DNA of 64,000 bases, taken from positions 352,395 to 416,394 of the forward strand of contig JAZKBU010000005.1 in assembly GCA_040388375.1 (NCBI GenBank). Direction: 5' to 3'. The position numbers were made by a program, and so were the translations under genes. The stretch comes from Bacteroidota bacterium (GTDB lineage Bacteria; Bacteroidota; Bacteroidia; UKL13-3). The notes below the pieces were generated by a model that saw only the letters and a program-made list of their open reading frames with translations, made no database searches and was not told the DNA's origin. This document shows, one piece after another, positions 1 through 64,000 of this stretch (within the stretch, counting starts at the first letter, position 1; each line of letters opens with the position of its first letter).

Positions 1-2
1 TG

Positions 3-152
3 GCTCACTACGATTTTATTTATAAAAAACACAATATAACCGAAAAGGCATTTAAAGATAATTATAACTATTATTTAGAAAACCCTGTTTTGTTGGATAG
101 CGTGTATGCGGATGTGCTGGTTAATTGCGCACAAATGCAACTGGCTAAATAG
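3..152 (+). CDS. 3'-terminal fragment of a gene running off the left edge of the window (about 50 aa, ending ...VYADVLVNCAQMQLAK*); hypothetical
   Basis: Open frame 3 runs from the window edge to TAG at 150-152. There is no start codon in the window and I recognise no family. Confidence 0.3.
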   Translation, partial: AHYDFIYKKHNITEKAFKDNYNYYLENPVLLDSVYADVLVNCAQMQLAK

Positions 153-157
153 TTGCC

Positions 158-754
158 TTATAAGGCAGTATTGGTTTGGTAGTTTTGGTGCAAAAAGGTT
201 TTCATTTTATCAAAAGCCCTTGCCCGGTGGCTAATGGTATTTTTTTCGCTTAATTCCATTTGTGCCAGCGTTCTGTTTTGGTCAACAGGCATAAAAACAG
301 GGTCGTACCCAAAGCCATTGCTTCCAATTTTTTCGGTAATAATGTTTCCGTGTAAAGTGCCTTCAAACAAAAACTCCTTACCTTCAATAATAAGGGCTAT
401 AATGGTTACAAACCTGGCCGAGCGGTCCGTTTCAGTAGCCAGATTTTTTAGCAATAAATCCATATTGTCAGAGTCGTTTTTTTGTGCGCCTGCGTAACGG
501 GCACTATATACACCGGGTGCACCTTGCAGGGCTGTTACCAATAACCCCGTATCGTCTGCAAAACAGTTTTTTTGTGTATGCTTGTATATGGTTCGGGCTT
601 TAATCAAAGCATTAGCCTCCAAAGTGGCTCCGTCTTCTATTATATCTTGCGTATAAGCTATATCGCTCAGCGATTTTACCGTAAAACCCTCACCCAACAG
701 GGCATTAATTTCCTTTACCTTGTTTTGGTTATGCGATGCAAATATCAGTTCCAT
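158..754 (-). CDS. rdgB: non-canonical purine NTP pyrophosphatase (dITP/XTP pyrophosphatase, RdgB/Ham1 family)
   Basis: The 198-aa protein shows Ham1-family hallmarks: an N-terminal FASHNQNKVKE motif, FADDTGL, and GFGYDPVF near the C-terminus. Confidence 0.9.
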   Translation of the reverse strand: MELIFASHNQNKVKEINALLGEGFTVKSLSDIAYTQDIIEDGATLEANALIKARTIYKHTQKNCFADDTGLLVTALQGAPGVYSARYAGAQKNDSDNMDLLLKNLATETDRSARFVTIIALIIEGKEFLFEGTLHGNIITEKIGSNGFGYDPVFMPVDQNRTLAQMELSEKNTISHRARAFDKMKTFLHQNYQTNTAL

Positions 755-1224
755 TAATGAATCATTTTTTTAATACCCAGGTTCCACAACTGTAATTTTT
801 GTTCCTTGTTGGTTTCATATACCATTAGCTCATCAGCCTTTAATAAATGCGTGCTTCTTATATTGGCTATCTGGTGCAGTTGCATATTCCATTTTTCCTT
901 TTCCATCCACTCATTGCAGCCCCAAACTATCATTTTAAGTGGTTTCAGGTTTACTATCAGGTTACTGATGGAAGCCCCGTCAGGTTGCTCGCTAATATTT
1001 ACCAATGCCATTTCACTTAACTCCAGTTTTAAACCCGCCTGAATGATATTATTCAGTAAATTCAATTCCGTATCAGTTAATGCTTTATCAACCAATAAAA
1101 CAAAGCGTTGTTGGTTATTCCCTTCATACTTGTATTGTATTGAATTTTGTTTTTCTTTGACCCCGAAATATTCATCGAATAATAACTCAATAAATGGGTT
1201 TTCGACTTTAATAAGTTCATTCAT
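754..1224 (-). CDS. hypothetical protein (156 aa), co-transcribed with rdgB
   Basis: The ORF is intact and its stop overlaps the rdgB start, which suggests translational coupling. No recognisable catalytic motif. Confidence 0.5.
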   Translation of the reverse strand: MNELIKVENPFIELLFDEYFGVKEKQNSIQYKYEGNNQQRFVLLVDKALTDTELNLLNNIIQAGLKLELSEMALVNISEQPDGASISNLIVNLKPLKMIVWGCNEWMEKEKWNMQLHQIANIRSTHLLKADELMVYETNKEQKLQLWNLGIKKMIH

Positions 1225-1242
1225 TATTTAAAAAAATTACAG

Positions 1243-2307
1243 ATGACAACAAGCATCAAAATTAACAAAAACACACAAACAAGAATCAATCTTTGTGATT
1301 TTAATAATATAGAGTTCGGAAAAATATTCTCCGATCATATGTTTAGGGTTGATTATGAAAATGGTGCGTGGCAAACTGGCGAAATAATTCCTTACGGAGA
1401 TATTAGTTTTTCACCTGCTTTATCGAGCCTGCATTATGGCCAAGCCATTTTTGAAGGTATGAAAGCTTTTAAAGATGAAAAAGGTAACCCGCAGTTATTC
1501 CGCCCCGATGCTAATTTTGAACGTTTTAATTTGTCAGCAGAAAGAATGGGTATGCCTACCATTCCCGAAGAACTTTTTATGGGTGGCTTAAACGAACTGG
1601 TAAAATTAGACAGAGATTGGATTCCTACCAAAGAAGGAAGCGCTTTGTACTTACGCCCGTTTATGTTTGCTACCGATGATTTTGTGGGTGTGCGCCCGAG
1701 CAATAATTACTCATTTATTATATTCTGTTGCCCCGTTAACAGCTATTACCCAAAACCAATTAAAGTAAAAGTAGAAGAAAAATATACCCGTGCTTTTGAT
1801 GGCATGGCAGGTTCAGCCAAAGCAGCCGGAAACTACGGTATAAGCATGCGCCCAACCATTGAAGCTAAAAAAGAAGGTTTTGACCAGATTATTTGGACAG
1901 ACGGACGCGAGCATAAATATGTAGAAGAGTCTGGTACCACCAATTTGTTTTTTGTGTTAAACGATAAAACAGTTATTACTCCCGCTTTAGACGGTAATAT
2001 ATTAAAAGGGGTAACCCGCGATAGTTGTATTAAGCTATTAAAAGCAGAAGGTTATACGGTAGAGGAAAGACATATTAGTATAGACGAAGTAGCTGCTGCT
2101 GCCCGTGCAGGTGAGTTAACCGATGCATTTGGAACCGGAACTGCTGCTTTAATTGCTAAAATTGAAACCATAGCTTACAAACAAGAGCGTTTTGAATTAC
2201 CTGATCCAGCACAAAGAAAAGTATCTAACTGGTTGTACAAAACCTTAGGCGAAATTCAAACTTCGAAAATTGAAGATAAATACAACTGGATAGTTAAATG
2301 TAACTAA
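1243..2307 (+). CDS. ilvE: branched-chain amino acid aminotransferase (class IV PLP-dependent)
   Basis: The 354-aa protein has the BCAT-type N-terminal FGKIFSDHMF motif and an YGQAIFEGMKAF segment. Length is typical of IlvE. Confidence 0.9.
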   Translation: MTTSIKINKNTQTRINLCDFNNIEFGKIFSDHMFRVDYENGAWQTGEIIPYGDISFSPALSSLHYGQAIFEGMKAFKDEKGNPQLFRPDANFERFNLSAERMGMPTIPEELFMGGLNELVKLDRDWIPTKEGSALYLRPFMFATDDFVGVRPSNNYSFIIFCCPVNSYYPKPIKVKVEEKYTRAFDGMAGSAKAAGNYGISMRPTIEAKKEGFDQIIWTDGREHKYVEESGTTNLFFVLNDKTVITPALDGNILKGVTRDSCIKLLKAEGYTVEERHISIDEVAAAARAGELTDAFGTGTAALIAKIETIAYKQERFELPDPAQRKVSNWLYKTLGEIQTSKIEDKYNWIVKCN

Positions 2308-2333
2308 GTTTATATTTAAACAAGCTATAAACT

Positions 2334-2368
2334 AAAAAGGCTTCCGTACCAAGTACAGAAGCCTTTTC
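2334..2368. terminator. bidirectional rho-independent terminator between convergent ilvE and a T9SS-cargo gene
   Basis: AAAAA-GGCTTCcGTAC-caa-GTACaGAAGCC-TTTT. The stem-loop has an A-tract on one side and a T-tract on the other. Confidence 0.6.
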
Positions 2369-2388
2369 TAGTTAACCAAACCCAAACC

Positions 2389-3015
2389 TTATCTTATATA
2401 TACTTTACTAACTTCTACTTTATTGTTGTTGTTAATTACTACCAAATACAAACCTTTTGGTAAATTGCTGGTATCAATATTTTTAATGTCTTCGTAGCTT
2501 TCAATGGTTGTTTTAGTAAATATATTACCATTTATATCTCTAATCTCCACATCGCTGTATGTATTGGTTTTGTTGCAAACCATAATGGCATTGTTATCAA
2601 TACCCACCGAAACCTCGTTGGCTTTTTTAGTGATGCTTTCCTGGTATTGCTCATTGCTTACATCAAGCGTGTTTTCATATATAACTCCCGGTATATCAGT
2701 TCTGCCTGCCGGTAATATGGTAACAAACGCTTTTTTGCAAATGGTATCTACTTTCGGTCCTTTCGATACAATCATTTTTACATCATATATACCAACTCTG
2801 TCGTATACGTGTGCAGGGTTAATAGAAAACTCCATTTGTCCATCGCCAAAATCCCATCTAACCCAGTCGTATTTTTCAGGATTTTCAGTTACAAAATAAA
2901 CGGTGGTTTTACCTTTAGCTACCATATTCCTGTTAGGAGTAAAGTTATGGTTTTGAGCTGAGGCATTTACTAATAAGCCAATCAAAAGTGCTGCGGTAAG
3001 GAATAATGTTTTCAT
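2389..3015 (-). CDS. secreted protein with a T9SS (Por) C-terminal sorting domain
   Basis: N-terminal signal peptide MKTLFLTAALLIGLLVNASAQ. The C-terminal roughly 70 aa (…NLPKGLYLVVINNNNKVEVSKVYIR) resembles the T9SS type-A CTD beta-sandwich. Confidence 0.7.
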   Translation of the reverse strand: MKTLFLTAALLIGLLVNASAQNHNFTPNRNMVAKGKTTVYFVTENPEKYDWVRWDFGDGQMEFSINPAHVYDRVGIYDVKMIVSKGPKVDTICKKAFVTILPAGRTDIPGVIYENTLDVSNEQYQESITKKANEVSVGIDNNAIMVCNKTNTYSDVEIRDINGNIFTKTTIESYEDIKNIDTSNLPKGLYLVVINNNNKVEVSKVYIR

Positions 3016-3333
3016 AATTGTTGTTTTTAAAATTATGAACCTTTAACGCTGCCCGTTTTCAAAAAGTTACCGCAAAAAGGGGTAATTGTACGTAAACGGT
3101 TACAATGGAAAGATGAAGGGAAAAAGGAGCCTTGTTTTTCTTTAAAAAAAGAAGGTAACAAACAGGTAAAATAATTTTATGGAAGCATTTAGGGCCACTA
3201 CAAAGGCATTTTTGGGTTATTGATAAACCACAAAACAGATATTAAACCAAGAAATAAGTTCGGTTAGAACTTTTGGATGGAAAGCTATTAAATAGAAATG
3301 TAAAATATTTTACCGAGGAGTAAATGGTATTAC

Positions 3334-3360
3334 AGCAGGTAAATACCTGCTAAGTTTTTT
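3334..3360 (+). terminator. hairpin plus T-tract, terminator-like on the plus strand, overlapping the stop codon of the minus-strand gene 3350..4606
   Basis: AGCAGGTA-aa-TACCTGCT is followed by aagTTTTTTgTTTcTTTTT. Only the plus-strand orientation has the U-tract, yet both flanking genes are on the minus strand. Confidence 0.4.
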
Positions 3361-4606
3361 GTTTCTTTTTCTTAGCGCTTGGAAACAATATATTATTTAA
3401 AATTAAGCGGTAGCCCGGTGAGTTTGGATGCAAATTTAAATCAGTAGGGGGTTCGCCTACCAAATGTTGGTAATCCTCCGGATCGTGTCCGCCATAAAAA
3501 GTCCAGGTACCTTTACCAATAGAGCCATGAATATAACGGGCCTCTTTCAGTTGTTTGTTCTCGCCCATAATCAATACCGTATTTTTAATAAACTGTTTTC
3601 TAAAAGCAGTGGTTTGTCCCATAAAACCTTTAATGGTAGGGGTATGGTTTTGGCATAACATGGTAGGTACAATGTCAGATTTAGCTGAAAACTCAAACAA
3701 AGTAAATAAGTCATTGTCCTCATTTACCGGTCTGCTTTCCGGATTTGCATCTATATAAGAGTATTCATACTCATACGGATTCATAATTAAATTATAGTCT
3801 TTAAAAGCAATAGTCTGGCTGAAATCAAGCTTGCTGTTGGCATTTTGGTCTGCAGGGTCACCATCAAACATTTGTTCGCATATATCTACTCCGTCAGCAC
3901 TCAAGGCTATATCATACGTATCGGTAGCGCTACACATGGCAAACAAAAAACCTCCGCCCATGGTAAAGTCTCTTATTTTTTTAGCCACCGCTAGCTTTAG
4001 TTCCGATACTTTTTTAAATCCGTGTTTGCTGGCCATCGATTCATTTTCTTTCACTTCGGCTTGATACCAGGCAGTATTAGCAAACTGCGCATAAAACTTT
4101 CCGTATTGTCCTGTAAAATCTTCATGGTGTAAATGGAGCCAATCGTATTTAACCAGTTTATCACCCAGTACTTCATCATCAAAAATAACTTCGTAAGGTA
4201 TTTCAGCATAGGTTAAAACCATTGTTACCGCATCATCCCAGGGTTGTTTGGTTTTAGGCGAGTAAACAGCAATTTTGGGTGCTTTAAACAGTTTAACCAA
4301 TTCCATATTCACATCCGGTTTGGCTATTTCCATTAAAATTTCGCTTACCTGTGCTTCGCTTATTACTTCGTAAGTAACACCTCTAATTTTTAATTCGCGT
4401 TCGTAAGCGGCATCGTAACTAAACATAAAGCTACCCGCTTTGTAATTTAATAACCAGTCTACTTCTATATCCTTGGTTAAAATCCAAAAAGCCATGCCAT
4501 ATGCTTTTAAATGATTTTTTTGAACCGCATCCATAGGGATTAAAATACGACCCGCAAAACTCGAAGTACTTATAAATATAAAAATTGCTAGAATGAATTT
4601 ACGCAT
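3350..4606 (-). CDS. secreted hypothetical protein (418 aa), possibly a class-I glutamine-amidotransferase-like or ThuA-like fold
   Basis: Signal peptide MRKFILAIFIFISTSSFAG. The MGGGFLFAMCSATD segment resembles a nucleophile-elbow cysteine. The C-terminus is lysine-rich. Family assignment is tentative. Confidence 0.55.
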   Translation of the reverse strand: MRKFILAIFIFISTSSFAGRILIPMDAVQKNHLKAYGMAFWILTKDIEVDWLLNYKAGSFMFSYDAAYERELKIRGVTYEVISEAQVSEILMEIAKPDVNMELVKLFKAPKIAVYSPKTKQPWDDAVTMVLTYAEIPYEVIFDDEVLGDKLVKYDWLHLHHEDFTGQYGKFYAQFANTAWYQAEVKENESMASKHGFKKVSELKLAVAKKIRDFTMGGGFLFAMCSATDTYDIALSADGVDICEQMFDGDPADQNANSKLDFSQTIAFKDYNLIMNPYEYEYSYIDANPESRPVNEDNDLFTLFEFSAKSDIVPTMLCQNHTPTIKGFMGQTTAFRKQFIKNTVLIMGENKQLKEARYIHGSIGKGTWTFYGGHDPEDYQHLVGEPPTDLNLHPNSPGYRLILNNILFPSAKKKKQKT

Positions 4607-5375
4607 GTTGCCTTTGTTTCAGGTCAAATATACTTTTACTCATTAACTCATACAAGGCAATTAAGTCAATATTTTGATGAAGGAGCATTTTGTGTGTATG
4701 TATGGTTTCCGTATCGTTTCTTACTGCAGCACCCGTTTGAATAAGTGCAGGGTCAAAGTTAAATGCATTATTAATACCATTGCTTACCAAGTGTTGTAGT
4801 AATTTGTAATCAATGTTTTGTTCATCCAATATTTGTTTGGTGAGTGCCAGTAAATGGTTACTGAAATTATTGCTGATGGTAGCTGCTAAATGCAAGTACT
4901 GACGTTCAATGGAACTTTTATGTAATACCTTTTTCGATAATCTATCTGCAAAAGCTTCAATAATGCGGTAGTTTTCATCCGTATTGGCTTCAATGCATAC
5001 AGGAGTATTGGTAAAGTCGGTAAAGCTATTTTTGTTTACACTTTCTATAGGCCAAAACACCGCTTTGTTTTTTACAGTACCCAACTCCTCCAATTGTTTT
5101 ATACCCGAAAAGTGAACAGCTAAACTTGCTCCAATGTTTAATTGAGTAGCTACTTCGGCAATGGCATTATCGCTTACGCATAGTAAATACAAATCAACAT
5201 GTGTAGGAATTTCATTTAAAGCAGTAAAAGAATTGACGGCATATTTAAGGCTTAATGCTTCACTCTTGGCTATAGACTTTCCGTAAATACCCACTATTTC
5301 AATATCAGTTGTTTTAACTGATTTGAGCAAGGCTTCGGCCATGTTTCCGGTTCCTATAATTACGCAATTTATCAT
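4599..5375 (-). CDS. Rossmann-fold NAD(P)-binding protein, DUF2520 / pyrroline-5-carboxylate-reductase-like
   Basis: N-terminal VIIGTGNMAEAL dinucleotide-binding motif. It overlaps the downstream gene by 8 bp, consistent with an operon. Confidence 0.6.
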   Translation of the reverse strand: MINCVIIGTGNMAEALLKSVKTTDIEIVGIYGKSIAKSEALSLKYAVNSFTALNEIPTHVDLYLLCVSDNAIAEVATQLNIGASLAVHFSGIKQLEELGTVKNKAVFWPIESVNKNSFTDFTNTPVCIEANTDENYRIIEAFADRLSKKVLHKSSIERQYLHLAATISNNFSNHLLALTKQILDEQNIDYKLLQHLVSNGINNAFNFDPALIQTGAAVRNDTETIHTHKMLLHQNIDLIALYELMSKSIFDLKQRQHA

Positions 5376-5448
5376 TGAAAAGAATTTGATTGAATGCTTG
5401 TAAAAGCGAAAGTAGTTTTAAAAACCACAACAATAAAAATATAAGCAT

Positions 5449-5481
5449 AAAAAAAGCTAAACGTTATCGTTTAGCTTTTTT
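5449..5481. terminator. bidirectional rho-independent terminator
   Basis: A perfect 10-bp stem AAGCTAAACG/CGTTTAGCTT with a 4-nt loop, flanked by A7 upstream and T4-6 downstream. Confidence 0.65.
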
Positions 5482-5501
5482 ATATAATTAACTAGTTTTA
5501 A

Positions 5502-6227
5502 TTAGTTTTTAGTAAATGTTTTCGATACGGTTTTACCATCGTCTTTAAAGCGAATAAAGTAAATACCGTTTTGTAAATCTTCAATGTTAACATTGGTTTG
5601 AGTGCCCGACATATTAACCGATTTTACTTTAACTCCTAAAATATTGTAAATATCTACCTGTATGTTTTCTTTGGTAGCATATTTTAAAATCAATTCGTCT
5701 TTAGCAGGATTCGGGTAAAAACTGAATTCTTTATTTTGTTGCGCTGTAACAGTTTTAACAGCCACGTTCCAAACTTTAGCTTCAGCTATAAAAGTATCTA
5801 CTGATTGCGTTTTAACGCTTCTAACAAGTACTTTAGCACTACCATTTCCGGGAACACCGTTTGGTTCAAAATCAATTTTAAAGCTACCTGCTACATTTTT
5901 CATTAAAGTAAAGTCGCTTTTAAAGCCAACAGTACCGCTTCCATCTATACATTTTTCCGGATCACAAACAACTACTTTCCATGTGGCAGGTACGTTTACT
6001 TCAAGTACTTCGTATTGGTAAAAAGTATCAGTAGCATCTATTGAAGTATTGTTAATTACAATATTCATATCAATAGCACTTTTTGTACTGCTACCCTGTG
6101 CTTTAATGTTTTTAGGGTTTAAAGTAAAGTTTTGAGCATTAACTACATTTGTAAGTGCAGATAAGGCTAATATAATTGTAAATATTTTTTTCATAATTAT
6201 TGCATTAAGTCTATAATATTGCCACAA
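5502..6227 (-). CDS. secreted protein with a T9SS C-terminal sorting domain
   Basis: Signal peptide, then a C-terminal …FSFYPNPAKDELILKY…NGIYFIRFKDDGKTVSKTFTKN segment typical of T9SS CTDs. Confidence 0.7.
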   Translation of the reverse strand: MWQYYRLNAIIMKKIFTIILALSALTNVVNAQNFTLNPKNIKAQGSSTKSAIDMNIVINNTSIDATDTFYQYEVLEVNVPATWKVVVCDPEKCIDGSGTVGFKSDFTLMKNVAGSFKIDFEPNGVPGNGSAKVLVRSVKTQSVDTFIAEAKVWNVAVKTVTAQQNKEFSFYPNPAKDELILKYATKENIQVDIYNILGVKVKSVNMSGTQTNVNIEDLQNGIYFIRFKDDGKTVSKTFTKN

Positions 6228-6230
6228 TAT

Positions 6231-6305
6231 TAAATAAAATAAACTTAAAAATAAACTTAAAACTTTATTAAATAAAATAAACTTAAAAATAAACTTAAAA
6301 CTTTG
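6231..6305. repeat. 38-bp tandem direct repeat (2 copies), each copy containing two adjacent 12-mers ATAAACTTAAAA
   Basis: Read directly from the sequence: (ATAAACTTAAAA)x2 - 14 bp - (ATAAACTTAAAA)x2. It lies in the divergent promoter region between the T9SS-cargo gene and aroQ. Confidence 0.85.
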
Positions 6306-6734
6306 AAACTTATCATCATAAATGGCCCAAATTTAAATTTATTGGGCACTAGGGAGCCTTCAATATACGGTTCCGATACTTTTGAAACTTATTTTAATAA
6401 ACTACAAAGTGTTTATAATAAGGATATTGAATTGTTTTTTTACCAGAGCAATGTGGAAGGAGAGCTCATCAATAAATTACATGAAGCCGGGACGGGAAAT
6501 AATAAATATGACGGAATAATTATTAATGCCGGTGCTTATACACATACATCCATAGCCATAGCTGATGCTATAGCTGCCATCAATTTAAAAACGGTGGAAG
6601 TGCATATAAGCAATGTATTTGCCCGGGAAGAATACCGCCATATTTCGTATTTAAGTAAAAACTGCGCAGGTACCATTACCGGCTTTGGCTTAAAAAGTTA
6701 TGATTTGGCTATTGATTATTTTCTAAAAAAATGA
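6303..6734 (+). CDS. aroQ: type II 3-dehydroquinate dehydratase
   Basis: 143 aa with N-terminal IINGPNLNLLGTREPSIYG and NAGAYTHTSIA motifs. Confidence 0.9.
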   Translation: MKLIIINGPNLNLLGTREPSIYGSDTFETYFNKLQSVYNKDIELFFYQSNVEGELINKLHEAGTGNNKYDGIIINAGAYTHTSIAIADAIAAINLKTVEVHISNVFAREEYRHISYLSKNCAGTITGFGLKSYDLAIDYFLKK

Positions 6735-7159
6735 CACCCGTAAAAATAAAAGTAATTACAACTGTTACTGACATGTTAAACCAGTTTAACTTAATCAGGC
6801 AATTAAGTCCTGATGTTTCAGCTGCACAATATGAAATTCTATTAAAGGACATGATTAAATGTAATTACAAACAAGCCGTTGCTTATTTAAACGAGGTGCC
6901 CATAGGTGTTTGTGGTTTTTGGATTAATACCAAAATATATTCAGGTAAATACGTGGAGCTGGACAACGTGGTAATTGACACACAATACCGCAACTACCAA
7001 ATAGGCCAACAACTTTGCAATTATGTAATACAATTGGCTACAAAAGAAGGCTGCCAGGTAGCCATGCTCGATGCTTACTTAGAAAATGAAAAGGCACACC
7101 AGTTTTATGAACGAAATGGTTTCCATAAAAAAGGTTACCATTTCATTAAAAAGCTGTAA
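6731..7159 (+). CDS. GNAT family N-acetyltransferase
   Basis: The C-terminal …QQLCNYVIQLATKEGCQVAMLDAY…FYERNGF segment forms a GNAT acetyl-CoA-binding core. It overlaps aroQ by 4 bp. Confidence 0.8.
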   Translation: MTPVKIKVITTVTDMLNQFNLIRQLSPDVSAAQYEILLKDMIKCNYKQAVAYLNEVPIGVCGFWINTKIYSGKYVELDNVVIDTQYRNYQIGQQLCNYVIQLATKEGCQVAMLDAYLENEKAHQFYERNGFHKKGYHFIKKL

Positions 7160-7162
7160 GGC

Positions 7163-9196
7163 TTACCAAATATTAACCCTTAAGCTATCAGGTACAAACA
7201 TTTTATCAGTTGGTTTTACTTGCCAAACTTCATAAAAAGCAGGTACACTTTGAAAAACACCGTTTACCCTGTATTTGGCAGGTGAGTGTACATCGGTCAT
7301 CAAACGGTTTCTCAATTGCTCGTTTCTTTGGTGACCAAGCCAGCCCAATGCATAACCTAAGAAAAAACGTTGTGCAGGTGTGTAACCATTTATAGCTTTA
7401 TTTTCCTGATAAGCTTTGGTTTTTATAAAGGCATCCCACGCAATAACAGCACCACCTAAATCGGCAATGTTTTCGCCTAAAGTAGCTTCCCCGTTTATAT
7501 GCAGTTTATCAATAGGATTAAAGTTATTGAACTGGTTAATCATTTTTTGCGCACGGCCCATAAATTTATTGCCATCCTCTTCCGTCCACCAATTAGTTAA
7601 ATTACCGTTTTTATCAAATTTTCTGCCTTCGTCATCAAAGCCATGTGTTATTTCGTGTCCAATGGTAGTAGCTCCTGCATATCCATACACAATGGCATCG
7701 TCAACATCTTCATCTTTTAGTCCCGGTATGGCAAAAATAGCTGCAGGTAATACTATTTCGTTTAAGCTTGGATTGTAATAAGCATTATAGGTTTGCGGTG
7801 TCATATCCCACGTTTCTTTATCAACGGGTTTACCAATCTTATTCATTTCATAGTTGTGCCACCAAATATTGCTTTGCAACATATTCTCTGCATAACTATT
7901 GTCTTTTATTTCCAAAGTTGATAAATCTTTCCATTTGTCGGGATAACCTACCTTTTTTTGAATAGTAGCTAATTTATCTAAAGCCTTTGTTTTGGTGGCT
8001 GAGCTCATCCAGTCCAGCTTAGTAATCCTGTTAGCTAACGATTCTTTAATGGCTTCTACTAAATCGCTGTAACGTTTTTTAGCTTTATCATTAAAATATT
8101 CTTTTACATACAATTGTCCGAGTAGTTCGCCCATTACTTTTTCCTCCACTCGTAATACGTTTTTCCATCTTGGTTTTTGTTCAGCAACTCCACTAAATAC
8201 TTTTTCAAAATCAAAGCTAGCATCAACGTAGGCTTTAGGTAAATAATCAGCCATATTGTTTACCACATTAAATGTTAAAAGGGTTTTGATGGTGTTTAAG
8301 TTTTGAGGAGTAAATATCTTATCAAAATTTTTGTAGTATTCAGGTTGTCCAACAATAACAGTATCAATTTTAGCTGTACTTATTTGTGATATGTATGTTT
8401 TTAGGTTTAAGCTTTTACTCAATGCCGCAAATTGATTTAAACCCATTTTAAAATAATTTTTTTCAGAGTCGCGGGTTGCAGCCAGTGTTTTGTGTACTTT
8501 AGCTATTTGTGTTTCCAGTGCTAGTATTTGCGCAGCACTTGCTTTTTGTATAGGGGTTTTGGTACCAATTAAATTTAATATTTTATCAATATAAAGAACG
8601 TAAGCTTCACGGATTTTTTTGTTTTCATCGTCATTGTTTAAGTAGTATTCACGCTCAGGTAAGTTAAGTCCGCCTTGCCAAAACTTTAACACAACAGAGC
8701 TGCTGTTTTTATCATCCTGGCTTACATAACTGGCTATAAATTGTTGTATTCCGTGCTTTTCAAGCAAAGCCATACAGCTCACTAAATCATTGTTATTTTT
8801 TATGTTAGCAATGGAGTCTAATAAAAACTGAATTGGAGCAATGCCTGCTTTTTCAATGGCTAAGGTGTCCATAGCAGTACGCCAGAAACTGCCTATTTTT
8901 TGGTTTACAGAACCTTTTTCTGCTTTTTCTTTGGCCGCATCTTCATTTATTTTTTTAAGTCTATCAAGGTTTTCTTTATAAACCATATTGCCTATGCCCC
9001 AAGCACTTTCCTCTTTGGGAATAGGGTTGTTTTTTATCCAGTTGCCATTGGCAAAAGCAAAAAAATCATCTTGGGCTCTAACTGTTGTATCAATATTGGT
9101 GGCAGCAAAATCAGTATTAGCAGATTGGTTTGAATTGTTATTGTTGCATGCGGTCAGGCATACAAACACAGGAATAATAAGGGCAAATTTTCTCAT
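7163..9196 (-). CDS. M13 family zinc metallopeptidase (neprilysin/PepO-like), lipoprotein
   Basis: Lipoprotein signal …VFVCLTAC, the HEITHGFDD zinc motif, and a 677-aa length typical of M13 peptidases. Confidence 0.85.
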   Translation of the reverse strand: MRKFALIIPVFVCLTACNNNNSNQSANTDFAATNIDTTVRAQDDFFAFANGNWIKNNPIPKEESAWGIGNMVYKENLDRLKKINEDAAKEKAEKGSVNQKIGSFWRTAMDTLAIEKAGIAPIQFLLDSIANIKNNNDLVSCMALLEKHGIQQFIASYVSQDDKNSSSVVLKFWQGGLNLPEREYYLNNDDENKKIREAYVLYIDKILNLIGTKTPIQKASAAQILALETQIAKVHKTLAATRDSEKNYFKMGLNQFAALSKSLNLKTYISQISTAKIDTVIVGQPEYYKNFDKIFTPQNLNTIKTLLTFNVVNNMADYLPKAYVDASFDFEKVFSGVAEQKPRWKNVLRVEEKVMGELLGQLYVKEYFNDKAKKRYSDLVEAIKESLANRITKLDWMSSATKTKALDKLATIQKKVGYPDKWKDLSTLEIKDNSYAENMLQSNIWWHNYEMNKIGKPVDKETWDMTPQTYNAYYNPSLNEIVLPAAIFAIPGLKDEDVDDAIVYGYAGATTIGHEITHGFDDEGRKFDKNGNLTNWWTEEDGNKFMGRAQKMINQFNNFNPIDKLHINGEATLGENIADLGGAVIAWDAFIKTKAYQENKAINGYTPAQRFFLGYALGWLGHQRNEQLRNRLMTDVHSPAKYRVNGVFQSVPAFYEVWQVKPTDKMFVPDSLRVNIW

Positions 9197-9253
9197 AAAA
9201 GTGGGGCAATATACTTTTAAAAAGAAAAGCGGATTTTATATTTTTTTGAGCGG

Positions 9254-9727
9254 TTAATGAACCAATTTATTGGCACAGTAGCTACTGGCAAAAGCATCGG
9301 GTTTGGCTTTAAAAACAAAGCCCATTCCTTTTATATAACCCATTGCTTCGCTCAGTGCGCTATTTGATTTAAACTGAGGGTTTGTATTAATATCAGCATG
9401 TACTTCCATCTCCACATTGTATAGCTCTAATAAAGGACATATTTCGTAAGCTATACTTATTGATTTGGCTACTTCGGTAAGCATTCTTTCTTTAATGGAC
9501 ATGGGTTGATGGGTTTTATCGTTACTGATAAACATAAAGCCACCTCTTTTCTTTCTTAGAAATACAATAACAGTGGCAAACTGTGTTACATTACTATAAA
9601 CCTGGCTATCAGTTCCAATACAAACTTTCAGAAAATTACCGGCTTGTGTTTCTTTAATAATTGCTTGTTCTACTTCATTAACAATGGAAGTATTCATTTT
9701 TTCACCATTTAACTTTGTCCATTCCAT
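9254..9727 (-). CDS. YkuK/DUF458-like RNase-H-fold protein (tentative)
   Basis: 157 aa containing an IGTDSQ motif like that of the YkuK family. Assignment is from memory of the family signature only. Confidence 0.45.
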   Translation of the reverse strand: MEWTKLNGEKMNTSIVNEVEQAIIKETQAGNFLKVCIGTDSQVYSNVTQFATVIVFLRKKRGGFMFISNDKTHQPMSIKERMLTEVAKSISIAYEICPLLELYNVEMEVHADINTNPQFKSNSALSEAMGYIKGMGFVFKAKPDAFASSYCANKLVH

Positions 9728-9829
9728 GATTACTTTATTAAAGTTATAATAGGGACAAGTAAGTTAAATTTTTACTACTAAACAAGTAAGCAATAATTAA
9801 TTAACAGGAAATAGGAATAGGTGTTTTGT

Positions 9830-11041
9830 TTATTTAGTGGCTTGTGGAATGTACTCGTACACTACTTGAAAATTCGTTTTTTTCAATTCGGTGGTAATTT
9901 GTCCAATCAATAAATCTTCCGCTTGTGGGGTCGGATCGCATATAGAGTATTTGCGTCCGTTATAAGTTATTGGTTTGCCTTGTGGTTTATCAAATTGCAC
10001 TGCTATAGTTACATGTGTTGGATACAATAAAGCTATCATTGGCAGGTTGTATATTTCTTTTACTAGGTAAAAAAATAAAGCTGCTCTGTCGTCACAGTCG
10101 CTGTGTTCGTATAATAAAGTTTGCTCTGGCGATAATCTTTTTTCTTTGCCAAAATTGTCCTGATCGTTCTCGTATAAGAATGCATAACGGGTAAAATGCA
10201 TTAAGTAATCAATACCTTCTTTTTGACTTAAGCTTTGTATATTGGCTTTTAATAATGGTATTAATGTACTGTGAGTTTCTCTGCTTAGTGGAATGTTAAA
10301 GTAAGTAGCAAAATCAACTACAGGATAGTTTTTAAATATGGTTTGTACCTCATTGTTTAACTTAACTTTAAAATGGTAGCTTTTTTCTTTATAGTTAAAC
10401 GATAAATCTTTTTCGGCATAAGTTTCCGGTTTGAAATTAGGTAACTGGGTTACTTTATACGAAAATGAATTAATTGCTTCCGGAATGTCAATGTTGATAG
10501 CAAATAGTTTTTCTGTTTCAAAATTTATTTTGCCATAATCATGGTAGTTTAAACAAACATACTGTTTGCCATTGCTCATGTAAAAAGGAATATCGTAAAT
10601 ATTGTCGTCACTTTTTACGTAAAACAAAATTTGATTTTTGCCTATTACCAAGGTCGCATCGTAACCTGATTTGGCTAGCAAAAACCATTTGTACAAGGTA
10701 TAGCAATTATAGTTTTCTTGTTTTGGACTTAACTCTTGAGCTGTTTTCCTAATAAGCTGGTAGTATAACCAATCGTTTAAGTTAAGTTGTTTTTTGTAGG
10801 AAAGTAAAGTGTTTACCAGTGTTTCGTAATTGCCACCATCTAGCTGGTTGTAAAACGATTTGACAAATGATTCTGAAATTTCAAAGTCGTTTTTAAAAAT
10901 GGTTGATTGATTAATAGGAACGCTTATAGAATCGCCATAAAACTCAAATTTAACCAACTGGGTGTTCCATTGGCTGTACACTGGTTTTGTGTAACATAAA
11001 ACCAGCATGAATGAGTATAATATGATTAGTTTTTGTCTCAA
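9830..11041 (-). CDS. secreted transglutaminase-like (papain-fold) cysteine-peptidase-superfamily protein
   Basis: Signal peptide. The motif SDCDDRAALFFYLVKEIYNLPMIAL matches G-C-x-D-x-A-x-LF…IPAR of the transglutaminase core. It is followed by H in YPTHVTIA and D in ICDPTP. Confidence 0.5.
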   Translation of the reverse strand: MRQKLIILYSFMLVLCYTKPVYSQWNTQLVKFEFYGDSISVPINQSTIFKNDFEISESFVKSFYNQLDGGNYETLVNTLLSYKKQLNLNDWLYYQLIRKTAQELSPKQENYNCYTLYKWFLLAKSGYDATLVIGKNQILFYVKSDDNIYDIPFYMSNGKQYVCLNYHDYGKINFETEKLFAINIDIPEAINSFSYKVTQLPNFKPETYAEKDLSFNYKEKSYHFKVKLNNEVQTIFKNYPVVDFATYFNIPLSRETHSTLIPLLKANIQSLSQKEGIDYLMHFTRYAFLYENDQDNFGKEKRLSPEQTLLYEHSDCDDRAALFFYLVKEIYNLPMIALLYPTHVTIAVQFDKPQGKPITYNGRKYSICDPTPQAEDLLIGQITTELKKTNFQVVYEYIPQATK

Positions 11042-11343
11042 CGTATTAACCTGTTATTACAAATGTAAACTTAAATTAATAATTACATAACATTTAAAAT
11101 TAAAAAAAGCATAAGAGATTTTGTAATGGACTAAATCCGATACAAAATGTAATTGCTTGAAAATAAGAAAACTATTTGTAGTGTGGGCTAGCTTTTCGCT
11201 TTTAGGTTTAAAAGGAATGTTTAAAACATCACTTCGGCTTTATTTTTTGTCGTTTCAGTTATAAAAAATAGCATTTAAATAAGTAAGCCCTGCTTCCGCT
11301 AATTGATTAATAAGACTTTTGTGTTACAATTATTAACCAAACA

Positions 11344-13713
11344 ATGAAAACAACATTTAACTATTTACTTACCGTATTATTTTTAGGTTTTTTTACGGCT
11401 AATGCACAAGAGGTAACCCAAACAGCGAGGGGAACAATTTATGATAAAGACACCAAGCAGCCTTTAATTGGCGCTACTGTAATTATTATAAACGATACAA
11501 AGAAATTAGGCTCCATTACCGATGCAAATGGATTATTTAAAATTGAAAAAGTACCTGTAGGCCGACAAATTATTAAAGTTACTTATTTGGGCTATGAACC
11601 TTTGTTAATGCCTGATGTAATGGTAACAGCGGGTAAAGAAGTAGTACTTGAAATTGGGTTAACGGAAGCCTTAAAAAAGATGAATGATGTGGTTATTTCA
11701 TACGATAGGAAAAAAGACAGAACGGTAACGAACAATGAAATGGCAACGGTAAGTTCGCGTTCATTTAACCCTGATGATACTAAAAAATATGCAGGTGCTT
11801 TAGGCGATCCAAGCAGAATGGCGGCTAACTTTGCAGGAGTTGTTGCGGGTAACGATAGTAGAAATGATATAGTAGTAAGAGGTAATTCGCCAAGTGCTAT
11901 GTTGTGGCAATTGGAAGGTGTTAATATTCCTAATCCCAATCACTTTGGAAGTAATTTTGTTACAGGTGGCCCGGTAAGTATGTTAAATGCAAACAATATT
12001 GGTAAGTCTGATTTTTTTACGAGTGCATTTCCTGCACAATATGGTAATGCCAATGGAGGAGTGTTTGATTTGGTATTACGTGAAGGAAACAATGAAAAAC
12101 GTGAATTTATCGGGCAGATTGGTTTTAACGGGTTTGAGTTAGGGGCAGAAGGTCCTTTTAGTAAAAAAACAAAGGCTTCGTTTATATTTAACTATCGTTA
12201 TTCAACTTTAGGTTTACTTAAAAATGTGGGAGTAAATGCGGGAACAGGTTCTGCTACCCCATTGTATCAGGATTTAAACTTTAAAGTAGCCATACCAACT
12301 AAAGGAAAGGGTAAGTTTACAATATTTGGTATGGGCGGAATAAGCTCTATTGATTTATTGGCTAAGGATGTTGATACTGCTGGTGTTGATTTTTATGGTA
12401 ATGTATACCAGAACCAATTGCCCCGCTACAGTAAAGCATTGGTAGGAACAGCATTTGAAAAAAGTTTAAGCAGTAAAACATGGGCAAAAGCTACCTTGGC
12501 TTATAGCCATAGCGATGATTCGTACACAGCAGATAGTATTAACTTACCTAATACCACAACATGGCGCCAAGCCAAAGGAACTTTTTTGGATGATAAGTAT
12601 TCGGCAGTATTAAATATAACCCATAAGTTCAATGCTAAAAATACATTGAATATAGGTTTTACAAATGACTTAACGCTTTTTGATTATAAAAATTCAAATT
12701 ATTATTACTCAGGCACTGTTGATTCGGTAAGGGTTAACCAAACCGGAAACGTTAATTTAACCCAGGCTTATGCACAGTTAAAACACAGGTTTAATTCAAG
12801 GCTTACTTTAAATGTGGGCTTACATGCTCAATATTTTTCAGTGAATGAGAAAGCTGCCATTGAACCACGTGTTGGTGTTAGGTATGCTTTAAACGAAAAA
12901 TCAAGCATCAATTTTGGCTATGGATTACATCACCAAACATTGCCTATTTATAATTTGTACGTACAAAATGAATCGGGAGAGCGGACTAATAAAAAATTAG
13001 ATTTTATCCAGTCGAATCATTTGGTATTAGGTTACGAAAGACAAATCAGTTCATTGATTAAATTTAAAGTGGAAACATATTATCAATACTTAACCAATGT
13101 ACCTGTCAATAATTATGCGTCTACTTATTCAGCTTTAAATATAGGAGCTTCATTTTCGCCAAGCGATGAGTATAATTTAGTGAGTAGTGGAACAGGTCAA
13201 AACTATGGTGTGGAGTTAACATTGGAGCGATACTTTAACAAAGGTTTTTATTTTTTACTGACAGGTTCGTTGTTTGATAGTAAATACAAAGGCAGCGATG
13301 GGGTAGAGCGTAATACTGCTTTTAATACCAAATATGCAGCTAATTTTTTAGCAGGAAAAGAGTTTAACGTGGGTAAAAAAGGAAATATTTTATATGCCAA
13401 TATTAAACTAACTACTATTGGAGGTAAGTACATTACCCCACTTGATTTTGCTGCATCGCAAGCAAAAGGCGAAGCGGTATATAATGATGCAAATGCATTT
13501 AGCCAGAAACAAGATGCTTACTTTAGAACGGATTTAAAATTGGGTTACAGGCGTGATTTTAAAAAGAGTTCGATGGAGTTTGCCATCGATTTTCAAAACA
13601 TAACCAACCACCAGAATATATTCAGTCAGGGCTATAATAAATTGCGCAATAGTATTTCAACCAACTACCAGCAAGGATTTTTCCCTGTACCTATGTTTAG
13701 ATATACATTCTAA
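11344..13713 (+). CDS. TonB-dependent outer-membrane receptor with N-terminal carboxypeptidase-regulatory-like domain
   Basis: Signal peptide, CarbopepD_reg-like N-terminus (GTIYDKDTKQPLIGATVII), a plug region, a long beta-barrel and a terminal aromatic residue (…RYTF). Confidence 0.8.
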   Translation: MKTTFNYLLTVLFLGFFTANAQEVTQTARGTIYDKDTKQPLIGATVIIINDTKKLGSITDANGLFKIEKVPVGRQIIKVTYLGYEPLLMPDVMVTAGKEVVLEIGLTEALKKMNDVVISYDRKKDRTVTNNEMATVSSRSFNPDDTKKYAGALGDPSRMAANFAGVVAGNDSRNDIVVRGNSPSAMLWQLEGVNIPNPNHFGSNFVTGGPVSMLNANNIGKSDFFTSAFPAQYGNANGGVFDLVLREGNNEKREFIGQIGFNGFELGAEGPFSKKTKASFIFNYRYSTLGLLKNVGVNAGTGSATPLYQDLNFKVAIPTKGKGKFTIFGMGGISSIDLLAKDVDTAGVDFYGNVYQNQLPRYSKALVGTAFEKSLSSKTWAKATLAYSHSDDSYTADSINLPNTTTWRQAKGTFLDDKYSAVLNITHKFNAKNTLNIGFTNDLTLFDYKNSNYYYSGTVDSVRVNQTGNVNLTQAYAQLKHRFNSRLTLNVGLHAQYFSVNEKAAIEPRVGVRYALNEKSSINFGYGLHHQTLPIYNLYVQNESGERTNKKLDFIQSNHLVLGYERQISSLIKFKVETYYQYLTNVPVNNYASTYSALNIGASFSPSDEYNLVSSGTGQNYGVELTLERYFNKGFYFLLTGSLFDSKYKGSDGVERNTAFNTKYAANFLAGKEFNVGKKGNILYANIKLTTIGGKYITPLDFAASQAKGEAVYNDANAFSQKQDAYFRTDLKLGYRRDFKKSSMEFAIDFQNITNHQNIFSQGYNKLRNSISTNYQQGFFPVPMFRYTF

Positions 13714-13749
13714 ATTTAATTGATAAATTGCATAATATTTAATTTATAA

Positions 13750-14796
13750 ATGGCCATATCATCAAGAGCATTTGAAAAATTCATAAGTACTAAAGATATT
13801 ATTATCAGGCATTTGATAATAGTTGTAATATCATTAGTTTTTGGGTATTTATCTTACTTAAGTGCTCCAGTTAAAACCAGCCATTTTTTTATGAGAGCTT
13901 ATTTTTCAAACTTTATTTACATAGCACTTATTTGGAATGGAAACATCCTTTTAATGGGCATTGTAGATAAAGTTTATGATATTAATAAAGAAGTTAGAAA
14001 AAAGTTATTGCTATCGGCAGCGGTAGCATTGTTCTTGCCAATTTTTATGCACTATACCTATAGTTTTTGGTTCTTTCCTTTAATTAATGGCTTTGATTGC
14101 ACTGTAAATTCAAAGGAAAGTTTGACCTATTTAATTGTATCGGTGGTAAGTACTTTATTGGTAAATAGTATTTATATGTCAATAGAATTCTTTAACCATT
14201 GGCGTAAAACCTTAACCGAAAAAGAAGAGTTTAAAAGAACCAGTTTAAGTGCGGAGTTTGAAGCTTTAAAAAATCAGGTAAACCCACATTTTTTATTCAA
14301 CTCATTAAATACATTAAGCAGCTTAATTGACGAAAATCCAAAGCAGGCCAATGAGTTTGTTCAAAAGCTTTCCAGTGTATACCGTTACGTATTGGCACAT
14401 AGAGACAAGGAAACCGTTATGCTACAGGAAGAACTGGAGTTTATTAAATCGTATATTTTTTTAAATAAAATACGCTTTGGTGATAACCTAAGCACTGCTA
14501 TTGATATTAACGAGGAATGTTTTGGCTTACGCATTCCAACTCTGACATTACAAATGCTTGTGGAGAATGCCATTAAACACAATGTGATTTCATCGCAAAA
14601 ACCTTTACATATTACCATAGGTTGTAAAGATGGATTTATTGAAGTAAGCAATAATTTACAACCCAAACTAATGCTAGCTGAAAGCAGTGGAATAGGGCTT
14701 AGCAATATTATTGAACGCTATAAATTTTTAACCAAGCAAGAAGTACTTATTACTAAAACAGAAACTTGTTTTGTGGTGAAAGTCCCTTTGCTATAA
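13750..14796 (+). CDS. LytS/YehU-type sensor histidine kinase (His_kinase PF06580-like)
   Basis: Several N-terminal TM helices. The PF06580 core NPHFLFNSLNTLSSLI is followed by an ATPase domain (…LVENAIKHN…). Confidence 0.8.
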   Translation: MAISSRAFEKFISTKDIIIRHLIIVVISLVFGYLSYLSAPVKTSHFFMRAYFSNFIYIALIWNGNILLMGIVDKVYDINKEVRKKLLLSAAVALFLPIFMHYTYSFWFFPLINGFDCTVNSKESLTYLIVSVVSTLLVNSIYMSIEFFNHWRKTLTEKEEFKRTSLSAEFEALKNQVNPHFLFNSLNTLSSLIDENPKQANEFVQKLSSVYRYVLAHRDKETVMLQEELEFIKSYIFLNKIRFGDNLSTAIDINEECFGLRIPTLTLQMLVENAIKHNVISSQKPLHITIGCKDGFIEVSNNLQPKLMLAESSGIGLSNIIERYKFLTKQEVLITKTETCFVVKVPLL

Positions 14797-14840
14797 ATGG
14801 TATGTACAACAAACATTATTGTACTAAAAGTATAACATAA

Positions 14841-15608
14841 ATGAAGATTATTATTATAGAAGACGAGGCTCCTGCTTTGAGTAGAATAAAAAAAATGGTT
14901 TATGAACTTGAGCCAGATATAGAAATTATAGCAACGGCTGATAGTATAGAACAGGCAGTAAGTGTTATTAAGAAAAATAACCAGGTTGATTTAATTTTGA
15001 TGGATATTGAATTGGCCGATGGACAAAGTTTTGAAATATTTAATTTAGTAACCGTTCAAAGCCCGGTTATATTTACTACTGCCTATGATGAATTTGCGTT
15101 AAAAGCATTTAAAGTAAATAGCATTGACTATTTACTAAAGCCAATAGACAAGGATGAATTACAGAAGGCTTTTAGCAAATACAAAACATTGCAAAAGAGT
15201 AATAGCATAATGGATGTTAACCAGCAAATGCAAGAGTTATTGTTTAATTTAAAGCAGCCTAGCGGAGCTTATAAAAATAGGTTTTTGGTTAAGCAAGGGC
15301 AAAAATTAATCAGCATAGCTACGGATAATATTGCTTATTTCTTTACGCAAGATAAACTGTGTTATGTGCAAACAAACGGGAGCAGTAAATATGTAATTGA
15401 TTATACGTTGGATGAGTTAATGGGTATGGTAGATACAACTTTGTTTTTTCAATTAAACAGGCAAACCATAGCTTCTATTGCATGCATTCAATCGGTCCAT
15501 ACCTATTTTAACGGTAAACTTAAAGTAGAGTTGAAACCCTCTTTGAGTAACGAAGTAGTTGTTAGCCGTGAAAGGGCTGCGGAGTTTAAAGATTGGTTGG
15601 GCAAATAA
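14841..15608 (+). CDS. LytTR-family response regulator
   Basis: Receiver domain (IIIIEDEAPA…DLILMDIELADG) plus a C-terminal LytTR DNA-binding domain. Confidence 0.85.
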   Translation: MKIIIIEDEAPALSRIKKMVYELEPDIEIIATADSIEQAVSVIKKNNQVDLILMDIELADGQSFEIFNLVTVQSPVIFTTAYDEFALKAFKVNSIDYLLKPIDKDELQKAFSKYKTLQKSNSIMDVNQQMQELLFNLKQPSGAYKNRFLVKQGQKLISIATDNIAYFFTQDKLCYVQTNGSSKYVIDYTLDELMGMVDTTLFFQLNRQTIASIACIQSVHTYFNGKLKVELKPSLSNEVVVSRERAAEFKDWLGK

Positions 15609-15617
15609 AGTATGCAC

Positions 15618-16805
15618 TTATTTTATTTTAGAGCGTCTGGTACGTTCTTGTAAAATAAGTTTAAGTTCTCTTCCTGTTTGCCCTTTTACGCTGGTGTTTT
15701 CAGCAGCTCTTCTAAACAAATAAGGCAATACGGATTTTACAGGTCCATATGGTAAATACTTGGCTACATTATATCCCGCATCAGCTAAATTATAGCTTAA
15801 GTTATCACTCATACCATATAACTGACTAAAGTAAATGCGTCTGTCATTGTTAGGTATGTTTTTAGCCAACATTAATTCTGCTAATAATCTACTGCTTGTT
15901 TCATTATGCGTTCCTGCACAAATGCTAATGGTATCGATATTTTCAATGCAGTATCTTAACGCATTGTCATAGTCTTTATCACTCGTTTCTTTGGTAGGTT
16001 GAATAGGGTCAGTATAGTTTAGTTCTTGTGCACGTTTGCGCTCCTTCTCCATATAAGCACCCCTTACCAGTTTTAATCCTAAATAATAATTATTTGCTTT
16101 GGCCTCTTGGTGGCTTTCTTTTAAAAACACCAATCTATCGTGTCGGTATAGTTGAATGGTATTAAAAACAATGGCTTCTTGTTTATTAAACTTTTCCATC
16201 ATTTCATGGGCTAAATTATCAATAGCCGTTTGAATCCAGGTTTCTTCTGCATCAATAAAAATACGTACATTTTTATCGAAAGCTATTTTACATATTTTAT
16301 TTATTCGGGCTTTTACACGGCCATATTCGGTTTCTTCTTCAGTTGTTAATGTTTGGTTTGCTGTTACTTTTTCTAACAAGGCAAAACGTGCCAAACCAGT
16401 AACTTTAAACACACAAAATGGTATTTTGGGGTTTTGTGCAGCCTTTTCTATTGTTAAAATGGTTTCATCACAAGTGTGTTCAAAATCGTTTTCTTCTTCT
16501 TTTCCTTCTACCGAATAATCCAGTATGGTACCAATATTAAATTTGTATAAAGTGTCAATGGCTTTTTCGCAGTCGTTAATGCTTTCGCCTCCTACAAATT
16601 GCTGGTAAACTGTTTTTTTTATTAAACCTTTTATAGGTAAATGCAAATTAAATGCTAATTCTACCATAGGTGGACCCATTTTTACCAACCAATTTATGCC
16701 AATAGCTTTAAACAGATAATAAGAAGTGCGTAATTCGCTATTGTTCTTTGAACGAAAAGCTATTTCCGTATTCGAAAAATCCAGATTTAATATTTTATTA
16801 GTCAT
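15618..16805 (-). CDS. monofunctional proline dehydrogenase (PutA PRODH-domain family)
   Basis: 395 aa. The PRODH TIM-barrel signature is spread along the protein, with a C-terminal …YLPYGPV…YLFRRAAENTSV motif. Confidence 0.8.
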   Translation of the reverse strand: MTNKILNLDFSNTEIAFRSKNNSELRTSYYLFKAIGINWLVKMGPPMVELAFNLHLPIKGLIKKTVYQQFVGGESINDCEKAIDTLYKFNIGTILDYSVEGKEEENDFEHTCDETILTIEKAAQNPKIPFCVFKVTGLARFALLEKVTANQTLTTEEETEYGRVKARINKICKIAFDKNVRIFIDAEETWIQTAIDNLAHEMMEKFNKQEAIVFNTIQLYRHDRLVFLKESHQEAKANNYYLGLKLVRGAYMEKERKRAQELNYTDPIQPTKETSDKDYDNALRYCIENIDTISICAGTHNETSSRLLAELMLAKNIPNNDRRIYFSQLYGMSDNLSYNLADAGYNVAKYLPYGPVKSVLPYLFRRAAENTSVKGQTGRELKLILQERTRRSKIK

Positions 16806-16876
16806 AAATTGTTTTAAAGATAAAGTGTAATTTAGCCCCGCAATTATAACATATTACAAACATTGTTTTTGCTACA

Positions 16877-17950
16877 TTGATGAAAGTTATTTTCGATAAA
16901 AATTATAAAGTATTTTTTGGATCAGATGTTTTGAGTCATTTGGCTCAATCTATTATACAAAAATCTTATAGTCAGGTTTTTGTGTTGGTTGATGAAAATA
17001 CGGAAAAATTCTGTTTGCCAGTTTTAAAACCCTATTTAGAAAAGTTTACACTCATTAGAATGAAGAGTGGCGAGCATAATAAAAATTTAGAACAGGCCAC
17101 TATTATTTGGAATACTTTACAAAAAAATTTAGCCAACAGAAACAGTGTATTGCTTAATTTTGGTGGAGGTACTTTAAGCGACTTGGGTGGTTTTTGTGCC
17201 TCAACCTATAAAAGAGGTATTGACTTTATAAATATACCAACCACTTTACTCGCTATGGTCGATGCATCAATAGGAGGAAAGCAAGGAATTGATTTAAATA
17301 ATTATAAAAATTTAATAGGGGTGTTTAACCATCCTACACAGGTTTTCATCTATCCTCAGTTTATCGAAACTTTATCAGCAGCTGATAAGAGAAATGGTTT
17401 GGCTGAATTATTAAAACATGCTTTAATTGATGACAAAGAATTATTTGAGAAATTAATTAAAACAAGACAGATTGATTACCATCAGATAGAAAAATTCATA
17501 GAGAAGTCGACCAAAATTAAAATTAAAATAGTGAACAAAGACCCTTATGAAAAAGGGTTACGCAAAATGCTCAATTTTGGACACACCATTGGCCATGCTA
17601 TTGAAACGTATAGTTTAATAAATGATGCTAAACCTTTAAAACATGGAGAAGCTATAGCTATAGGTATTATTTGTGAATCGTATCTATCGAATAAAATGCT
17701 GAAATTGTCTAACAGCGATTTGAACAGTATTGTTAAGTTTATACAATACAATTTTGAAAAATACAGCAATCAATGGCGTTATGATGATTTAATAACCAAT
17801 ATGCATCACGATAAAAAGAACAATACCAATCAGATTAATTTTACTTTGTTAAAAAAGTTGGGTAAAGCTGAAATTGATTGCCATTGTAGCACGGAGCTTA
17901 TTATTGAATCGTTACAATTTTACGAATCGCTTTCCTTTTATAATTCATAA
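16877..17950 (+). CDS. aroB: 3-dehydroquinate synthase
   Basis: NFGGGTLSDLGGFCASTYKRGIDFINIPTTLLAMVDASIGGK is the DHQS NAD/metal-binding core. Confidence 0.9.
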   Translation: MMKVIFDKNYKVFFGSDVLSHLAQSIIQKSYSQVFVLVDENTEKFCLPVLKPYLEKFTLIRMKSGEHNKNLEQATIIWNTLQKNLANRNSVLLNFGGGTLSDLGGFCASTYKRGIDFINIPTTLLAMVDASIGGKQGIDLNNYKNLIGVFNHPTQVFIYPQFIETLSAADKRNGLAELLKHALIDDKELFEKLIKTRQIDYHQIEKFIEKSTKIKIKIVNKDPYEKGLRKMLNFGHTIGHAIETYSLINDAKPLKHGEAIAIGIICESYLSNKMLKLSNSDLNSIVKFIQYNFEKYSNQWRYDDLITNMHHDKKNNTNQINFTLLKKLGKAEIDCHCSTELIIESLQFYESLSFYNS

Positions 17951-19179
17951 TGTATAGTTTAGTTTATCAAAAAAAAGCACTAAACTATTGTTCCATTAAC
18001 CTACCTACCTCCAAGAGCATTAGTAACAGGGCATTAATATTAAATGCTTTTTTAAAGCAACAAGTCCAATTACATAACTTATCAACGGCTGACGATACGC
18101 AACTGATGGTTAAAGCACTTAGCCAATCGCAACCTGTTATAAACCTTGAAAATGCGGGTACCTGCATGCGCTTTTTAACAGCCTATTTTGCTTGTATGGA
18201 AAATCAGGTTACTGAATTGCTTTGTAACGAAAGGATGAAACAAAGACCGATTAAAGAATTGGTTGAGGTATTGAATTATTTGGGTGCGGATATTGAATAT
18301 TTAACACAAAGTAATTACCCTCCTTTAAAAATAAAAGGTGCTACACTATCAGGAAAGCCAGTTGAGATAGATGCTTCACAAAGCAGCCAATATATTACAG
18401 CTTTGATGTTAATTGGTCCGTTTATACAAAATGGATTGAGTATACAGCTAAAAGGGCAGGTAGCGTCCTTTGATTATATTAAAATGACAGCTTCATTAAT
18501 GGATGTTTTTGGGTTTGATGTTTTGGTAAATGAAACAAATATTGAAATTAAGCCATTAACTAAACCTATATTATTAATGGAGTATACTATTGAAAAGGAT
18601 TGGAGCAGTGCTGCTTTCTGGTATTTAATGGTAGCCCTGGAAGCGGACTTAAAAGTGTGTTTAAATGGATTGTCAAAAAGTAGTATACAAGGTGATAAAG
18701 TAACAGCCGAAATATTTGAAAAACTAGGAGTGAGGTCAGAAGAAATAGCTGAGGGTTTACTTATTTATAAATATAACAGCTCTGGTTCAGACATGCATTT
18801 TGACTTATCTGCATGTATTGATTTGGCTCCTGCTTTATGTGTGGCCTGTGCAGCACTCAATATAAAAGCAACCATATTTGGATTACAAAATTTGGTTATA
18901 AAGGAAAGTAACAGATTGGTCGTTATTGTTAATGAATTAAGTAAACTGGGCTACCACATTACACATACTTCTAACAGTATATTTATTGATCAAATGGTAC
19001 AAATTAATTATCAGAAAGCCGTTGTAATTGATACGTATGATGATCATAGAATAGCCATGGCATTTGCTCCTTTGGCTGTGCTGTTTTCGCAATTACAAAT
19101 AAAGGATATTAAGGTAGTGTCTAAATCCTATCCTGCTTATTTTGATGATTTAAGCAGGGTAGGGATTACTGTAAAATAG
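17950..19179 (+). CDS. aroA: 3-phosphoshikimate 1-carboxyvinyltransferase (EPSP synthase)
   Basis: 409 aa with an N-terminal KSISNRALILNA motif. It overlaps aroB by one base (ATGA). Confidence 0.9.
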   Translation: MYSLVYQKKALNYCSINLPTSKSISNRALILNAFLKQQVQLHNLSTADDTQLMVKALSQSQPVINLENAGTCMRFLTAYFACMENQVTELLCNERMKQRPIKELVEVLNYLGADIEYLTQSNYPPLKIKGATLSGKPVEIDASQSSQYITALMLIGPFIQNGLSIQLKGQVASFDYIKMTASLMDVFGFDVLVNETNIEIKPLTKPILLMEYTIEKDWSSAAFWYLMVALEADLKVCLNGLSKSSIQGDKVTAEIFEKLGVRSEEIAEGLLIYKYNSSGSDMHFDLSACIDLAPALCVACAALNIKATIFGLQNLVIKESNRLVVIVNELSKLGYHITHTSNSIFIDQMVQINYQKAVVIDTYDDHRIAMAFAPLAVLFSQLQIKDIKVVSKSYPAYFDDLSRVGITVK

Positions 19180-19186
19180 TTATTAG

Positions 19187-21001
19187 TTAATCTACGATAC
19201 CATAAGTAATAGAAACACTTGTTAATGGAGTATTTACAAATAACTCATCAGCCGTTTCCCTATCAATTCGCAGTATTACATCTTTTTCTTCTTTTTCAGA
19301 TAATGTGCCGGTAACGCGCACATATATTTTTTTAAAGTTATCTAAATTAGTAACTAAAAGTAATGTTCCTGCCGGGGCTGTTTTATGTAGTATACCTGTA
19401 AAAATTGGATTGTCAGTTAAAATACATAAACCTCTTTCTTGTACGGCCAATATTTTATTTGATTTATCATTTTGTTTAATTTGGGTTTTTTGATCAGGCG
19501 TAATTGAGTTAAGCGCTAAATATGGTTTAGCAGCTCTTTTAGCATTTACAATTAAATCTTGCCCAACTCTTACTCTTTCTTGGTATAAGTTATTCCAGTT
19601 GGCGATATCGCTGGGTGCTATTTTATATTTTCTAGCTATACTTTCTAGGGTTTCTCCTTTTACAACCACATGCGTATAGTTTTCTTTTGTTTCTCCATCG
19701 GAAGCATTGGCATGTACATCTTTTATATTAATGTCTTTAATATTATCGGCAATTGTTTTCCTGGCACTGTCTTCTAACCTGTCGTTAGCAGGTACTATTA
19801 CATCTCCCCATTTAAAACTTGGATCGTATGGTTTTTGCTCGGTGCTTGCAATAATTTGTTCTGCTTTTCCTGTTTTTGGATTTTTTGTTTTTTTAACTTT
19901 AGCTTGTTTAGGCTGTTTTTCTTGCTTGTCTTCTTTCTCCTCTTGAATAGGTTTAGGTTGTTTTATTTTACTGGTTTTGGCTACGGCAGTATTTTTTGTT
20001 TTTTGCCCGTAAGTTAAACCGGTTAGTTTCTTTAAAACCTCTTTGCTTGTAGGTATTAATAATATTTGCCCAGTTGTAACTTTTGTTGAAGTTAAACCAT
20101 TAACAGCCAAAATACGGGCATTTGTTGAGTAATTTGTTTTCGAAATTCTGGTCAAATCTTCTCCGCTTATTACCCGGTGTTTAATATATAATTTACCTGC
20201 TTTTTTTACTACAATATAATCACCTAATCTTGATTCACCAGGTTCTAATCCTTCATCTACTACTTGTTCTTCCTCGTCAATAACAACTGGTTCTGCAGCT
20301 ATTTGCTCTTTCATCACCACAGGTTCTTCCACTTTGGTTGTTGTAATCAATGTTGAATCAATAGCCGTTTTATCCGTGGTATCTACTGCATTTGTGGTTT
20401 CTTCAAAAGCTACTACTTGTTCTCTTCTTACCGGTATTTTTATGATTTTACCAACCTCAAGCTGTGGGTTTGCATTTGGGTTGAATTCCAATATTTCCGC
20501 AGGTGTACAGTAATAATGTTTGGCTACATCTTTTAAATTATCGTTTTTACCAATTCTGTATACTATTAAACTATTTGCGCCTCTGAATTCAGTTCTTAAT
20601 TCTTCTCCGTATACTTTTGCCCTTTCGATTTTAACAGTTTTTTTTGTTTCTTCTCCGGCTTTTGTAACGGTAGTATCTCCGGTGTATGGTAATACAAAAG
20701 AATCGGTATCAGTATTATTTATATTAATATCAGTTGCTTGTTTCTGTGCTTTTTTTTCTGATGGAGGTATGATAATGGTTTTTGCTCCTTTTAAATTTTC
20801 TTTCAACTCAGGGTTAGCAACGTAAAGCGCACTGATGGAAACAGCATATTCATCTGCAATTGATTGCCAGGTATCTGTTGTTTTAACAGTGTATACGGTA
20901 TATGTTTTACCGTCAATAACGCGTGTTTGATTTTGTGCTGTTATACTTGTAATACCAATTACAACAACAATAAAAAATAACAAAAAGTGTTTCATTTTCA
21001 T
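19187..21001 (-). CDS. secreted multi-LysM-domain protein with a lysine-rich low-complexity linker
   Basis: Signal peptide. At least 4 LysM repeats (for example YTVKTTDTWQSIADEYAVSISALYVANP and HVVVKGETLESIARKYKIAPSDIANWNN). A KQPKPIQEEKEDKQEKQPKQAKVKKTKNPKTGK tract. Confidence 0.8.
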   Translation of the reverse strand: MKMKHFLLFFIVVVIGITSITAQNQTRVIDGKTYTVYTVKTTDTWQSIADEYAVSISALYVANPELKENLKGAKTIIIPPSEKKAQKQATDININNTDTDSFVLPYTGDTTVTKAGEETKKTVKIERAKVYGEELRTEFRGANSLIVYRIGKNDNLKDVAKHYYCTPAEILEFNPNANPQLEVGKIIKIPVRREQVVAFEETTNAVDTTDKTAIDSTLITTTKVEEPVVMKEQIAAEPVVIDEEEQVVDEGLEPGESRLGDYIVVKKAGKLYIKHRVISGEDLTRISKTNYSTNARILAVNGLTSTKVTTGQILLIPTSKEVLKKLTGLTYGQKTKNTAVAKTSKIKQPKPIQEEKEDKQEKQPKQAKVKKTKNPKTGKAEQIIASTEQKPYDPSFKWGDVIVPANDRLEDSARKTIADNIKDINIKDVHANASDGETKENYTHVVVKGETLESIARKYKIAPSDIANWNNLYQERVRVGQDLIVNAKRAAKPYLALNSITPDQKTQIKQNDKSNKILAVQERGLCILTDNPIFTGILHKTAPAGTLLLVTNLDNFKKIYVRVTGTLSEKEEKDVILRIDRETADELFVNTPLTSVSITYGIVD

Positions 21002-21098
21002 TTGTATTTAATTGACCAAAAATAAGTAAGATTATGGATTTTTTTCAATAATCTTAAGCTTCTTATAGTCAAAACCTGTGGATTGTCTAGTTTTTAAG

Positions 21099-22139
21099 TT
21101 ACTGACTCAAGATGTTATGGTACAATTGAAGGTACTGATTTGCCATAGCCTTATCGGTATAAAAAGTGTTTAATTTTACCAATGCTTTTTTTGTTTTGTT
21201 ATAGTTTATATCAAGTGTTCCTAAGATGGAAGCCTGTAAACTGGCAGTATTTTCGAGTTCAAAAAAAGTAACCTCATCGTCTGAAAGCAATTCTTTAAAG
21301 CTTTCAATATTGGAGCAAACAATCGGTTTTTCGCATGCTGCTGCTTCCATTAATGAAAGTCCGAACCCTTCTGAACGCGATGGCATAATGAAACTATCGA
21401 ACTGGTGAATATAGGAAGCGCCATTGGGCTTATAGCCTAGAAAAAGTACGCGGTCTTCAACCCCGAGTGTTTTGGCTAAAGTTTGTAAATTGACTTTTTC
21501 TTTACCCTCTCCAACTATCACATAAGCACATGCAGGTAAATGTGGTAGTGCTTTTATTACTTGGTCTAAGCCTTTCCGTTCAGTTAATTGTGCTACAGAA
21601 CCTAGAATTTTGTAATTGGCCTTTAAATGGTTTATTTTATTTAAATCAATAGCATCAATAGTTGAATCAATTTTACTATTAACACCATTATAAATAAAAG
21701 TAGTTTTTCCTTTTAATTGGGTTTTATAGAAAGAAGCCATGTGGCTGTTAATGCAAACTACTTTATCGAATGCTTTAATCAACCTTATCCAAATAGGAGA
21801 GAACAGGGTCGCAATAAATTTATTATAACTGTAATAAAGATTCTGAAAAATATATTGGTGTAATGTAGTGATTAATTTTGGCTGTAGCTTTCTTTTATGC
21901 CACCACACAAAACAATCCGGCCTAAGCATATGACTGTGAATAATATCAAAATCATTTAAACCAAGTGGGCTAAAAAAATTGATACGTGTACAAGGACAAT
22001 TGAATTGGAGCTCCCGTATATCATCAAAATAAAAAACCTCAAAATCTATTTCATGGTGTAATTGACTAACAATATTTTGAGCTACAATGATTGGTCCTGT
22101 ATTGGCCAACGATGGAAGTATAATAGCAACCTTTATCAT
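21099..22139 (-). CDS. glycosyltransferase family 4 (GT-B)
   Basis: C-terminal …FIMPSRSEGFGLSLMEAAACEKPIV… corresponds to the E-x7-E motif region of GT4 enzymes. Confidence 0.8.
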   Translation of the reverse strand: MIKVAIILPSLANTGPIIVAQNIVSQLHHEIDFEVFYFDDIRELQFNCPCTRINFFSPLGLNDFDIIHSHMLRPDCFVWWHKRKLQPKLITTLHQYIFQNLYYSYNKFIATLFSPIWIRLIKAFDKVVCINSHMASFYKTQLKGKTTFIYNGVNSKIDSTIDAIDLNKINHLKANYKILGSVAQLTERKGLDQVIKALPHLPACAYVIVGEGKEKVNLQTLAKTLGVEDRVLFLGYKPNGASYIHQFDSFIMPSRSEGFGLSLMEAAACEKPIVCSNIESFKELLSDDEVTFFELENTASLQASILGTLDINYNKTKKALVKLNTFYTDKAMANQYLQLYHNILSQ

Positions 22140-22142
22140 TTA

Positions 22143-23222
22143 TTAAACCTTGTATAAGAGTTTACTTTTTAGCCAAAATACTCTATTTGTTGCATAATCT
22201 CCTACAAACTTTGAAAACAAAATATTGACATTAGCCACAACCATTACCATACAATTCAGCTTAACCAATAAGTTACCTTTTATAAACGAGGTAAGTATTA
22301 TTTTAAATATGCGTAAGCTTATCCAGTTATTTATTTCTGTTTTTTCTGCTTGTGTAATTGTTTTAGCTTCTTGTTGAAAGTATTTTTGTGCTGTGTTTTT
22401 TAGTGCGTCAATAGCCTTGTTTATTTGCTTTACCGTATAAGTTTTCGTTATTTTTAAATAAATAATCTCATGCAATAAAGACTCTATTTCAATTTGTAAA
22501 ATAGTATGAAGATTTTTTTTCGATAACTGTAATGTATTTTCGCTTTGTGTATTCCTGTTATGGTTTGATACACTGTTAATATTTCTCCGGTACTGATAAA
22601 ATAAGGCTTTTGATGCATCAACCGCTATGTTTAAATTATCAATTAACAGGCGGGAGAATAAGTCGTAATCTTCTATATGTTTAGCCTCATTAGTAAAGTT
22701 ATATTTATACTGTTTAAGTACATCGGTTTTAACAATAAGCCCTGCATGTAATAAAGGACACTCAAACAATGCTACAAATTTAATCGCTTTAGGTAAAGTG
22801 CAATAAAAGTGGTCAACCTTACTGTGGTAATAATCTTGATGGGTAATATAAATAGCTTTTGAGGTCAATAAATCAATATTGGCATTTTGATTTAGCCTGC
22901 TAATTTGTAATTCAATTCTGTTGGTATCAATTAAATCATCTGCATCAAAACGAGCTATGTATTCGCCAGTAGCTAGATTAATACCTTTATTTAACGTTCT
23001 TATCAAACCTAAGTTTGTTTCATTCTGAATTACTTTTACCCTTTTGTCCTTTTCTGCAAATTGTTTTAGAATAGCTAAAGTTTTATCGCTTGAACCATCG
23101 TCAATAGTAAGTACTTCTAAGTTTTTATAGGTTTGATTGATGACACAGTTTAGCGCTTTTGTTAAATACTCCTCTGCATTGTAACAAGGTATTAGGAATG
23201 TTATTTTGGGGTTTAATATCAT
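22143..23222 (-). CDS. glycosyltransferase family 2
   Basis: N-terminal LIPCYNAEEYL…TIDDGSSDKT GT-A motif and DAD (DxD) motif. Confidence 0.8.
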   Translation of the reverse strand: MILNPKITFLIPCYNAEEYLTKALNCVINQTYKNLEVLTIDDGSSDKTLAILKQFAEKDKRVKVIQNETNLGLIRTLNKGINLATGEYIARFDADDLIDTNRIELQISRLNQNANIDLLTSKAIYITHQDYYHSKVDHFYCTLPKAIKFVALFECPLLHAGLIVKTDVLKQYKYNFTNEAKHIEDYDLFSRLLIDNLNIAVDASKALFYQYRRNINSVSNHNRNTQSENTLQLSKKNLHTILQIEIESLLHEIIYLKITKTYTVKQINKAIDALKNTAQKYFQQEAKTITQAEKTEINNWISLRIFKIILTSFIKGNLLVKLNCMVMVVANVNILFSKFVGDYATNRVFWLKSKLLYKV

Positions 23223-24374
23223 TTATAAAAGTGTGTCAGTATGAGTTTGAAGTACTACTTCGTTTTGTTGTTCCAAAATATAAATAATGCAAAGTTGAAC
23301 TAAAAAAAAAGGAAATGCTAGACTAGCAGCTGAAAACCCCATTGTTATTAATGGTAAAACGACATAGAAAGACCTCCATGATGTATTCTTTCCAAGAAAA
23401 TACATATTTATACTGAATAGAAGTAACCCAATTAAACCTGTTTCTATTAATAGGGTTATTATTAAGTTATGAGCACCCATTCCGATGAAACTAGCGGTGT
23501 TACCCATCCCAATTCCAAGTAAAATAGTGTTTAATGATGCACTTTTTAATAATGTTATGGCTAAATCTATTAATATAAATTTAGAATTAAAGCTAGCATC
23601 TCTACTTAAAATTGATAGTAAAATTAAAGAAATAAAAATTAAAATTATTGCCAAAGATATTATCCCAAATATTTGTTTTTTGTTGATGGTTATTGGGAAT
23701 GATATTCTGTTAAATATAACTGAATAGAGTAATAAGGTAATTATTGCGGAGCGTGATGTAGAAAGTATGGTAAGAATAAAAAGCAGTGATTTAATTATCT
23801 TCGCATTTGGGATAATTATGTTTTTTTTGCTTAAATAAACCATAAAAAAGTAAGTTAGACATATTTGAACTCCAACAAAGTTAGCATCTAAGTACATTAT
23901 AGAGTTAAATTTAAACATATAAGCCAATCCTTGCTCTCTTGTATGTCCTGAATACATATTTGTTGAGTACAAAGTTGGGTGACTTAATCTCCAAAAAGCA
24001 TCTGCAATAAATAGAAGAGTATGGAAAATAAGCATGTAATAGATTAAATTTTTGAAACTATTTTTAGAAAGGGAGTTTAAATTTTGATAACAAAAGAAAA
24101 AGAAAAAATACGGTAAAATTAACCCTAAAGTGTTTGGGAATTTGGTATTAGGAATAAGTGATTGTGCGGCAAAACTGAATATGAAAACAAACAAATTAAA
24201 ATAAGCTAATTTATTGTGTTTTATTTCGGGTTTCAATATTTGCTTAAATGCAAAAACTATAATAGCTAATAACAGGAAAAAATAAATAGGGCTATAAGGT
24301 GTTATACCGGCTAAAAACAAACCAGAACCTATTAGTAACAATAAGGAAATAAAATAATCTGCACTAGTTGCCAT
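23223..24374 (-). CDS. polytopic membrane protein, Wzy-type O-antigen polymerase/ligase family
   Basis: 383 aa with about 10 predicted TM helices and one larger loop. It sits inside the polysaccharide locus. Confidence 0.6.
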   Translation of the reverse strand: MATSADYFISLLLLIGSGLFLAGITPYSPIYFFLLLAIIVFAFKQILKPEIKHNKLAYFNLFVFIFSFAAQSLIPNTKFPNTLGLILPYFFFFFCYQNLNSLSKNSFKNLIYYMLIFHTLLFIADAFWRLSHPTLYSTNMYSGHTREQGLAYMFKFNSIMYLDANFVGVQICLTYFFMVYLSKKNIIIPNAKIIKSLLFILTILSTSRSAIITLLLYSVIFNRISFPITINKKQIFGIISLAIILIFISLILLSILSRDASFNSKFILIDLAITLLKSASLNTILLGIGMGNTASFIGMGAHNLIITLLIETGLIGLLLFSINMYFLGKNTSWRSFYVVLPLITMGFSAASLAFPFFLVQLCIIYILEQQNEVVLQTHTDTLL

Positions 24375-25305
24375 ATTTGGAAAACAATTTTATAAATAGC
24401 CAACTACTTGATTTAACAGTTCTTTTAATATTGGTATTTGAAATGTTGAATTTAAAGTAATGTAAAAAGTAATCAGTAAAACTAATTTTAGCATTAAGTA
24501 GTAAGTATAATTCTTTATAATGAAATTCAGAAATAATTTGATTGATTTTCTTTTTCTTGTCTTTACTGTTGTTAGGTATAAAATGTAATTTTATGTCCAT
24601 AACACTTTTTTCAAAAGCAATGAGTTTATTTATGTCTTTACTTTTTGAACCTGACTCATCTAATATTCTATAAACACAAGTTATCTCTTCCATATACTTT
24701 ACTTTCGCTTGTTTTGCGAAAAAAATCCATAATGGTAAGTCCCCAAGTTTCCAGTCTTTATTAAAAGGATCTATTTCGTTTTGATAGCTTATAAATAAAT
24801 CTTTTCTAAAGCAGGTTGTTAACGTACCTATTATATTTCCCTTTGTTAGTAGGTGATTATAAATATTGTCTGTTTTAGGAATATTAACTTTTACTGGTTC
24901 ATATTGTTGTGTATGCTGATGCAATTTTTTATAGTTAGTATGCACTAATCCATAATCAGCATGCGTTTCTAAAAAGGCAACTTGTTTTTGTAATTTCTTT
25001 TTATCAATCCAATAATCATCACCCTCAAAATAGGCTATGTATTTTGAGGAAGGGTAACTTAATAGGTCAATCCAGTTTGTATTGGCACCTACATTCTTTT
25101 CCTGTAAAATAAGTTTTATTTTATCAGGGTACTTTTCTTTATAACCTAAAAGTATTTCTCTTGTATTATCAGTCGAAAAATCATCTGCAATAACAAGTTC
25201 CCATGTATATTCAGTTTCCTGCATTAATACACCCTCAATGGCTTGAGCAATGTATTTTCCATGATTATATGTAATAAGACAAACTGATACTAATGGGGTA
25301 GTCAT
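24364..25305 (-). CDS. glycosyltransferase family 2
   Basis: N-terminal VSVCLITYNHGKYI…VIADDFSTDNT and DDYW motifs. Confidence 0.8.
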   Translation of the reverse strand: MTTPLVSVCLITYNHGKYIAQAIEGVLMQETEYTWELVIADDFSTDNTREILLGYKEKYPDKIKLILQEKNVGANTNWIDLLSYPSSKYIAYFEGDDYWIDKKKLQKQVAFLETHADYGLVHTNYKKLHQHTQQYEPVKVNIPKTDNIYNHLLTKGNIIGTLTTCFRKDLFISYQNEIDPFNKDWKLGDLPLWIFFAKQAKVKYMEEITCVYRILDESGSKSKDINKLIAFEKSVMDIKLHFIPNNSKDKKKKINQIISEFHYKELYLLLNAKISFTDYFLHYFKFNISNTNIKRTVKSSSWLFIKLFSKYGN

Positions 25306-25311
25306 TGTATT

Positions 25312-26055
25312 TTATTTTCCCTTTTCACACATTAAAAAAATACTTGAGCATAAATCAGGGTATTGTTGACCTAACTGGTAGCAACCATCCAAATATTCTT
25401 TTGAAATAATATCAGTATTTAATAATCTATCCCACTGGAAATTGGCTAAAGCTTTAAAGAATATTCCTGAGCGATGAACTACTTTTAACCCTGCGGCTTT
25501 TGCATCTCTTTCCAGTGTATCTAACGAATAGGTAATTCTATGTCCATGTTCAGCCTCGGCCGGAGTTACAGCGCTGTTATGCGTAATTAACCCCATTTTT
25601 ACAGCTATTTGTCTTGAAGGAGCATTGGCATTAGGACATACTAAGAAAAAACGCCCGTTATCAGATAGCCATTCATCGTTAATACGTTTCATTACTTTAA
25701 TAGGATCATCAATATGCTCCAATACATGGGTTAAAACTATATTGTCGTATTTGGTAGGCAGCGTGGCTGTTTCAAACATGGAATTGATAAACTTTACTTT
25801 GTCACCAAATTCTTTTTTTGCTATTTCAATAGCTTCGTCCGATGCTTCCACACATGTAATATCGTCAAAGTGGGGTAAAAATCTTCTGGTAAAATTTCCT
25901 TGAAAACTACCTAATTCTAAAAAGTTACCTTCCTTAAAAAAGGGCTCAAATGATTTTAACATATAAGGGTGCATTACATCCAAGTCAAAACCATAGGTGT
26001 ATTTGCGGCCTTCATTATCTTTAAATTCTTCGTTATAGTTTCTGGTTGTGTTCAT
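25312..26055 (-). CDS. class I SAM-dependent methyltransferase
   Basis: Motif I FLELGSFQG and an acidic post-motif II (…VLTHVLEHIDDP). Confidence 0.75.
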   Translation of the reverse strand: MNTTRNYNEEFKDNEGRKYTYGFDLDVMHPYMLKSFEPFFKEGNFLELGSFQGNFTRRFLPHFDDITCVEASDEAIEIAKKEFGDKVKFINSMFETATLPTKYDNIVLTHVLEHIDDPIKVMKRINDEWLSDNGRFFLVCPNANAPSRQIAVKMGLITHNSAVTPAEAEHGHRITYSLDTLERDAKAAGLKVVHRSGIFFKALANFQWDRLLNTDIISKEYLDGCYQLGQQYPDLCSSIFLMCEKGK

Positions 26056-26061
26056 TTTTAA

Positions 26062-27024
26062 TTAATTATTTTGTTCAAGTTCTGCTAAACCAAATCCGGT
26101 TCTTCCAAATTCATTTCCGTTGTAAAGTAAATAAACTTTACCATTACATTCAAAAATATGCGGATAACACATCATTTCCGAATCCCAATCGTTTTCGCTT
26201 AAATCAATCCCTGCATTTTCATCATCGCGGGTCCAGTTTATCAGGTCGTCAGAATAAGCATACCCCAATTTATAACCACGGCCTTTTACGTTTCTAAAGC
26301 CTGTGGCAAACCTGTAGCAAAAGTACATATGGTAACGATTACCTATTTTAACAACAGTTGGCAATGCCTGGCATTCATCTTCTCCAATTTTATTAGGTAT
26401 AATCAGATTACTGTTTTTATTCCAGTTTATGCCATCTTTTGAAGTAGCCTGTGCAATTTTATATACGCGCGATTCTGTTCCGTCTGTTTCGGCATTGTTT
26501 ATCCATTTTACTCCATAAATATACCACATGTAAAATAGCCCTTCATAAAACTGAACAAAAGCATCACATACTAAAAATGGCTCTTTCAGCGAAGAGGATA
26601 CAATAGGGCCTTTACCATATTTTTCAAAAGTTAAACCTTCATTGTTGCTATATGCTAAACCAATGGAGGTTTCAAGTGAGACAGATTTACGTCTGCTTAA
26701 TCCACTTGTAAAGCCGTAAATTTTACCCTCATGACGTAACACATTCATGGGGAAAATTCCATGCTCATCAAAAGTCCCAAGGCCTCCTAACGGAATAACC
26801 GTATCTTTTGAAATATTGATGATGTTTTTGAAATCTTTATCAAAATCAACAAATGCAATATGTCCTAAGTATTTACCTGTTGGTTCTACCTCGCGGGTAG
26901 TAAAATATATTCTTACAAAATTATCTGATACCAGTACTTGCGGTGATTGGGCAAATTGAACGCAATTATTGGGTAATTGATGTTCTGTCGGATCAAATAT
27001 TTTTCCTAATTTTTTCCATTTCAT
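26062..27024 (-). CDS. five-bladed beta-propeller glycosidase-superfamily protein (GH43/GH32/GH130-like), paralog A
   Basis: 320 aa, no signal peptide. N-terminal W-K-K-L-G…D-P motif with recurring GxxW / WNK blade motifs. It is about 35-40% identical by eye to the adjacent paralog. Confidence 0.5.
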   Translation of the reverse strand: MKWKKLGKIFDPTEHQLPNNCVQFAQSPQVLVSDNFVRIYFTTREVEPTGKYLGHIAFVDFDKDFKNIINISKDTVIPLGGLGTFDEHGIFPMNVLRHEGKIYGFTSGLSRRKSVSLETSIGLAYSNNEGLTFEKYGKGPIVSSSLKEPFLVCDAFVQFYEGLFYMWYIYGVKWINNAETDGTESRVYKIAQATSKDGINWNKNSNLIIPNKIGEDECQALPTVVKIGNRYHMYFCYRFATGFRNVKGRGYKLGYAYSDDLINWTRDDENAGIDLSENDWDSEMMCYPHIFECNGKVYLLYNGNEFGRTGFGLAELEQNN

Positions 27025-27027
27025 AGT

Positions 27028-27987
27028 CTATAAATTCCCCTTTAATTTTGCCAATCCAAAGCCATAACGGCCAACTTCATTACCTATGTATAACATGTAA
27101 ATATTATTATCCAATTCAAAAACATGTGGGTAGGCATTCATTTCTGAATCCCAACCTTCTTCTGAAAGTTCAATCCCCACTTTGCTATCATCCCTAGTCC
27201 AGTTTAATAAATCTGTTGAATATGCATATCCTATTTTTCTAGTTCTAGTTTGCCTGAAAGATGAAGGAACCCAACCGCAAAAAAACATATGGTATTTTCC
27301 ATTGGCATAGAAAACATCAGGGCTTGCCTGTGCCTCGGTTTTATCCCAGCCATCAGGAATTATGTCTTTATTTATTTTATTCCAATTAATGCCATCGTCA
27401 GAAATAGCTAATCTTATTTTATGGCTGATTTCTGGTTTGTTATTTTCTAAGTACCAATTGGCACCGGCTATATAAAAAAGATAATATTTATCGTTGAATT
27501 TTCTGATTTTAGGTCCACTTAAAGTAAATGGTTCTTCCGGTGTATATGGTAAAACAGGTCCTTCGCCCATTCGTTCAAAATGTTCGCCATTATTTTTACT
27601 AACAGCTAATCCTATTCCCACATTAAATGGTACTGATTCACACCTTGTCCAACCTGCGTAATAACCCCACAATTCATCGTTGTTTTTTATAATGGATAGG
27701 GGATAGGTTCCAAACTCATCAAATGTTCCTTTGTTGCCTAAGTTAAGTACCGGTTTTGCTGCAAACCGCTCTATTTTAAATAAGTCTTTTCTATTTAAAT
27801 CAACATAGGTTGTGTAAGTAACATATTGGCCATTTTCATCGCGTTTTGGTCTGCATCCAAAAAACACTCTCACAAAATCATCAAATACCAAAGTACATGG
27901 TGCCTGAGCAAACTCATTCATCCATTCTTTCCTGTTTTCATAATCCAGTGGATTATATATTCTTCCTAATTTTTCCCAACTAAACAT
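27028..27987 (-). CDS. five-bladed beta-propeller glycosidase-superfamily protein, paralog B
   Basis: 319 aa, colinear with paralog A (…DGINWNK…, …LLNWTRDD…, …GFGLA(E/K)L…). Confidence 0.5.
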   Translation of the reverse strand: MFSWEKLGRIYNPLDYENRKEWMNEFAQAPCTLVFDDFVRVFFGCRPKRDENGQYVTYTTYVDLNRKDLFKIERFAAKPVLNLGNKGTFDEFGTYPLSIIKNNDELWGYYAGWTRCESVPFNVGIGLAVSKNNGEHFERMGEGPVLPYTPEEPFTLSGPKIRKFNDKYYLFYIAGANWYLENNKPEISHKIRLAISDDGINWNKINKDIIPDGWDKTEAQASPDVFYANGKYHMFFCGWVPSSFRQTRTRKIGYAYSTDLLNWTRDDSKVGIELSEEGWDSEMNAYPHVFELDNNIYMLYIGNEVGRYGFGLAKLKGNL

Positions 27988-28004
27988 TAATTATTTATTA
28001 TTTT

Positions 28005-28685
28005 TTATGATGGTAGTTTACAAAGATTTCTAGCTCCGGTTTTTAAGGAGCCGTAGTAGTAATCATTAAAGCCTGCTTTATCCATTAATTCAAATACTTT
28101 TTCCATATTGTATTCAACTCTATGTAGGTTAATTGAATTGTTTTCAATAGTAGCAAAAGCTGCCCTTGGGTCTCCGTCTCGCGGTTGTCCAACAGAGCCA
28201 GGATTACAGTAGATTTTATTCTTGAAATTTTGCAAGGTTTGTAAATGGGTGTGTCCTGAAAAAAATATTTCACCTTCTACTTTCGAAAAATACTCCTCGT
28301 TTGGTTCTAGTAAGTACTCATCAATAGGGTCAGCCCAACCACCATGTACCATTTTTATATGGTCTATTTCAAATTGTAACTGAAATGTTTTTACCCAACT
28401 TAAATTTTCTGCTGTTATAACTTTACGTTGATATGCTAAGCAGTCATTAACACTTTTTGATCGCGGACAGTATCCTCCACCGGCCATATACCAATCGTGG
28501 TTACCCATTAATGAAGGTATATTTCTTTTCCTTAACTCATCGCAGCATTCATTTACCTGCGAGTAATAACCAACTACATCACCTAAGCAATATATTTTAG
28601 AAATATTCATTTCATCTATCTTATGCAACACGCTTTTCAGTGCTTCATAATTTCCATGTATATCAGATATGATTGCTATTTTCAT
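28005..28685 (-). CDS. calcineurin-like metallophosphoesterase (YfcE-like)
   Basis: Metal-ligand motifs SDIHGN, GDVVGY, GNHDW and GHTH. Confidence 0.8.
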   Translation of the reverse strand: MKIAIISDIHGNYEALKSVLHKIDEMNISKIYCLGDVVGYYSQVNECCDELRKRNIPSLMGNHDWYMAGGGYCPRSKSVNDCLAYQRKVITAENLSWVKTFQLQFEIDHIKMVHGGWADPIDEYLLEPNEEYFSKVEGEIFFSGHTHLQTLQNFKNKIYCNPGSVGQPRDGDPRAAFATIENNSINLHRVEYNMEKVFELMDKAGFNDYYYGSLKTGARNLCKLPS

Positions 28686-29640
28686 AAAATATAAAATCCT
28701 CAGTATATCTTACTGCTTTTCCTTTTCTTATTAAAGGTTGTAAAGGTAATTTATTTTCTAAATAATATTCAACCGACATTAACGATTCATTGTAGCCAAA
28801 TGCTGTTCTGATAGATGTGGCGGAGGATATGCGGGGGTTTATTTCTAACAATTTAAGTTCACCGTGGTGGTTTCTAAACTGAAAATTGGTAGGGCCTACA
28901 GGTTTAAAAATGGCACAAAGTTCCAGTATTGCTTTTTTAATAGACTCCATTTCAACTACTTCAGCCTTTTCTGTAAAACCATCATTTGATAGTTTCCTCC
29001 TGATAGCCATGTAGGCACAAATGCCTCCTTTACCATCGCAGAATGCAGAAGCAGAATATTCTTCATTGTCAGTTCCAATAAAAGGTTGTACCATTAAATC
29101 GGTACCAATTTTGGATTGATGAATAAGAAAGGTTTCTTTATTATTCACTTTTACTATTCCTTTTGAGCCAAATCCTATCCTAGGTTTTAATAGTAAATTA
29201 GCACCAAATTCTTCAACTATTAACTCGTAATCATTTTCTAAACTTGTAGGAATAGCTGTGCTTACATTGTGTTTTTGTAATTGCTCATAAAAAAGCCATT
29301 TGTCTTTGGTAAATTTTATAAGGTCAGTATTATTTAATAATATTTTTGCCCCGCTTGATTCTATCTCACTAATATGTTCAACCCATTTGTATAAATCGGC
29401 TTCAATGCCTGGTATAATGAATGCAATATTGTGCTTTTTAATAGTATCTGTTAGCCATGTTATATAATTGTTATCGTTTGTTAAAATGGCTTTTTCAAAA
29501 ATATCACAAAATCCTTGAGCTACTGAATCTTCATATATAGTAGTTCCAATTAGCTTTAAATTTTTATTAGCACTTTTAAGCGATTTAAGGATACCATAGC
29601 CTACTATTCCGCTAGCGCCTGAAACAAGTATATTACTCAT
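28663..29640 (-). CDS. ATP-grasp domain protein (carboxylate-amine ligase type)
   Basis: The six-frame ORF extends to 29664. The start at MSNILVSG… (29640) is more likely because it avoids overlap with the upstream gene. Pre-ATP-grasp Rossmann-like N-terminus, then a central ATP-grasp core (…LLKPRIGFGSKGI…ELKLLEINPR…). Confidence 0.7.
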   Translation of the reverse strand: MSNILVSGASGIVGYGILKSLKSANKNLKLIGTTIYEDSVAQGFCDIFEKAILTNDNNYITWLTDTIKKHNIAFIIPGIEADLYKWVEHISEIESSGAKILLNNTDLIKFTKDKWLFYEQLQKHNVSTAIPTSLENDYELIVEEFGANLLLKPRIGFGSKGIVKVNNKETFLIHQSKIGTDLMVQPFIGTDNEEYSASAFCDGKGGICAYMAIRRKLSNDGFTEKAEVVEMESIKKAILELCAIFKPVGPTNFQFRNHHGELKLLEINPRISSATSIRTAFGYNESLMSVEYYLENKLPLQPLIRKGKAVRYTEDFIFYENSNHI

Positions 29641-30484
29641 TGGTATTCCTCCTGTATGCTGCAATTTTATTCATTCCTTGTTCAATTGTAATTTGAGGAA
29701 AAAAGTTTATTAAGTTGTATAAAGTATTATCATTCCCAAAAACATTATTGGCAATGTTTTCCTTGTTTGTAATGAAGTTTATTTGTCCATTGCTATTGAA
29801 TGCCTGCATAGCCGCTCGGGCTATTTGCGAAATGGTTACATCTTCCGTATTGGTTAATGAAAAACTACCCGTAATTGTATGTTGCATTACTTTTTTTATA
29901 ATTATAGCCAAATCGTCAATATGTAAATAGTTTCTTTTGGCATCGTGGTTACCAAATATGTCTATATTTTCTTTTAATTGAGCTTTATCAGCAAATGCAT
30001 AAATTAATGGTTGGTGTTTCCTGAAACTATCATCGTTGCCATAAAGCATGGTAGGCTTTAAAATAGTAATCGGTAGTTGTCTTTTTTTGCAATAAAACAA
30101 AGCAATTTCTTCCGCATGCTTTTTCGATATTGAATAAATGGAATAATTAGCAGAATTATCTTTCAATTCAGTATAAATGCTGGATATATAGATGAAATGT
30201 TTAACGTTTGCTTTTACAGCAGCCTCACATAATTTTAGGGTACCAATTACGTTTACATATTCAGTATTTAAAATATCCTCAAATGAGTTTCCTCCAAAAC
30301 TAGCTGCTATATGTAATACTACATCTATATTATCAGGGAAATTAATTACCTGATTTGTATTATTTAAATCAATAATAATATCGCAATCTTTTCTTCCGGC
30401 CGTTATCACTTCTGAAAACTCAGAGAGTATAGGCTTAAGTGTTTGTGCGATAGAAGAAGTACCTCCAATAATTAAAATATTCAT
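29633..30484 (-). CDS. NAD-dependent epimerase/dehydratase (extended SDR) family protein
   Basis: N-terminal ILIIGGTSSIAQ glycine-rich motif and a YxxxK-type region (YSISKKHAE). Confidence 0.75.
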   Translation of the reverse strand: MNILIIGGTSSIAQTLKPILSEFSEVITAGRKDCDIIIDLNNTNQVINFPDNIDVVLHIAASFGGNSFEDILNTEYVNVIGTLKLCEAAVKANVKHFIYISSIYTELKDNSANYSIYSISKKHAEEIALFYCKKRQLPITILKPTMLYGNDDSFRKHQPLIYAFADKAQLKENIDIFGNHDAKRNYLHIDDLAIIIKKVMQHTITGSFSLTNTEDVTISQIARAAMQAFNSNGQINFITNKENIANNVFGNDNTLYNLINFFPQITIEQGMNKIAAYRRNTNE

Positions 30485-31189
30485 CTAAATTGTGGTAAAT
30501 GAGTTATTTAAATAATTAGTAATTGCTGATTTTGAATTAAACATCATTACATCAATAATAGATAAAAATGGAATAAACTCATTATTGAATTGTTTGTATT
30601 GAATGTTGTCGGCCTTTATAAATTGTAAATGTATTGACTCTTTTAAAAAATGTTCTTTGCTATACAAGTCAGTTCCACCAATAGGATTTATATAGGTAGT
30701 AGCATGTAGTTCTTTACAAATAGCTATTACTTTTTCTTCGGCCTTTAAATGATGGTTTATTGGTAAAGTGGAAGAAACTACAATTTCGGTTTTAATAGAT
30801 AAGTAATCTAAAGTTTTATTTAACGCATTAAAAATAAAGCCGAATAAATTAGTTGATGAATAATTAAAACAATCTTCTATTAGCTTGATAACATCATTAA
30901 AGTGTGGTGCTTTTCTGTAGTTTTCCTTTATTTTATTTAATAGCTTACCTTTTTCTTTATGCCAGTCGGCCGATAGGTGTCTATCCATAACATCTAAAAA
31001 GTCGGAGTCTTTTAATAGGGGTAATGTAAAATATTCATCTTTACCATTACTAAGTATTCTATTTCTATTAATCCAACCTTTTTTTGTGTATTGAATATTG
31101 TCGTAAATTACAAAACAATCAACCGCATTTATTAATTGAAAATACCCAATATATGGAAATATATAGGGCTGCATAATCCCAATTTTCAT
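30485..31189 (-). CDS. WbqC-like family protein
   Basis: N-terminal MKIGIMQPYIFPYIGYFQLI… is the hallmark of the WbqC-like (PF08889) family found in O-antigen loci. Confidence 0.7.
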   Translation of the reverse strand: MKIGIMQPYIFPYIGYFQLINAVDCFVIYDNIQYTKKGWINRNRILSNGKDEYFTLPLLKDSDFLDVMDRHLSADWHKEKGKLLNKIKENYRKAPHFNDVIKLIEDCFNYSSTNLFGFIFNALNKTLDYLSIKTEIVVSSTLPINHHLKAEEKVIAICKELHATTYINPIGGTDLYSKEHFLKESIHLQFIKADNIQYKQFNNEFIPFLSIIDVMMFNSKSAITNYLNNSFTTI

Positions 31190-31192
31190 GTT

Positions 31193-32278
31193 TTAATTGT
31201 TTAAAGCACGTAATAGAATTCTACATACATAATCTATCTCTTCATTTGATAATTTATGATACATAGGAAGACATAAAATTTGCTTTGAAATACTTTCGCT
31301 TACGGGTAAGGTATTTTCACTTTTATAAATTTCAACTGTATTTAATGATGGATAAAAATACCTTCTGGGATTTATTCTATTGGCTTCTAACTCATGTTTA
31401 ACTTTTAGTAAAACACTTTCACTCTCAAAAACAACCGGGTAATAAGCGTAGTTAAAATCAGCTTTACTATTCAATTCTATTTTTTTGAGTTTTGGATTCG
31501 TTAACCATTTGTCGTAATGCAAACTTTGGTTTTTTCGTGAAGCCAGTATTGCTTCTATATCTTGTAAGTTCGCCAACCCCATGGCTGCATGGAACTCTGA
31601 ATTTTTACCATTTATACCAACTGCATCAAAATGCTCGGGTCCGTTGTGTCCAAAATTCCTAAGCAGGGCCATTTCTTTTAACAGCTCAGGGTCGCTTGTA
31701 AATACTGCACCACCCTCTACTGTATGGAATAATTTTGTAGCATGAAAACTGGTAGTAACGATATCGCCAAACTCAAATACTGATTTGCCTTTGTATTTTG
31801 TACCAAAGCAATGGGCAGCATCGTATATAACTTTTAAATTATGTTTTTTAGCTATTTTATCAATTGCATCAATATCGCAAGGATTACCAAAAACGTGGGT
31901 AGCTAAAATAGCACTTGTATTTGGCGTAATGGCATCTTCAATTAATTGTGGGTTTATGTTTAAAGAGTCTTTATCAATATCGACAAATACTGGTTTACAT
32001 CCTTCCCAAACCAAACTACTTACTGTGGCCACATAACTAAATGGAGTTGTAATAATTTCTCCTTTTAATTGTAGTGCTTTTATTGCTATTTGTAATGCAA
32101 TAGTACCATTGTTTATGTAAAGTAAATGAGGTACTTGAAGATATTCTTTTAATTTTAATTCTAACTCATTAACTAATGGTCCATTATTTGTAAGCCATTC
32201 ACGTTGCCAAATACCTTTTAAGTATTCTGTATAAGTTTCTAAGCTAGGTAAATATGGAGTAGTTACATTTATTGCCAT
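31193..32278 (-). CDS. DegT/DnrJ/EryC1/StrS-family sugar aminotransferase (PLP-dependent)
   Basis: 361 aa with a …SFHATKLFHTVEGGAVF… PLP-lysine region and an overall family-wide pattern. Confidence 0.85.
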   Translation of the reverse strand: MAINVTTPYLPSLETYTEYLKGIWQREWLTNNGPLVNELELKLKEYLQVPHLLYINNGTIALQIAIKALQLKGEIITTPFSYVATVSSLVWEGCKPVFVDIDKDSLNINPQLIEDAITPNTSAILATHVFGNPCDIDAIDKIAKKHNLKVIYDAAHCFGTKYKGKSVFEFGDIVTTSFHATKLFHTVEGGAVFTSDPELLKEMALLRNFGHNGPEHFDAVGINGKNSEFHAAMGLANLQDIEAILASRKNQSLHYDKWLTNPKLKKIELNSKADFNYAYYPVVFESESVLLKVKHELEANRINPRRYFYPSLNTVEIYKSENTLPVSESISKQILCLPMYHKLSNEEIDYVCRILLRALNN

Positions 32279-32385
32279 AAGGATATAAAATAGGGTGCAA
32301 TATATCTTATTTCTATAGGAAATAAAGTTTTAATTTTTAATGTATTCGACTACTTTAGACTAATAACACTTTAATTATATGCGCG

Positions 32386-33831
32386 TTATGATTTTTTTAG
32401 CGTAAATCCTTTTGTCAAAATTTTAATGTCGTCAATAACAGCAGGATAAAATTTAAATAAAATAAACACAAAAGATATAATAGCTAAACAAAAACTGATT
32501 CCGATACCTAACAGTTCACCTATAAAAGGAATAAGTAGTATTTTAGAAAGGTAGAGTATAATTAAATAAACAATAGCAATACCTGCAATAGGTAATATAT
32601 CAATAAGTTGATCTTTTATATTATAGCCAGAAACTTTACCTGAAACATACAGGTTAAAAAATACACCTATAAAAGATATTGTCATTATGCCGATAAGCAT
32701 TCCTAAAATACCGAATGATAAACCAATTCCAATTCCAATTACGAGCAATACTTTTTTTATAATCTCTAAGTTTAAAAACTTATCAGCCCGACCTTTGGCC
32801 AATAAAATGTTTATATTTAAAGCACTGATAGGGTAAAGAATGCCTAATATAGAAAAGAGTTGTATGTAAGTTACCATCGGTAACCATTTTTCTCCCAAAA
32901 GTAAATGAATAATTTCATTGGCTAAAACGGCTATTGTGCCCATAGCAGGTATAATAAATAAATTAGCCATGTTAAGGGCTTTTTTATACGTGTTTTTGAG
33001 TCTTTCAAAGTCGTTTTGCGCTTCTGACATAACTGGAAATAAAACCTTTACAAAAGCACTGGTAAAGGTTCCAACCGAAACGTTAATTAATGTTTGTGCA
33101 TAGCTGTACAACCCAAGTATGGAAGCTGAAAAATAGCGACCAATTATCATGGTATCAATACTGCTAAATGCAGTATTGATTATGCTTGAAGCAAAAACTT
33201 TTAACCCAAAACCTAGTAAATTTTTTAGTGAATCTTTACAAATAATAAAGGAAGGTCGCCATTTTTCGTAAAGCCATATCAATCCTACATTTATTACACT
33301 TGCTACTACTTGTTGGGCAACCAATGCCCATACACCAAAATTTAAAAAAGCGAGACTTAAAGATACCAAAGAAGCAACAACAACGGATATGGTTGAAAAT
33401 AATTCCATCCGTTTAAAGTTAAGCTGTTTTGTTAGTATGGCGTTGTGAGTAAGAATTAATGAGTTAAATAAAAAAATAAGCGATAAAGCCCTTATAATAG
33501 GAAGCAAGGCTTCTTCGTGGTAAAATATAACAATAAGTGGTGCGGTAAAATACAGCAATAAACAAATAGCAATACCAAGTAGTATGCTCACCCAAAATAC
33601 CGAAGATAGTTCTCTTTGATTTACTTCTTTTTTCTGAATTAAACTCGAAAATAAGCCTAATTCACCTAATGAAGTAAGTAAGGCAATAATAACAGAAACC
33701 ATGCCTATTAAACCAAACTCTTTAGGCGTAAGTAACCTTGCCAAAGCAATGTTTACCCCAAATTTTATTATTAATTTGGTAAACTGTCCAATTATAGACC
33801 ATGTTCCTGCTTTTACAATTTGTTTTGACAA
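32386..33831 (-). CDS. Wzx-type oligosaccharide flippase (MOP superfamily)
   Basis: 481 aa with about 12-14 TM helices. The N-terminal KAGTWSIIGQF…KFGVNIALARLL segment is typical of polysaccharide biosynthesis flippases. Confidence 0.8.
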   Translation of the reverse strand: MSKQIVKAGTWSIIGQFTKLIIKFGVNIALARLLTPKEFGLIGMVSVIIALLTSLGELGLFSSLIQKKEVNQRELSSVFWVSILLGIAICLLLYFTAPLIVIFYHEEALLPIIRALSLIFLFNSLILTHNAILTKQLNFKRMELFSTISVVVASLVSLSLAFLNFGVWALVAQQVVASVINVGLIWLYEKWRPSFIICKDSLKNLLGFGLKVFASSIINTAFSSIDTMIIGRYFSASILGLYSYAQTLINVSVGTFTSAFVKVLFPVMSEAQNDFERLKNTYKKALNMANLFIIPAMGTIAVLANEIIHLLLGEKWLPMVTYIQLFSILGILYPISALNINILLAKGRADKFLNLEIIKKVLLVIGIGIGLSFGILGMLIGIMTISFIGVFFNLYVSGKVSGYNIKDQLIDILPIAGIAIVYLIILYLSKILLIPFIGELLGIGISFCLAIISFVFILFKFYPAVIDDIKILTKGFTLKKS

Positions 33832-33844
33832 TTTGGTAATACTT

Positions 33845-34909
33845 CTAATTACTATTGATAATAGTTTTTAAATTTTTTGTTATCAGATAAATTGATAATA
33901 AAATGGATGTTATAACGGATCCAATGATAGCAGAAATCAATCGCGATAATTTCTTTTTTTCAAGAGGTAAAGTAGGTTTATCAACCGTTTGAAAAAATGG
34001 AGTTTGGTTATCTAAAGCAAATTTTGCAATCTCTAGGTTTTTAAGAACTTCTGCATACATCAAGCTTAGCATTTCTACATCTCGTTTTGTCCTTTCAACG
34101 TCTACGCGTCCTTGCATTCTAATTACTTTTAAATTTCTATCAAATATACCTGCGCCATAACTTTCTTTTTCGTATAACAATGTTCTTATGGAGTCAGCTC
34201 TAAATTTAATTAGCTGGTAATTTTTTAATTGGCGATGAATACTTTTTGTGGTATAATATTCGGATAAATTTTTAAATAGACTTTCAACGAATAATTTAGC
34301 AAATTTTTCATTTATTGATTTAAAATCAATGGCAATAATTCCAGCACTTTGGATAACAATACCTGTTTTCTTTTTGGTATCTATAGTTAATAATTTATCA
34401 TCAACTATTCGCTTTATAATTAAATCGAGTACTTTATTTTCCTGATATGACAAACTATCAAGGAGGTTATGTTTAAAATAAGTAAATGAATTTAAACTGG
34501 TATCTGATTGAAAAATACTTGATAGCTTATAAATATCTATGAAATGATTAACTAATAATTCTGGTTTATCATTGATAACTACTTTTTCTAATAGCGTATT
34601 TCCAATAAGTTGACGAGAATTGGCTATATATAATAATTTGTCTTCATTTACATTAGTATTTCCTCCAATACCAGCAATACCAGCAATACCAGCTAATGAA
34701 GATAAATTAAATCCTGAAGAACCTTCATTTTCATTTAAAATAAACGAATATTTGGAAATATAAGTTGGCTTTGAAATATGAGCAATGTAAAATCCAATTA
34801 ATCCCCCTAAGAGACTTATTAATATAATAATTAATAGTTTAGTTAAAAGGAACATAATAGAGTTTTTTATAAAACTTATTATGTCAATTAATTCCACTGA
34901 ATTCTTCAT
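33845..34909 (-). CDS. Wzz-like chain-length determinant protein (no kinase domain), paralog 2
   Basis: TM helix near the N-terminus, a periplasmic coiled region and a TM helix at the extreme C-terminus. It contains a GIAGIAGIAGIGG repeat. Confidence 0.7.
   Translation of the reverse strand: MKNSVELIDIISFIKNSIMFLLTKLLIIILISLLGGLIGFYIAHISKPTYISKYSFILNENEGSSGFNLSSLAGIAGIAGIGGNTNVNEDKLLYIANSRQLIGNTLLEKVVINDKPELLVNHFIDIYKLSSIFQSDTSLNSFTYFKHNLLDSLSYQENKVLDLIIKRIVDDKLLTIDTKKKTGIVIQSAGIIAIDFKSINEKFAKLFVESLFKNLSEYYTTKSIHRQLKNYQLIKFRADSIRTLLYEKESYGAGIFDRNLKVIRMQGRVDVERTKRDVEMLSLMYAEVLKNLEIAKFALDNQTPFFQTVDKPTLPLEKKKLSRLISAIIGSVITSILLSIYLITKNLKTIINSN
34665..34697. repeat. in-frame 9-bp tandem repeat (CCAGCAATA x about 3.5) inside the wzz-like gene, encoding (GIA)n
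   Basis: Read directly from the sequence. Confidence 0.8.
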
Positions 34910-34959
34910 TAATTTATATAAATTTAGTAAACCTTTTGTATAGCGACAATAGTAATATT

Positions 34960-36168
34960 TTATATTGAATTTCTGTTAAAATAGTGTTTTGTATCTATGT
35001 AAAACATAAATAAGAAGGTTATAGCGTAATACATTAAATTTGGTTGTAACAAATAATGAATTAAAAATATTAAAAAGAATATAAGCAAGTGATTTTTAAA
35101 TGCTCTTTTGGCTAATAAAAACAATAAATAAAAAGGAATGATTGATAATATTCCATATTGAACTAAAATAAATAATAAGCCATTATGGGGTTCATGGGCA
35201 TTTGTAAATGATATCCACCTAGAAGAAAAATTTAATGCACCCGGACCATAAATAAAATAGTTATCTACACATAAATTTAATCCATCCGTTAAAGAATGTT
35301 TTCTATCCAAGTTACTTTGTAATGACCGCTCATTTTCTTCACTTTTTAAAAGCCGGGCAATAGAAGAACTTGGATTTTCTCGGGCGTAATTAGTAAGTTG
35401 ATCTGAGAATATAACAGCAGAAAATAGAGTAACTATTACCGTTACTCCAATAATAATTGTTTTAAAAAAAGTTATATTTTTTAACAGCAAATAAAAAACA
35501 TAGCTAAACAACATAATTAAGCCTTGCCTTGACCCAGCCAAATCTGTAAGATATAAAGCCAATAAAAAAATAATTACTAATAGGACTTTTTGTAAACCTT
35601 TATTCTTTAAATTTAGCTCATACGATAAAATTAAGAAGTATATACAAATAGCTCCTGAATAAGAATTGGAATCAATTAAAGTACCAGCAATTCGTGTTAA
35701 AACCCTTTTTTCAATATTATCGGAAAGAATAATAGAAAACAAGAGAGGATTGGCATTTTCAAATAACCCTTGGATAGTTAAAATTATGATTGAAAGTAGA
35801 CTTATGTGTATAAACCACTTATTTAATTCTGGTTTTTTATTATTAATGCTAAAGGTCCACGAGAAATAAAAAAAATACAATAACACTCTTATTAAATCGT
35901 TTGCAATGGGAACAGAACCATTAATAAACCAATCAATAAAACATAATGGTATTGAAGTCGTTACAAAAAAAATAGTGTTCCAGCTATTTATAAAGTTAAC
36001 AATCTGGTCTTTGTTAAAATTTAAAAGAAAGAATAACAAGCTAAGCAATAAACAAATGATGATTATGATAGAAGAGCTTAATCCAAATATTCCGGAGAAA
36101 TAATATAAATTATTAATTATAGTTATTCCTATTCCTATATTGATAAATTTCTCTAATTTTCTTAGCAT
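34960..36168 (-). CDS. polytopic membrane protein, O-antigen ligase/Wzy-like
   Basis: 402 aa with at least 10 TM helices and one large loop. It sits between the two wzz-like genes. Confidence 0.6.
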   Translation of the reverse strand: MLRKLEKFINIGIGITIINNLYYFSGIFGLSSSIIIIICLLLSLLFFLLNFNKDQIVNFINSWNTIFFVTTSIPLCFIDWFINGSVPIANDLIRVLLYFFYFSWTFSINNKKPELNKWFIHISLLSIIILTIQGLFENANPLLFSIILSDNIEKRVLTRIAGTLIDSNSYSGAICIYFLILSYELNLKNKGLQKVLLVIIFLLALYLTDLAGSRQGLIMLFSYVFYLLLKNITFFKTIIIGVTVIVTLFSAVIFSDQLTNYARENPSSSIARLLKSEENERSLQSNLDRKHSLTDGLNLCVDNYFIYGPGALNFSSRWISFTNAHEPHNGLLFILVQYGILSIIPFYLLFLLAKRAFKNHLLIFFLIFLIHYLLQPNLMYYAITFLFMFYIDTKHYFNRNSI

Positions 36169-36195
36169 TTTTATCTAGATTGTTTTTTAAGTTAT

Positions 36196-37266
36196 CTAGA
36201 AAACAATTTTTGCTTTAAGGAATAAAACTGTAATAGATATTAAACAAATAAAACTGAACAGAAATGCACCGATAATACTAAATACGATTAGTGATTTCGA
36301 TAATTCTTCAAGGGGAAAAGAGGGTTTATCTATTACTTGAAAAACAGGTTTTTCTTGGTCATAATTAAATTTAGCAATTTCTTTGTTCTTTAATAATTCG
36401 GCATACAGCACATTTAATAATTCAGTTTCTTTTTTTAGTCTTGCTTCGTTTACTTTACCACTAAACCTGATTATTTTATTAGAAATGTCCATCTCATTAG
36501 CAACAGCGACTTCACTTCTTTCCATAATTCTTTTTGTTGAGTCTAATCTTTGGGAAACCAAATCTAAATTAGCCTTTAAGCTTTTTGTTATAATCTGTGT
36601 ATAGAAATCGCTTAAATTAAAATAAATGGCATCGATAAGTCTTTTTGATAAGAGCTCATCTTTTGATTTATAACTAATTAAAATAATACCACTAGAAGAC
36701 TGGCCAACAAAAGAAGAAGTTTTCTTTTTTACAGCATCGCTTTGTAAGTCGTTTGATTTTAAAATTTTTGATATTAAAAAATCCATTATTTTATTCTCTA
36801 CATGGCTTAAGTTATCAATGTTTTTAGAAGTGAAGTGATTGAAATTTTGTAATGAAGTATCTTTTCCGTCCCAATCTTTTTTATAGTCGTTTAGTGCTAT
36901 TAATTTATCGGCAACCGTAATTTTTTCTTCCTCAATAATAGCAAGTAGTGATTGGCCTAATATTTTTTTTGTTGTAATTAAAAACAAAATTCTATCATCA
37001 GATACATTCACACTTGAGCCAGATGCACCTAATTGCCCGGCTAGCGCTGCTATTGGATTTTGACTTATACTTTTTGCATCGTTTATTATAAAGCTTAACT
37101 TAGCTTCATACTTTACAGGGCTTAATTTAACGTATGTAAAGCCAGCAGCTAAACCAATCAATACAGAAATAATTAAATATACTTTATGGTTTAGAATATA
37201 CTTTAAATAATCATTTATATTGTTTATAACATTTTTAAAATTAACAAGTTCTTTATTTTCATCCAT
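36196..37266 (-). CDS. Wzz-like chain-length determinant protein, paralog 1
   Basis: Same topology as 33845..34909, with a colinear C-terminal …VIDKPSFPLEE… box. Confidence 0.7.
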   Translation of the reverse strand: MDENKELVNFKNVINNINDYLKYILNHKVYLIISVLIGLAAGFTYVKLSPVKYEAKLSFIINDAKSISQNPIAALAGQLGASGSSVNVSDDRILFLITTKKILGQSLLAIIEEEKITVADKLIALNDYKKDWDGKDTSLQNFNHFTSKNIDNLSHVENKIMDFLISKILKSNDLQSDAVKKKTSSFVGQSSSGIILISYKSKDELLSKRLIDAIYFNLSDFYTQIITKSLKANLDLVSQRLDSTKRIMERSEVAVANEMDISNKIIRFSGKVNEARLKKETELLNVLYAELLKNKEIAKFNYDQEKPVFQVIDKPSFPLEELSKSLIVFSIIGAFLFSFICLISITVLFLKAKIVF

Positions 37267-37267
37267 A

Positions 37268-39718
37268 CTATTTTACAGTAATACTTCTAACTATCGTAAA
37301 TACTAATACTAGGGTAGTTGTAATAGCCGAAGAAACAGTAACCATTTCCATGGTATTCAATTTTTTGTTTTCTTCTTTTTGTGGAATTACTATTTCTCCC
37401 CCTTGTTTTATTTTAGGATAGAAATTAATAAACATAAATCTTTTAGTGGCTTTAGCTGTACCATTTGCATAAACAACATAAGCTCTTTTTCTCAAGGCGC
37501 GACTTGTAAAACCACCGCTATTTGAAACGTAGTATTTTAATCCTTTTCCTTTCTCGAATTTTAATTTTATTGGGTATAATATTTCCCCACTAACCAATAC
37601 AGTCTGTTTTTCAATCGGTATTTTAATTATATCGCCATCACGTAAAAATAAATCTGATTTAGAGCCTGGGTTTTTTAATATGTAGTTTAAATCAATACCT
37701 ACCAAATCATAATTGGAGCTTTTTTCATCATCAATTGTTTCTGAAATTTCAGTAGTATCTTTTGTTTGCTTTTTTAGTGCTTTTAACTTACTTTCTTTAA
37801 TAAATTCTTCTGTATTAGTTTGTATTTTTGGTCTTAATAATATCGCTCCATCAGGATAAGCAGTTGCAGTAACCCCTCCGCTTCTTTTTATTAAATCAGA
37901 TATACGTTCGTTGTTTTTTTCAAGACTATACGTACCTGGGTATAATACTTCACCATCAATCGATACATTTTTTTGAGCAACATATCCCGGCAGCATAAAT
38001 ACGGTTACATTATCAAAAGGTAGGAGCTCAAATTTTAGACTAGGATTGTCCTTTAAATCTTTGTCTAAGTCGAATTGTTTAATAACAGAAATTTCACTAT
38101 TAGCTTTTGTTCTGTCAACATCAAATTTTCTTCTGGCTACTTCAATTCTTTTTATAGATGCTGCTTCTTTAAACCCACCAGCAGCTATAATAAGGTCTTC
38201 AATTCTCATGTTTTCAGCATAAGGAAATACACCAGGTTTTATAACTAAACCATTGATAGTAACATTGTATGATTCTTTTAACTCTTGTTTAGAAGCAATT
38301 TGAATGTTGTCTTCTCGTTGTAAAACTATATCTTCTGCTTTACCTTGCATAGCATCCGCTAAATTGATTGAAAGCATGGTCAGTGTATTATCGCTTTGCA
38401 GTCTGTATATAATTGCTCTTGTTTGAAAAGCATCTTCTCGTAAGCCTTCTGCCTTTTTTATTAATTGTAAAATAGTTAAGCCTTTCTCTAAGGCGTAAGT
38501 ACCGGGTCTAAATACAGCGCCATTAATTTGCACCCTGTTTTCAAATCTGTCTAAAAGCATATCCACGGAATATACATCACCACTTTTGGGATTGAATAGG
38601 CTAAATAATTCTTTTTGAATATCAGCTACACTTTTTTGTTTTGATGTATTACGTGTTACTTTAATTCGTTCAGTAAATGCATTATCCGTAAATCCTCCGG
38701 CAAAGCCAATAACATCATTCAAATTTTCATTTTTAGTTACTTCATATAAACCAGGTCTTTTTACTTCACCGGTTAATTCTATTCTGTTTTCATATGCATT
38801 TACTTTTATAACGTCTTGATCCTGCAAACGTATATTGCCTTTTGCCTCACCTTTAGTTAAAAAATCATATATATCAAGAATGGCTATTGTTTTATTGTTT
38901 CTGACCACTTTAATATTACGCATAGACCCATTTTTATTGGGCCCGCCAGAGGCATATAAAGCGTTAAACACAGTAGCTAGTGAGGGTAATGTGTAAGTGC
39001 CTGGGAGATTGACTTCTCCAATTATTAATACTTTAATGCTTCTAATGTTTCCCAAAGTAATACTTACACTGGTTTCACCGGTATTAATTCTATCGTATAC
39101 TTTGGTTAAATTCTGAGTTATTTTTTTTCTGGCTTGCTCAATCGTTAATCCTGATACCTGCACAGGGCCTACATAAGGAATTCTTATATTACCGTCAGGA
39201 GAAATCTTTAAGTTAAAAGTTTCTTCTGAAAAACCATAAATATCAATGATTAATTCATCGTCAGGACCTAGCTGATAGTTAGTAGGCGTTGCAATTTTTA
39301 AATTGGGTTCGAAAGTAAGATTCTTATTGTTAAATAATTCGGCACCAAACACTTTTGGCCTGATCTCTGAAAATACTAAATCTTCATTATTGATTTCAGC
39401 ATTATTGTTGTCGGTTTTACCTCTACTGCCTTGATTATTATTGTTATTGGTAGGAGTTGAATTACCTAAATTTTCTATCCTTGTTTTTAACTTGGCAAAT
39501 TCGCTACTGGACATTTTACGTTTAGTAGCTTCCTGCTCCAATTGATTCATGGATAATCCTCTAGATTGTGCTTTATTCCAAAAGTCAGCAATTTGATCAT
39601 CGCTTAATTCATTGACTTTTACTTTTGAAAGATTTTGAAAATTTAGCACCTGTCCAATAGCGCTAAATGATAAAAAGATAATTAAAAATGTACTTAAGCA
39701 AATTTTTATTTTACTCAT
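37268..39718 (-). CDS. polysaccharide export outer-membrane protein (Wza-like, multiple SLBB domains)
   Basis: 816 aa. Signal peptide, an N-terminal polysaccharide-export motif region, repeated SLBB-like G-x-V-x-x-P-G-x-Y units and a C-terminal TM helix. Confidence 0.8.
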   Translation of the reverse strand: MSKIKICLSTFLIIFLSFSAIGQVLNFQNLSKVKVNELSDDQIADFWNKAQSRGLSMNQLEQEATKRKMSSSEFAKLKTRIENLGNSTPTNNNNNQGSRGKTDNNNAEINNEDLVFSEIRPKVFGAELFNNKNLTFEPNLKIATPTNYQLGPDDELIIDIYGFSEETFNLKISPDGNIRIPYVGPVQVSGLTIEQARKKITQNLTKVYDRINTGETSVSITLGNIRSIKVLIIGEVNLPGTYTLPSLATVFNALYASGGPNKNGSMRNIKVVRNNKTIAILDIYDFLTKGEAKGNIRLQDQDVIKVNAYENRIELTGEVKRPGLYEVTKNENLNDVIGFAGGFTDNAFTERIKVTRNTSKQKSVADIQKELFSLFNPKSGDVYSVDMLLDRFENRVQINGAVFRPGTYALEKGLTILQLIKKAEGLREDAFQTRAIIYRLQSDNTLTMLSINLADAMQGKAEDIVLQREDNIQIASKQELKESYNVTINGLVIKPGVFPYAENMRIEDLIIAAGGFKEAASIKRIEVARRKFDVDRTKANSEISVIKQFDLDKDLKDNPSLKFELLPFDNVTVFMLPGYVAQKNVSIDGEVLYPGTYSLEKNNERISDLIKRSGGVTATAYPDGAILLRPKIQTNTEEFIKESKLKALKKQTKDTTEISETIDDEKSSNYDLVGIDLNYILKNPGSKSDLFLRDGDIIKIPIEKQTVLVSGEILYPIKLKFEKGKGLKYYVSNSGGFTSRALRKRAYVVYANGTAKATKRFMFINFYPKIKQGGEIVIPQKEENKKLNTMEMVTVSSAITTTLVLVFTIVRSITVK

Positions 39719-39928
39719 AAGGTTTCGCTAATGGGCTTATTTATTGAATTTAGGTCGCAAAGTAACACTAATAACCTAATTTTAATAATTACGATGTTTT
39801 TTTACCTTATGGAGGATAGATTAATTGCTAAATAAGCTTTAATTGCGCTTGAAATAATATTGATAAATTGTTGGTGAAATAAGGTTTTAAATCAATTATT
39901 TCGCTTTTTGTTGTATTGAGTTTTTTGT

Positions 39929-40531
39929 ATGAATAAAATTAAGTTAAATGTGTTAGGCTTAAGCAGTGGGCAAACCAGCGGCAGCTATACACTTATATTG
40001 GGGGAAGCTAATGGCAATAGACGCTTACCTATTGTTATTGGTAGTTTTGAGGCGCAAGCCATTGCTATTGAAATTGAAAAAATTGTTCCTTTCAGGCCAA
40101 TGACGCATGATTTGTTTTTGAGTTTTTTTAAAGAGTTTGGAATAGAACTGGTAGAAGTACAGATATATAATTTGAATGAAGGCGTATTTCATGCAAAGCT
40201 AGTTTGCGACCAAATGGGTATTATAAAAGAAATTGAAGCAAGAACGAGCGATAGTATTGCTTTAGCTGTTAGGTTTAAATGTGCTATATACACTTTTGAT
40301 GATATTATGGAGGAGGCTGGGATTATAATTGATGCCAGTGAGGAGGAAGAAGACGATACTTTTATTGAAGATGAAATAGAAAAAACAATTGATATTAAAG
40401 CAGCAAAGACCAATGATTTTTCTAAGTTAAATTTAGACGATTTAAATAAATTATTGCAGGAAGCACTGAACATTGAAGATTATGCAATAGCAGCAAAAAT
40501 TAGAGATGAAATCGAATTGAGGAAGAAATAA
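39929..40531 (+). CDS. bifunctional nuclease-family protein (DUF151) with C-terminal UVR motif
   Basis: DUF151 core (…PIVIGSFEAQAIAIEIEK…RPMTHDL…) and a UvrB/C-like helix (DYAIAAKIRDEIE) at the C-terminus. Confidence 0.75.
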   Translation: MNKIKLNVLGLSSGQTSGSYTLILGEANGNRRLPIVIGSFEAQAIAIEIEKIVPFRPMTHDLFLSFFKEFGIELVEVQIYNLNEGVFHAKLVCDQMGIIKEIEARTSDSIALAVRFKCAIYTFDDIMEEAGIIIDASEEEEDDTFIEDEIEKTIDIKAAKTNDFSKLNLDDLNKLLQEALNIEDYAIAAKIRDEIELRKK

Positions 40532-40533
40532 AA

Positions 40534-41763
40534 ATGATGGAAAAATACACAGGTATTTTAGGTATATTAGGTATATTAGGATTAGCCTTTTTGTTGTCAA
40601 ACAATAAAAAGAGAATAAACTATAGATTGGTTTTTAGTGGACTGGCTTTACAGTTATTGCTAGCGTTATTAATTTTAAAAGTACCTGCCGTAACATCCTT
40701 TTTTCAATTGATTGGACGTGGAATGCAAAAAATAGAAGGTTTTGCGAGAGAAGGAGCCAAGTTTTGTTTTGGAGGCGTATTGCCTAATCCACCTGAAGCC
40801 GCTAAAGTTTTTGGTGCAAATAATTCCTTTATTTTTGCTTTAAACATTCCTGCCACTATCATCTTGGTTTGTGTTTTAGTTGCCATTTTATATCATTTTG
40901 GTATTATGCAACGTATTGTGGCTGTGATAGCAAAAGGAGTTTATTTTATTATGCGAGCCAGCGGGGCTGAAACCCTGTCAAATGTCGCAAGTGCTTTTGT
41001 TGGACAAGTAGAGGCGCAGGTTATGATACGTCCGTATTTACAAACAATGACCAAAAGTGAAATACTGGCCAGCATGAGTGGGAGTATGGCTTGTATTTCG
41101 GGAGGTATATTAATTGTTTATGTTAATATGGGTATTCCTGCCGAATATTTAATTGCAGCCAGTTTAATGGCAGCTCCGGCCAGTTTAGTTATAGCTAAAA
41201 TAATTTATCCGGAAGTGGAAGAATCGCAAACAAAAAACGAAATAAAAGTAGAGGTTAAAAGCCATTACACCAATGTAATTGATGCTATTTCTCACGGAGC
41301 ATCGGATGGTATGAAAATATCAATAAACATTGTAGCTATGCTGATAGGTTTTATAGCCTTAATTTCTTTAATAAATTATATAATAGGAAAAGCATTTCCC
41401 GGCTTAAGTCTGGATATTATTTTTGGCTACTTATTTTACCCATTTGCCTACGTAATGGGGGTTCCCAAGCAAGATATAATGCAAGTAGCTACATTTATGG
41501 GACAGAAACTGAGTATAAATGAATTTGTAGCTTATAATAGCTTAACAGCAGTAAAGCAAACTTTAACCCCAAAGGCAATAGCCATTGCTAGTTTTGCTTT
41601 ATGTGGTTTTGCAAATTTCAGTTCAGTTGGAATGCAAATAGGTGGTATTGGAGCTTTGGCACCCGAAAGAAGAGGTGATTTAGCTAAGCTGGGACTTAAA
41701 GCACTTTTATGTGGCACTTTAGCCAGTTACTTAAGTGCTTGTTTAGCAGGAATAATTATGTAA
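40534..41763 (+). CDS. nupC: concentrative nucleoside transporter (NupC/CNT family)
   Basis: 409 aa with N-terminal GILGILGILG. The overall pattern matches Na+/H+ nucleoside symporters. Confidence 0.85.
   Translation: MMEKYTGILGILGILGLAFLLSNNKKRINYRLVFSGLALQLLLALLILKVPAVTSFFQLIGRGMQKIEGFAREGAKFCFGGVLPNPPEAAKVFGANNSFIFALNIPATIILVCVLVAILYHFGIMQRIVAVIAKGVYFIMRASGAETLSNVASAFVGQVEAQVMIRPYLQTMTKSEILASMSGSMACISGGILIVYVNMGIPAEYLIAASLMAAPASLVIAKIIYPEVEESQTKNEIKVEVKSHYTNVIDAISHGASDGMKISINIVAMLIGFIALISLINYIIGKAFPGLSLDIIFGYLFYPFAYVMGVPKQDIMQVATFMGQKLSINEFVAYNSLTAVKQTLTPKAIAIASFALCGFANFSSVGMQIGGIGALAPERRGDLAKLGLKALLCGTLASYLSACLAGIIM
40552..40581. repeat. in-frame 9-bp tandem repeat (GGTAT(T/A)TTA x3) encoding GILGILGILG at the NupC N-terminus
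   Basis: Read directly from the sequence. Confidence 0.8.
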
Positions 41764-41769
41764 AAAAAA

Positions 41770-41808
41770 CCGCCCGCTTGAATAAACAAGCAAGGCGGAA
41801 TTTCATTT
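41770..41808 (+). terminator. candidate rho-independent terminator after nupC
   Basis: CCGCCCGCTTG-aataaa-CAAGCaaGGCGG, an imperfect GC-rich stem, followed by a weak T-tract (aatttcattt). Confidence 0.45.
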
Positions 41809-41935
41809 AACCTCTAAACATTTTCAATTACGAAAACAAATTCAATTATATAGACACTAAGTTTGTTTTATTGGTTGCACTCCAATGTTCGTTTTATTTA
41901 AATGAAAGTTTTATTTACTTAAATAATGCAATCAT

Positions 41936-42343
41936 TTATCCAAAATAGGTTTTTAGTTTTTCAATTAAAATGGTAGGAGCCAAGCAAGGCTTTTTTGTTT
42001 TCATATCAATGTTTACCAATACTACCTCAGCCTTTGCTATTAAAATAGTTGTATCACGATATATTTCGTAATGAAAGTGGTTACGTATTTTGGGTAACTC
42101 TTTCATCATAGTTACTATTGTTAGTTCATCATCGTAATAAGCAGGTTTAATGTACTGACATTGTAAACTAATAACAGGCATCATAATTCCATTTTCTTCA
42201 AAACTTTTGTAGGTAAGCCCCATTTGTCTTAAAGCGTCCGTTCTTCCAATTTCTAAATATTGAGCATAATTGCCATGGTATACTACACCCATTTGGTCCG
42301 TTTCTGCATACCTGACTCTTACTGTTGTTTTACTTTCAAACAT
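41936..42343 (-). CDS. acyl-CoA thioesterase, YbgC/4HBT hot-dog family
   Basis: 135 aa. RVRYAETDQMGVVYHGNYAQYLE is the 4HBT active-site region. Confidence 0.8.
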   Translation of the reverse strand: MFESKTTVRVRYAETDQMGVVYHGNYAQYLEIGRTDALRQMGLTYKSFEENGIMMPVISLQCQYIKPAYYDDELTIVTMMKELPKIRNHFHYEIYRDTTILIAKAEVVLVNIDMKTKKPCLAPTILIEKLKTYFG

Positions 42344-42347
42344 AAAC

Positions 42348-44243
42348 TTACTGGATAATTTTGAACTCCGTTCTCCTGTTTTTACTTCTATTGCTCTCCG
42401 TTAAATTATCTGCAATGGGTTGTGTTTCTGCATATCCTTTATACGAAATTTGAGTTGGGTTGATTTTCTTTTCTACCAAGTAGTCATAAACAGCTTTTGC
42501 CCTGTTATTTGATAAAACCAAGTTGCTTTGTTTATTGCCTTGGTTATCCGTATGTCCGCCTATTTCAACTTTTAATTTAGGGTTTGCTTGTAAGAATTGA
42601 ACCAATTTATCAAGTTCTGTTACCGATTCAGGTTTTAAATCAAACTTAGCCGTTTCAAAGAATATATTTTTTAATACCACTTTAGCTCCAGCCGTAATTG
42701 GTATTAACGGAACATCTAAAAATAAAGGATTGGTAGCACCTTGGTCTTTTAAACTAAAGTTTTCCGAATAGAATAAATACCCTGGCAAACTCACATTTAA
42801 TGCATAATTTTTATTGCCTTGTAAACACATCAAAAACTCGCCACTTAGTTTGTTTGAGTAGGTTTCAATGACTGTTTTATTGGTTGCCAAATCAATTAGC
42901 TCCAGTTTAGCTGAAAGCTTGTTCTTTTTAACGGCATCGTAAACGACTCCTTTAACATAACCGGTTTGTTCGGGCCTAGCTTCTTTGTACAACTCAAATT
43001 TATAAATATCCAAGCCTCCAAAACCTCCGGCTTTAGCTGATGAAATGAAAGCATTTACGCCATCAGATGTAATGCTAAAGCTTTGTTCGTCTTTATTTGT
43101 ATTAATAGGGTAACCAATATTAGTTGGTTTTTGCCAGCGGCCATTTGCATCTTTTTTGCTTCTGAAAATATCCAAGCCACCCATACCCGGATGTCCTTTA
43201 CTTACAAAATACAATGTTTTATCATCTAATGCAATAAAAGGGTATTGCTCTTCACTATCCGTATTTATTTCAGGGCCCAAATTAACCGGTGGTGACCATT
43301 TTCCATTGTTGTAATTAGTCATCCAAATATCGCTGCCACCAAAGCCTCCCGGGCGTTCACTGGCAAAATAAACTGTTTTACCATTAAACGATACACTAGG
43401 TTGCGTTTCCCAGTGCCTTGTATTTACAGGTGGGCCTAAGTTTTTAGGTTCGCTCCAGCTTAATCCGTCCAGTCTGCTTAATTCAATATCGCAGCTTGTT
43501 TCAGGGGTACAAAATGTAAAAAATATATATTGCCCGTCTGCACTTATTGAAGCAGTTCCTTCATTTTGGTCCGTATTAATAGGGTAACCCAATGGTTTTG
43601 CCAATGAAAATACCTCTTCATTTTTTTTACTGATAAAAAAGTCTTCGTTTCCCGAAACCCTGTCGCCTAGGTTTCTAGTAAATATAAGTGTTTGCCCGTC
43701 AGCCGTTAATACCGGAAAATAATCATCATGAGCTGAATTGATGTTTTGTCCTAAATTAATAGGTTTATAGGGAACCGGATTTTTGATAGCTTGAACTGCA
43801 AAATCAATATGTTTTTCTAGTTTTAGTCCAATAGGTTTACGTGCATACCAATCAGGGTAAGCTACAAATTTTTTAATATTGATATAAGCACTATCGTATT
43901 GAGCATGGTCAAATTGATAGCTTGCCAAGCCTAAATAGGCCAAGGGAAAATTAGGGTTAATAAGTACTAATTGGTTGTAAATTTCCTGCGATTTCTCTTC
44001 CTGTTCATTGCGTTCGTACAAATCAGATAAAAGCATTCTTGCATCTATATAGTTATTATCAGCACTGATGGCTTTGTTACAAAGCGCTATAGCTTCACTA
44101 TAATTTTGCAAATTGTAATTTGACAAAGCTTCATTGAACATTTTTTCTGCCCGCCCATTTTTTGTAGAGGTAAACGGTTTTTCCTGAGCAAAACTCAGTT
44201 TAATTAAAAATAAACAAGTAATAAATAGATATTTCTTAATCAT
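42348..44243 (-). CDS. OmpA-family protein with N-terminal TPR region and TolB-like WD40 beta-propeller
   Basis: The six-frame ORF extends to 44312. The likely start is MIKKYLFITCLFLIKLSFAQ (signal peptide). WD40-like repeats (…DGQ…IFFT/S…) and a C-terminal OmpA peptidoglycan-binding domain (…GHTDNQGN…NRRTEF…). Confidence 0.8.
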   Translation of the reverse strand: MIKKYLFITCLFLIKLSFAQEKPFTSTKNGRAEKMFNEALSNYNLQNYSEAIALCNKAISADNNYIDARMLLSDLYERNEQEEKSQEIYNQLVLINPNFPLAYLGLASYQFDHAQYDSAYINIKKFVAYPDWYARKPIGLKLEKHIDFAVQAIKNPVPYKPINLGQNINSAHDDYFPVLTADGQTLIFTRNLGDRVSGNEDFFISKKNEEVFSLAKPLGYPINTDQNEGTASISADGQYIFFTFCTPETSCDIELSRLDGLSWSEPKNLGPPVNTRHWETQPSVSFNGKTVYFASERPGGFGGSDIWMTNYNNGKWSPPVNLGPEINTDSEEQYPFIALDDKTLYFVSKGHPGMGGLDIFRSKKDANGRWQKPTNIGYPINTNKDEQSFSITSDGVNAFISSAKAGGFGGLDIYKFELYKEARPEQTGYVKGVVYDAVKKNKLSAKLELIDLATNKTVIETYSNKLSGEFLMCLQGNKNYALNVSLPGYLFYSENFSLKDQGATNPLFLDVPLIPITAGAKVVLKNIFFETAKFDLKPESVTELDKLVQFLQANPKLKVEIGGHTDNQGNKQSNLVLSNNRAKAVYDYLVEKKINPTQISYKGYAETQPIADNLTESNRSKNRRTEFKIIQ

Positions 44244-44408
44244 GGTGGCAATATATTCAAATATTGTGCTAAAAAAGGAGAGGTGGTTTGTAACAGTAAG
44301 AAAATAAACCATTTTCTTTATTGAGCATATACAAAAACCTATCTGTGGTATTATTGTTTATAAATGAAAAAGCAAAAGCAATAAAATTGAAAATTAATTT
44401 AAAGTAAA

Positions 44409-45365
44409 ATGTCAGAACAATTAGAACATATACATTGCCTTATAATAGGTAGTGGTCCTGCTGGATATACAGCGGCTATTTATGCAGCGCGTGCCGATTT
44501 AAAACCAGTTATGTATACAGGCCCTCAACCTGGTGGGCAGTTAACCATTACTAACGATGTTGAAAATTATCCAGGTTATCCTACAGGTATTATGGGACCG
44601 GAAATGATGGAAGATTTCAGAAAACAGGCGGAACGATTTGGAACAGATATTCGTTACGGAATGGTAACTAAGGTAAATTTTGATGGTATTCCACCTTATA
44701 AAATCACGATTGATGAAACCAAAGAAGTACTGGCCGATACGGTAATTATTTCGACTGGTGCCAGTGCTAAATGGCTAGGCATTGAAAGCGAAACCAAACT
44801 AAACGGACATGGTGTTTCGGCTTGTGCTGTTTGCGATGGTTTCTTTTTCAGAGGTAAAGAGGTAGCTATTGTGGGTGCCGGTGATACTGCTTGCGAAGAA
44901 GCAAGTTACCTGTCAAAAATATGCAGTAAAGTATATATGATAGTGAGGAAAGAAGAGTTCAGAGCATCTAAAGTGATGCAGCACAGGGTAGAAAACACTC
45001 CGAATATTGAAATTTTATTTAACTCTGAAACAGATGAAATTTTGGGTGACCACAAAGTAGAGGGGGTAAGAGTAAAAAATAATAAAACAGGCGAATTAAG
45101 AACAATAGAGCTAGGTGGTTTTTTTGTGGCCATTGGCCATAAACCCAATACTGAAATATTTGCACCGTACCTTGAAATGGACGAAACAGGTTACTTAATT
45201 ACGGTACCAGGTACCAGTAAAACAATAGTGGAAGGTGTATTTGCTTGTGGCGATGCGCAGGATAAAATTTATCGACAAGCGGTAACGGCTGCTGGTAGCG
45301 GTTGTATGGCTGCACTGGATGCAGAACGTTATTTATCTGCTAAACAATTTGGCATGCACGCTTAA
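44409..45365 (+). CDS. trxB: thioredoxin-disulfide reductase
   Basis: Motifs GSGPAGYTAAIYAAR, redox-active CAVCDG and a second GAGDTACEEA dinucleotide site. Confidence 0.9.
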   Translation: MSEQLEHIHCLIIGSGPAGYTAAIYAARADLKPVMYTGPQPGGQLTITNDVENYPGYPTGIMGPEMMEDFRKQAERFGTDIRYGMVTKVNFDGIPPYKITIDETKEVLADTVIISTGASAKWLGIESETKLNGHGVSACAVCDGFFFRGKEVAIVGAGDTACEEASYLSKICSKVYMIVRKEEFRASKVMQHRVENTPNIEILFNSETDEILGDHKVEGVRVKNNKTGELRTIELGGFFVAIGHKPNTEIFAPYLEMDETGYLITVPGTSKTIVEGVFACGDAQDKIYRQAVTAAGSGCMAALDAERYLSAKQFGMHA

Positions 45366-45368
45366 CAA

Positions 45369-45406
45369 AAAGCCTCTTAGTAAATTTGCTAAGAGGCTTT
45401 TTTTAT
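45369..45406. terminator. bidirectional rho-independent terminator between convergent trxB and pepT
   Basis: 11-bp stem AAGCCTCTTAG/CTAAGAGGCTT with an 8-nt loop, followed by T7. Confidence 0.8.
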
Positions 45407-45419
45407 GAATACATATTGG

Positions 45420-46664
45420 TTAGGCTTGTTCTTCCCAAACCTGAACCAGTTCTACCAATACATCAACAGCTTTTTGCATATCCTGAACACTTACGTATTC
45501 CTGTTTGCTATGTATAGCCATTTCACCTGTAAAGATATTGGGACAAGGTAAACCCATAAAAGAAAGTCTTGAGCCATCAGTACCACCGCGAATATTGGTT
45601 TTTACAACCTGTAAGCCGGCACGTTTATATGCTTCTTCTGCATTGGCCATTACTTGCGGAAATTGATCCAAAATTTCTTTCATGTTTCTGTATTGCTCAG
45701 TTACTTTTATTTCAAAAGTAGCACCCGCAAATTTATCAATGGTTTTTTGTGCCAAATCAGTAAGCATGGCTTCATGTTCCTTTAGTTTAGCAGTTTCAAA
45801 ATCGCGTACTATAAAACCAACCGTAGCTTTTTCAACGGTACCTTCTATAGAAACAGGATGCACAAAACCTTCATAGCCATCTGTTTTTTCAGGGCACATA
45901 TTGTCGCTTGGCAATAAACTGGTAAAGTATGAAGCTGCTTTTATAGCACTTACCATTTTGTTTTTAGCATAACCCGGATGTGCACTAATACCATGAAATA
46001 TTACTTTACAGCCATCAGCACTAAATGTTTCTCCTTCTAGGTGAGCTCTTTCCCCACCATCTAAGGTATAGCCAAAATCAGCATTTAGTTTTTTCATATC
46101 TATCTTATCTACTCCCTGGCCAATTTCTTCGTCAGGCGTAAATAAAACTCTGATATCACCATGTTTAATTTCCGGGTGATTGATAAGCAATTGAGTTAAA
46201 TCCATAATGATAGCCACACCTGCTTTATCATCGGCACCTAATAAGGTTAAACCGCTTGCCGTAATTAAATCGTCACCAATTCTTTCCAACAAATAAGGAT
46301 GATTTTTTGAAGATAGCACAACAGTATTGTCGTCAGGCATTACAATATCTTGCCCGTTCCAGTTTTTATGTAATACAGGTTTAACATTGGTGCCGCTACA
46401 GTCAGGGCTTGTGTCAACATGCGAGCAAAAACAAATAACAGGAACTTTTTTAGTAGTGTTTGAAGGAATAGTGGCATATACATAACCAAACTCATCCGTT
46501 TCTACTTTCTCTAAACCTAAATCAAGTAATTGCTGGCAAAGTAATTTACTTAAATCCTTTTGTTTTTCACTACTTGGATTACTGGTACTATTGGGGTCGG
46601 CAGTCGTATCTATTTGCACGTATTGCATTAATCTTTCTGCTACAGAATATTTATAATTTTGCAT
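45420..46664 (-). CDS. pepT: peptidase T (tripeptide aminopeptidase, M20B)
   Basis: 414 aa with N-terminal LMQYVQIDTTADP…, HVDT and GADDKAG motifs. Confidence 0.9.
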   Translation of the reverse strand: MQNYKYSVAERLMQYVQIDTTADPNSTSNPSSEKQKDLSKLLCQQLLDLGLEKVETDEFGYVYATIPSNTTKKVPVICFCSHVDTSPDCSGTNVKPVLHKNWNGQDIVMPDDNTVVLSSKNHPYLLERIGDDLITASGLTLLGADDKAGVAIIMDLTQLLINHPEIKHGDIRVLFTPDEEIGQGVDKIDMKKLNADFGYTLDGGERAHLEGETFSADGCKVIFHGISAHPGYAKNKMVSAIKAASYFTSLLPSDNMCPEKTDGYEGFVHPVSIEGTVEKATVGFIVRDFETAKLKEHEAMLTDLAQKTIDKFAGATFEIKVTEQYRNMKEILDQFPQVMANAEEAYKRAGLQVVKTNIRGGTDGSRLSFMGLPCPNIFTGEMAIHSKQEYVSVQDMQKAVDVLVELVQVWEEQA

Positions 46665-46759
46665 GGTAATGTGTTAAATTGTTTTGCATGCAAGGTTAAA
46701 TATTCTGGCTAAATTTTATTCATAAAAATACAGCTAAACATTATTTTTTTGTGATAAAT

Positions 46760-46790
46760 CTACTTTGCTTAAATGATGTTAATATTTTTG
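46760..46790 (+). promoter_or_regulatory. candidate Bacteroidota sigma-A promoter for the nuo operon (-7 TATTTTTG matching TAnnTTTG, with an upstream TTG)
   Basis: TATTTTTG at 46783-46790 lies about 65 bp upstream of the nuoA ATG. The upstream TTG spacing is shorter than the consensus, so this is tentative. Confidence 0.3.
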
Positions 46791-46853
46791 TCATGAATAG
46801 TTTTTATAAATAGTAAAACCGCTTATTTTCGCACGGATTTAAAATTAAATAAC

Positions 46854-47216
46854 ATGAACATTTCAGTTGATTATGCGGCAATATTTATCCAGTTTTTGGT
46901 AGGTTTTGGCTTTGTGGCTACTACTATGGTGGCTACGCATTACCTTGGCCCTAAGCGTAAAACAAGTGATAAGCTGGAGATTTTCGAATGTGGAATCGAT
47001 AGCCAGGGAAATGCTCGCTTACCTTTTTCTATAAAATATTTTTTAACAGCTATATTGTTTGTAATGTTCGATGTGGAAGTTATTTTTATGTACCCATGGG
47101 CTGTTAATTTTAAAGAATTAGGCACTCACGGTTTTGTTGAAATGCTTCTTTTTATTGGAACACTGTTAATTGGCTTTGCCTATATTATTAAGCGTGGTGC
47201 TTTAAAATGGGAATAA
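46854..47216 (+). CDS. nuoA: NADH-quinone oxidoreductase subunit A
   Basis: 120 aa, 3 TM helices, ND3-like. Confidence 0.9.
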   Translation: MNISVDYAAIFIQFLVGFGFVATTMVATHYLGPKRKTSDKLEIFECGIDSQGNARLPFSIKYFLTAILFVMFDVEVIFMYPWAVNFKELGTHGFVEMLLFIGTLLIGFAYIIKRGALKWE

Positions 47217-47280
47217 TCAGATTTTTCTTCCCCGGTTAAATCTATAAAATTAAAAACGCTCAATCGATAAATAACTTAGA

Positions 47281-47823
47281 ATGTCAGATATAAAAATTTC
47301 ACCAACTCCACCAAGTATCGAAGGACCAGGCTTTCAAGCTACCTCGTTAGATAAAATAATTGGATTGGCCAGAGCAAATTCACTTTGGCCTTTGCCTTTT
47401 GCTACTTCGTGTTGTGGTATTGAGTTTATGGCTACCATGGGTTCAAATTACGATTTGGCTCGTTTTGGTTCAGAACGTATCAGCTTTTCACCTCGCCAAG
47501 CCGATGTTTTATTGGTAGCCGGAACAATTGCTAAAAAAATGGGTCCGGTTTTAAAACAAGTATATTTACAAATGGCTGAACCACGTTGGGTAATAGCCAT
47601 TGGTGCTTGTGCATCAAGCGGTGGTATATTTGATACCTATTCAGTATTACAAGGAATAGATAAAGTAATTCCTGTAGATGTATATGTGCCGGGTTGTCCT
47701 CCGCGCCCTGAGCAAATAATAGATGGTATTTTAAAATTACAGGAAATAGTTAAAAACGAATCGCTTCGCAGAAGAAATTCAGATGAGTATAAAGCGCTTT
47801 TAGGAAGTTACGGAATACAATAA
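47281..47823 (+). CDS. nuoB: NADH-quinone oxidoreductase subunit B
   Basis: CCGIEF…GACASSGG…GCPPRP cysteine motifs for cluster N2. Confidence 0.95.
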   Translation: MSDIKISPTPPSIEGPGFQATSLDKIIGLARANSLWPLPFATSCCGIEFMATMGSNYDLARFGSERISFSPRQADVLLVAGTIAKKMGPVLKQVYLQMAEPRWVIAIGACASSGGIFDTYSVLQGIDKVIPVDVYVPGCPPRPEQIIDGILKLQEIVKNESLRRRNSDEYKALLGSYGIQ

Positions 47824-48329
47824 TGGTAAACATAGATAATCAATATATTTTAGCTGAAATTACCAATCAATTTGGCGATAAAGTGTATAGCTCATACGAG
47901 CCATATGGTTTGTTAACCATTGAGTTTGATAAAAACAATATCAAAGATTTACTTCAGTTTTTATACAATCACAAAGAATTGCAAATGCAGTTTTTAACTG
48001 ATGTATGTGGTATTCATTACCCTGAAGTAAAAGGCAAGGAAATAGGAGCAGTTTATCATATACACAGCTTAGTAAACAATATACGTTTACGTGTGAAATG
48101 TTATATGCCTGTTGAAAATCCTAGTATAGATTCAGCTACGTTTTTATTTAGCTCGGCTAACTGGCAAGAACGTGAAACCTTTGACTTTTATGGCATAAAT
48201 TTTATCGGGCATCCTAATTTAAGACGCATTTTAAATGTGGACGAAATGGACTATTTCCCAATGAGAAAAGAGTATCCATTAGAAGACGGAACAAGAACAG
48301 ATAAAAACGATAGTTATTTTGGACGATAA
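47823..48329 (+). CDS. nuoC: NADH-quinone oxidoreductase subunit C
   Basis: 30-kDa subunit pattern (…ERETFDFYGI…HPNLRRIL). Confidence 0.9.
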   Translation: MVNIDNQYILAEITNQFGDKVYSSYEPYGLLTIEFDKNNIKDLLQFLYNHKELQMQFLTDVCGIHYPEVKGKEIGAVYHIHSLVNNIRLRVKCYMPVENPSIDSATFLFSSANWQERETFDFYGINFIGHPNLRRILNVDEMDYFPMRKEYPLEDGTRTDKNDSYFGR

Positions 48330-48360
48330 ATCCTTTGGGTTTTAAATGATATAAAATTAA

Positions 48361-49563
48361 ATGATTGAATCATTAGAATTAAATACAAAAAGCGAGAAAG
48401 AGGATTATAATATTTTAAATCTCGGTCCTACACATCCTGCTACACATGGTGTGTTTCAAAATATATTGAAAATGGATGGTGAAATTATTCATGATGCCAC
48501 TTCAACCATAGGATATATACACCGTGCTTTTGAAAAAATTGCAGAACATCGCCCATATTATCAAATAACACCATTAACTGACAGGTTAAACTATTGTTCA
48601 TCACCCATTAACAATATGGGTTGGCACATGACAGTAGAAAAATTATTGGGTGTAGAAATACCAAAGCGTGTTGATTACATGCGTGTAATTATTATGGAAT
48701 TAGCGCGTATTGCCGACCATTTGGTTTGTAATGCAGTTATTGGAGTAGATACTGGTGCGTTAACAGGATTTACTTACATGTTCCAATGGCGTGAAAAAAT
48801 ATACGACATTTACGAACAAGTTTGTGGTGCACGCTTAACAACCAATATTGGCAGAATAGGTGGATTAGAAAGAGATTTTACACCGGAATGTATTAGACGT
48901 ATACGTGAATTTTTAACCGATTTTCCTAAATACTTTGATGAGTTTTCAGGCTTGCTTGAACGCAACAGAATATTTATGGACAGGATTATAAATGTAGGGC
49001 CAATAAGCGCTGAACGTGCTTTAAACTATGGCTTTACTGGTCCTAATTTACGAGCAGCAGGCGTTGATTACGATGTACGCGTAATGAATCCATATAGTTC
49101 ATATCAAGATTTTGATTTTATGATTCCTTTGGGAACACAAGGTGATACCTATGATAGATTTATGGTTCGTCAGCATGAAATCAGAGAAAGTTTAAAAATT
49201 ATAACACAAGCTTTAGAAAATTTACCGGAAGGTAAATTTTTTGCGGATGTGCCTGATTTCTTTTTGCCCCCAAAAGAAGAAGTGTATAATAATATGGAAG
49301 CTTTAATTTTCCACTTTAAAATAGTAATGGGCGAAGCAACAGTTCCTGTTGGCGAAGTGTATCACTCGGTAGAAGGTGGAAATGGCGAATTAGGATTTTA
49401 CATGGTAAGTGATGGCGGACGTGCTCCTTATCGTTTGCATTTCCGCAGACCATGTTTTATATTTTACCAAGCTTACCCGGAAATGATAAAAGGTTCGATG
49501 CTTTCAGATGCTATTTTAACCATGAGTAGCATGAATGTAATTGCTGGCGAATTGGACGCATAA
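48361..49563 (+). CDS. nuoD: NADH-quinone oxidoreductase subunit D
   Basis: 49-kDa subunit, with LNLGPTHPATHGVF at the N-terminus. Confidence 0.95.
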   Translation: MIESLELNTKSEKEDYNILNLGPTHPATHGVFQNILKMDGEIIHDATSTIGYIHRAFEKIAEHRPYYQITPLTDRLNYCSSPINNMGWHMTVEKLLGVEIPKRVDYMRVIIMELARIADHLVCNAVIGVDTGALTGFTYMFQWREKIYDIYEQVCGARLTTNIGRIGGLERDFTPECIRRIREFLTDFPKYFDEFSGLLERNRIFMDRIINVGPISAERALNYGFTGPNLRAAGVDYDVRVMNPYSSYQDFDFMIPLGTQGDTYDRFMVRQHEIRESLKIITQALENLPEGKFFADVPDFFLPPKEEVYNNMEALIFHFKIVMGEATVPVGEVYHSVEGGNGELGFYMVSDGGRAPYRLHFRRPCFIFYQAYPEMIKGSMLSDAILTMSSMNVIAGELDA

Positions 49564-49566
49564 ATA

Positions 49567-49698
49567 ATTATGAATTATGAATTATGAATTTTGAATGGAC
49601 TTTTATTCAATCTTTTTTGTTCATATTATTATATAAAAACAACTTAATACGGATACTAGTTTTGGATAATCCAACATTCAAAATCTGACATTCAAAAT
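49567..49698. repeat. repeat-rich nuoD-nuoE spacer: (ATTATGAA)x3 tandem unit, plus an inverted repeat ATTTTGAATG … CATTCAAAAT (the latter twice)
   Basis: Read directly from the sequence. The 10-11-bp arms at 49588-49597 and at 49675-49684 / 49689-49698 are separated by about 77 bp. Confidence 0.6.
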
Positions 49699-49706
49699 TT
49701 AAAAAG

Positions 49707-50243
49707 ATGAGTGAAATAAAATTTAATGATGAAACACTTGCCATGGTGCAAAGTATTATCAAACGTTATCCCGAAGGCAAGCAGAAATCGGCATTACTAC
49801 CACTTTTGCATTTAGCACAAGCTGAATTTAATGGTTGGTTAAGTTCACCTGTAATGGATTATGTGGCATCGTTATTAAATATTAAACCTGTTGAGGTATA
49901 TGAAGTGGCTTCGTTTTACAGTATGTACAACTTAAAGCCGGTAGGAAAATGCTTGCTTGAGGTTTGCAGAACAAGTTCATGTTGGTTACGTGGTGCTAAT
50001 GAAATAGTGGAGCATATTGAAAATAAATTGGGTATTAAAGATGGAGAAACCACTGCCGATGGTAAGTTTACTTTAAAAACAGTTGAATGTTTGGGTAGTT
50101 GCGGAACAGCGCCAATGCTTCAATTGGGTGCAGACTTTCATGAAAACCTGACATTTGAAAAAGTTGATGCTTTAATTAGCGAATGGAGCAATAAAGCTGA
50201 GCATAGTAAATATTTAGACATTGATACATTTAGAAAAAACTAA
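49707..50243 (+). CDS. nuoE: NADH-quinone oxidoreductase subunit E
   Basis: 24-kDa subunit with 2Fe-2S cysteines (C…C…CLGSCGTAP). Confidence 0.9.
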   Translation: MSEIKFNDETLAMVQSIIKRYPEGKQKSALLPLLHLAQAEFNGWLSSPVMDYVASLLNIKPVEVYEVASFYSMYNLKPVGKCLLEVCRTSSCWLRGANEIVEHIENKLGIKDGETTADGKFTLKTVECLGSCGTAPMLQLGADFHENLTFEKVDALISEWSNKAEHSKYLDIDTFRKN

Positions 50244-50275
50244 ACGTAATTATTAATTCTGAGAGCTAAATTACA

Positions 50276-51619
50276 ATGAGTAAAAAAATATTATTAGAAC
50301 ATATAAACGTACCGGGAATTAATACTTTAGCCGTATACCGTGAAAAAGGTGGTTATGCTTCAGTTGAAAAAGCTTTGAAAACAATGGCACCGGATGCTAT
50401 TGTAGAAGAGGTTAAAAAATCAGGTTTACGCGGACGTGGTGGAGCTGGTTTTCCAACAGGCATGAAATGGAGTTTTTTAGCTAAACCAGAAGGTGTAGCC
50501 AGATACTTAGTTTGTAATGCTGATGAAAGCGAACCGGGAACTTTTAAAGACAGGTATTTAATGGAAAAAATTCCTCATTTATTAATTGAGGGAATGATTA
50601 CTTCAAGCTTTGCTTTAGGAGCTAATAGTTCATACATTTATGTACGTGGGGAGTATTTTTATATTATTAAAATATTGGAAAAAGCCATTGCCGATGCTTA
50701 TGAAGCAGGTTGGTTAGGCAAAAATATTTTAGGAACTGGTTATGATTTGGATTTATATGTGCAAGCGGGTGCTGGTGCTTATATATGTGGAGAAGAAACA
50801 GCTTTATTAGAAAGCTTGGAAGGTAAACGTGGTAACCCAAGAATTAAGCCTCCATTCCCTGCTATAGCCGGTTTGTACGGTTGCCCAACAGTGGTAAACA
50901 ATGTAGAAACCATTGCAGCCGTTGTACCTATTGTAAACAATGGTGGCGATTGGTATGCAGGCATTGGTATTGGAAAATCAACAGGAACTAAATTAATTTC
51001 AGCATCAGGACATATTAATAAACCCGGTGTGTACGAAATTGAAATGGGCATTACCGTAGAAGATTTTATATATAGTGAAGAGTATTGCGGTGGTATAAAA
51101 AATGGTAAAAAACTAAAAGCAGTAGTTGCCGGAGGCTCATCAGTGCCTATTTTACCTGCCGAAATGATATTAACTACTGCCAGTGGCGAAAAACGCTTAA
51201 TGAGCTACGAAAGTTTAGCTGACGGTGGTTTTGCAACAGGAACCATGTTAGGTTCAGGCGGATTTATAGTAATGGATGAAACCACAAGTATTGTACAAAA
51301 CTTACATACGTTTGCTCGTTTCTATCACCATGAAAGCTGCGGACAATGCAGCCCATGTCGTGAAGGGACAGGTTGGATGGAAAAAATATTGCATAAAATA
51401 TTAGATGGACATGGTACTATACAAGACGTAGATTTACTTTGGGAAATTCAACGTAAAATAGAAGGAAATACCATTTGTCCGTTAGGTGATGCAGCAGCTT
51501 GGCCGGTGGCAAGTGCTATTCGTCATTTCAGACACGAGTTTGAAGAGTATGTGAAAAATCCTGCTGTAATTAAGGAAGTAAAGCATTACCATAACATGCA
51601 TAATTTAGCAACAGCATAA
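50276..51619 (+). CDS. nuoF: NADH-quinone oxidoreductase subunit F
   Basis: 51-kDa subunit with [17 protein letters not shown] motifs and a C-terminal [12 protein letters not shown] 4Fe-4S motif. Confidence 0.95.
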
Positions 51620-51655
51620 ATATAAAGTCTGATTAACGACTAAAAGAAATTATAA

Positions 51656-52639
51656 ATGGCAAAAGTAACAATAGACGGACAAACAATAGAAGTAGCAGAC
51701 GGAACAACCATTTTGCAGGCTGCACGTATGATAGGGCCAGAAGTGGCTCCGCCAACTATGTGCTATTATAGTAAACTAAAAACCAGTGGTGGTTATTGCC
51801 GCACTTGTTTGGTTGAAGTAAGCAAAGGTTCAGAAAAAGATCCTCGTCCTATGCCTAAATTAGTAGCAAGTTGTCGTACTACTATTATGGATGGTATGGA
51901 AGTAAAAAATGTTACTTCCGAAAAAGTAATAGATGCACGTAAAGGAGTAGTAGAATTTTTATTGTTAAACCATCCTTTAGATTGCCCTATTTGTGACCAA
52001 GCAGGAGAGTGCCAGTTACAAGATTTAGGTTACGAACACGGCTCTGCTAAAACGCGTACCGATTTTGAACGTAGAACGTTTGATAAAATAAATATTGGTA
52101 ATAAAATCCAGTTACACATGACCCGTTGTATACTTTGCTACCGTTGTGTAAAAGTAGCCGAGCAAATTACCGATGGACGTGTGCATGGAGTAATGAATCG
52201 TGGCGATGCAAGTGAAATATCAACGTATATTGAACAAGCTATTGAAAACGATTTTAGCGGAAACGTAATTGATGTTTGTCCCGTTGGTGCATTAACTGAT
52301 AAAACATTCCGATTTAAAAGCCGTGTTTGGTTTACCAAACCGGTAGATGCACATAGAGATTGCGATAAATGCTGTGGCAAAGTGGTAATTTGGTATAAAG
52401 GTGAAGACGTTTTACGTGTTACCGGTCGTAAAGACCAATGGGGCGAAGTAGAAGAGTTTATTTGCAATACTTGCCGTTTTGATAAAAAGAGTACCAGTGA
52501 CTGGACTATTGAAGCTCCTACAGCTATTAGCCATCAATCAGTTATTTCAGCTAATCATTACGAGAAAATGGTAAGACCAAAAGAATTAACATTAAATAAT
52601 ATAAAACCAATTGCTTTAACGGAGGGAGATAACAAATAA
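51656..52639 (+). CDS. nuoG: NADH-quinone oxidoreductase subunit G (short form)
   Basis: 327 aa with N-terminal 2Fe-2S and 4Fe-4S cysteine clusters (C…C…C, CPICDQAGEC, CILCYRCV). It lacks the C-terminal molybdopterin-like domain. Confidence 0.85.
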   Translation: MAKVTIDGQTIEVADGTTILQAARMIGPEVAPPTMCYYSKLKTSGGYCRTCLVEVSKGSEKDPRPMPKLVASCRTTIMDGMEVKNVTSEKVIDARKGVVEFLLLNHPLDCPICDQAGECQLQDLGYEHGSAKTRTDFERRTFDKINIGNKIQLHMTRCILCYRCVKVAEQITDGRVHGVMNRGDASEISTYIEQAIENDFSGNVIDVCPVGALTDKTFRFKSRVWFTKPVDAHRDCDKCCGKVVIWYKGEDVLRVTGRKDQWGEVEEFICNTCRFDKKSTSDWTIEAPTAISHQSVISANHYEKMVRPKELTLNNIKPIALTEGDNK

Positions 52640-53700
52640 TGTTTTTATTATTTTTTAAAATAGCACTTATAGTCATTTTATTTTTAATAAGCCTAGGTGT
52701 TGCTGCTTATGCTACTTATGGTGAACGTAAGGTGGCTGCATTTATGCAAGATAGAATCGGGCCAGATCGTGCAGGACCATTTGGTCTATTACAACCCATT
52801 GCCGATGGCGTAAAAATGTTTATGAAAGAGGAAATTATTCCAAATGTTTCCGATAAGCTATTGTTTATTTTAGGTCCTTGCATTTTTATGATTACCGCTT
52901 TAATGACCAGTGCCGTTATTCCTTGGGGAACTGCAATGGAATTTAACGGTGTAAAATATGCATTGCAGGTAGCCGACATCAATATTGGAATTTTATACGT
53001 TTTTGGTGTAGTAAGTTTAGGTGTGTATGGTATTATGATTGGTGGCTGGGCGTCAAACAATAAGTTTGCTTTATTAGGTGCTGTGCGTGCTTCAAGTCAA
53101 ATGATCAGTTATGAATTGGCTATGGGTATGTCGCTTATTGCCATTATCATGATGAGTGGTTCATTAAGTTTAACGGATATTGTAACAGCACAAGGTCAAG
53201 GAAACCTTTGGGGATTTATTCCAGTAAGTGGTTTAAACTGGAACATATTTTACCAACCCTTAGGATTCATTATTTTTCTTATTTGTGCTTTTGCAGAATG
53301 TAACAGAACACCTTTTGATTTACCGGAATGTGAAACAGAATTAGTAGGTGGTTACCATACAGAATACTCATCAATGAAACTAGGTTTATACTTATTTGCC
53401 GAGTATATCAATATGTTTATTTCTGGTGCTATTATTTCTTGCTTATATTTTGGTGGTTATAACTTTCCAGGCTTAGCTTATTTAAGTTCGGTTTTAGACC
53501 CTAATATAGTGGCTGTAATTAGTTTTGGTGCCTTGTTTACAAAAGCTATTTTCTTTGTATTCTTCTTTATGTGGATTCGTTGGACAATTCCGCGTTTCCG
53601 TTACGATCAACTAATGAAATTAGGCTGGCAAGTGTTATTGCCATTATCAATATTAAATGTATTATTAACCGGTGGCGGATTAACCTTTTTTAGCAAATAA
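52639..53700 (+). CDS. nuoH: NADH-quinone oxidoreductase subunit H
   Basis: ND1-like with 8 TM helices. Its start overlaps the nuoG stop. Confidence 0.95.
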   Translation: MFLLFFKIALIVILFLISLGVAAYATYGERKVAAFMQDRIGPDRAGPFGLLQPIADGVKMFMKEEIIPNVSDKLLFILGPCIFMITALMTSAVIPWGTAMEFNGVKYALQVADINIGILYVFGVVSLGVYGIMIGGWASNNKFALLGAVRASSQMISYELAMGMSLIAIIMMSGSLSLTDIVTAQGQGNLWGFIPVSGLNWNIFYQPLGFIIFLICAFAECNRTPFDLPECETELVGGYHTEYSSMKLGLYLFAEYINMFISGAIISCLYFGGYNFPGLAYLSSVLDPNIVAVISFGALFTKAIFFVFFFMWIRWTIPRFRYDQLMKLGWQVLLPLSILNVLLTGGGLTFFSK

Positions 53701-53713
53701 AACAGAACAAAAC

Positions 53714-54262
53714 ATGGAAAATACAGTAAAAATTAATGATATAATTGATTATAAATTATTAACCGAACGCAAAGTTTTTTTATGGGGGCAGGTAGATGAT
53801 GATTCTGCTAAACACGTAATTGATAGACTACTGTATTTGGATATGATTGAACCTGGAAAGGATATCACTTTAATTATAAATAGTCCCGGTGGGTATGTTA
53901 CCTCTGGTTTTACTATTTATGACACCATAAAATCTATTAGCTCACCGGTGTCAACCGTTTGTATGGGTTTGGCAGCTTCTATGGGCTCAATATTGTTATC
54001 AGTTGGAACAAAAGGAAAACGTTATATATACCCTAATGCCAAAGTTATGATACACCAGCCAAGTGGTGGGGCTCAGGGGCAATCGTCAGACATACAAATA
54101 CAGGCACAGGAAATTTTAAAAACAAAAAGATTAGGTGCCCAGATTTTAGCTGATAACTGTGGTCAAACAATAGAAAAAGTACTAGCTGATTTTGACCGTG
54201 ATTATTGGATGGATGCAGACGAATCATTGGCATACGGAATAGTAGACGGTATAATAAAATAA
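53714..54262 (+). CDS. ClpP-family serine protease paralog (N-terminally short) embedded between nuoH and nuoI
   Basis: 182 aa. It is colinear with canonical ClpP from the ER(K/V)(V/I)FL box onward. Motifs: INSPGG…IYD; the Ser box GLAASMGSILL; the His box VMIHQPSGGAQGQSSDIQI; the Asp box DFDRDYWMDADESLAYGIVDGII. The gaps to nuoH and nuoI are 13 bp and 7 bp. Confidence 0.8.
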   Translation: MENTVKINDIIDYKLLTERKVFLWGQVDDDSAKHVIDRLLYLDMIEPGKDITLIINSPGGYVTSGFTIYDTIKSISSPVSTVCMGLAASMGSILLSVGTKGKRYIYPNAKVMIHQPSGGAQGQSSDIQIQAQEILKTKRLGAQILADNCGQTIEKVLADFDRDYWMDADESLAYGIVDGIIK

Positions 54263-54269
54263 AAGTAAA

Positions 54270-54803
54270 ATGCAATTAACCAATAGATCAAAAGTAGTAA
54301 GCAATAAGGAAATGAGCTTTAAAGAAAAGCTTTATATTCCTGCTATATTATCGGGTATGGGCGTAACTTTTAAACACATGTTTAAAAAGAGCGTTTCATT
54401 GCGTTATCCTGAAGTTACCAGGGAGTTTAGCCCGGTTTACAGGGGCTTGCACGTTTTAAAACGCGATACTCAAGGACGCGAAAACTGTACAGCTTGTGGT
54501 TTATGTGCTGTTGCATGTCCTGCAGAAGCTATTACCATGGATGCAGCAGAGCGAAAAAAAGGCGAAGAGCATTTATACCGCGAAGAAAAATATGCAGCGA
54601 AATACGAAATAAATATGCTGCGTTGTATTTTCTGTGGTTTGTGTGAAGAAGCCTGCCCTAAAGATGCCATTTATTTAACTGACAGAATTGTTGAATCGGA
54701 TTATAAACGTAACAGTTTTATATATGGTAAAGATGTGCTGGTTGAAAAAATGGAGCAACGAATAGATATTACCAAACGTAAAAAAAGCTATAAAATTGAT
54801 TAG
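54270..54803 (+). CDS. nuoI: NADH-quinone oxidoreductase subunit I
   Basis: Two 4Fe-4S ferredoxin motifs, CTACGLCAVACP and CIFCGLCEEACP. Confidence 0.9.
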   Translation: MQLTNRSKVVSNKEMSFKEKLYIPAILSGMGVTFKHMFKKSVSLRYPEVTREFSPVYRGLHVLKRDTQGRENCTACGLCAVACPAEAITMDAAERKKGEEHLYREEKYAAKYEINMLRCIFCGLCEEACPKDAIYLTDRIVESDYKRNSFIYGKDVLVEKMEQRIDITKRKKSYKID

Positions 54804-54821
54804 GATCAGAGATGGTTTTAT

Positions 54822-54854
54822 AAAAAAAGCGACTAAATTTTAGTCGCTTTTTTT
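54822..54854. terminator. bidirectional rho-independent terminator between nuoI and convergent coaD
   Basis: A7 - GCGACT-aaatttt-AGTCGC - T7. Confidence 0.75.
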
Positions 54855-54862
54855 ATGACATA

Positions 54863-55321
54863 TTACCACTTAATTTCCTTGGGTAAAAACTGACTGGTCT
54901 CGCCATTATTTCTTATTAAATCACGTACTACCGATGAACTGATGGGTGTATACGCAGGGTCGCACATTAAGAAAACAGTTTCCGTTTGCGGATGAATTAT
55001 TTTATTCATTTGGGCTATGTTTTTTTCATAGTCAAAATCAGCCATGGTGCGTATACCACGTAAAATATATTGTGCGTTTATTTCTTCACAAAAAGTAACA
55101 GTTAGTCCTTCGTATGCTTTTGCCTGTACTTTTGGTTCATCAACAAAAATATCGTGAATCCATTGTAAACGCTGCTCAATAGTGAATAATGTACTCTTAG
55201 AGCTATTATGGCCAATACCCACTATAATTTCATCAAATAAAGGTATTGCACGTTCTATTATGTTTACGTGTCCAATGGTTATAGGATCAAAAGTTCCTGG
55301 AAAAAGAGCGATGCGTTTCAT
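54863..55321 (-). CDS. coaD: pantetheine-phosphate adenylyltransferase
   Basis: The six-frame ORF extends to 55384. The start at MKRIALFPGTFDPITIGHVNIIERA (55321) fits the family N-terminus (T/HxGH motif). Confidence 0.9.
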   Translation of the reverse strand: MKRIALFPGTFDPITIGHVNIIERAIPLFDEIIVGIGHNSSKSTLFTIEQRLQWIHDIFVDEPKVQAKAYEGLTVTFCEEINAQYILRGIRTMADFDYEKNIAQMNKIIHPQTETVFLMCDPAYTPISSSVVRDLIRNNGETSQFLPKEIKW

Positions 55322-55331
55322 CAAAATAAAA

Positions 55332-55868
55332 TTAGGTATGTTTAAAAAAACTAAAAGCCGATTGGCCGTATTTTCTACAATCAAAAAAATGCTTTTGTTG
55401 GCTTAAATCCAAATTGCTTTGGTGTTCAACTATAAGCCATCCATCCATATTAAGCAGTTCTTTATTAAAAATGTGTTCAGGAATACTTGCTAAAGTATCT
55501 AATGCATAAGGTGCATCGGCAAAAATAATATCAAATTTTTCATCGCATTGCTGAATAAAAGTAAAGGCATTTTTCTTAAATGTTTTCAGCTGGGTAAACT
55601 GATGCTTTTTGGCTGTTTCTTTTATAAAGTTTACGCAGCCAAAATCTAAATCAACACTCACTACTTTATCAGCTCCTCTGCTACAAAACTCATACGCTAC
55701 ATTACCTGTTCCACTAAATAAATCTAAACAATGCAGTTTACTAAAGTTAAAGTTGTTTTCTAAAATATTGAACAAACTTTCTTTGGCCCTGTCCGTTGTG
55801 GGGCGCACTGGTAAACCTTTAGGAGGATTAATAATAATTCCTTTATGTGTGCCACTGATTATTCGCAA
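55332..55868 (-). CDS. rsmD: 16S rRNA (guanine966-N2)-methyltransferase
   Basis: N-terminal MRIISGTHKG, GLPVRPTTDRAKESLFNIL and DLFSGTGNVAYE motifs. Confidence 0.85.
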   Translation of the reverse strand: MRIISGTHKGIIINPPKGLPVRPTTDRAKESLFNILENNFNFSKLHCLDLFSGTGNVAYEFCSRGADKVVSVDLDFGCVNFIKETAKKHQFTQLKTFKKNAFTFIQQCDEKFDIIFADAPYALDTLASIPEHIFNKELLNMDGWLIVEHQSNLDLSQQKHFFDCRKYGQSAFSFFKHT

Positions 55869-56731
55869 AGCAATACGCTTGAAGCAGCAAAATAAAAATG
55901 TGCAGGCATTTTTGAAAAATCTATCGGGTAAGTGAATTTATCTAGACGTTTACCCAATTCAATTTGGCTACAATATTTTTTTAGTAATAAGTACTGGCTG
56001 TCATTTACCTCAATACCTCCAAATACCACTAAATGCAGGTCTTTACTTATATTTAATTGCTCAGCAACAGCCAATACATAATAGGCTATGTCTGTTTGGT
56101 TATCAAATTTAAAGTTGTTGTAAAAATGAATCTGGTCGTTTTTAAATTGCAAAATCTCAATATAATCAACGTGCAAATTTAAGTAAAGCGTATGCTCCCT
56201 ATTTGTTTCTTCCAAGTGGCTGCATGCTTTTATAAACAGCAATGACTGATGCAGTATTTCTGCCGTTGGCATATTGAAACGAATAAATTTCAATATTTCG
56301 TTTCTGATATTGAATAAGCTAACCGTATGATGTAAGTTTAACTTATTGTATAATACTTGCGAATTAACCTTTATACGTTTGTTTAACTGGTAATACGACT
56401 CTGATTCTATAATATTATTTAAGCTATCAGGTACTAAAGTGCAGTTGTCGTCAGCTATAATTACTTTTTTACTTTTATAGTTGGGTTTAAATTCATCAGT
56501 TACTTCCTCCAGTTCTTTTAGCTGGTCATAATTCATATCTAAAAATGAAATAGAATTATTGGTAAATATTTTAAATGAAACTACCCTGTTTATTTGTTCG
56601 TCAGCTATTATTGATAACATTTCATGCTGTGCAATAATTAAAAAGTACTGATATCTAAAACTACTTTCAGCGTTATAGTCGCTATCAATGTAATGTTTTA
56701 CTTGTAGTGATAAATTATTTTCTGTTTGCAT
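55859..56731 (-). CDS. hypothetical protein, DUF3822-like (conserved Bacteroidota neighbour of rsmD)
   Basis: 290 aa with no signal peptide. It overlaps rsmD by 10 bp. The family is assigned from memory of synteny. Confidence 0.45.
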   Translation of the reverse strand: MQTENNLSLQVKHYIDSDYNAESSFRYQYFLIIAQHEMLSIIADEQINRVVSFKIFTNNSISFLDMNYDQLKELEEVTDEFKPNYKSKKVIIADDNCTLVPDSLNNIIESESYYQLNKRIKVNSQVLYNKLNLHHTVSLFNIRNEILKFIRFNMPTAEILHQSLLFIKACSHLEETNREHTLYLNLHVDYIEILQFKNDQIHFYNNFKFDNQTDIAYYVLAVAEQLNISKDLHLVVFGGIEVNDSQYLLLKKYCSQIELGKRLDKFTYPIDFSKMPAHFYFAASSVLLCE

Positions 56732-56794
56732 GAGCTAGACTTACATTCGCAAAATATTTTATTTAACTTAAAAACGTAAATTATTTTATTAACC

Positions 56795-57256
56795 ATGATA
56801 GAAAACTTGAACTGGACGCCTGCTAATACTAATTTTAAAGAAATGATTATTGAAAAATCAGTTGGAAATTTGTTTATGCAGGATGTAGGTTATCAATTTA
56901 AAACCATAGAGGCCGGTTATATTGAAACGTATTTGGATTTAGAACAAAGGCATTTACAACAAATGGGTTTTGCTCATGGAGGTGTTACTGCTACCATGGC
57001 CGATATTACAACCGGTTTTGCTGCCTATACTTTGGTAAATACAAACCAGGGTGTAGTTACGGTTGATTTAAAAGTTAATTATATAAATCCGGGTAAAGGG
57101 CAGCGTTTAAAAGCTGTAGGGCATGTATACAAAGCAGGCAGTAAGTTGATGTTTTGTAAATGCGAAATATTTATTGTGAACAACGGACAGGAAACACAAA
57201 TAGCCTTTGCTGACAGTATAATGGCAATATTGAACGAAAGTGATGTAAAGAAATAA
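56795..57256 (+). CDS. PaaI-family hot-dog thioesterase
   Basis: HGGVTATMADITTGFAAY motif. Confidence 0.75.
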   Translation: MIENLNWTPANTNFKEMIIEKSVGNLFMQDVGYQFKTIEAGYIETYLDLEQRHLQQMGFAHGGVTATMADITTGFAAYTLVNTNQGVVTVDLKVNYINPGKGQRLKAVGHVYKAGSKLMFCKCEIFIVNNGQETQIAFADSIMAILNESDVKK

Positions 57257-57283
57257 ACCAATCAGGAGGGGAGATAGAACAAT

Positions 57284-57805
57284 TTATTCAAAGCCAAGTT
57301 GCTTGATTATTTGTTCTATTTGCCAATCTTCTACCGGATTATATTCATCTTTTAAATTACCACCAAAAAATTTGGTCATACCTTGCCAGTAATAAGCAGT
57401 AAAGCTACCCCGATATGTTTCTAATAATTCATAAGTAGTTTTACCTGTTTCTCTATAAATAAGCTTAATAAGTATTTTACCCTGGCTAACAGTCAATCCT
57501 TTTAAGTCATCCATAAACTGATCCTTTATATTGGCCTCCGTTTTCTTTAAGTAAGCTTTACGAGCCTTTTCCGTATTTAGTAACTGCAGGTTTTGCTCCA
57601 GCATTTGGTATCTGAAAGCTGCCAGCTTAGCATAGGGTAACGCTTTTTTTACGTTGTATACCAAACGCTGGTATTTTTTTTCGTATTCAGGATCCTTCTG
57701 CGCGTTTACAATAAAGTCGGGTAATGTTATGTTCCGAATAGTATCCTGTGCTTTTGAGCCAAGCATACATAACAAAGCAACGAATAGAAATAGTGATTTA
57801 GGCAT
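57284..57805 (-). CDS. secreted hypothetical protein (DUF4294-like)
   Basis: Signal peptide MPKSLFLFVALLCMLGSKAQ. Lies immediately downstream of the ECF sigma gene. Confidence 0.45.
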   Translation of the reverse strand: MPKSLFLFVALLCMLGSKAQDTIRNITLPDFIVNAQKDPEYEKKYQRLVYNVKKALPYAKLAAFRYQMLEQNLQLLNTEKARKAYLKKTEANIKDQFMDDLKGLTVSQGKILIKLIYRETGKTTYELLETYRGSFTAYYWQGMTKFFGGNLKDEYNPVEDWQIEQIIKQLGFE

Positions 57806-57845
57806 AATACTTTTTGTTCAAGAAAATATAATGCCAAAAATATCT

Positions 57846-58463
57846 TTAATTAGGTGAAATTTCAACTTGATGTTTTTTTAACAGGAATTTTAATTTTCTC
57901 ACCCCATACCTGAAACGACCTTGAATGGTATTTATATTTTCACCTAAATGGTCTGCAATTTCCCTGAATTTCATATTGCCCCATTGTTTTAAGATAATAA
58001 CCTCTTGTTGATCTTGCGGTAGCTCCAGTATTAGTTGTCGTATTATTTTAGCTTCTTGTTCAGCTTCATATTCAACAAAAGGCATTTTAACCTTGTCGTC
58101 AGCATAGTTATCAAAATAAGAGTATGATTCATCTTCGTCAGATGAACTGATGAAACTGGAGAATACAATGTCTTTTTTTCGTGATGATTTACGTAGGTAA
58201 TCGATACAAAAATTGTTGCATAAACACAGTAGATAAGGCTTGAACTTACCAATTTCAGTGTATCTACCATCATTGATTACTTCAATAATTTTGATGAATA
58301 CATTTTGGAAAATTTCTTCAGCATCATCTTTACTTTTTACTTTTTGTAAAATAGTAGCGAATGCAGCATTTTTATGCTTACGCAGTAAAATTTCAAAGCT
58401 ACGGGCATTACCATTCAGATACTGAATAATTAATTCATCGTCACTAACATTTGAAGTTTGCAT
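57846..58463 (-). CDS. ECF-type RNA polymerase sigma-70 family factor
   Basis: A region-2-like segment, then an acidic linker, then region 4 (…LPQDQQEVIILKQWGNMKFREIADHLGENINTIQGRFRYGVRKL). Confidence 0.8.
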   Translation of the reverse strand: MQTSNVSDDELIIQYLNGNARSFEILLRKHKNAAFATILQKVKSKDDAEEIFQNVFIKIIEVINDGRYTEIGKFKPYLLCLCNNFCIDYLRKSSRKKDIVFSSFISSSDEDESYSYFDNYADDKVKMPFVEYEAEQEAKIIRQLILELPQDQQEVIILKQWGNMKFREIADHLGENINTIQGRFRYGVRKLKFLLKKHQVEISPN

Positions 58464-58692
58464 GGTTTTAGGCTTTTAAAGGTTTTGTAAATCTTTTAGC
58501 AAACAGTAATTTTTAATTGGTTAGTGTAAATATGTGTGTGTATAGGCGATGAATTGGTTGATTGTGAAAACGAATTTACTAACAAATATCATAAATGCAA
58601 GTATTCGGTAAAAAAATATGAAAAATAAATTAAAACGAACTAAAAAGGAATTTAGCTCGTTAACTAATGCTGGATATTATTATAAAGCAGTA

Positions 58693-59859
58693 TTAAACAG
58701 CAGCCTTTTTCGACTGAAACATTTCAGCTAAAACAGCCACCGTTTTATCAATATCTTCACGGGTGTTTTGTTTACCAAACGAAAAACGAACAGGTGCTCT
58801 GTTAGGTTCTACATTTAAAGCACGTAATACATGGCTTCCTACTTCTGAACCACTACTGCAAGCGCTGCCACCACTTACTGAAATACCTGCAATGTCTAAT
58901 TTAAACAATAACATTTCGCCTATAGGATGAGGAGGAAATGAAACATTTAACACGGTATATAATGAGTTACCTTCTGCATCACCATTAAATTTTATTTCAG
59001 GTATGGCAGCCTTCAATTTTTCAATCATATATGTTTTTAACGATTGAATTTGTGCTTGTTTTTCTGCTACGTGGCTATAAGCTAATTCTAAGGCTGTAGT
59101 AAGTCCAACTATACCATACAGGTTTTCTGTACCACCACGCATGTTTCTTTCCTGTGCTCCACCGGTAATAAATGGTTGTAATTTGGTAGAGGAGTTTATA
59201 TAAATAAAGCCAACTCCCTTAGGGCCGTTAAATTTATGCGCAGCACAAGCTATAAAATGTACTTTTAACTTTTGTACATCAATAGGGTAGTGGCCTATGG
59301 TTTGAACAGTATCGCAATGGAATAAAGCATTGTATTGCTCGCATAAATTACCTACTTGTTCAACGTTTAATAAATTACCGATTTCATTGTTGGCATGCAT
59401 TAAACTTACCAAAGCATTGGGGTTGTTTTTTAATAGTTCTTCTAAATGTTCGTAATTAACATGTCCATTCTCTGTTAATTGAACCAAATGCATTTTTATT
59501 TTTCCTGCGTGGTCAAGCTCTTCTATAGTATGTAACACGGCATGGTGCTCAATAGGAGAGGTAATAATGTTTTTTATATTGTAATCTTTTACCGCTTTTC
59601 TAATAGCCATATTATCGGCTTCGGTACCGCCTGAAGTAAAAAATACTTCACCCGGTGAACAATTGATTAGCTGAGCAACTTTCCTTCTGCATTCTTCAAT
59701 TAAACTACGCGTTACTCTACCATGCGCATGGGTACTACTTGGATTTCCAAATTCGTTCACCATTACGTTGTACATGGCATCTGCAACTGTTTTGTCAAGA
59801 GGAGTGGTTGCTGCGTTATCAAGATAAATTCTGTCCATACTATTAAAAAAAGTTTTCAA
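58693..59859 (-). CDS. cysteine desulfurase (class V aminotransferase, NifS/IscS-like)
   Basis: YLDNAATTP, the FTSGGTEADN…, the PLP-lysine region (…HKFNGPKGVGF…) and the active-site …SGGSACSSG. An alternative start at MDRIYLD (59838) is possible. Confidence 0.85.
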   Translation of the reverse strand: MKTFFNSMDRIYLDNAATTPLDKTVADAMYNVMVNEFGNPSSTHAHGRVTRSLIEECRRKVAQLINCSPGEVFFTSGGTEADNMAIRKAVKDYNIKNIITSPIEHHAVLHTIEELDHAGKIKMHLVQLTENGHVNYEHLEELLKNNPNALVSLMHANNEIGNLLNVEQVGNLCEQYNALFHCDTVQTIGHYPIDVQKLKVHFIACAAHKFNGPKGVGFIYINSSTKLQPFITGGAQERNMRGGTENLYGIVGLTTALELAYSHVAEKQAQIQSLKTYMIEKLKAAIPEIKFNGDAEGNSLYTVLNVSFPPHPIGEMLLFKLDIAGISVSGGSACSSGSEVGSHVLRALNVEPNRAPVRFSFGKQNTREDIDKTVAVLAEMFQSKKAAV

Positions 59860-59894
59860 AAATACGTGATTAATTTATAATCGCTAATAAAAAT

Positions 59895-60479
59895 TCAGGA
59901 ATGGCTTTTAGCCATTTTGGTTCTTATTTTACTTAAAAACTCAGCGCTTATCCCTAAAAATGAGGCAATATGGTGCTGGGCTACGCGCTGGGGTATTTCG
60001 GGATAGGTTAATAAAAATGTTTTGTAACGTGTTTCAGCATCTTTTGATAAAGTATTTAAAAAACGTTGTTGCAAAGCGGCATGTGTTTTCTGAATCATTA
60101 ACCTGAACATGCGTTCAAATTGCGGCACTGTTTCAAATAGTTTTTCTTTATCCTGCTTTTCTATAATAAACAGCTCACAGTCTTCTAATGCCTGAATGTT
60201 AAGTTGAGTAGGCGTGTTTTGTGTATAACTGGCCAAATCACTTACCCACCAGTTTTCGGTACCAAAATGTAATACTACTTCCTGGTCGTTTTCATCAATA
60301 TGGTAAATACGCATACAACCTTTAATAATGAAGGCTTCAAAGTTGCAAACCTCACCCATAGTAAGTAAAAGTGTTTTGCGTTTTACTTTTTTAAACCGTA
60401 ATATGGAATGAAAAAAGTTGAGTTCACTTTCGTTAAGTGTGATGCAGTTAAAAATGTATTGATCTATTTGATTATACAT
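59895..60479 (-). CDS. Crp/Fnr family transcriptional regulator
   Basis: N-terminal cNMP-binding beta-roll and a C-terminal HTH (…RVAQHHIASFLGISAEFLSKIR). Confidence 0.75.
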   Translation of the reverse strand: MYNQIDQYIFNCITLNESELNFFHSILRFKKVKRKTLLLTMGEVCNFEAFIIKGCMRIYHIDENDQEVVLHFGTENWWVSDLASYTQNTPTQLNIQALEDCELFIIEKQDKEKLFETVPQFERMFRLMIQKTHAALQQRFLNTLSKDAETRYKTFLLTYPEIPQRVAQHHIASFLGISAEFLSKIRTKMAKSHS

Positions 60480-60483
60480 AACT

Positions 60484-61623
60484 TTAGTTTATAGCTAGTT
60501 TACGATATAAGGATGATAGTTTTGTTGCTTCTTTTTGCCAGTTGTAGTGGGTTTCAGTAGCACTTAAACAAGCACTGATACAGTTATTATAAAATGCAGT
60601 ATCATTAAATAGTTTTGCTATGGCATCACTTACTTCAGTAGCATTATTTAAATCAACAGCTATTCCTACTTGGTATTTTTGCAACACATCAGTATAAATG
60701 GTGCTGTTACAAAAAACGGAAGGTAAACCTACTGCCAGGTATTCAAAAAACTTTCTTTCATGGCTCACAATCATTTCAGTGGGCTGGTTTTTTAAACAAA
60801 TGGCTATTCTGCATTGCATGCTTATTTTATAAGCAGTATCCATATCCAAGTATCCATAAAAATGAATTTGATTTTTTATTTCATGGTAATGCGGATTGCT
60901 TTCAAAGTTTTGATCGGTTCGTGAGCCAAAATAACCAACGCAGTGCAGGTAATATACTTGGCCTTTTTGTTTCAGTAAATAAAGGGCATTGATTAAAACA
61001 TTGATGTCGTAATACATATCCTTAATCATGCCCACATAAAATATATGATTACCTGTTAACGATAGCCTGTCATCTATGCAATAGGGTTTCATTTTTTCTG
61101 CATCGGCAAAATTTTCAATAATGGTATACTGGTTTGGTTTTACATGGAAAATGGGCAAGAAAGAGTCGTTGGCAACTACCGGTATATAATGAATATGCTT
61201 ACTTGAATAACTTAAAAGTCTATCGTAAAAGTTGGCAATTAACTGTTTTCGTTTTGCGGGAATCCATGGTTTTAGTAAAATATCCTGTTTGGTATTTTCA
61301 TGAATATCGTAAATTACTTTTTTGCCTAAAAGGGAAAGCAATAATCCAAATGGAAGCATTTCAGCATCGTGTATATGGTAAATATGTGCTTGTTCTTTTA
61401 ATGCCAGTGTGAAAACGTTAAAAATAGTGGCAAAAACTCTCTGCCAACGATTTTTAGGTTTGGGAATACCAATAATTTTAACCCCGTTTTTATTACCTGA
61501 ATAATTGCCGATGGCAATTAAAGTTACATCAAAATCAGTTGCCATACTTACACATTCCCGATAAAAAACGCGTGTGTCTATAATACTATGTACTGAAGAA
61601 AAATGGCAGATTTTAATTTTCAA
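60484..61623 (-). CDS. glycosyltransferase (GT-B, family 4-like)
   Basis: 379 aa with C-terminal …ERKFFEYLAVGLPSV…, the E-x7-E-like region. Confidence 0.65.
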   Translation of the reverse strand: MKIKICHFSSVHSIIDTRVFYRECVSMATDFDVTLIAIGNYSGNKNGVKIIGIPKPKNRWQRVFATIFNVFTLALKEQAHIYHIHDAEMLPFGLLLSLLGKKVIYDIHENTKQDILLKPWIPAKRKQLIANFYDRLLSYSSKHIHYIPVVANDSFLPIFHVKPNQYTIIENFADAEKMKPYCIDDRLSLTGNHIFYVGMIKDMYYDINVLINALYLLKQKGQVYYLHCVGYFGSRTDQNFESNPHYHEIKNQIHFYGYLDMDTAYKISMQCRIAICLKNQPTEMIVSHERKFFEYLAVGLPSVFCNSTIYTDVLQKYQVGIAVDLNNATEVSDAIAKLFNDTAFYNNCISACLSATETHYNWQKEATKLSSLYRKLAIN

Positions 61624-61679
61624 TTGATTATTTTAAAAATATGGAGCAAGGTAAAAAAAAATGTACAATTTGAAATACA

Positions 61680-62108
61680 TCAATCAAAAAAGCTAAATAA
61701 TTCGTACTGGTTTTCGGAGTTTAGCTGCCATGAAAAATGCTGTAATCCGTTGCTGATGATAATGATTTTACATTTGAATTGTTGGTTGTACAAGGCTAAT
61801 TGCAGGGCTGTTTCGCTGTTTAGTTGAATAGATGGTGCTTTGCATTCAATTAAAATATCAGTTTCTGCATTTTTGTTAAAAACTAAAACATCAAACCTTT
61901 TTGTAGTATTTAAGTACACTATTTGTCGTTCCACAGCAATATGCGCTTTGCTAATATTTTTGTGCGTAATTAAATAGCTAATAATGTGCTGTCTTACCCA
62001 CTCTTCGGGGTTTAAGCTTACAAATTTTTTCCTTATCTGGTCGTAAATAAAGGGTTTATTTTGCTGCTTTTTTAGCTTAAATGGATATGTTGGTAGGTTA
62101 AGGTGCAA
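61680..62108 (-). CDS. standalone type I restriction enzyme HsdR N-terminal (PD-(D/E)xK-like) domain protein
   Basis: 142 aa. EEWVRQHIISYL…RFDVLVFNKNAETDILIECKAP has D…E-C-K spacing typical of the HsdR_N (PF04313) nuclease-like fold. Confidence 0.55.
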   Translation of the reverse strand: MHLNLPTYPFKLKKQQNKPFIYDQIRKKFVSLNPEEWVRQHIISYLITHKNISKAHIAVERQIVYLNTTKRFDVLVFNKNAETDILIECKAPSIQLNSETALQLALYNQQFKCKIIIISNGLQHFSWQLNSENQYELFSFFD

Positions 62109-62189
62109 AGTTTTGTATACAAATGTTCACAAATCAAATAAAAAGGCTCGAAAACTTTTAATTATTTGCAAACATAAAATAAACGAAAA

Positions 62190-63203
62190 GTGGCTACAGA
62201 AATATCTCTTCAGTTCAATAAAATAATGCAGGATTTAAAGGCAAAAAAGTTTGCTCCGGTTTATGTTTTGCATGGCGAAGAAACCTATTTTGTTGATGTT
62301 ATTGCAAATTATATAGAACATAATGCATTAGCTGAACATGAAAAAGGCTTTAACCAAACCATATTTTATGCTAAGGATATAGAGCCTAATCAGGTAATTG
62401 AAAGTGCCAGGCGTTTCCCTATGATGGCTGATAAGCAACTTATTATTGTAAAGGAAGCACAGGGATTTAAAAACTTTGATTCATTTGAAACTTATTTAGA
62501 AAAGCCGGTTCCCAGTACTATATTGGTTATATGTGTAAAAGGGAAAAAGCTTGATAAACGTACCAAATTCTATAAATCGGCCGACAAGTATGTAACTTTT
62601 GAGAGTGCCAAACTATATGAAAAGGATTTATTACCTTGGATAAAAAGTTATGTTCAAACGCAGGGATACACTATCAACGATAAATCGATTGCATTGATTG
62701 CTGACTCGTTGGGAAGTGATTTATCAAAAATTGCCAATGAATTGGATAAACTGTTTATCAATAAAAACGGCCCTGATAAAGACATAACGGATAATGATAT
62801 TGAAAAGTATATAGGCATTAGTAAAGAGTTTAATCCCTATGAATTATTATCAGCTATAGCTGCAAAAAACTCACACAGGGTGTTTAAAATAGCCCATCAT
62901 TTATCAAGAAATAAAGACTTTTCTATTATTCCTTTTGTAGCTATGGCTAGCGGTATGTTTGCCAAAGCTTACATCATTTCAAAAACAAATACACGCGATA
63001 AAAAAACAATTCAGTCAGCATTTGGGTTAGGTTACTATCAGGCTGATGATTATGTGAATTTGGTAAAAAATTACTCCATGAACGAATTGGAACGTATTAT
63101 AGCCTTGTGTGCTCAATACGACTTAAAAAGCAAGGGAATCAATAGTGTAGCGCTAAGTAGCCAGGAAATATTAAAAGATTTTTTGGTAAGACTATTCAAA
63201 TAA
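62190..63203 (+). CDS. holA: DNA polymerase III subunit delta
   Basis: 337 aa. The N-terminus …KKFAPVYVLHGEETYF… and the overall pattern are typical of HolA. Confidence 0.85.
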   Translation: MATEISLQFNKIMQDLKAKKFAPVYVLHGEETYFVDVIANYIEHNALAEHEKGFNQTIFYAKDIEPNQVIESARRFPMMADKQLIIVKEAQGFKNFDSFETYLEKPVPSTILVICVKGKKLDKRTKFYKSADKYVTFESAKLYEKDLLPWIKSYVQTQGYTINDKSIALIADSLGSDLSKIANELDKLFINKNGPDKDITDNDIEKYIGISKEFNPYELLSAIAAKNSHRVFKIAHHLSRNKDFSIIPFVAMASGMFAKAYIISKTNTRDKKTIQSAFGLGYYQADDYVNLVKNYSMNELERIIALCAQYDLKSKGINSVALSSQEILKDFLVRLFK

Positions 63204-63279
63204 ACCCACCGCTCGGCTTGATAATTTGTTATTTAATTGTTATTTCTGCATTTTAAAATAAACTAAAAAGAGTATTTAT

Positions 63280-64000
63280 ATGAAGAGAATTTTCCTATTT
63301 GGTATGGCTGCCTTAAGCATTTCTGCTTTTGCGCAAGCACCGCAAAAAACAAGACTTGCAAAGGTTACAACAGGAGTTGAACCAATGCAAGCTACAAAAA
63401 CTGTGAAGGAAGCTGACAAGCCTTCGGTAGTTAGAGTAAATGGTTCTAACAAATCAACTGCAACTTTTGGTAAAGGTGCAGAATTTCAAAGAACAGCTAA
63501 AGTTGGTGAAACTTTTAACAACCAACAAACCAATGGTTCTGTAGCTAACCACGTTTACTTACATGCCGGTGGAAAGGTTTCTTTAACCTGGACAACTGCT
63601 CAGGACAATCCTTCGCAAGGATCTAACTCAAGGGGTTCTGGTTATAATCATTTCAATGGAACTTCATGGATAAACCCAACTCAGGCATCTTTAAGAATTG
63701 ACCCTGAGCGTACAGGTTTCCCTTGTTATGCATACAGCGCAGCTACAAACGAAGAAATGATTATATCGCACGTAGTAAAAGCTTCGGGTACTCCAAATGC
63801 GGGTGCTGCAACCGGTTTAATGTTAAACCGCAAAACCGGATTAGGTGCTGGTACCTGGACAGGAACTACTGTTTTAGATTCATCTAACATAGCTATACCG
63901 GGTGTTCTTTGGAACAGAAGTGTAGTATCGGGTAACTATTTACACGTATTTGCTTCTTTTACTGATTCTGGAACCAACCAACCTAACAGACCTTATATTA
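63280..64000 (+). CDS. secreted protein, 5' portion only (runs off the right edge of the window); hypothetical
   Basis: ATG at 63280 followed by the signal peptide MKRIFLFGMAALSISAFAQA. The open frame continues to the end of the window. The product is Thr/Gly/Ser/Asn-rich. Confidence 0.5.
   Translation, partial: MKRIFLFGMAALSISAFAQAPQKTRLAKVTTGVEPMQATKTVKEADKPSVVRVNGSNKSTATFGKGAEFQRTAKVGETFNNQQTNGSVANHVYLHAGGKVSLTWTTAQDNPSQGSNSRGSGYNHFNGTSWINPTQASLRIDPERTGFPCYAYSAATNEEMIISHVVKASGTPNAGAATGLMLNRKTGLGAGTWTGTTVLDSSNIAIPGVLWNRSVVSGNYLHVFASFTDSGTNQPNRPYI

Follow-up and report, generated by a model that had tools for sequence, protein, structure and literature searches.

The window, i.e., the whole stretch of 64,000 nucleotides of Bacteroidota bacterium DNA that was analyzed (contig JAZKBU010000005.1), contains a polysaccharide locus in which two adjacent genes, propB and propA, encode cytoplasmic five-bladed beta-propeller proteins. 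Both are part of a gene cassette, the members of which are given here in their reading order:

31193..32278, minus strand, DegT/DnrJ/EryC1-family sugar aminotransferase (PF01041, 318 bits), cassette core
30485..31189, minus strand, WbqC-family protein (PF08889, 239 bits), cassette core, on the basis of annotation alone a putative aminoacyl/glycyl transferase
29633..30484, minus strand, SDR of the NAD-dependent epimerase/dehydratase family (PF01370), optional three-gene acyl module
28663..29664, minus strand, ATP-grasp ligase, 'carbamoyl-phosphate-synthase-like' (Pfam ATPgrasp_Ter, ATP-grasp_3), optional acyl module
28005..28685, minus strand, YfcE-like metallophosphoesterase (Pfam Metallophos_2, NCBIfam YfcE family), optional acyl module
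27028..27987, minus strand, propB, 319 aa, cytoplasmic five-bladed beta-propeller, upstream paralog, lineage B
26062..27024, minus strand, propA, 320 aa, cytoplasmic five-bladed beta-propeller, downstream paralog, lineage A
25312..26055, minus strand, class I SAM methyltransferase (Pfam Methyltransf_23, weak NodS similarity), cassette core
24364..25305, minus strand, soluble GT2 glycosyltransferase following the methyltransferase (PF00535), without TM segment

Next to the cassette proteins DegT, WbqC, SDR, ATP-grasp ligase, metallophosphoesterase, methyltransferase and GT2, the neighbouring genes encode a Wza-like, a Wzy_C and a Wzx protein as well as a second GT2 and a GT4 glycosyltransferase, in agreement with the biosynthetic polysaccharide setting that an earlier note on this DNA had described. 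The closest NCBIfam model of the DegT protein is the DesI-type dTDP-4-keto-6-deoxyglucose aminotransferase, matched below its cut-off, and the ATP-grasp ligase reaches 198 bits with NCBIfam PRK12767 compared to a cut-off of 218. For WbqC no homologue was found in the PDB, and the annotation in S. oneidensis reads 'putative glycine transferase' (PMC7253198). The soluble GT2 probably transfers the sugar of the cassette. No sugar-precursor genes were found in the window, the right flank being the nuo operon, and the counts of predicted promoters and terminators in the locus were uninformative, at the level of shuffled sequences. Neither the propellers nor WbqC matched a defence system in PADLOC; the methyltransferase gave a generic mad2 match only.

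The two open reading frames were recovered as adjacent genes with a gap of 3 nt. The proteins align over their full length in BLASTP with 42% identity and 63% positives (E = 2e-87), i.e., they are colinear as claimed before and, judged by their sequences, paralogous far above chance. Moreover, all shared motifs quoted in the earlier note are present in the translations: the N-terminal motif reads W3-K-K-L-G-K-I-F-D-P in propA and W4-E-K-L-G-R-I-Y-N-P in propB, DGINWNK is found in both, LINWTRDD in propA has LLNWTRDD as its version in propB, and GFGLA..L lies close to the C-terminus of each protein. The assignment as cytoplasmic proteins held as well, since neither a signal peptide nor a TM segment was detected by Kyte-Doolittle(19) hydropathy or in the AF2 models. 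The hydropathy peaks at approximately 1.0, compared to 2.7–3.2 for Wzx and Wzy of the same locus, and in the models the N-terminal strand forms part of the fold itself, predicted with high confidence. Orthologues of propB are 60–77% identical across phyla, those of propA 62–85%. Invariant positions include F92, S98, G158, K160 and W239 in the propB lineage and H88, D154, R186, K189 and R238 in the propA lineage. In Rhizobium, lineage B carries the PGAP name 'glycosylase'.

The five-bladed propeller fold proposed earlier is supported by structure prediction. AF2 yielded confident models of propA (pLDDT 94.4, pTM 0.93) and propB (pLDDT 92.5, pTM 0.91) with 20–21 beta-strands each, and the top Foldseek matches of both in the PDB are all five-bladed GH-type propellers. 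The nearest solved relatives belong to GH137, GH130, GH43, GH32 and GH117, with TM values of ~0.7 and an identity of at most 19%, the best matches of propB being GH137 5mt2 and GH130 9fj8/7fip. The best structural match of both paralogs is the GH137 beta-L-arabinofuranosidase domain of BT_0996 (PDB 5MT2/5MUI; TM 0.72–0.76, 15–16% identity). However, this is a secreted pectin-degrading hydrolase domain within a 1400-aa enzyme, its biological role is unrelated, and the NCBIfam score for GH137 is 17–20 bits compared to a cut-off of 1800. The closest solved relatives on the sequence level are the GH130 beta-1,2-mannoside phosphorylases Teth514_1788/1789 (PDB 9FJ8, 7FIP; E values of 6e-10 to 4e-8 with profiles, 16–19% identity), which share the five-bladed fold (TM ~0.7) and are cytoplasmic, too. 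Like propA and propB these tandem GH130 paralogs are adjacent, reportedly with a divided labour, whereas their setting is mannoside catabolism and that of propA/propB amino-sugar biosynthesis. The furanosidase-type propellers of GH32, GH43 and GH117 have the fold and blade motifs in common with the pair.

The earlier note had named GH130, GH43 and GH32 as candidate families. Profile searches returned marginal GH-type matches, barely above threshold and spanning one or two blades only; the two proteins are not members of any of the three families. PF04041 (GH130) scores 26.8 for propA and 40.7 for propB at a GA of 26, covering residues 186–243 and 186–267, respectively, i.e., 58–82 residues of a 320-position model, and the NCBIfam beta-1,2-mannobiose phosphorylase equivalog gives 42 and 60 bits compared to a cut-off of 450; neither Pfam nor NCBIfam thus provides a full-length GH130 match above a curated threshold. 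For GH43, PF04616 reaches 21.2 bits with propB (GA 32.2) and does not match propA. The Pfam GH32N match is off-register, as it aligns protein residues 224–304 with profile positions 15–89 and thereby lays blade 4/5 onto blade 1/2. The blade-1 nucleophile/base motif of the furanosidase-type propellers (NDP-type; WMNDPNG-type in GH32) is absent, replaced by QSP in propA and QAP in propB without any Asp, and the sole resemblance to the RDP motif is the blade-3 E-P; the nucleophile, RDP and EC motifs of GH32 were not found in register in either protein.

Both paralogs carry a charged signature consisting of R38, R44, D86, E87, E148, E217, R244, R266, D268, D281 and N304, with E or D at positions 87 and 148 across the family. 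Approximately 12 invariant charged residues are kept across lineages that are only 30–40% identical, and the strand topology suggests that the conserved residues lie on one face of the propeller. In GH130 the Asp of the EDPR-type motif is the proton donor acting via a 3-OH relay. Alignments to 7FIP by phmmer, profile hmmsearch and hhalign -glob were blade-shifted and gave mutually inconsistent registers for propA and propB, the EDPR-type motif falling onto 'ALP' in blade 4 of propA or onto 'SGPK' in blade 3 of propB. In these blade-shifted alignments the residue opposite the GH130 catalytic Asp is non-acidic (L221 in propA, G158 in propB), while blade 3 has an invariant E-P (E148 in propA, E152 in propB), 6 residues upstream, and blade 2 the residues D86-E87. 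At the canonical GH130, GH32 and GH43 catalytic positions the alignments slip between blades, and given the inconsistent 7FIP registers an early reading, in which the GH130 Asp would be retained in propA as D154 but lost from propB, with G158 in its place, was dropped.

The earlier note had furthermore suggested that a glycosidase fold might here run in the synthetic direction. A precedent for this is published: GT108 enzymes, the Leishmania mannosyltransferase/phosphorylases, are the one established case of this fold in bona fide biosynthetic NDP-sugar glycosyltransferases, GH130 phosphorylases can likewise run synthetically, and GDP-Man serves enzymes of both groups as mannose donor (PMC12814180). 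The active sites of both are close to oligomer interfaces, and in GH130 basic residues binding inorganic phosphate decide between phosphorylase and hydrolase (PMC12814180). By analogy, GT108 is the enzyme that propA and propB may work like, and the AF2 models and Foldseek matches show the five-bladed GH130-like fold of GT108 in both. GT108 is, in contrast to the setting of the pair, eukaryotic, mannose-specific and without a link to amino sugars, and no GT108 chain was among the top 50 structural matches or the sequence matches of propA/propB.

The genomic context shows that the propeller pair is the constant core of a horizontally mobile amino-sugar cassette, independent of the export route. 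The cassette, in the order DegT aminotransferase, WbqC, propB, propA, N-acyl module (if present), methyltransferase and GT2, was found in at least 588 species of approximately 10 phyla. PropB precedes propA in 77/80 genome loci with a stop-to-start distance of at most 27 nt in 68/69. Nearly all of the 80 loci have DegT ahead of the pair, most have WbqC directly upstream of propB, and in 69 loci the DegT-WbqC genes upstream are combined with the methyltransferase downstream. The N-acyl module is exchangeable: a GNAT of ~150 aa lies between propA and the methyltransferase in 57/69 loci, its role is taken here by the ATP-grasp acyl module, a minority variant of SDR, ATP-grasp ligase and phosphoesterase (~10/80 loci, also in L001/L002), and one locus has an E1/lipoyl-LbH module. 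The median identity to the window protein is 77% for the methyltransferase, a value referring to orthologues in other phyla, followed by 61% for propB, 61% for propA, 54% for WbqC and 46% for DegT. The methyltransferase is thus the most conserved cassette gene, its C-terminal half being almost invariant. By contrast, a homologue of the GT2 follows the methyltransferase in only 17/51 loci (median 43% identity), with unrelated glycosyltransferases elsewhere. The cassette accompanies an ABC exporter in L001 and Wzx in L003-6, and it stands alone on the R. leguminosarum megaplasmid pRlvE. The framing of the pair as unusual in a Wzy pathway overlooks what matters most, namely that it belongs to a self-contained amino-sugar tailoring cassette. 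A distant blastn search of 5,426 E. coli genomes, through which known O-antigen chemistry might have revealed the product, returned no copy, and none was present in the phages searched.

Both proteins are members of a larger DegT-associated propeller family, defined in the present analysis by a length of ~310–325 aa, the lack of a signal peptide, the charged signature and a gene adjoining DegT and an N-acyltransferase. It comprises 979 clusters at 50% identity (E ≤ 1e-30), distributed over lineages A and B and a third group of single-copy propellers, for which a second copy was found in 0/80 loci. Within 20 well-flanked loci of this third group, DegT is present in 18/20, an LbH acyltransferase in 17/20 and a FemAB-like GNAT in 13/20; the LbH gene ends at most 120 nt upstream of the propeller in 36/55 loci, and homologues of the soluble GT2 (GT2a) adjoin DegT. 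Among cultured examples, family members lie beside FdtA/QdtA, rffA and rfbC, which bears on the class of substrate. Three mutually distant propA-GNAT fusions (P0257, P0263, P0272) are known, all of lineage A and rare with 1–2 sequences per 90% cluster. As a putative long member, P0282 (441 aa) turned out to be a frameshift artefact, and proteins of 900–5,844 aa consist of generic blade repeats scoring weakly per domain; none of these long proteins is an informative fusion. A literature search retrieved nothing on the propeller family or on the biochemistry of WbqC.

PropB and propA together make up a single conserved functional unit within a cassette for a decorated amino-6-deoxyhexose. We propose that DegT forms an amino sugar from a dTDP-keto-6-deoxyhexose, that WbqC (a FemAB-like GNAT in the relatives) and the interchangeable N-acyl module would decorate the amine, that the methyltransferase would methylate the decorated sugar, and that the soluble GT2 would attach it to any glycan of the host. 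In their conservation the propellers resemble the cassette core and not the variable GT2, which argues against two ordinary repeat-unit glycosyltransferases or polymer trimmers and for proteins acting on something identical in every host. We tentatively predict, at somewhat less than even confidence, a hetero-oligomeric GH130/GT108-like transferase whose substrate is the N-acylated dTDP-amino-6-deoxyhexose that the cassette itself would provide. Such a substrate would explain why the propellers are conserved while the host polysaccharide varies. As judged from the coupling of the genes, propA and propB may form a heteromer, the two subunits of which might descend from a single-copy and probably homo-oligomeric ancestor whose gene was duplicated. 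The propellers would perform chemistry at the anomeric centre as in all characterized members of the fold superfamily, most likely a GH130/GT108-type inverting transfer from a donor of the glycosyl-phosphate type, i.e., an NDP-sugar or a sugar-1-phosphate. The phosphate might be bound by the conserved Arg cluster, with acid/base catalysis falling to the conserved Asp/Glu residues, the second substrate being the cassette's N-acylated sugar, either on dTDP or just after transfer by the GT2. Counting against this role, the cassette GT2 could itself transfer the sugar. Furthermore, amination, acylation and methylation all have candidate enzymes, so that no missing reaction points to the propellers.

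The same conserved carboxylates and arginines would also fit a hydrolytic or phosphorolytic editing, with the propellers splitting the N-acylated dTDP-sugar at its glycosyl-phosphate bond or removing a wrongly built or temporary residue from the lipid-linked intermediate. All close structural relatives are hydrolases or phosphorylases, and the tightest neighbour is an N-acyltransferase, matching the PseH-then-PseG order in pseudaminic-acid biosynthesis. PseG and LegG are nucleotide-sugar hydrolases acting straight after N-acetylation in nonulosonic-acid pathways, i.e., proteins of a glycosyl-transfer fold directly following aminotransferase and N-acetyltransferase. The analogy is a functional one only: their fold is GT-B, unlike that of the propellers, and their pathways go on to a NeuB-type synthase, whereas the cassette encodes no user of a free sugar, be it a NeuB-type synthase, a kinase or a nucleotidylyltransferase. 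Moreover, destroying an activated sugar beside its own GT2 would be wasteful, and the cytoplasmic assembly of repeat units has no known trimming step. Editing is considered rather unlikely.

A comparably low probability is assigned to a role outside glycosyl transfer, either as a subunit that binds the sugar nucleotide and gives specificity or a scaffold to the small N-acyltransferase and the WbqC/Fem-like transferase, or in a new non-anomeric tailoring of the dTDP-sugar such as keto-isomerization or ring chemistry. The fusion or translational coupling of the propeller to minimal acyltransferases (150-aa GNAT, 220-aa LbH), the nearly constant company of a WbqC or FemAB-like protein, the standard pathway steps all being assigned already, and the lack of an FdtA-type isomerase and of any SDR in most A/B-type cassettes would be consistent with such a role. 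However, we know of no member of the fold superfamily with non-anomeric chemistry or as pure binding subunit; a scaffold would not need the ~12 invariant charged residues, and WbqC manages without propellers in many genomes.

Taken strictly, the proposal of the earlier note, in which each protein would on its own act as a phosphorylase-type glycosyltransferase (or trimmer) and assemble or edit the backbone of the present Wzy-dependent repeat unit, is quite improbable: the fold, the weak GH130 similarity and the position of propA/propB among the glycosyltransferases of the locus agree with it, but the gene pair is tied to the amino-sugar cassette and not to Wzy, as seen from the ABC-exporter and stand-alone plasmid cases, it is far more conserved than glycosyltransferases meeting variable acceptors, and one propeller suffices in the single-copy relatives. 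Ordinary catabolic glycosidases (fructosidase, arabinofuranosidase, mannoside phosphorylase) present in the locus by chance, as the public names and the marginal Pfam matches would have it, are extremely improbable given the strict DegT, WbqC and methyltransferase synteny across phyla (77/80 loci), the lack of transporter and sugar-utilization genes close by, NCBIfam scores far under the equivalog cut-offs and the off-register GH32 match.

The propeller genes are a distinct family locked into phylum-crossing amino-sugar tailoring cassettes, while thousands of genomes label them 'glycosylase', 'SacC GH32', 'GH43/DUF377' or 'hypothetical', labels that imply catabolism. Returning to the predicted transferase, it is a doubtful but conceivable extension that an unrecognized, widespread CAZyme-type family is present here: a cytoplasmic GH-fold, heterodimeric in A/B, for a non-GT-A/GT-B biosynthetic glycosyl transfer on an N-acyl(aminoacyl)-amino-6-deoxyhexose. 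If true, this would be a new CAZy family and a bacterial counterpart of Leishmania GT108 inside a mobile surface-antigen decoration cassette, and it would imply a conserved glycan epitope common to Bacteroidota, Saccharimonadales, rhizobia and many others. Solving the reaction would provide a function for a large family and probably reveal an undescribed conserved surface-sugar decoration, including that of symbiosis-related Rhizobium megaplasmids and reduced-genome Saccharimonadales, and it might give a second case of a GH130-type fold in biosynthesis. Testable ideas also follow for WbqC, its FemAB-like partners and the interchangeable N-acyl modules.

The propeller pair is a conserved, co-transcribed and cytoplasmic part of a mobile cassette for the tailoring of amino-6-deoxyhexoses. 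The genes concerned in the window are the following:

25312..26055, class I methyltransferase of the cassette, its C-terminal half nearly invariant
26062..27024, minus strand, propA, an ORF of 320 aa
27028..27987, minus strand, propB, an ORF of 319 aa
28005..30484, minus strand, trio of SDR, ATP-grasp and metallophosphoesterase, which stands in for the small GNAT of the common variant
30485..31189, WbqC; FemAB-like Acetyltransf_6 counterparts lie at L114:2119-3063 and L171:9927-10868 in two of the compared loci

The earlier note had described propA and propB as adjacent, cytoplasmic, colinear paralogs of five-bladed glycosidase-type fold within a polysaccharide operon, and all of this was borne out. 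Both ORFs are found exactly at the reported positions on the minus strand, separated by 3 nt; full-length BLASTP of one protein against the other gives 42% identity (E = 2e-87), all quoted motifs occur in the translated sequences, both proteins lack a hydrophobic N-terminus and TM segments, and the neighboring genes form a Bacteroidota-style Wzx/Wzy locus. AlphaFold2 models built with 100-sequence alignments were confident (propA: pLDDT 94.4, pTM 0.93; propB: pLDDT 92.5, pTM 0.91) and show about 20 beta-strands per propeller with the N-terminal strand integrated into the fold. Foldseek searches against the PDB returned for both only five-bladed glycosidase-type propellers, i.e., GH137 BT_0996, GH130 beta-1,2-mannoside phosphorylases, GH43, GH32, GH117 and GH159, with TM scores of ~0.6-0.76 at 11-19% identity.

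The glycosidase assignment holds for the fold superfamily and not for membership in GH130, GH32 or GH43. Pfam matches to GH130 and GH32N are just over threshold covering one to two blades, the GH43 match is under threshold, and against the NCBIfam equivalog for mannobiose phosphorylase the proteins reach 42-60 bits where the cut-off is 450. The closest solved relative by sequence, also with profiles, is 7FIP, to which the propA and propB profiles align in different blade registers, as they do in a forced global HH alignment; the similarity is therefore blade-level, and the canonical catalytic positions of GH130/GH32/GH43 cannot be assigned from it. The two proteins share a fold superfamily with these families without belonging to any of them. 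At E ≤ 1e-3, the two paralogs have 7,190 and 5,930 homologues among the scored candidates, publicly named only as "hypothetical", "GH43/DUF377", "SacC (GH32)" or, by PGAP, "glycosylase". When 1.84 billion representatives at 50% identity were searched exhaustively, 979 clusters passed E ≤ 1e-30 and 3,934 passed E ≤ 1e-10. This search also returned giant proteins with many tandem GH130-like blade repeats (P0255 with 5,844 aa, P0301, P0325, P0357), which have no relation to the cassette. Among GTDB species representatives the propellers occur in at least 588 species, including Bacteroidota, Saccharimonadales, Alpha-/Beta-/Gammaproteobacteria, Verrucomicrobiota, Chlamydiota, Chloroflexota, Acidobacteriota, Planctomycetota and Campylobacterota, and orthologues from other phyla are 56-70% identical to the window proteins.

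The order propB then propA is kept in 77 of 80 genome loci, with a stop-to-start distance of at most 27 nt in 68/69. In nearly all of the 80 loci a DegT aminotransferase and WbqC lie directly upstream, and in 69 the methyltransferase follows downstream; in 57 of these a GNAT of ~150 aa separates it from propA. The GNAT is absent from the window and from about ten other loci, which instead carry the trio inserted between WbqC and propB and a GT2 after the methyltransferase, and one Cyclobacteriaceae locus has a fused E1 dehydrogenase and lipoyl-LbH acyltransferase at the place of the trio. The cassette therefore consists of a constant core (DegT, WbqC, propB, propA, methyltransferase) and an exchangeable part, which looks like a set of interchangeable N-acyl modules. 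The trio might, for example, ligate a phosphorylated hydroxy-acid that is subsequently dephosphorylated. In Neisseria, a similar replacement of acetyltransferase by ATP-grasp ligase distinguishes the pglB and pglB2 alleles, which lead to acetamido or glyceramido sugars.

WbqC also occurs outside this setting (80 plasmid records without propellers versus 31 with a propeller), and a search of the PDB gave no homologue. The Shewanella oneidensis protein is annotated as "putative glycine transferase" near dTDP-Qui4N genes (PMC7253198), and WbqC is also found in operons with a dedicated ProRS (ProRSx) and a tRNA (PMC10404621). In related cassettes it alternates with FemAB-like Acetyltransf_6 proteins, suggesting aminoacyl transfer; together with the ProRSx/tRNA operons this hints at a putative aminoacyl-tRNA-dependent transferase acting on amino sugars.

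About two thirds of the 50%-identity representatives fall outside the orthologue groups of propA and propB (lineages A and B). In this third group, for which loci were taken from metagenomes, the propeller is single-copy (a second copy in 0/80 loci). Well-flanked loci encode DegT (18/20), an LbH acyltransferase (17/20), a FemAB-like Acetyltransf_6 protein (13/20), a homologue of the soluble GT2 that follows the methyltransferase (12/20) and WbqC (6/20), and at 36 of 55 loci no more than 120 nt separate the end of the LbH gene from the propeller downstream. Among cultured organisms with annotated genes, Ruegeria TM1040 carries an LbH acetyltransferase, a propeller and Acetyltransf_6 opposite GT2, DegT and an FdtA/QdtA cupin, and Azospirillum brasilense has WbqC, GT2, methyltransferase, LbH and propeller adjoining rffA and rfbC; the family therefore accompanies the tailoring of dTDP-linked 3-/4-amino-6-deoxyhexoses. 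An OGT-like TPR glycosyltransferase (L171:6406-8088) adjoins the Ruegeria cassette, and in some hosts the sugar may also be used in protein glycosylation, e.g., of flagellin.

The cassette is independent of the export route: it adjoins Wzm/Wzt-type ABC genes in Saccharimonadales, Wzx on other metagenomic contigs and an ABC ATPase in Bernardetia, and the Rhizobium leguminosarum UPM791 plasmid pRlvE carries it by itself (DegT, IS3, WbqC, propB, propA, GNAT, methyltransferase, GT2) amid unrelated genes. IS3 or IS5 interrupts it at WbqC in several R. leguminosarum megaplasmids (L088:12346-13433; plasmid matches H21-H23), and it may be decaying in some strains and intact in others.

A charged signature (propA numbering: R38, R44, D86, E/D87, E/D148, E217, R244, R266, D268, D281, N304) is present in both paralogs and kept across propeller lineages only 30-40% identical. 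Judged by the strand topology of the models, the majority of these residues are predicted at innermost-strand starts, s2-s3 loops or s4-to-s1 linkers, the exception being R38, with which s2 begins, and these elements would form the face that holds the active site in related enzymes. Lineage A has its own invariants (H88, D154, R186, K189, R238), as has lineage B (F92, S98, G158, K160, W239), a pattern that fits two specialized active or ligand-binding subunits, not a dead copy.

To our knowledge, all characterized members of the fold superfamily transfer glycosyl groups to water, phosphate or a sugar. In GH130/GT108 the fold accepts donors of the glycosyl-phosphate type, GDP-Man among them, and the active sites lie close to oligomer interfaces (PMC12814180). 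Both points lead us to favor, tentatively and by analogy, a hetero-oligomeric GH130/GT108-like enzyme of propA and propB, whose conserved substrate would be the cassette's own N-acylated sugar, either dTDP-bound or freshly transferred by the GT2. What weakens this view most is that a GT2 is already present in the cassette and that the pathway shows no obvious gap. A hydrolytic or editing enzyme like PseG is rather unlikely, and equally doubtful is a tailoring enzyme acting other than by glycosyl transfer or a specificity subunit of the acyltransferase. Three mutually distant proteins of 470-477 aa (P0257, P0263, P0272) fuse a lineage-A propeller to a C-terminal GNAT resembling that of the cassette; with one or two sequences per 90% cluster such fusions are rare, so that they lend modest support to a propeller/acyltransferase link.

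The earlier note's strict version, two backbone glycosyltransferases or repeat-unit trimmers, is very improbable in view of how unevenly the cassette is conserved. Compared with the window proteins, median identity across phyla is 77% for the methyltransferase, ahead of both propellers (61% each), WbqC (54%) and the aminotransferase (46%), while for the glycosyltransferase after the methyltransferase a homologue is recognizable at no more than 17 of 51 loci (median identity 43%). The propellers therefore behave as enzymes with the same substrates everywhere and the far less conserved GT2 like one meeting a variable acceptor, which argues against ordinary repeat-unit glycosyltransferases or trimmers of the window's polymer. 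Catabolic glycosidases present in the locus by chance are scarcely credible. The methyltransferase also matches the PADLOC "mad2" model (46 bits), probably generically.

A literature search found no published description of the propeller family or the cassette. Both the fold and the notion that it can serve biosynthesis have been described before; the family, the pairing of its members and their strict tie to N-acyl and methyl tailoring of amino sugars appear to be new. The pair is a solid, widespread and experimentally tractable lead and no surprise in principle.

Elsewhere in the window, the NADH dehydrogenase operon contains a ClpP protease gene (53714..54262, Pfam 234 bits), flanked by nuoH (52639..53700) and a nuoI-like 4Fe-4S gene (54270..54803). 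The polysaccharide locus encodes two Wzy/O-antigen-ligase-like multi-TM proteins (23223..24374 and 34960..36168), one matching Wzy_C and the other without a Pfam match, and two products without a Pfam family (33845..34909, 354 aa; 36196..37266, 356 aa), the latter with only a faint likeness to chain-length determinants. The gene directly after its last glycosyltransferase (19187..21001) encodes a protein of 604 aa in which four or more LysM domains occur.

Follow-up and report, generated by a model that had tools for sequence, protein, structure and literature searches.

A short ClpP paralog without axial loops encoded between nuoH and nuoI in one freshwater clade of Bacteroidota

In a 64,000-nucleotide stretch of a Bacteroidota genome (the window), an open reading frame of 182 codons between the complex I genes nuoH and nuoI encodes an uncharacterised accessory ClpP isoform in a new operon context. 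The explanation that we favour, with a probability of about 0.5, is that the gene codes for a second ClpP isoform with catalytic competence. It would be an unexceptional ortholog within a short ClpP family, would not dock ClpX itself and would have been relocated into the nuo operon of a single clade. A few pathogens and actinomycetes are known to have second ClpP isoforms, which change the assembly and the specificity of the protease. A dedicated role in complex I turnover, which had been proposed when the gene was first noticed, is judged unlikely from the sequence comparisons given below.

Results

Location of the gene

The ORF lies in a co-oriented string of genes in the order nuoA, B, C, D, E, F, G, nuoH, the 182-aa ORF and nuoI (Table 1). 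It is separated by 13 nt from the nuoH stop codon and by 7 nt from the nuoI start codon, so the tight same-strand packing reported in the initial annotation holds, and there is no in-frame start upstream of 53714. The gap between nuoD and nuoE (49564–49706, 143 nt) is the largest within the otherwise tight string. The nuoG product (51656–52639) is a form of 327 aa with 2Fe-2S, 4Fe-4S and Fer4_Nqo3 domains and without the molybdopterin-like C-terminal domain; such short NuoG proteins (321–327 aa) are common to the relatives. About 1.5 kb upstream of nuoA there is a thioredoxin reductase-like gene (44409–45365). On the minus strand, 21099–39718 holds a long co-oriented cluster for polysaccharide biosynthesis and export, with a Poly_export/SLBB protein, a Wzx-type flippase, a Wzy_C-like protein, a GT4 glycosyltransferase and an epimerase, which appears ordinary.

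Table 1. Positions in the window of the short clpP gene, its functional residues and its surroundings
Feature	Position	Strand	Basis
nuoA–nuoG, 5′ part of the co-oriented string	46854..52639	+	ORFs; Pfam families of the same genes in locus L008; NuoG domains
nuoH, upstream neighbour	52639..53700	+	PF00146, E=5e-121; NF004741, 351 bits (cut-off 305)
Short ClpP paralog gene, 'FLWG' second-isoform family	53714..54262	+	ORF, 182 aa; PF00574, E=1e-69
Shortened N-terminus MENTVKI, without the 'PxV/IIEx...GER' axial hairpin segment	53714..53734	+	Family alignment (references E. coli and canonical Bacteroidota ClpP); DSSP of the model
Ile54 codon, H-pocket tyrosine position (mature E. coli Y62, S. aureus Y63)	53873..53875	+	Alignments
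Catalytic Ser89 codon (TCT)	53978..53980	+	Gapless alignment to S. aureus ClpP Ser98
Catalytic His114 codon (CAC)	54053..54055	+	Aligned to S. aureus His123
Catalytic Asp163 codon (GAT)	54200..54202	+	Aligned to S. aureus Asp172
nuoI, downstream neighbour	54270..54803	+	TIGR01971, 133.4 bits (cut-off 113)
A/T-flanked hairpin between convergent nuoI and coaD	54818..54858	.	ΔG −22.7 kcal/mol, z = −7.4; 0/200 shuffles as stable

Family assignment, triad and fold

The protein matches PF00574, the CLP_protease profile of the ClpP family (MEROPS S14), with 234.5 bits (cut-off 20.2) over profile positions 9–180 of 182, bearing out that the ORF is a complete ClpP-family gene, and it also scores above the cut-off of the broad PRK12553 subfamily model (236.7 bits against 228). 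It stays below the cut-offs of the ClpP equivalog TIGR00493 (217.2 against 308.6) and of NF011091, the Bacteroidota-type ClpP equivalog (209.6 against 361). Scores for the phage prohead protease family (NF045542, 89 against 120) and for SppA (TIGR00706, 23.5 against 155) are below their cut-offs as well. Overall, its identity to ordinary ClpPs is about 50% (42–54%).

For residue-level comparison, 118 close relatives were aligned with 235 ClpPs of the canonical Bacteroidota type and with the E. coli enzyme, the sequence of the last being verified against PDB 3mt6. All the motifs quoted in the initial annotation were recovered, i.e. INSPGG at residues 55–60, GLAASMGS at 85–92, MIHQPSGGAQGQ at 112–123 and DFDRDYWMD at 159–167, and the catalytic triad is intact in a gapless alignment to the S. 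aureus enzyme. Ser89, His114 and Asp163 are invariant in 118/118 aligned family members. Arg162, which directly precedes the catalytic Asp and is the counterpart of the oligomerisation-sensor Arg, is likewise invariant in the family alignment. The ClpP fold of the protein is predicted with confidence: the AlphaFold2 single-chain model has a pLDDT of 94.4, and Foldseek superimposes it on F. tularensis ClpP (3p2l) with a TM of 0.95 and an rmsd of 1.3 Å. In this monomer model the handle helix adopts an extended, active-like conformation. Because dN to the relatives is low (0.10–0.14) while dS is saturated, the short clpP gene is under strong purifying selection.

Missing axial loops and an altered docking cleft

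DSSP of the model assigns residues 1–6 to coil and residues 7–17 to helix A. Since six residues precede helix A, compared with 16 in mature E. coli and S. aureus ClpP, about 10 N-terminal residues are missing. The initial annotation was therefore right that the axial loops are absent and the N-terminus is shortened, but its figure of about 14 residues was too large by this measure. Relative to canonical Bacteroidota ClpP (226 aa), the window protein is shorter by about 44 N-terminal residues. The 'P-x-I/V-I/V-E' axial hairpin segment is absent across the short family in the alignment of 118 members. The axial loops are required for recognition by ClpX (PMC9823225).

The ATPase-docking cleft is changed at two key positions. 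The H-pocket tyrosine governs the N-terminal gate and is a contact site for activators; when it rotates or is mutated to Ala, the pore opens (PMC8182300). At this position the short family has Ile in 92, Phe in 16, Tyr in seven and Val in two members (n = 118), so that Ile or Phe is found in 108/118, compared with Tyr in 235/235 canonical Bacteroidota ClpPs. The position of E. coli F82 is occupied by Ser74 in the window protein and by Ser, Ala, Thr or Gly in 117/118 family members, compared with Phe in 233/235 canonical proteins. With the equivalog models failed, the hairpin missing, the Y62 and F82 positions changed to Ile and Ser, and a location that is not beside tig or clpX, the window gene does not encode the housekeeping ClpP.

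A probable extra paralog beside canonical clpP

The genomes of relatives show how the short gene stands to canonical clpP. On one scaffold of Maribacter thermophilus (LDAS01000001.1, 4.05 Mb), a short ClpP with 77% identity to the window protein (L013) coexists with a canonical tig-clpP-clpX locus whose ClpP has 226 aa (L171); this canonical locus was fetched with a flavobacterial-type ClpP probe, which served only to retrieve real sequences. At five Chitinophagaceae-type loci (L087, 116–2918; L102; L106; L107; L108), tig, canonical clpP and an FLWG-type clpP stand in tandem. The tandem protein belongs to a sister subgroup: it has 212 aa and an acidic N-terminal extension, is 58–66% identical, and is encoded immediately after canonical clpP. 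Such a clpP1–clpP2-like tandem operon appears to be undescribed for Bacteroidota.

In a neighbour-joining tree computed without bootstrap, the short subgroup groups with the tandem one in a single clade apart from the canonical Bacteroidota ClpPs, and the nuo-embedded copies cluster, yet are not strictly monophyletic. The 64-kb window contains no second ClpP gene, and a search with a Chitinophagaceae canonical ClpP returned Chitinophagaceae-type clusters only. Three indirect lines, namely coexistence in Maribacter, the tandem sister loci and the separate clade in the tree, indicate that the window ClpP is probably an extra paralog. Together with the missed equivalog cut-offs, the presence of an ortholog and a tig-clpP-clpX locus on one Maribacter scaffold agrees with the earlier view of the gene as a paralog type.

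Distribution and contexts of the short family

Members of the short family have 181–187 aa and the signature 'ERKVFLWGQVDDDSAKH', and are widespread in Bacteroidota. A GTDB scan yielded at least 592 confirmed relatives, the family being present in more than 590 GTDB species, and a protein identical to the window ClpP is encoded in the Bacteroidota MAG GCA_040384145.1 (contig JAWVHD010000004.1). Among the best 80 of the at least 592 GTDB loci, 78 lack a nuo neighbour, and the two closest (81–82% identity) have the order nuoH-clpP-nuoI. Most of the 78 come from cultured Flavobacteriaceae (Maribacter, Flagellimonas, Dokdonia, Aequorivita, Psychroserpens, Arenibacter), and others from Mangrovibacterium, Prolixibacteraceae, Chitinophagales and two Sericytochromatia-type MAGs. 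Orthologs at 65–77% identity that lack a nuo neighbour occur in Flavobacteriaceae, Lentimicrobium, Prolixibacteraceae and others.

The surroundings of the gene vary. Flavobacterial genomes show two recurrent arrangements, one with dnaE, thioredoxin, clpP and DUF58, the other with an ECF sigma factor, an MscS-like protein, clpP and a FAD monooxygenase; in Lentimicrobium the gene directly follows a MoxR ATPase gene, and in another MAG it follows a Zip transporter gene. No neighbour shared across lineages was found among the loci compared, and in most genomes the short clpP is unlinked to canonical clpP or clpX. A partnership with MoxR or DUF58 was rejected, as MoxR adjoins the gene in Lentimicrobium alone and DUF58 does so in a single flavobacterial arrangement. 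Directly upstream of nuoA, a thioredoxin gene and a DUF6952 gene are present in UKL13-3 (L001, 1918–2474) and in L176 (673–1245). A conserved link between thioredoxin and clpP was also rejected, since the thioredoxin upstream of UKL13-3 nuoA is only 31% identical to the flavobacterial TrxA encoded beside clpP.

Candidatus Blackallbacteria and Sericytochromatia MAGs also encode short ClpPs that share about 70% identity with the window protein (L082, 570–1079; L083, 6001–6510), which suggests inter-phylum transfer or bin contamination. A metagenome scan with the window protein returned mostly canonical ClpPs of about 54% identity and added only L091 and four tandem loci, and clusters represented at 50% identity gave no further information, as only very few of them hold the whole short family.

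The nuoH-clpP-nuoI clade

The order nuoH-clpP-nuoI was found in 11/11 checked lineages whose ClpP is at least 80% identical to that of the window. These are the window MAG (L008–L010), 'Bacteroidetes bacterium UKL13-3' (L001), L011, L012, L091, L177 (93% identity), L173 (87%), L178 (85%), L174 (83%), L175 (81%) and L176 (80%). It is absent from all checked relatives at 77% identity or below, namely the 78 GTDB loci, L004 and L007. The nuo location is a trait of one freshwater clade, the relatives of UKL13-3; the insert at the nuoH-nuoI junction is kept there but is not universal. Within the clade, NuoH is only about 70–72% identical to the window NuoH, so the arrangement is old and stable there. 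Its conservation across the 11 lineages implies co-expression with complex I in this clade and makes selection for co-expression possible; it suggests that the nuo position is selected, which a pure 'passenger' view leaves unexplained. Only three alignment positions separate the nuo-embedded ClpPs from the other family members, arguing that the protein was not remodelled on moving into the operon.

The gaps flanking clpP measure 4–20 nt in most lineages and about 60–130 nt in UKL13-3, L011, L012 and L174, and no terminator was found before nuoI. The hairpin downstream of nuoI (Table 1) is likely a bidirectional terminator that closes the nuoA-H-clpP-nuoI unit, judging from its predicted stability. 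No nuoJ–N genes are present in the 64-kb window. In all clade lineages except the window MAG and L177 the operon runs on through nuoJ–N, and L177 has the same break after nuoI as the window. Because the string stops at nuoI in both, complex I genes lie in at least two loci in this genus-level lineage. The initial annotation had placed the gene inside the complex I operon, which is accurate for most relatives, where it is internal to nuoA–N; in the window the operon stops right after nuoI. A sigma-70 promoter scan, with a consensus unsuited to Bacteroidota, gave 36 hits against 37.5 expected by chance.

Other genes are inserted into these operons. A PD-(D/E)XK (PDDEXK_3) gene lies between nuoE and nuoF in UKL13-3 (L001, 5966–6388) and in L174 (4025–4417). 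Between nuoF and nuoG there are two MNT/HepT (nucleotidyltransferase/HepT) toxin–antitoxin pairs in L175 (3968–5580) and small ORFs of 105–111 aa in L173 (5651–5986) and L178 (5598–5915). These inserts between nuoE and nuoF and between nuoF and nuoG are sporadic, clearly unrelated passengers.

Discussion

Candidate functions

According to the favoured explanation, a heptameric ring of the short ClpP would be unable to dock ClpX alone and would stack on a ring of canonical ClpP, giving a heterotetradecamer by analogy with P. aeruginosa ClpP2 and C. trachomatis ClpP1, and the mixed particle would differ in cleavage specificity or assembly. The tandem linkage of the sister subgroup to canonical clpP fits such a joint function. 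In the UKL13-3-like clade the gene would have been relocated into the nuo operon, where it would be co-transcribed and probably translationally coupled with the complex I genes; the level of the short ClpP would thus follow respiratory gene expression, while the protein itself would not have been re-tooled for complex I. Three observations speak against a heterocomplex: the short clpP lies apart from canonical clpP in most genomes, the window protein does not have the C-terminal extension that occludes the clefts of PaClpP2, and by sequence it is no closer to PaClpP2 than to ordinary ClpPs.

The extended, active-like handle of the model suggests that the short ClpP might act alone. It could then be a stand-alone, gate-less peptidase that forms homo-oligomers with a permanently open pore, breaks down peptides and unfolded chains with no AAA+ partner and, in this clade, is made alongside complex I. 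The missing hairpin and the replacement of the pore-controlling tyrosine by Ile in most members (role of the tyrosine: PMC8182300) would fit an open pore, the full conservation of the triad and of the Arg sensor would fit an active enzyme, and as a rule the gene lies away from clpP and clpX. However, the known loop-less isoforms, PaClpP2 and ctClpP1, are inactive alone (PMC9823225, PMC12451819), unregulated open ClpP is harmful in other bacteria, this being the mode of action of ADEP (PMC8182300), and the tandem arrangement of the sister subgroup points to joint rather than independent function. This alternative, which the initial annotation also raised, is the main rival to the favoured explanation, though on balance we consider it the less likely of the two.

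The initial annotation had proposed a dedicated protease for quality control of complex I, acting in the turnover or assembly of its subunits much as mitochondrial CLPXP acts on the N-module. The nuoH-nuoI position conserved in 11 lineages, the very tight gene spacing and the mitochondrial precedent (PMC7118099) are consistent with this proposal, but the distribution of the family is not: 78 of the best 80 GTDB loci, including orthologs at 65–77% identity, have no nuo neighbour. Because the family usually sits elsewhere, the nuo location is no proof of action on complex I. Moreover, just three positions set the nuo-embedded copies apart, the same operons carry unrelated passengers such as the PD-(D/E)XK and toxin–antitoxin genes, and the mitochondrial process needs CLPX, for which the short isoform has no docking features. 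The striking complex I claim has gene position as its sole basis, and on these comparisons a dedicated role seems improbable. In a more specific form of the idea, a loop-less ring would have been recruited in the UKL13-3-like clade to work without ClpX or with another partner, clearing damaged or unassembled subunits of the peripheral arm, with a stoichiometry set by translational coupling between nuoH and nuoI; this, too, we hold to be doubtful, and slightly more so. Were a link to complex I real, mitochondrial N-module salvage would have its first counterpart in bacteria; the present evidence makes that unlikely.

That the gene is instead the sole clpP of its genome, a housekeeping ClpP moved away from tig and clpX, is highly improbable: there is no other ClpP within the 64-kb window, but the protein fails the ClpP equivalogs including the Bacteroidota-type NF011091, has neither the loops nor the cleft tyrosine needed for function with ClpX or ClpA, clusters with the paralog family apart from the canonical Bacteroidota ClpPs (neighbour joining, no bootstrap), and has orthologs that coexist with canonical clpP, as in M. 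thermophilus.

Significance

Among open-access texts, we found none that reports a clpP within a nuo operon or that deals with a second ClpP from Bacteroidota, in agreement with the initial annotation, to which no description of the arrangement was known. A large and strongly conserved family of second ClpP isoforms, apparently unstudied, is present in Bacteroidota; its members lack the gating and docking loops and have an altered cleft. The family brings the question of heterocomplexes into culturable Flavobacteriaceae such as Maribacter, Dokdonia and Flagellimonas, and the nuo-embedded clade is a natural setting in which to ask if co-expression with complex I is functionally meaningful.

Comparison with known systems

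The window protein has the same fold (TM 0.95), triad, Arg sensor and handle region as canonical ClpP, defined by TIGR00493 and NF011091. The two differ in gene location, as the window gene is not beside tig or clpX and the canonical arrangement is that seen in the Maribacter locus L171.

In Mycobacterium and Streptomyces, clpP1 and clpP2 form tandem operons, and the isoforms assemble into mixed tetradecamers that bind the ATPases through one of their two rings only. The sister subgroup of 212 aa, encoded directly after canonical clpP in the tig-clpP-clpP loci, resembles these systems, whereas the gene in the window, like most of the short subgroup, is not linked to clpP.

Mitochondrial CLPXP turns over the N-module of complex I in a CLPX-dependent manner and with a canonical CLPP (PMC7118099). 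In both cases a ClpP-family protease is linked to complex I; there the link is a biochemical finding, whereas here it is one of gene position only and concerns an isoform without ClpX-docking features.

The closest parallels in behaviour may be PaClpP2 and ctClpP1, which lack the hairpin and do not bind ClpX; their clefts are less hydrophobic or occluded, and they act in heterocomplexes, a behaviour that is established in the case of P. aeruginosa ClpP2 and has been proposed in that of C. trachomatis ClpP1 (PMC9823225, PMC12451819). Several features set the window ClpP apart from them. It shows no specific sequence kinship with PaClpP2, whose structure 7M1L is outside its 60 best PDB matches, and it has neither a cleft-occluding C-terminal extension nor a mini-helix. 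Its N-terminus is simply shorter, whereas theirs is a divergent segment of normal length, and its location in a respiratory operon has no counterpart. What the three share is a gene away from clpX, an intact Ser-His-Asp triad, the lack of the outward N-terminal β-hairpin, and altered, less hydrophobic docking clefts; like PaClpP2 and ctClpP1, the window protein probably also stands beside a canonical isoform as an extra ClpP, as its ortholog in M. thermophilus does. This resemblance is one of functional analogy, not of demonstrated kinship.
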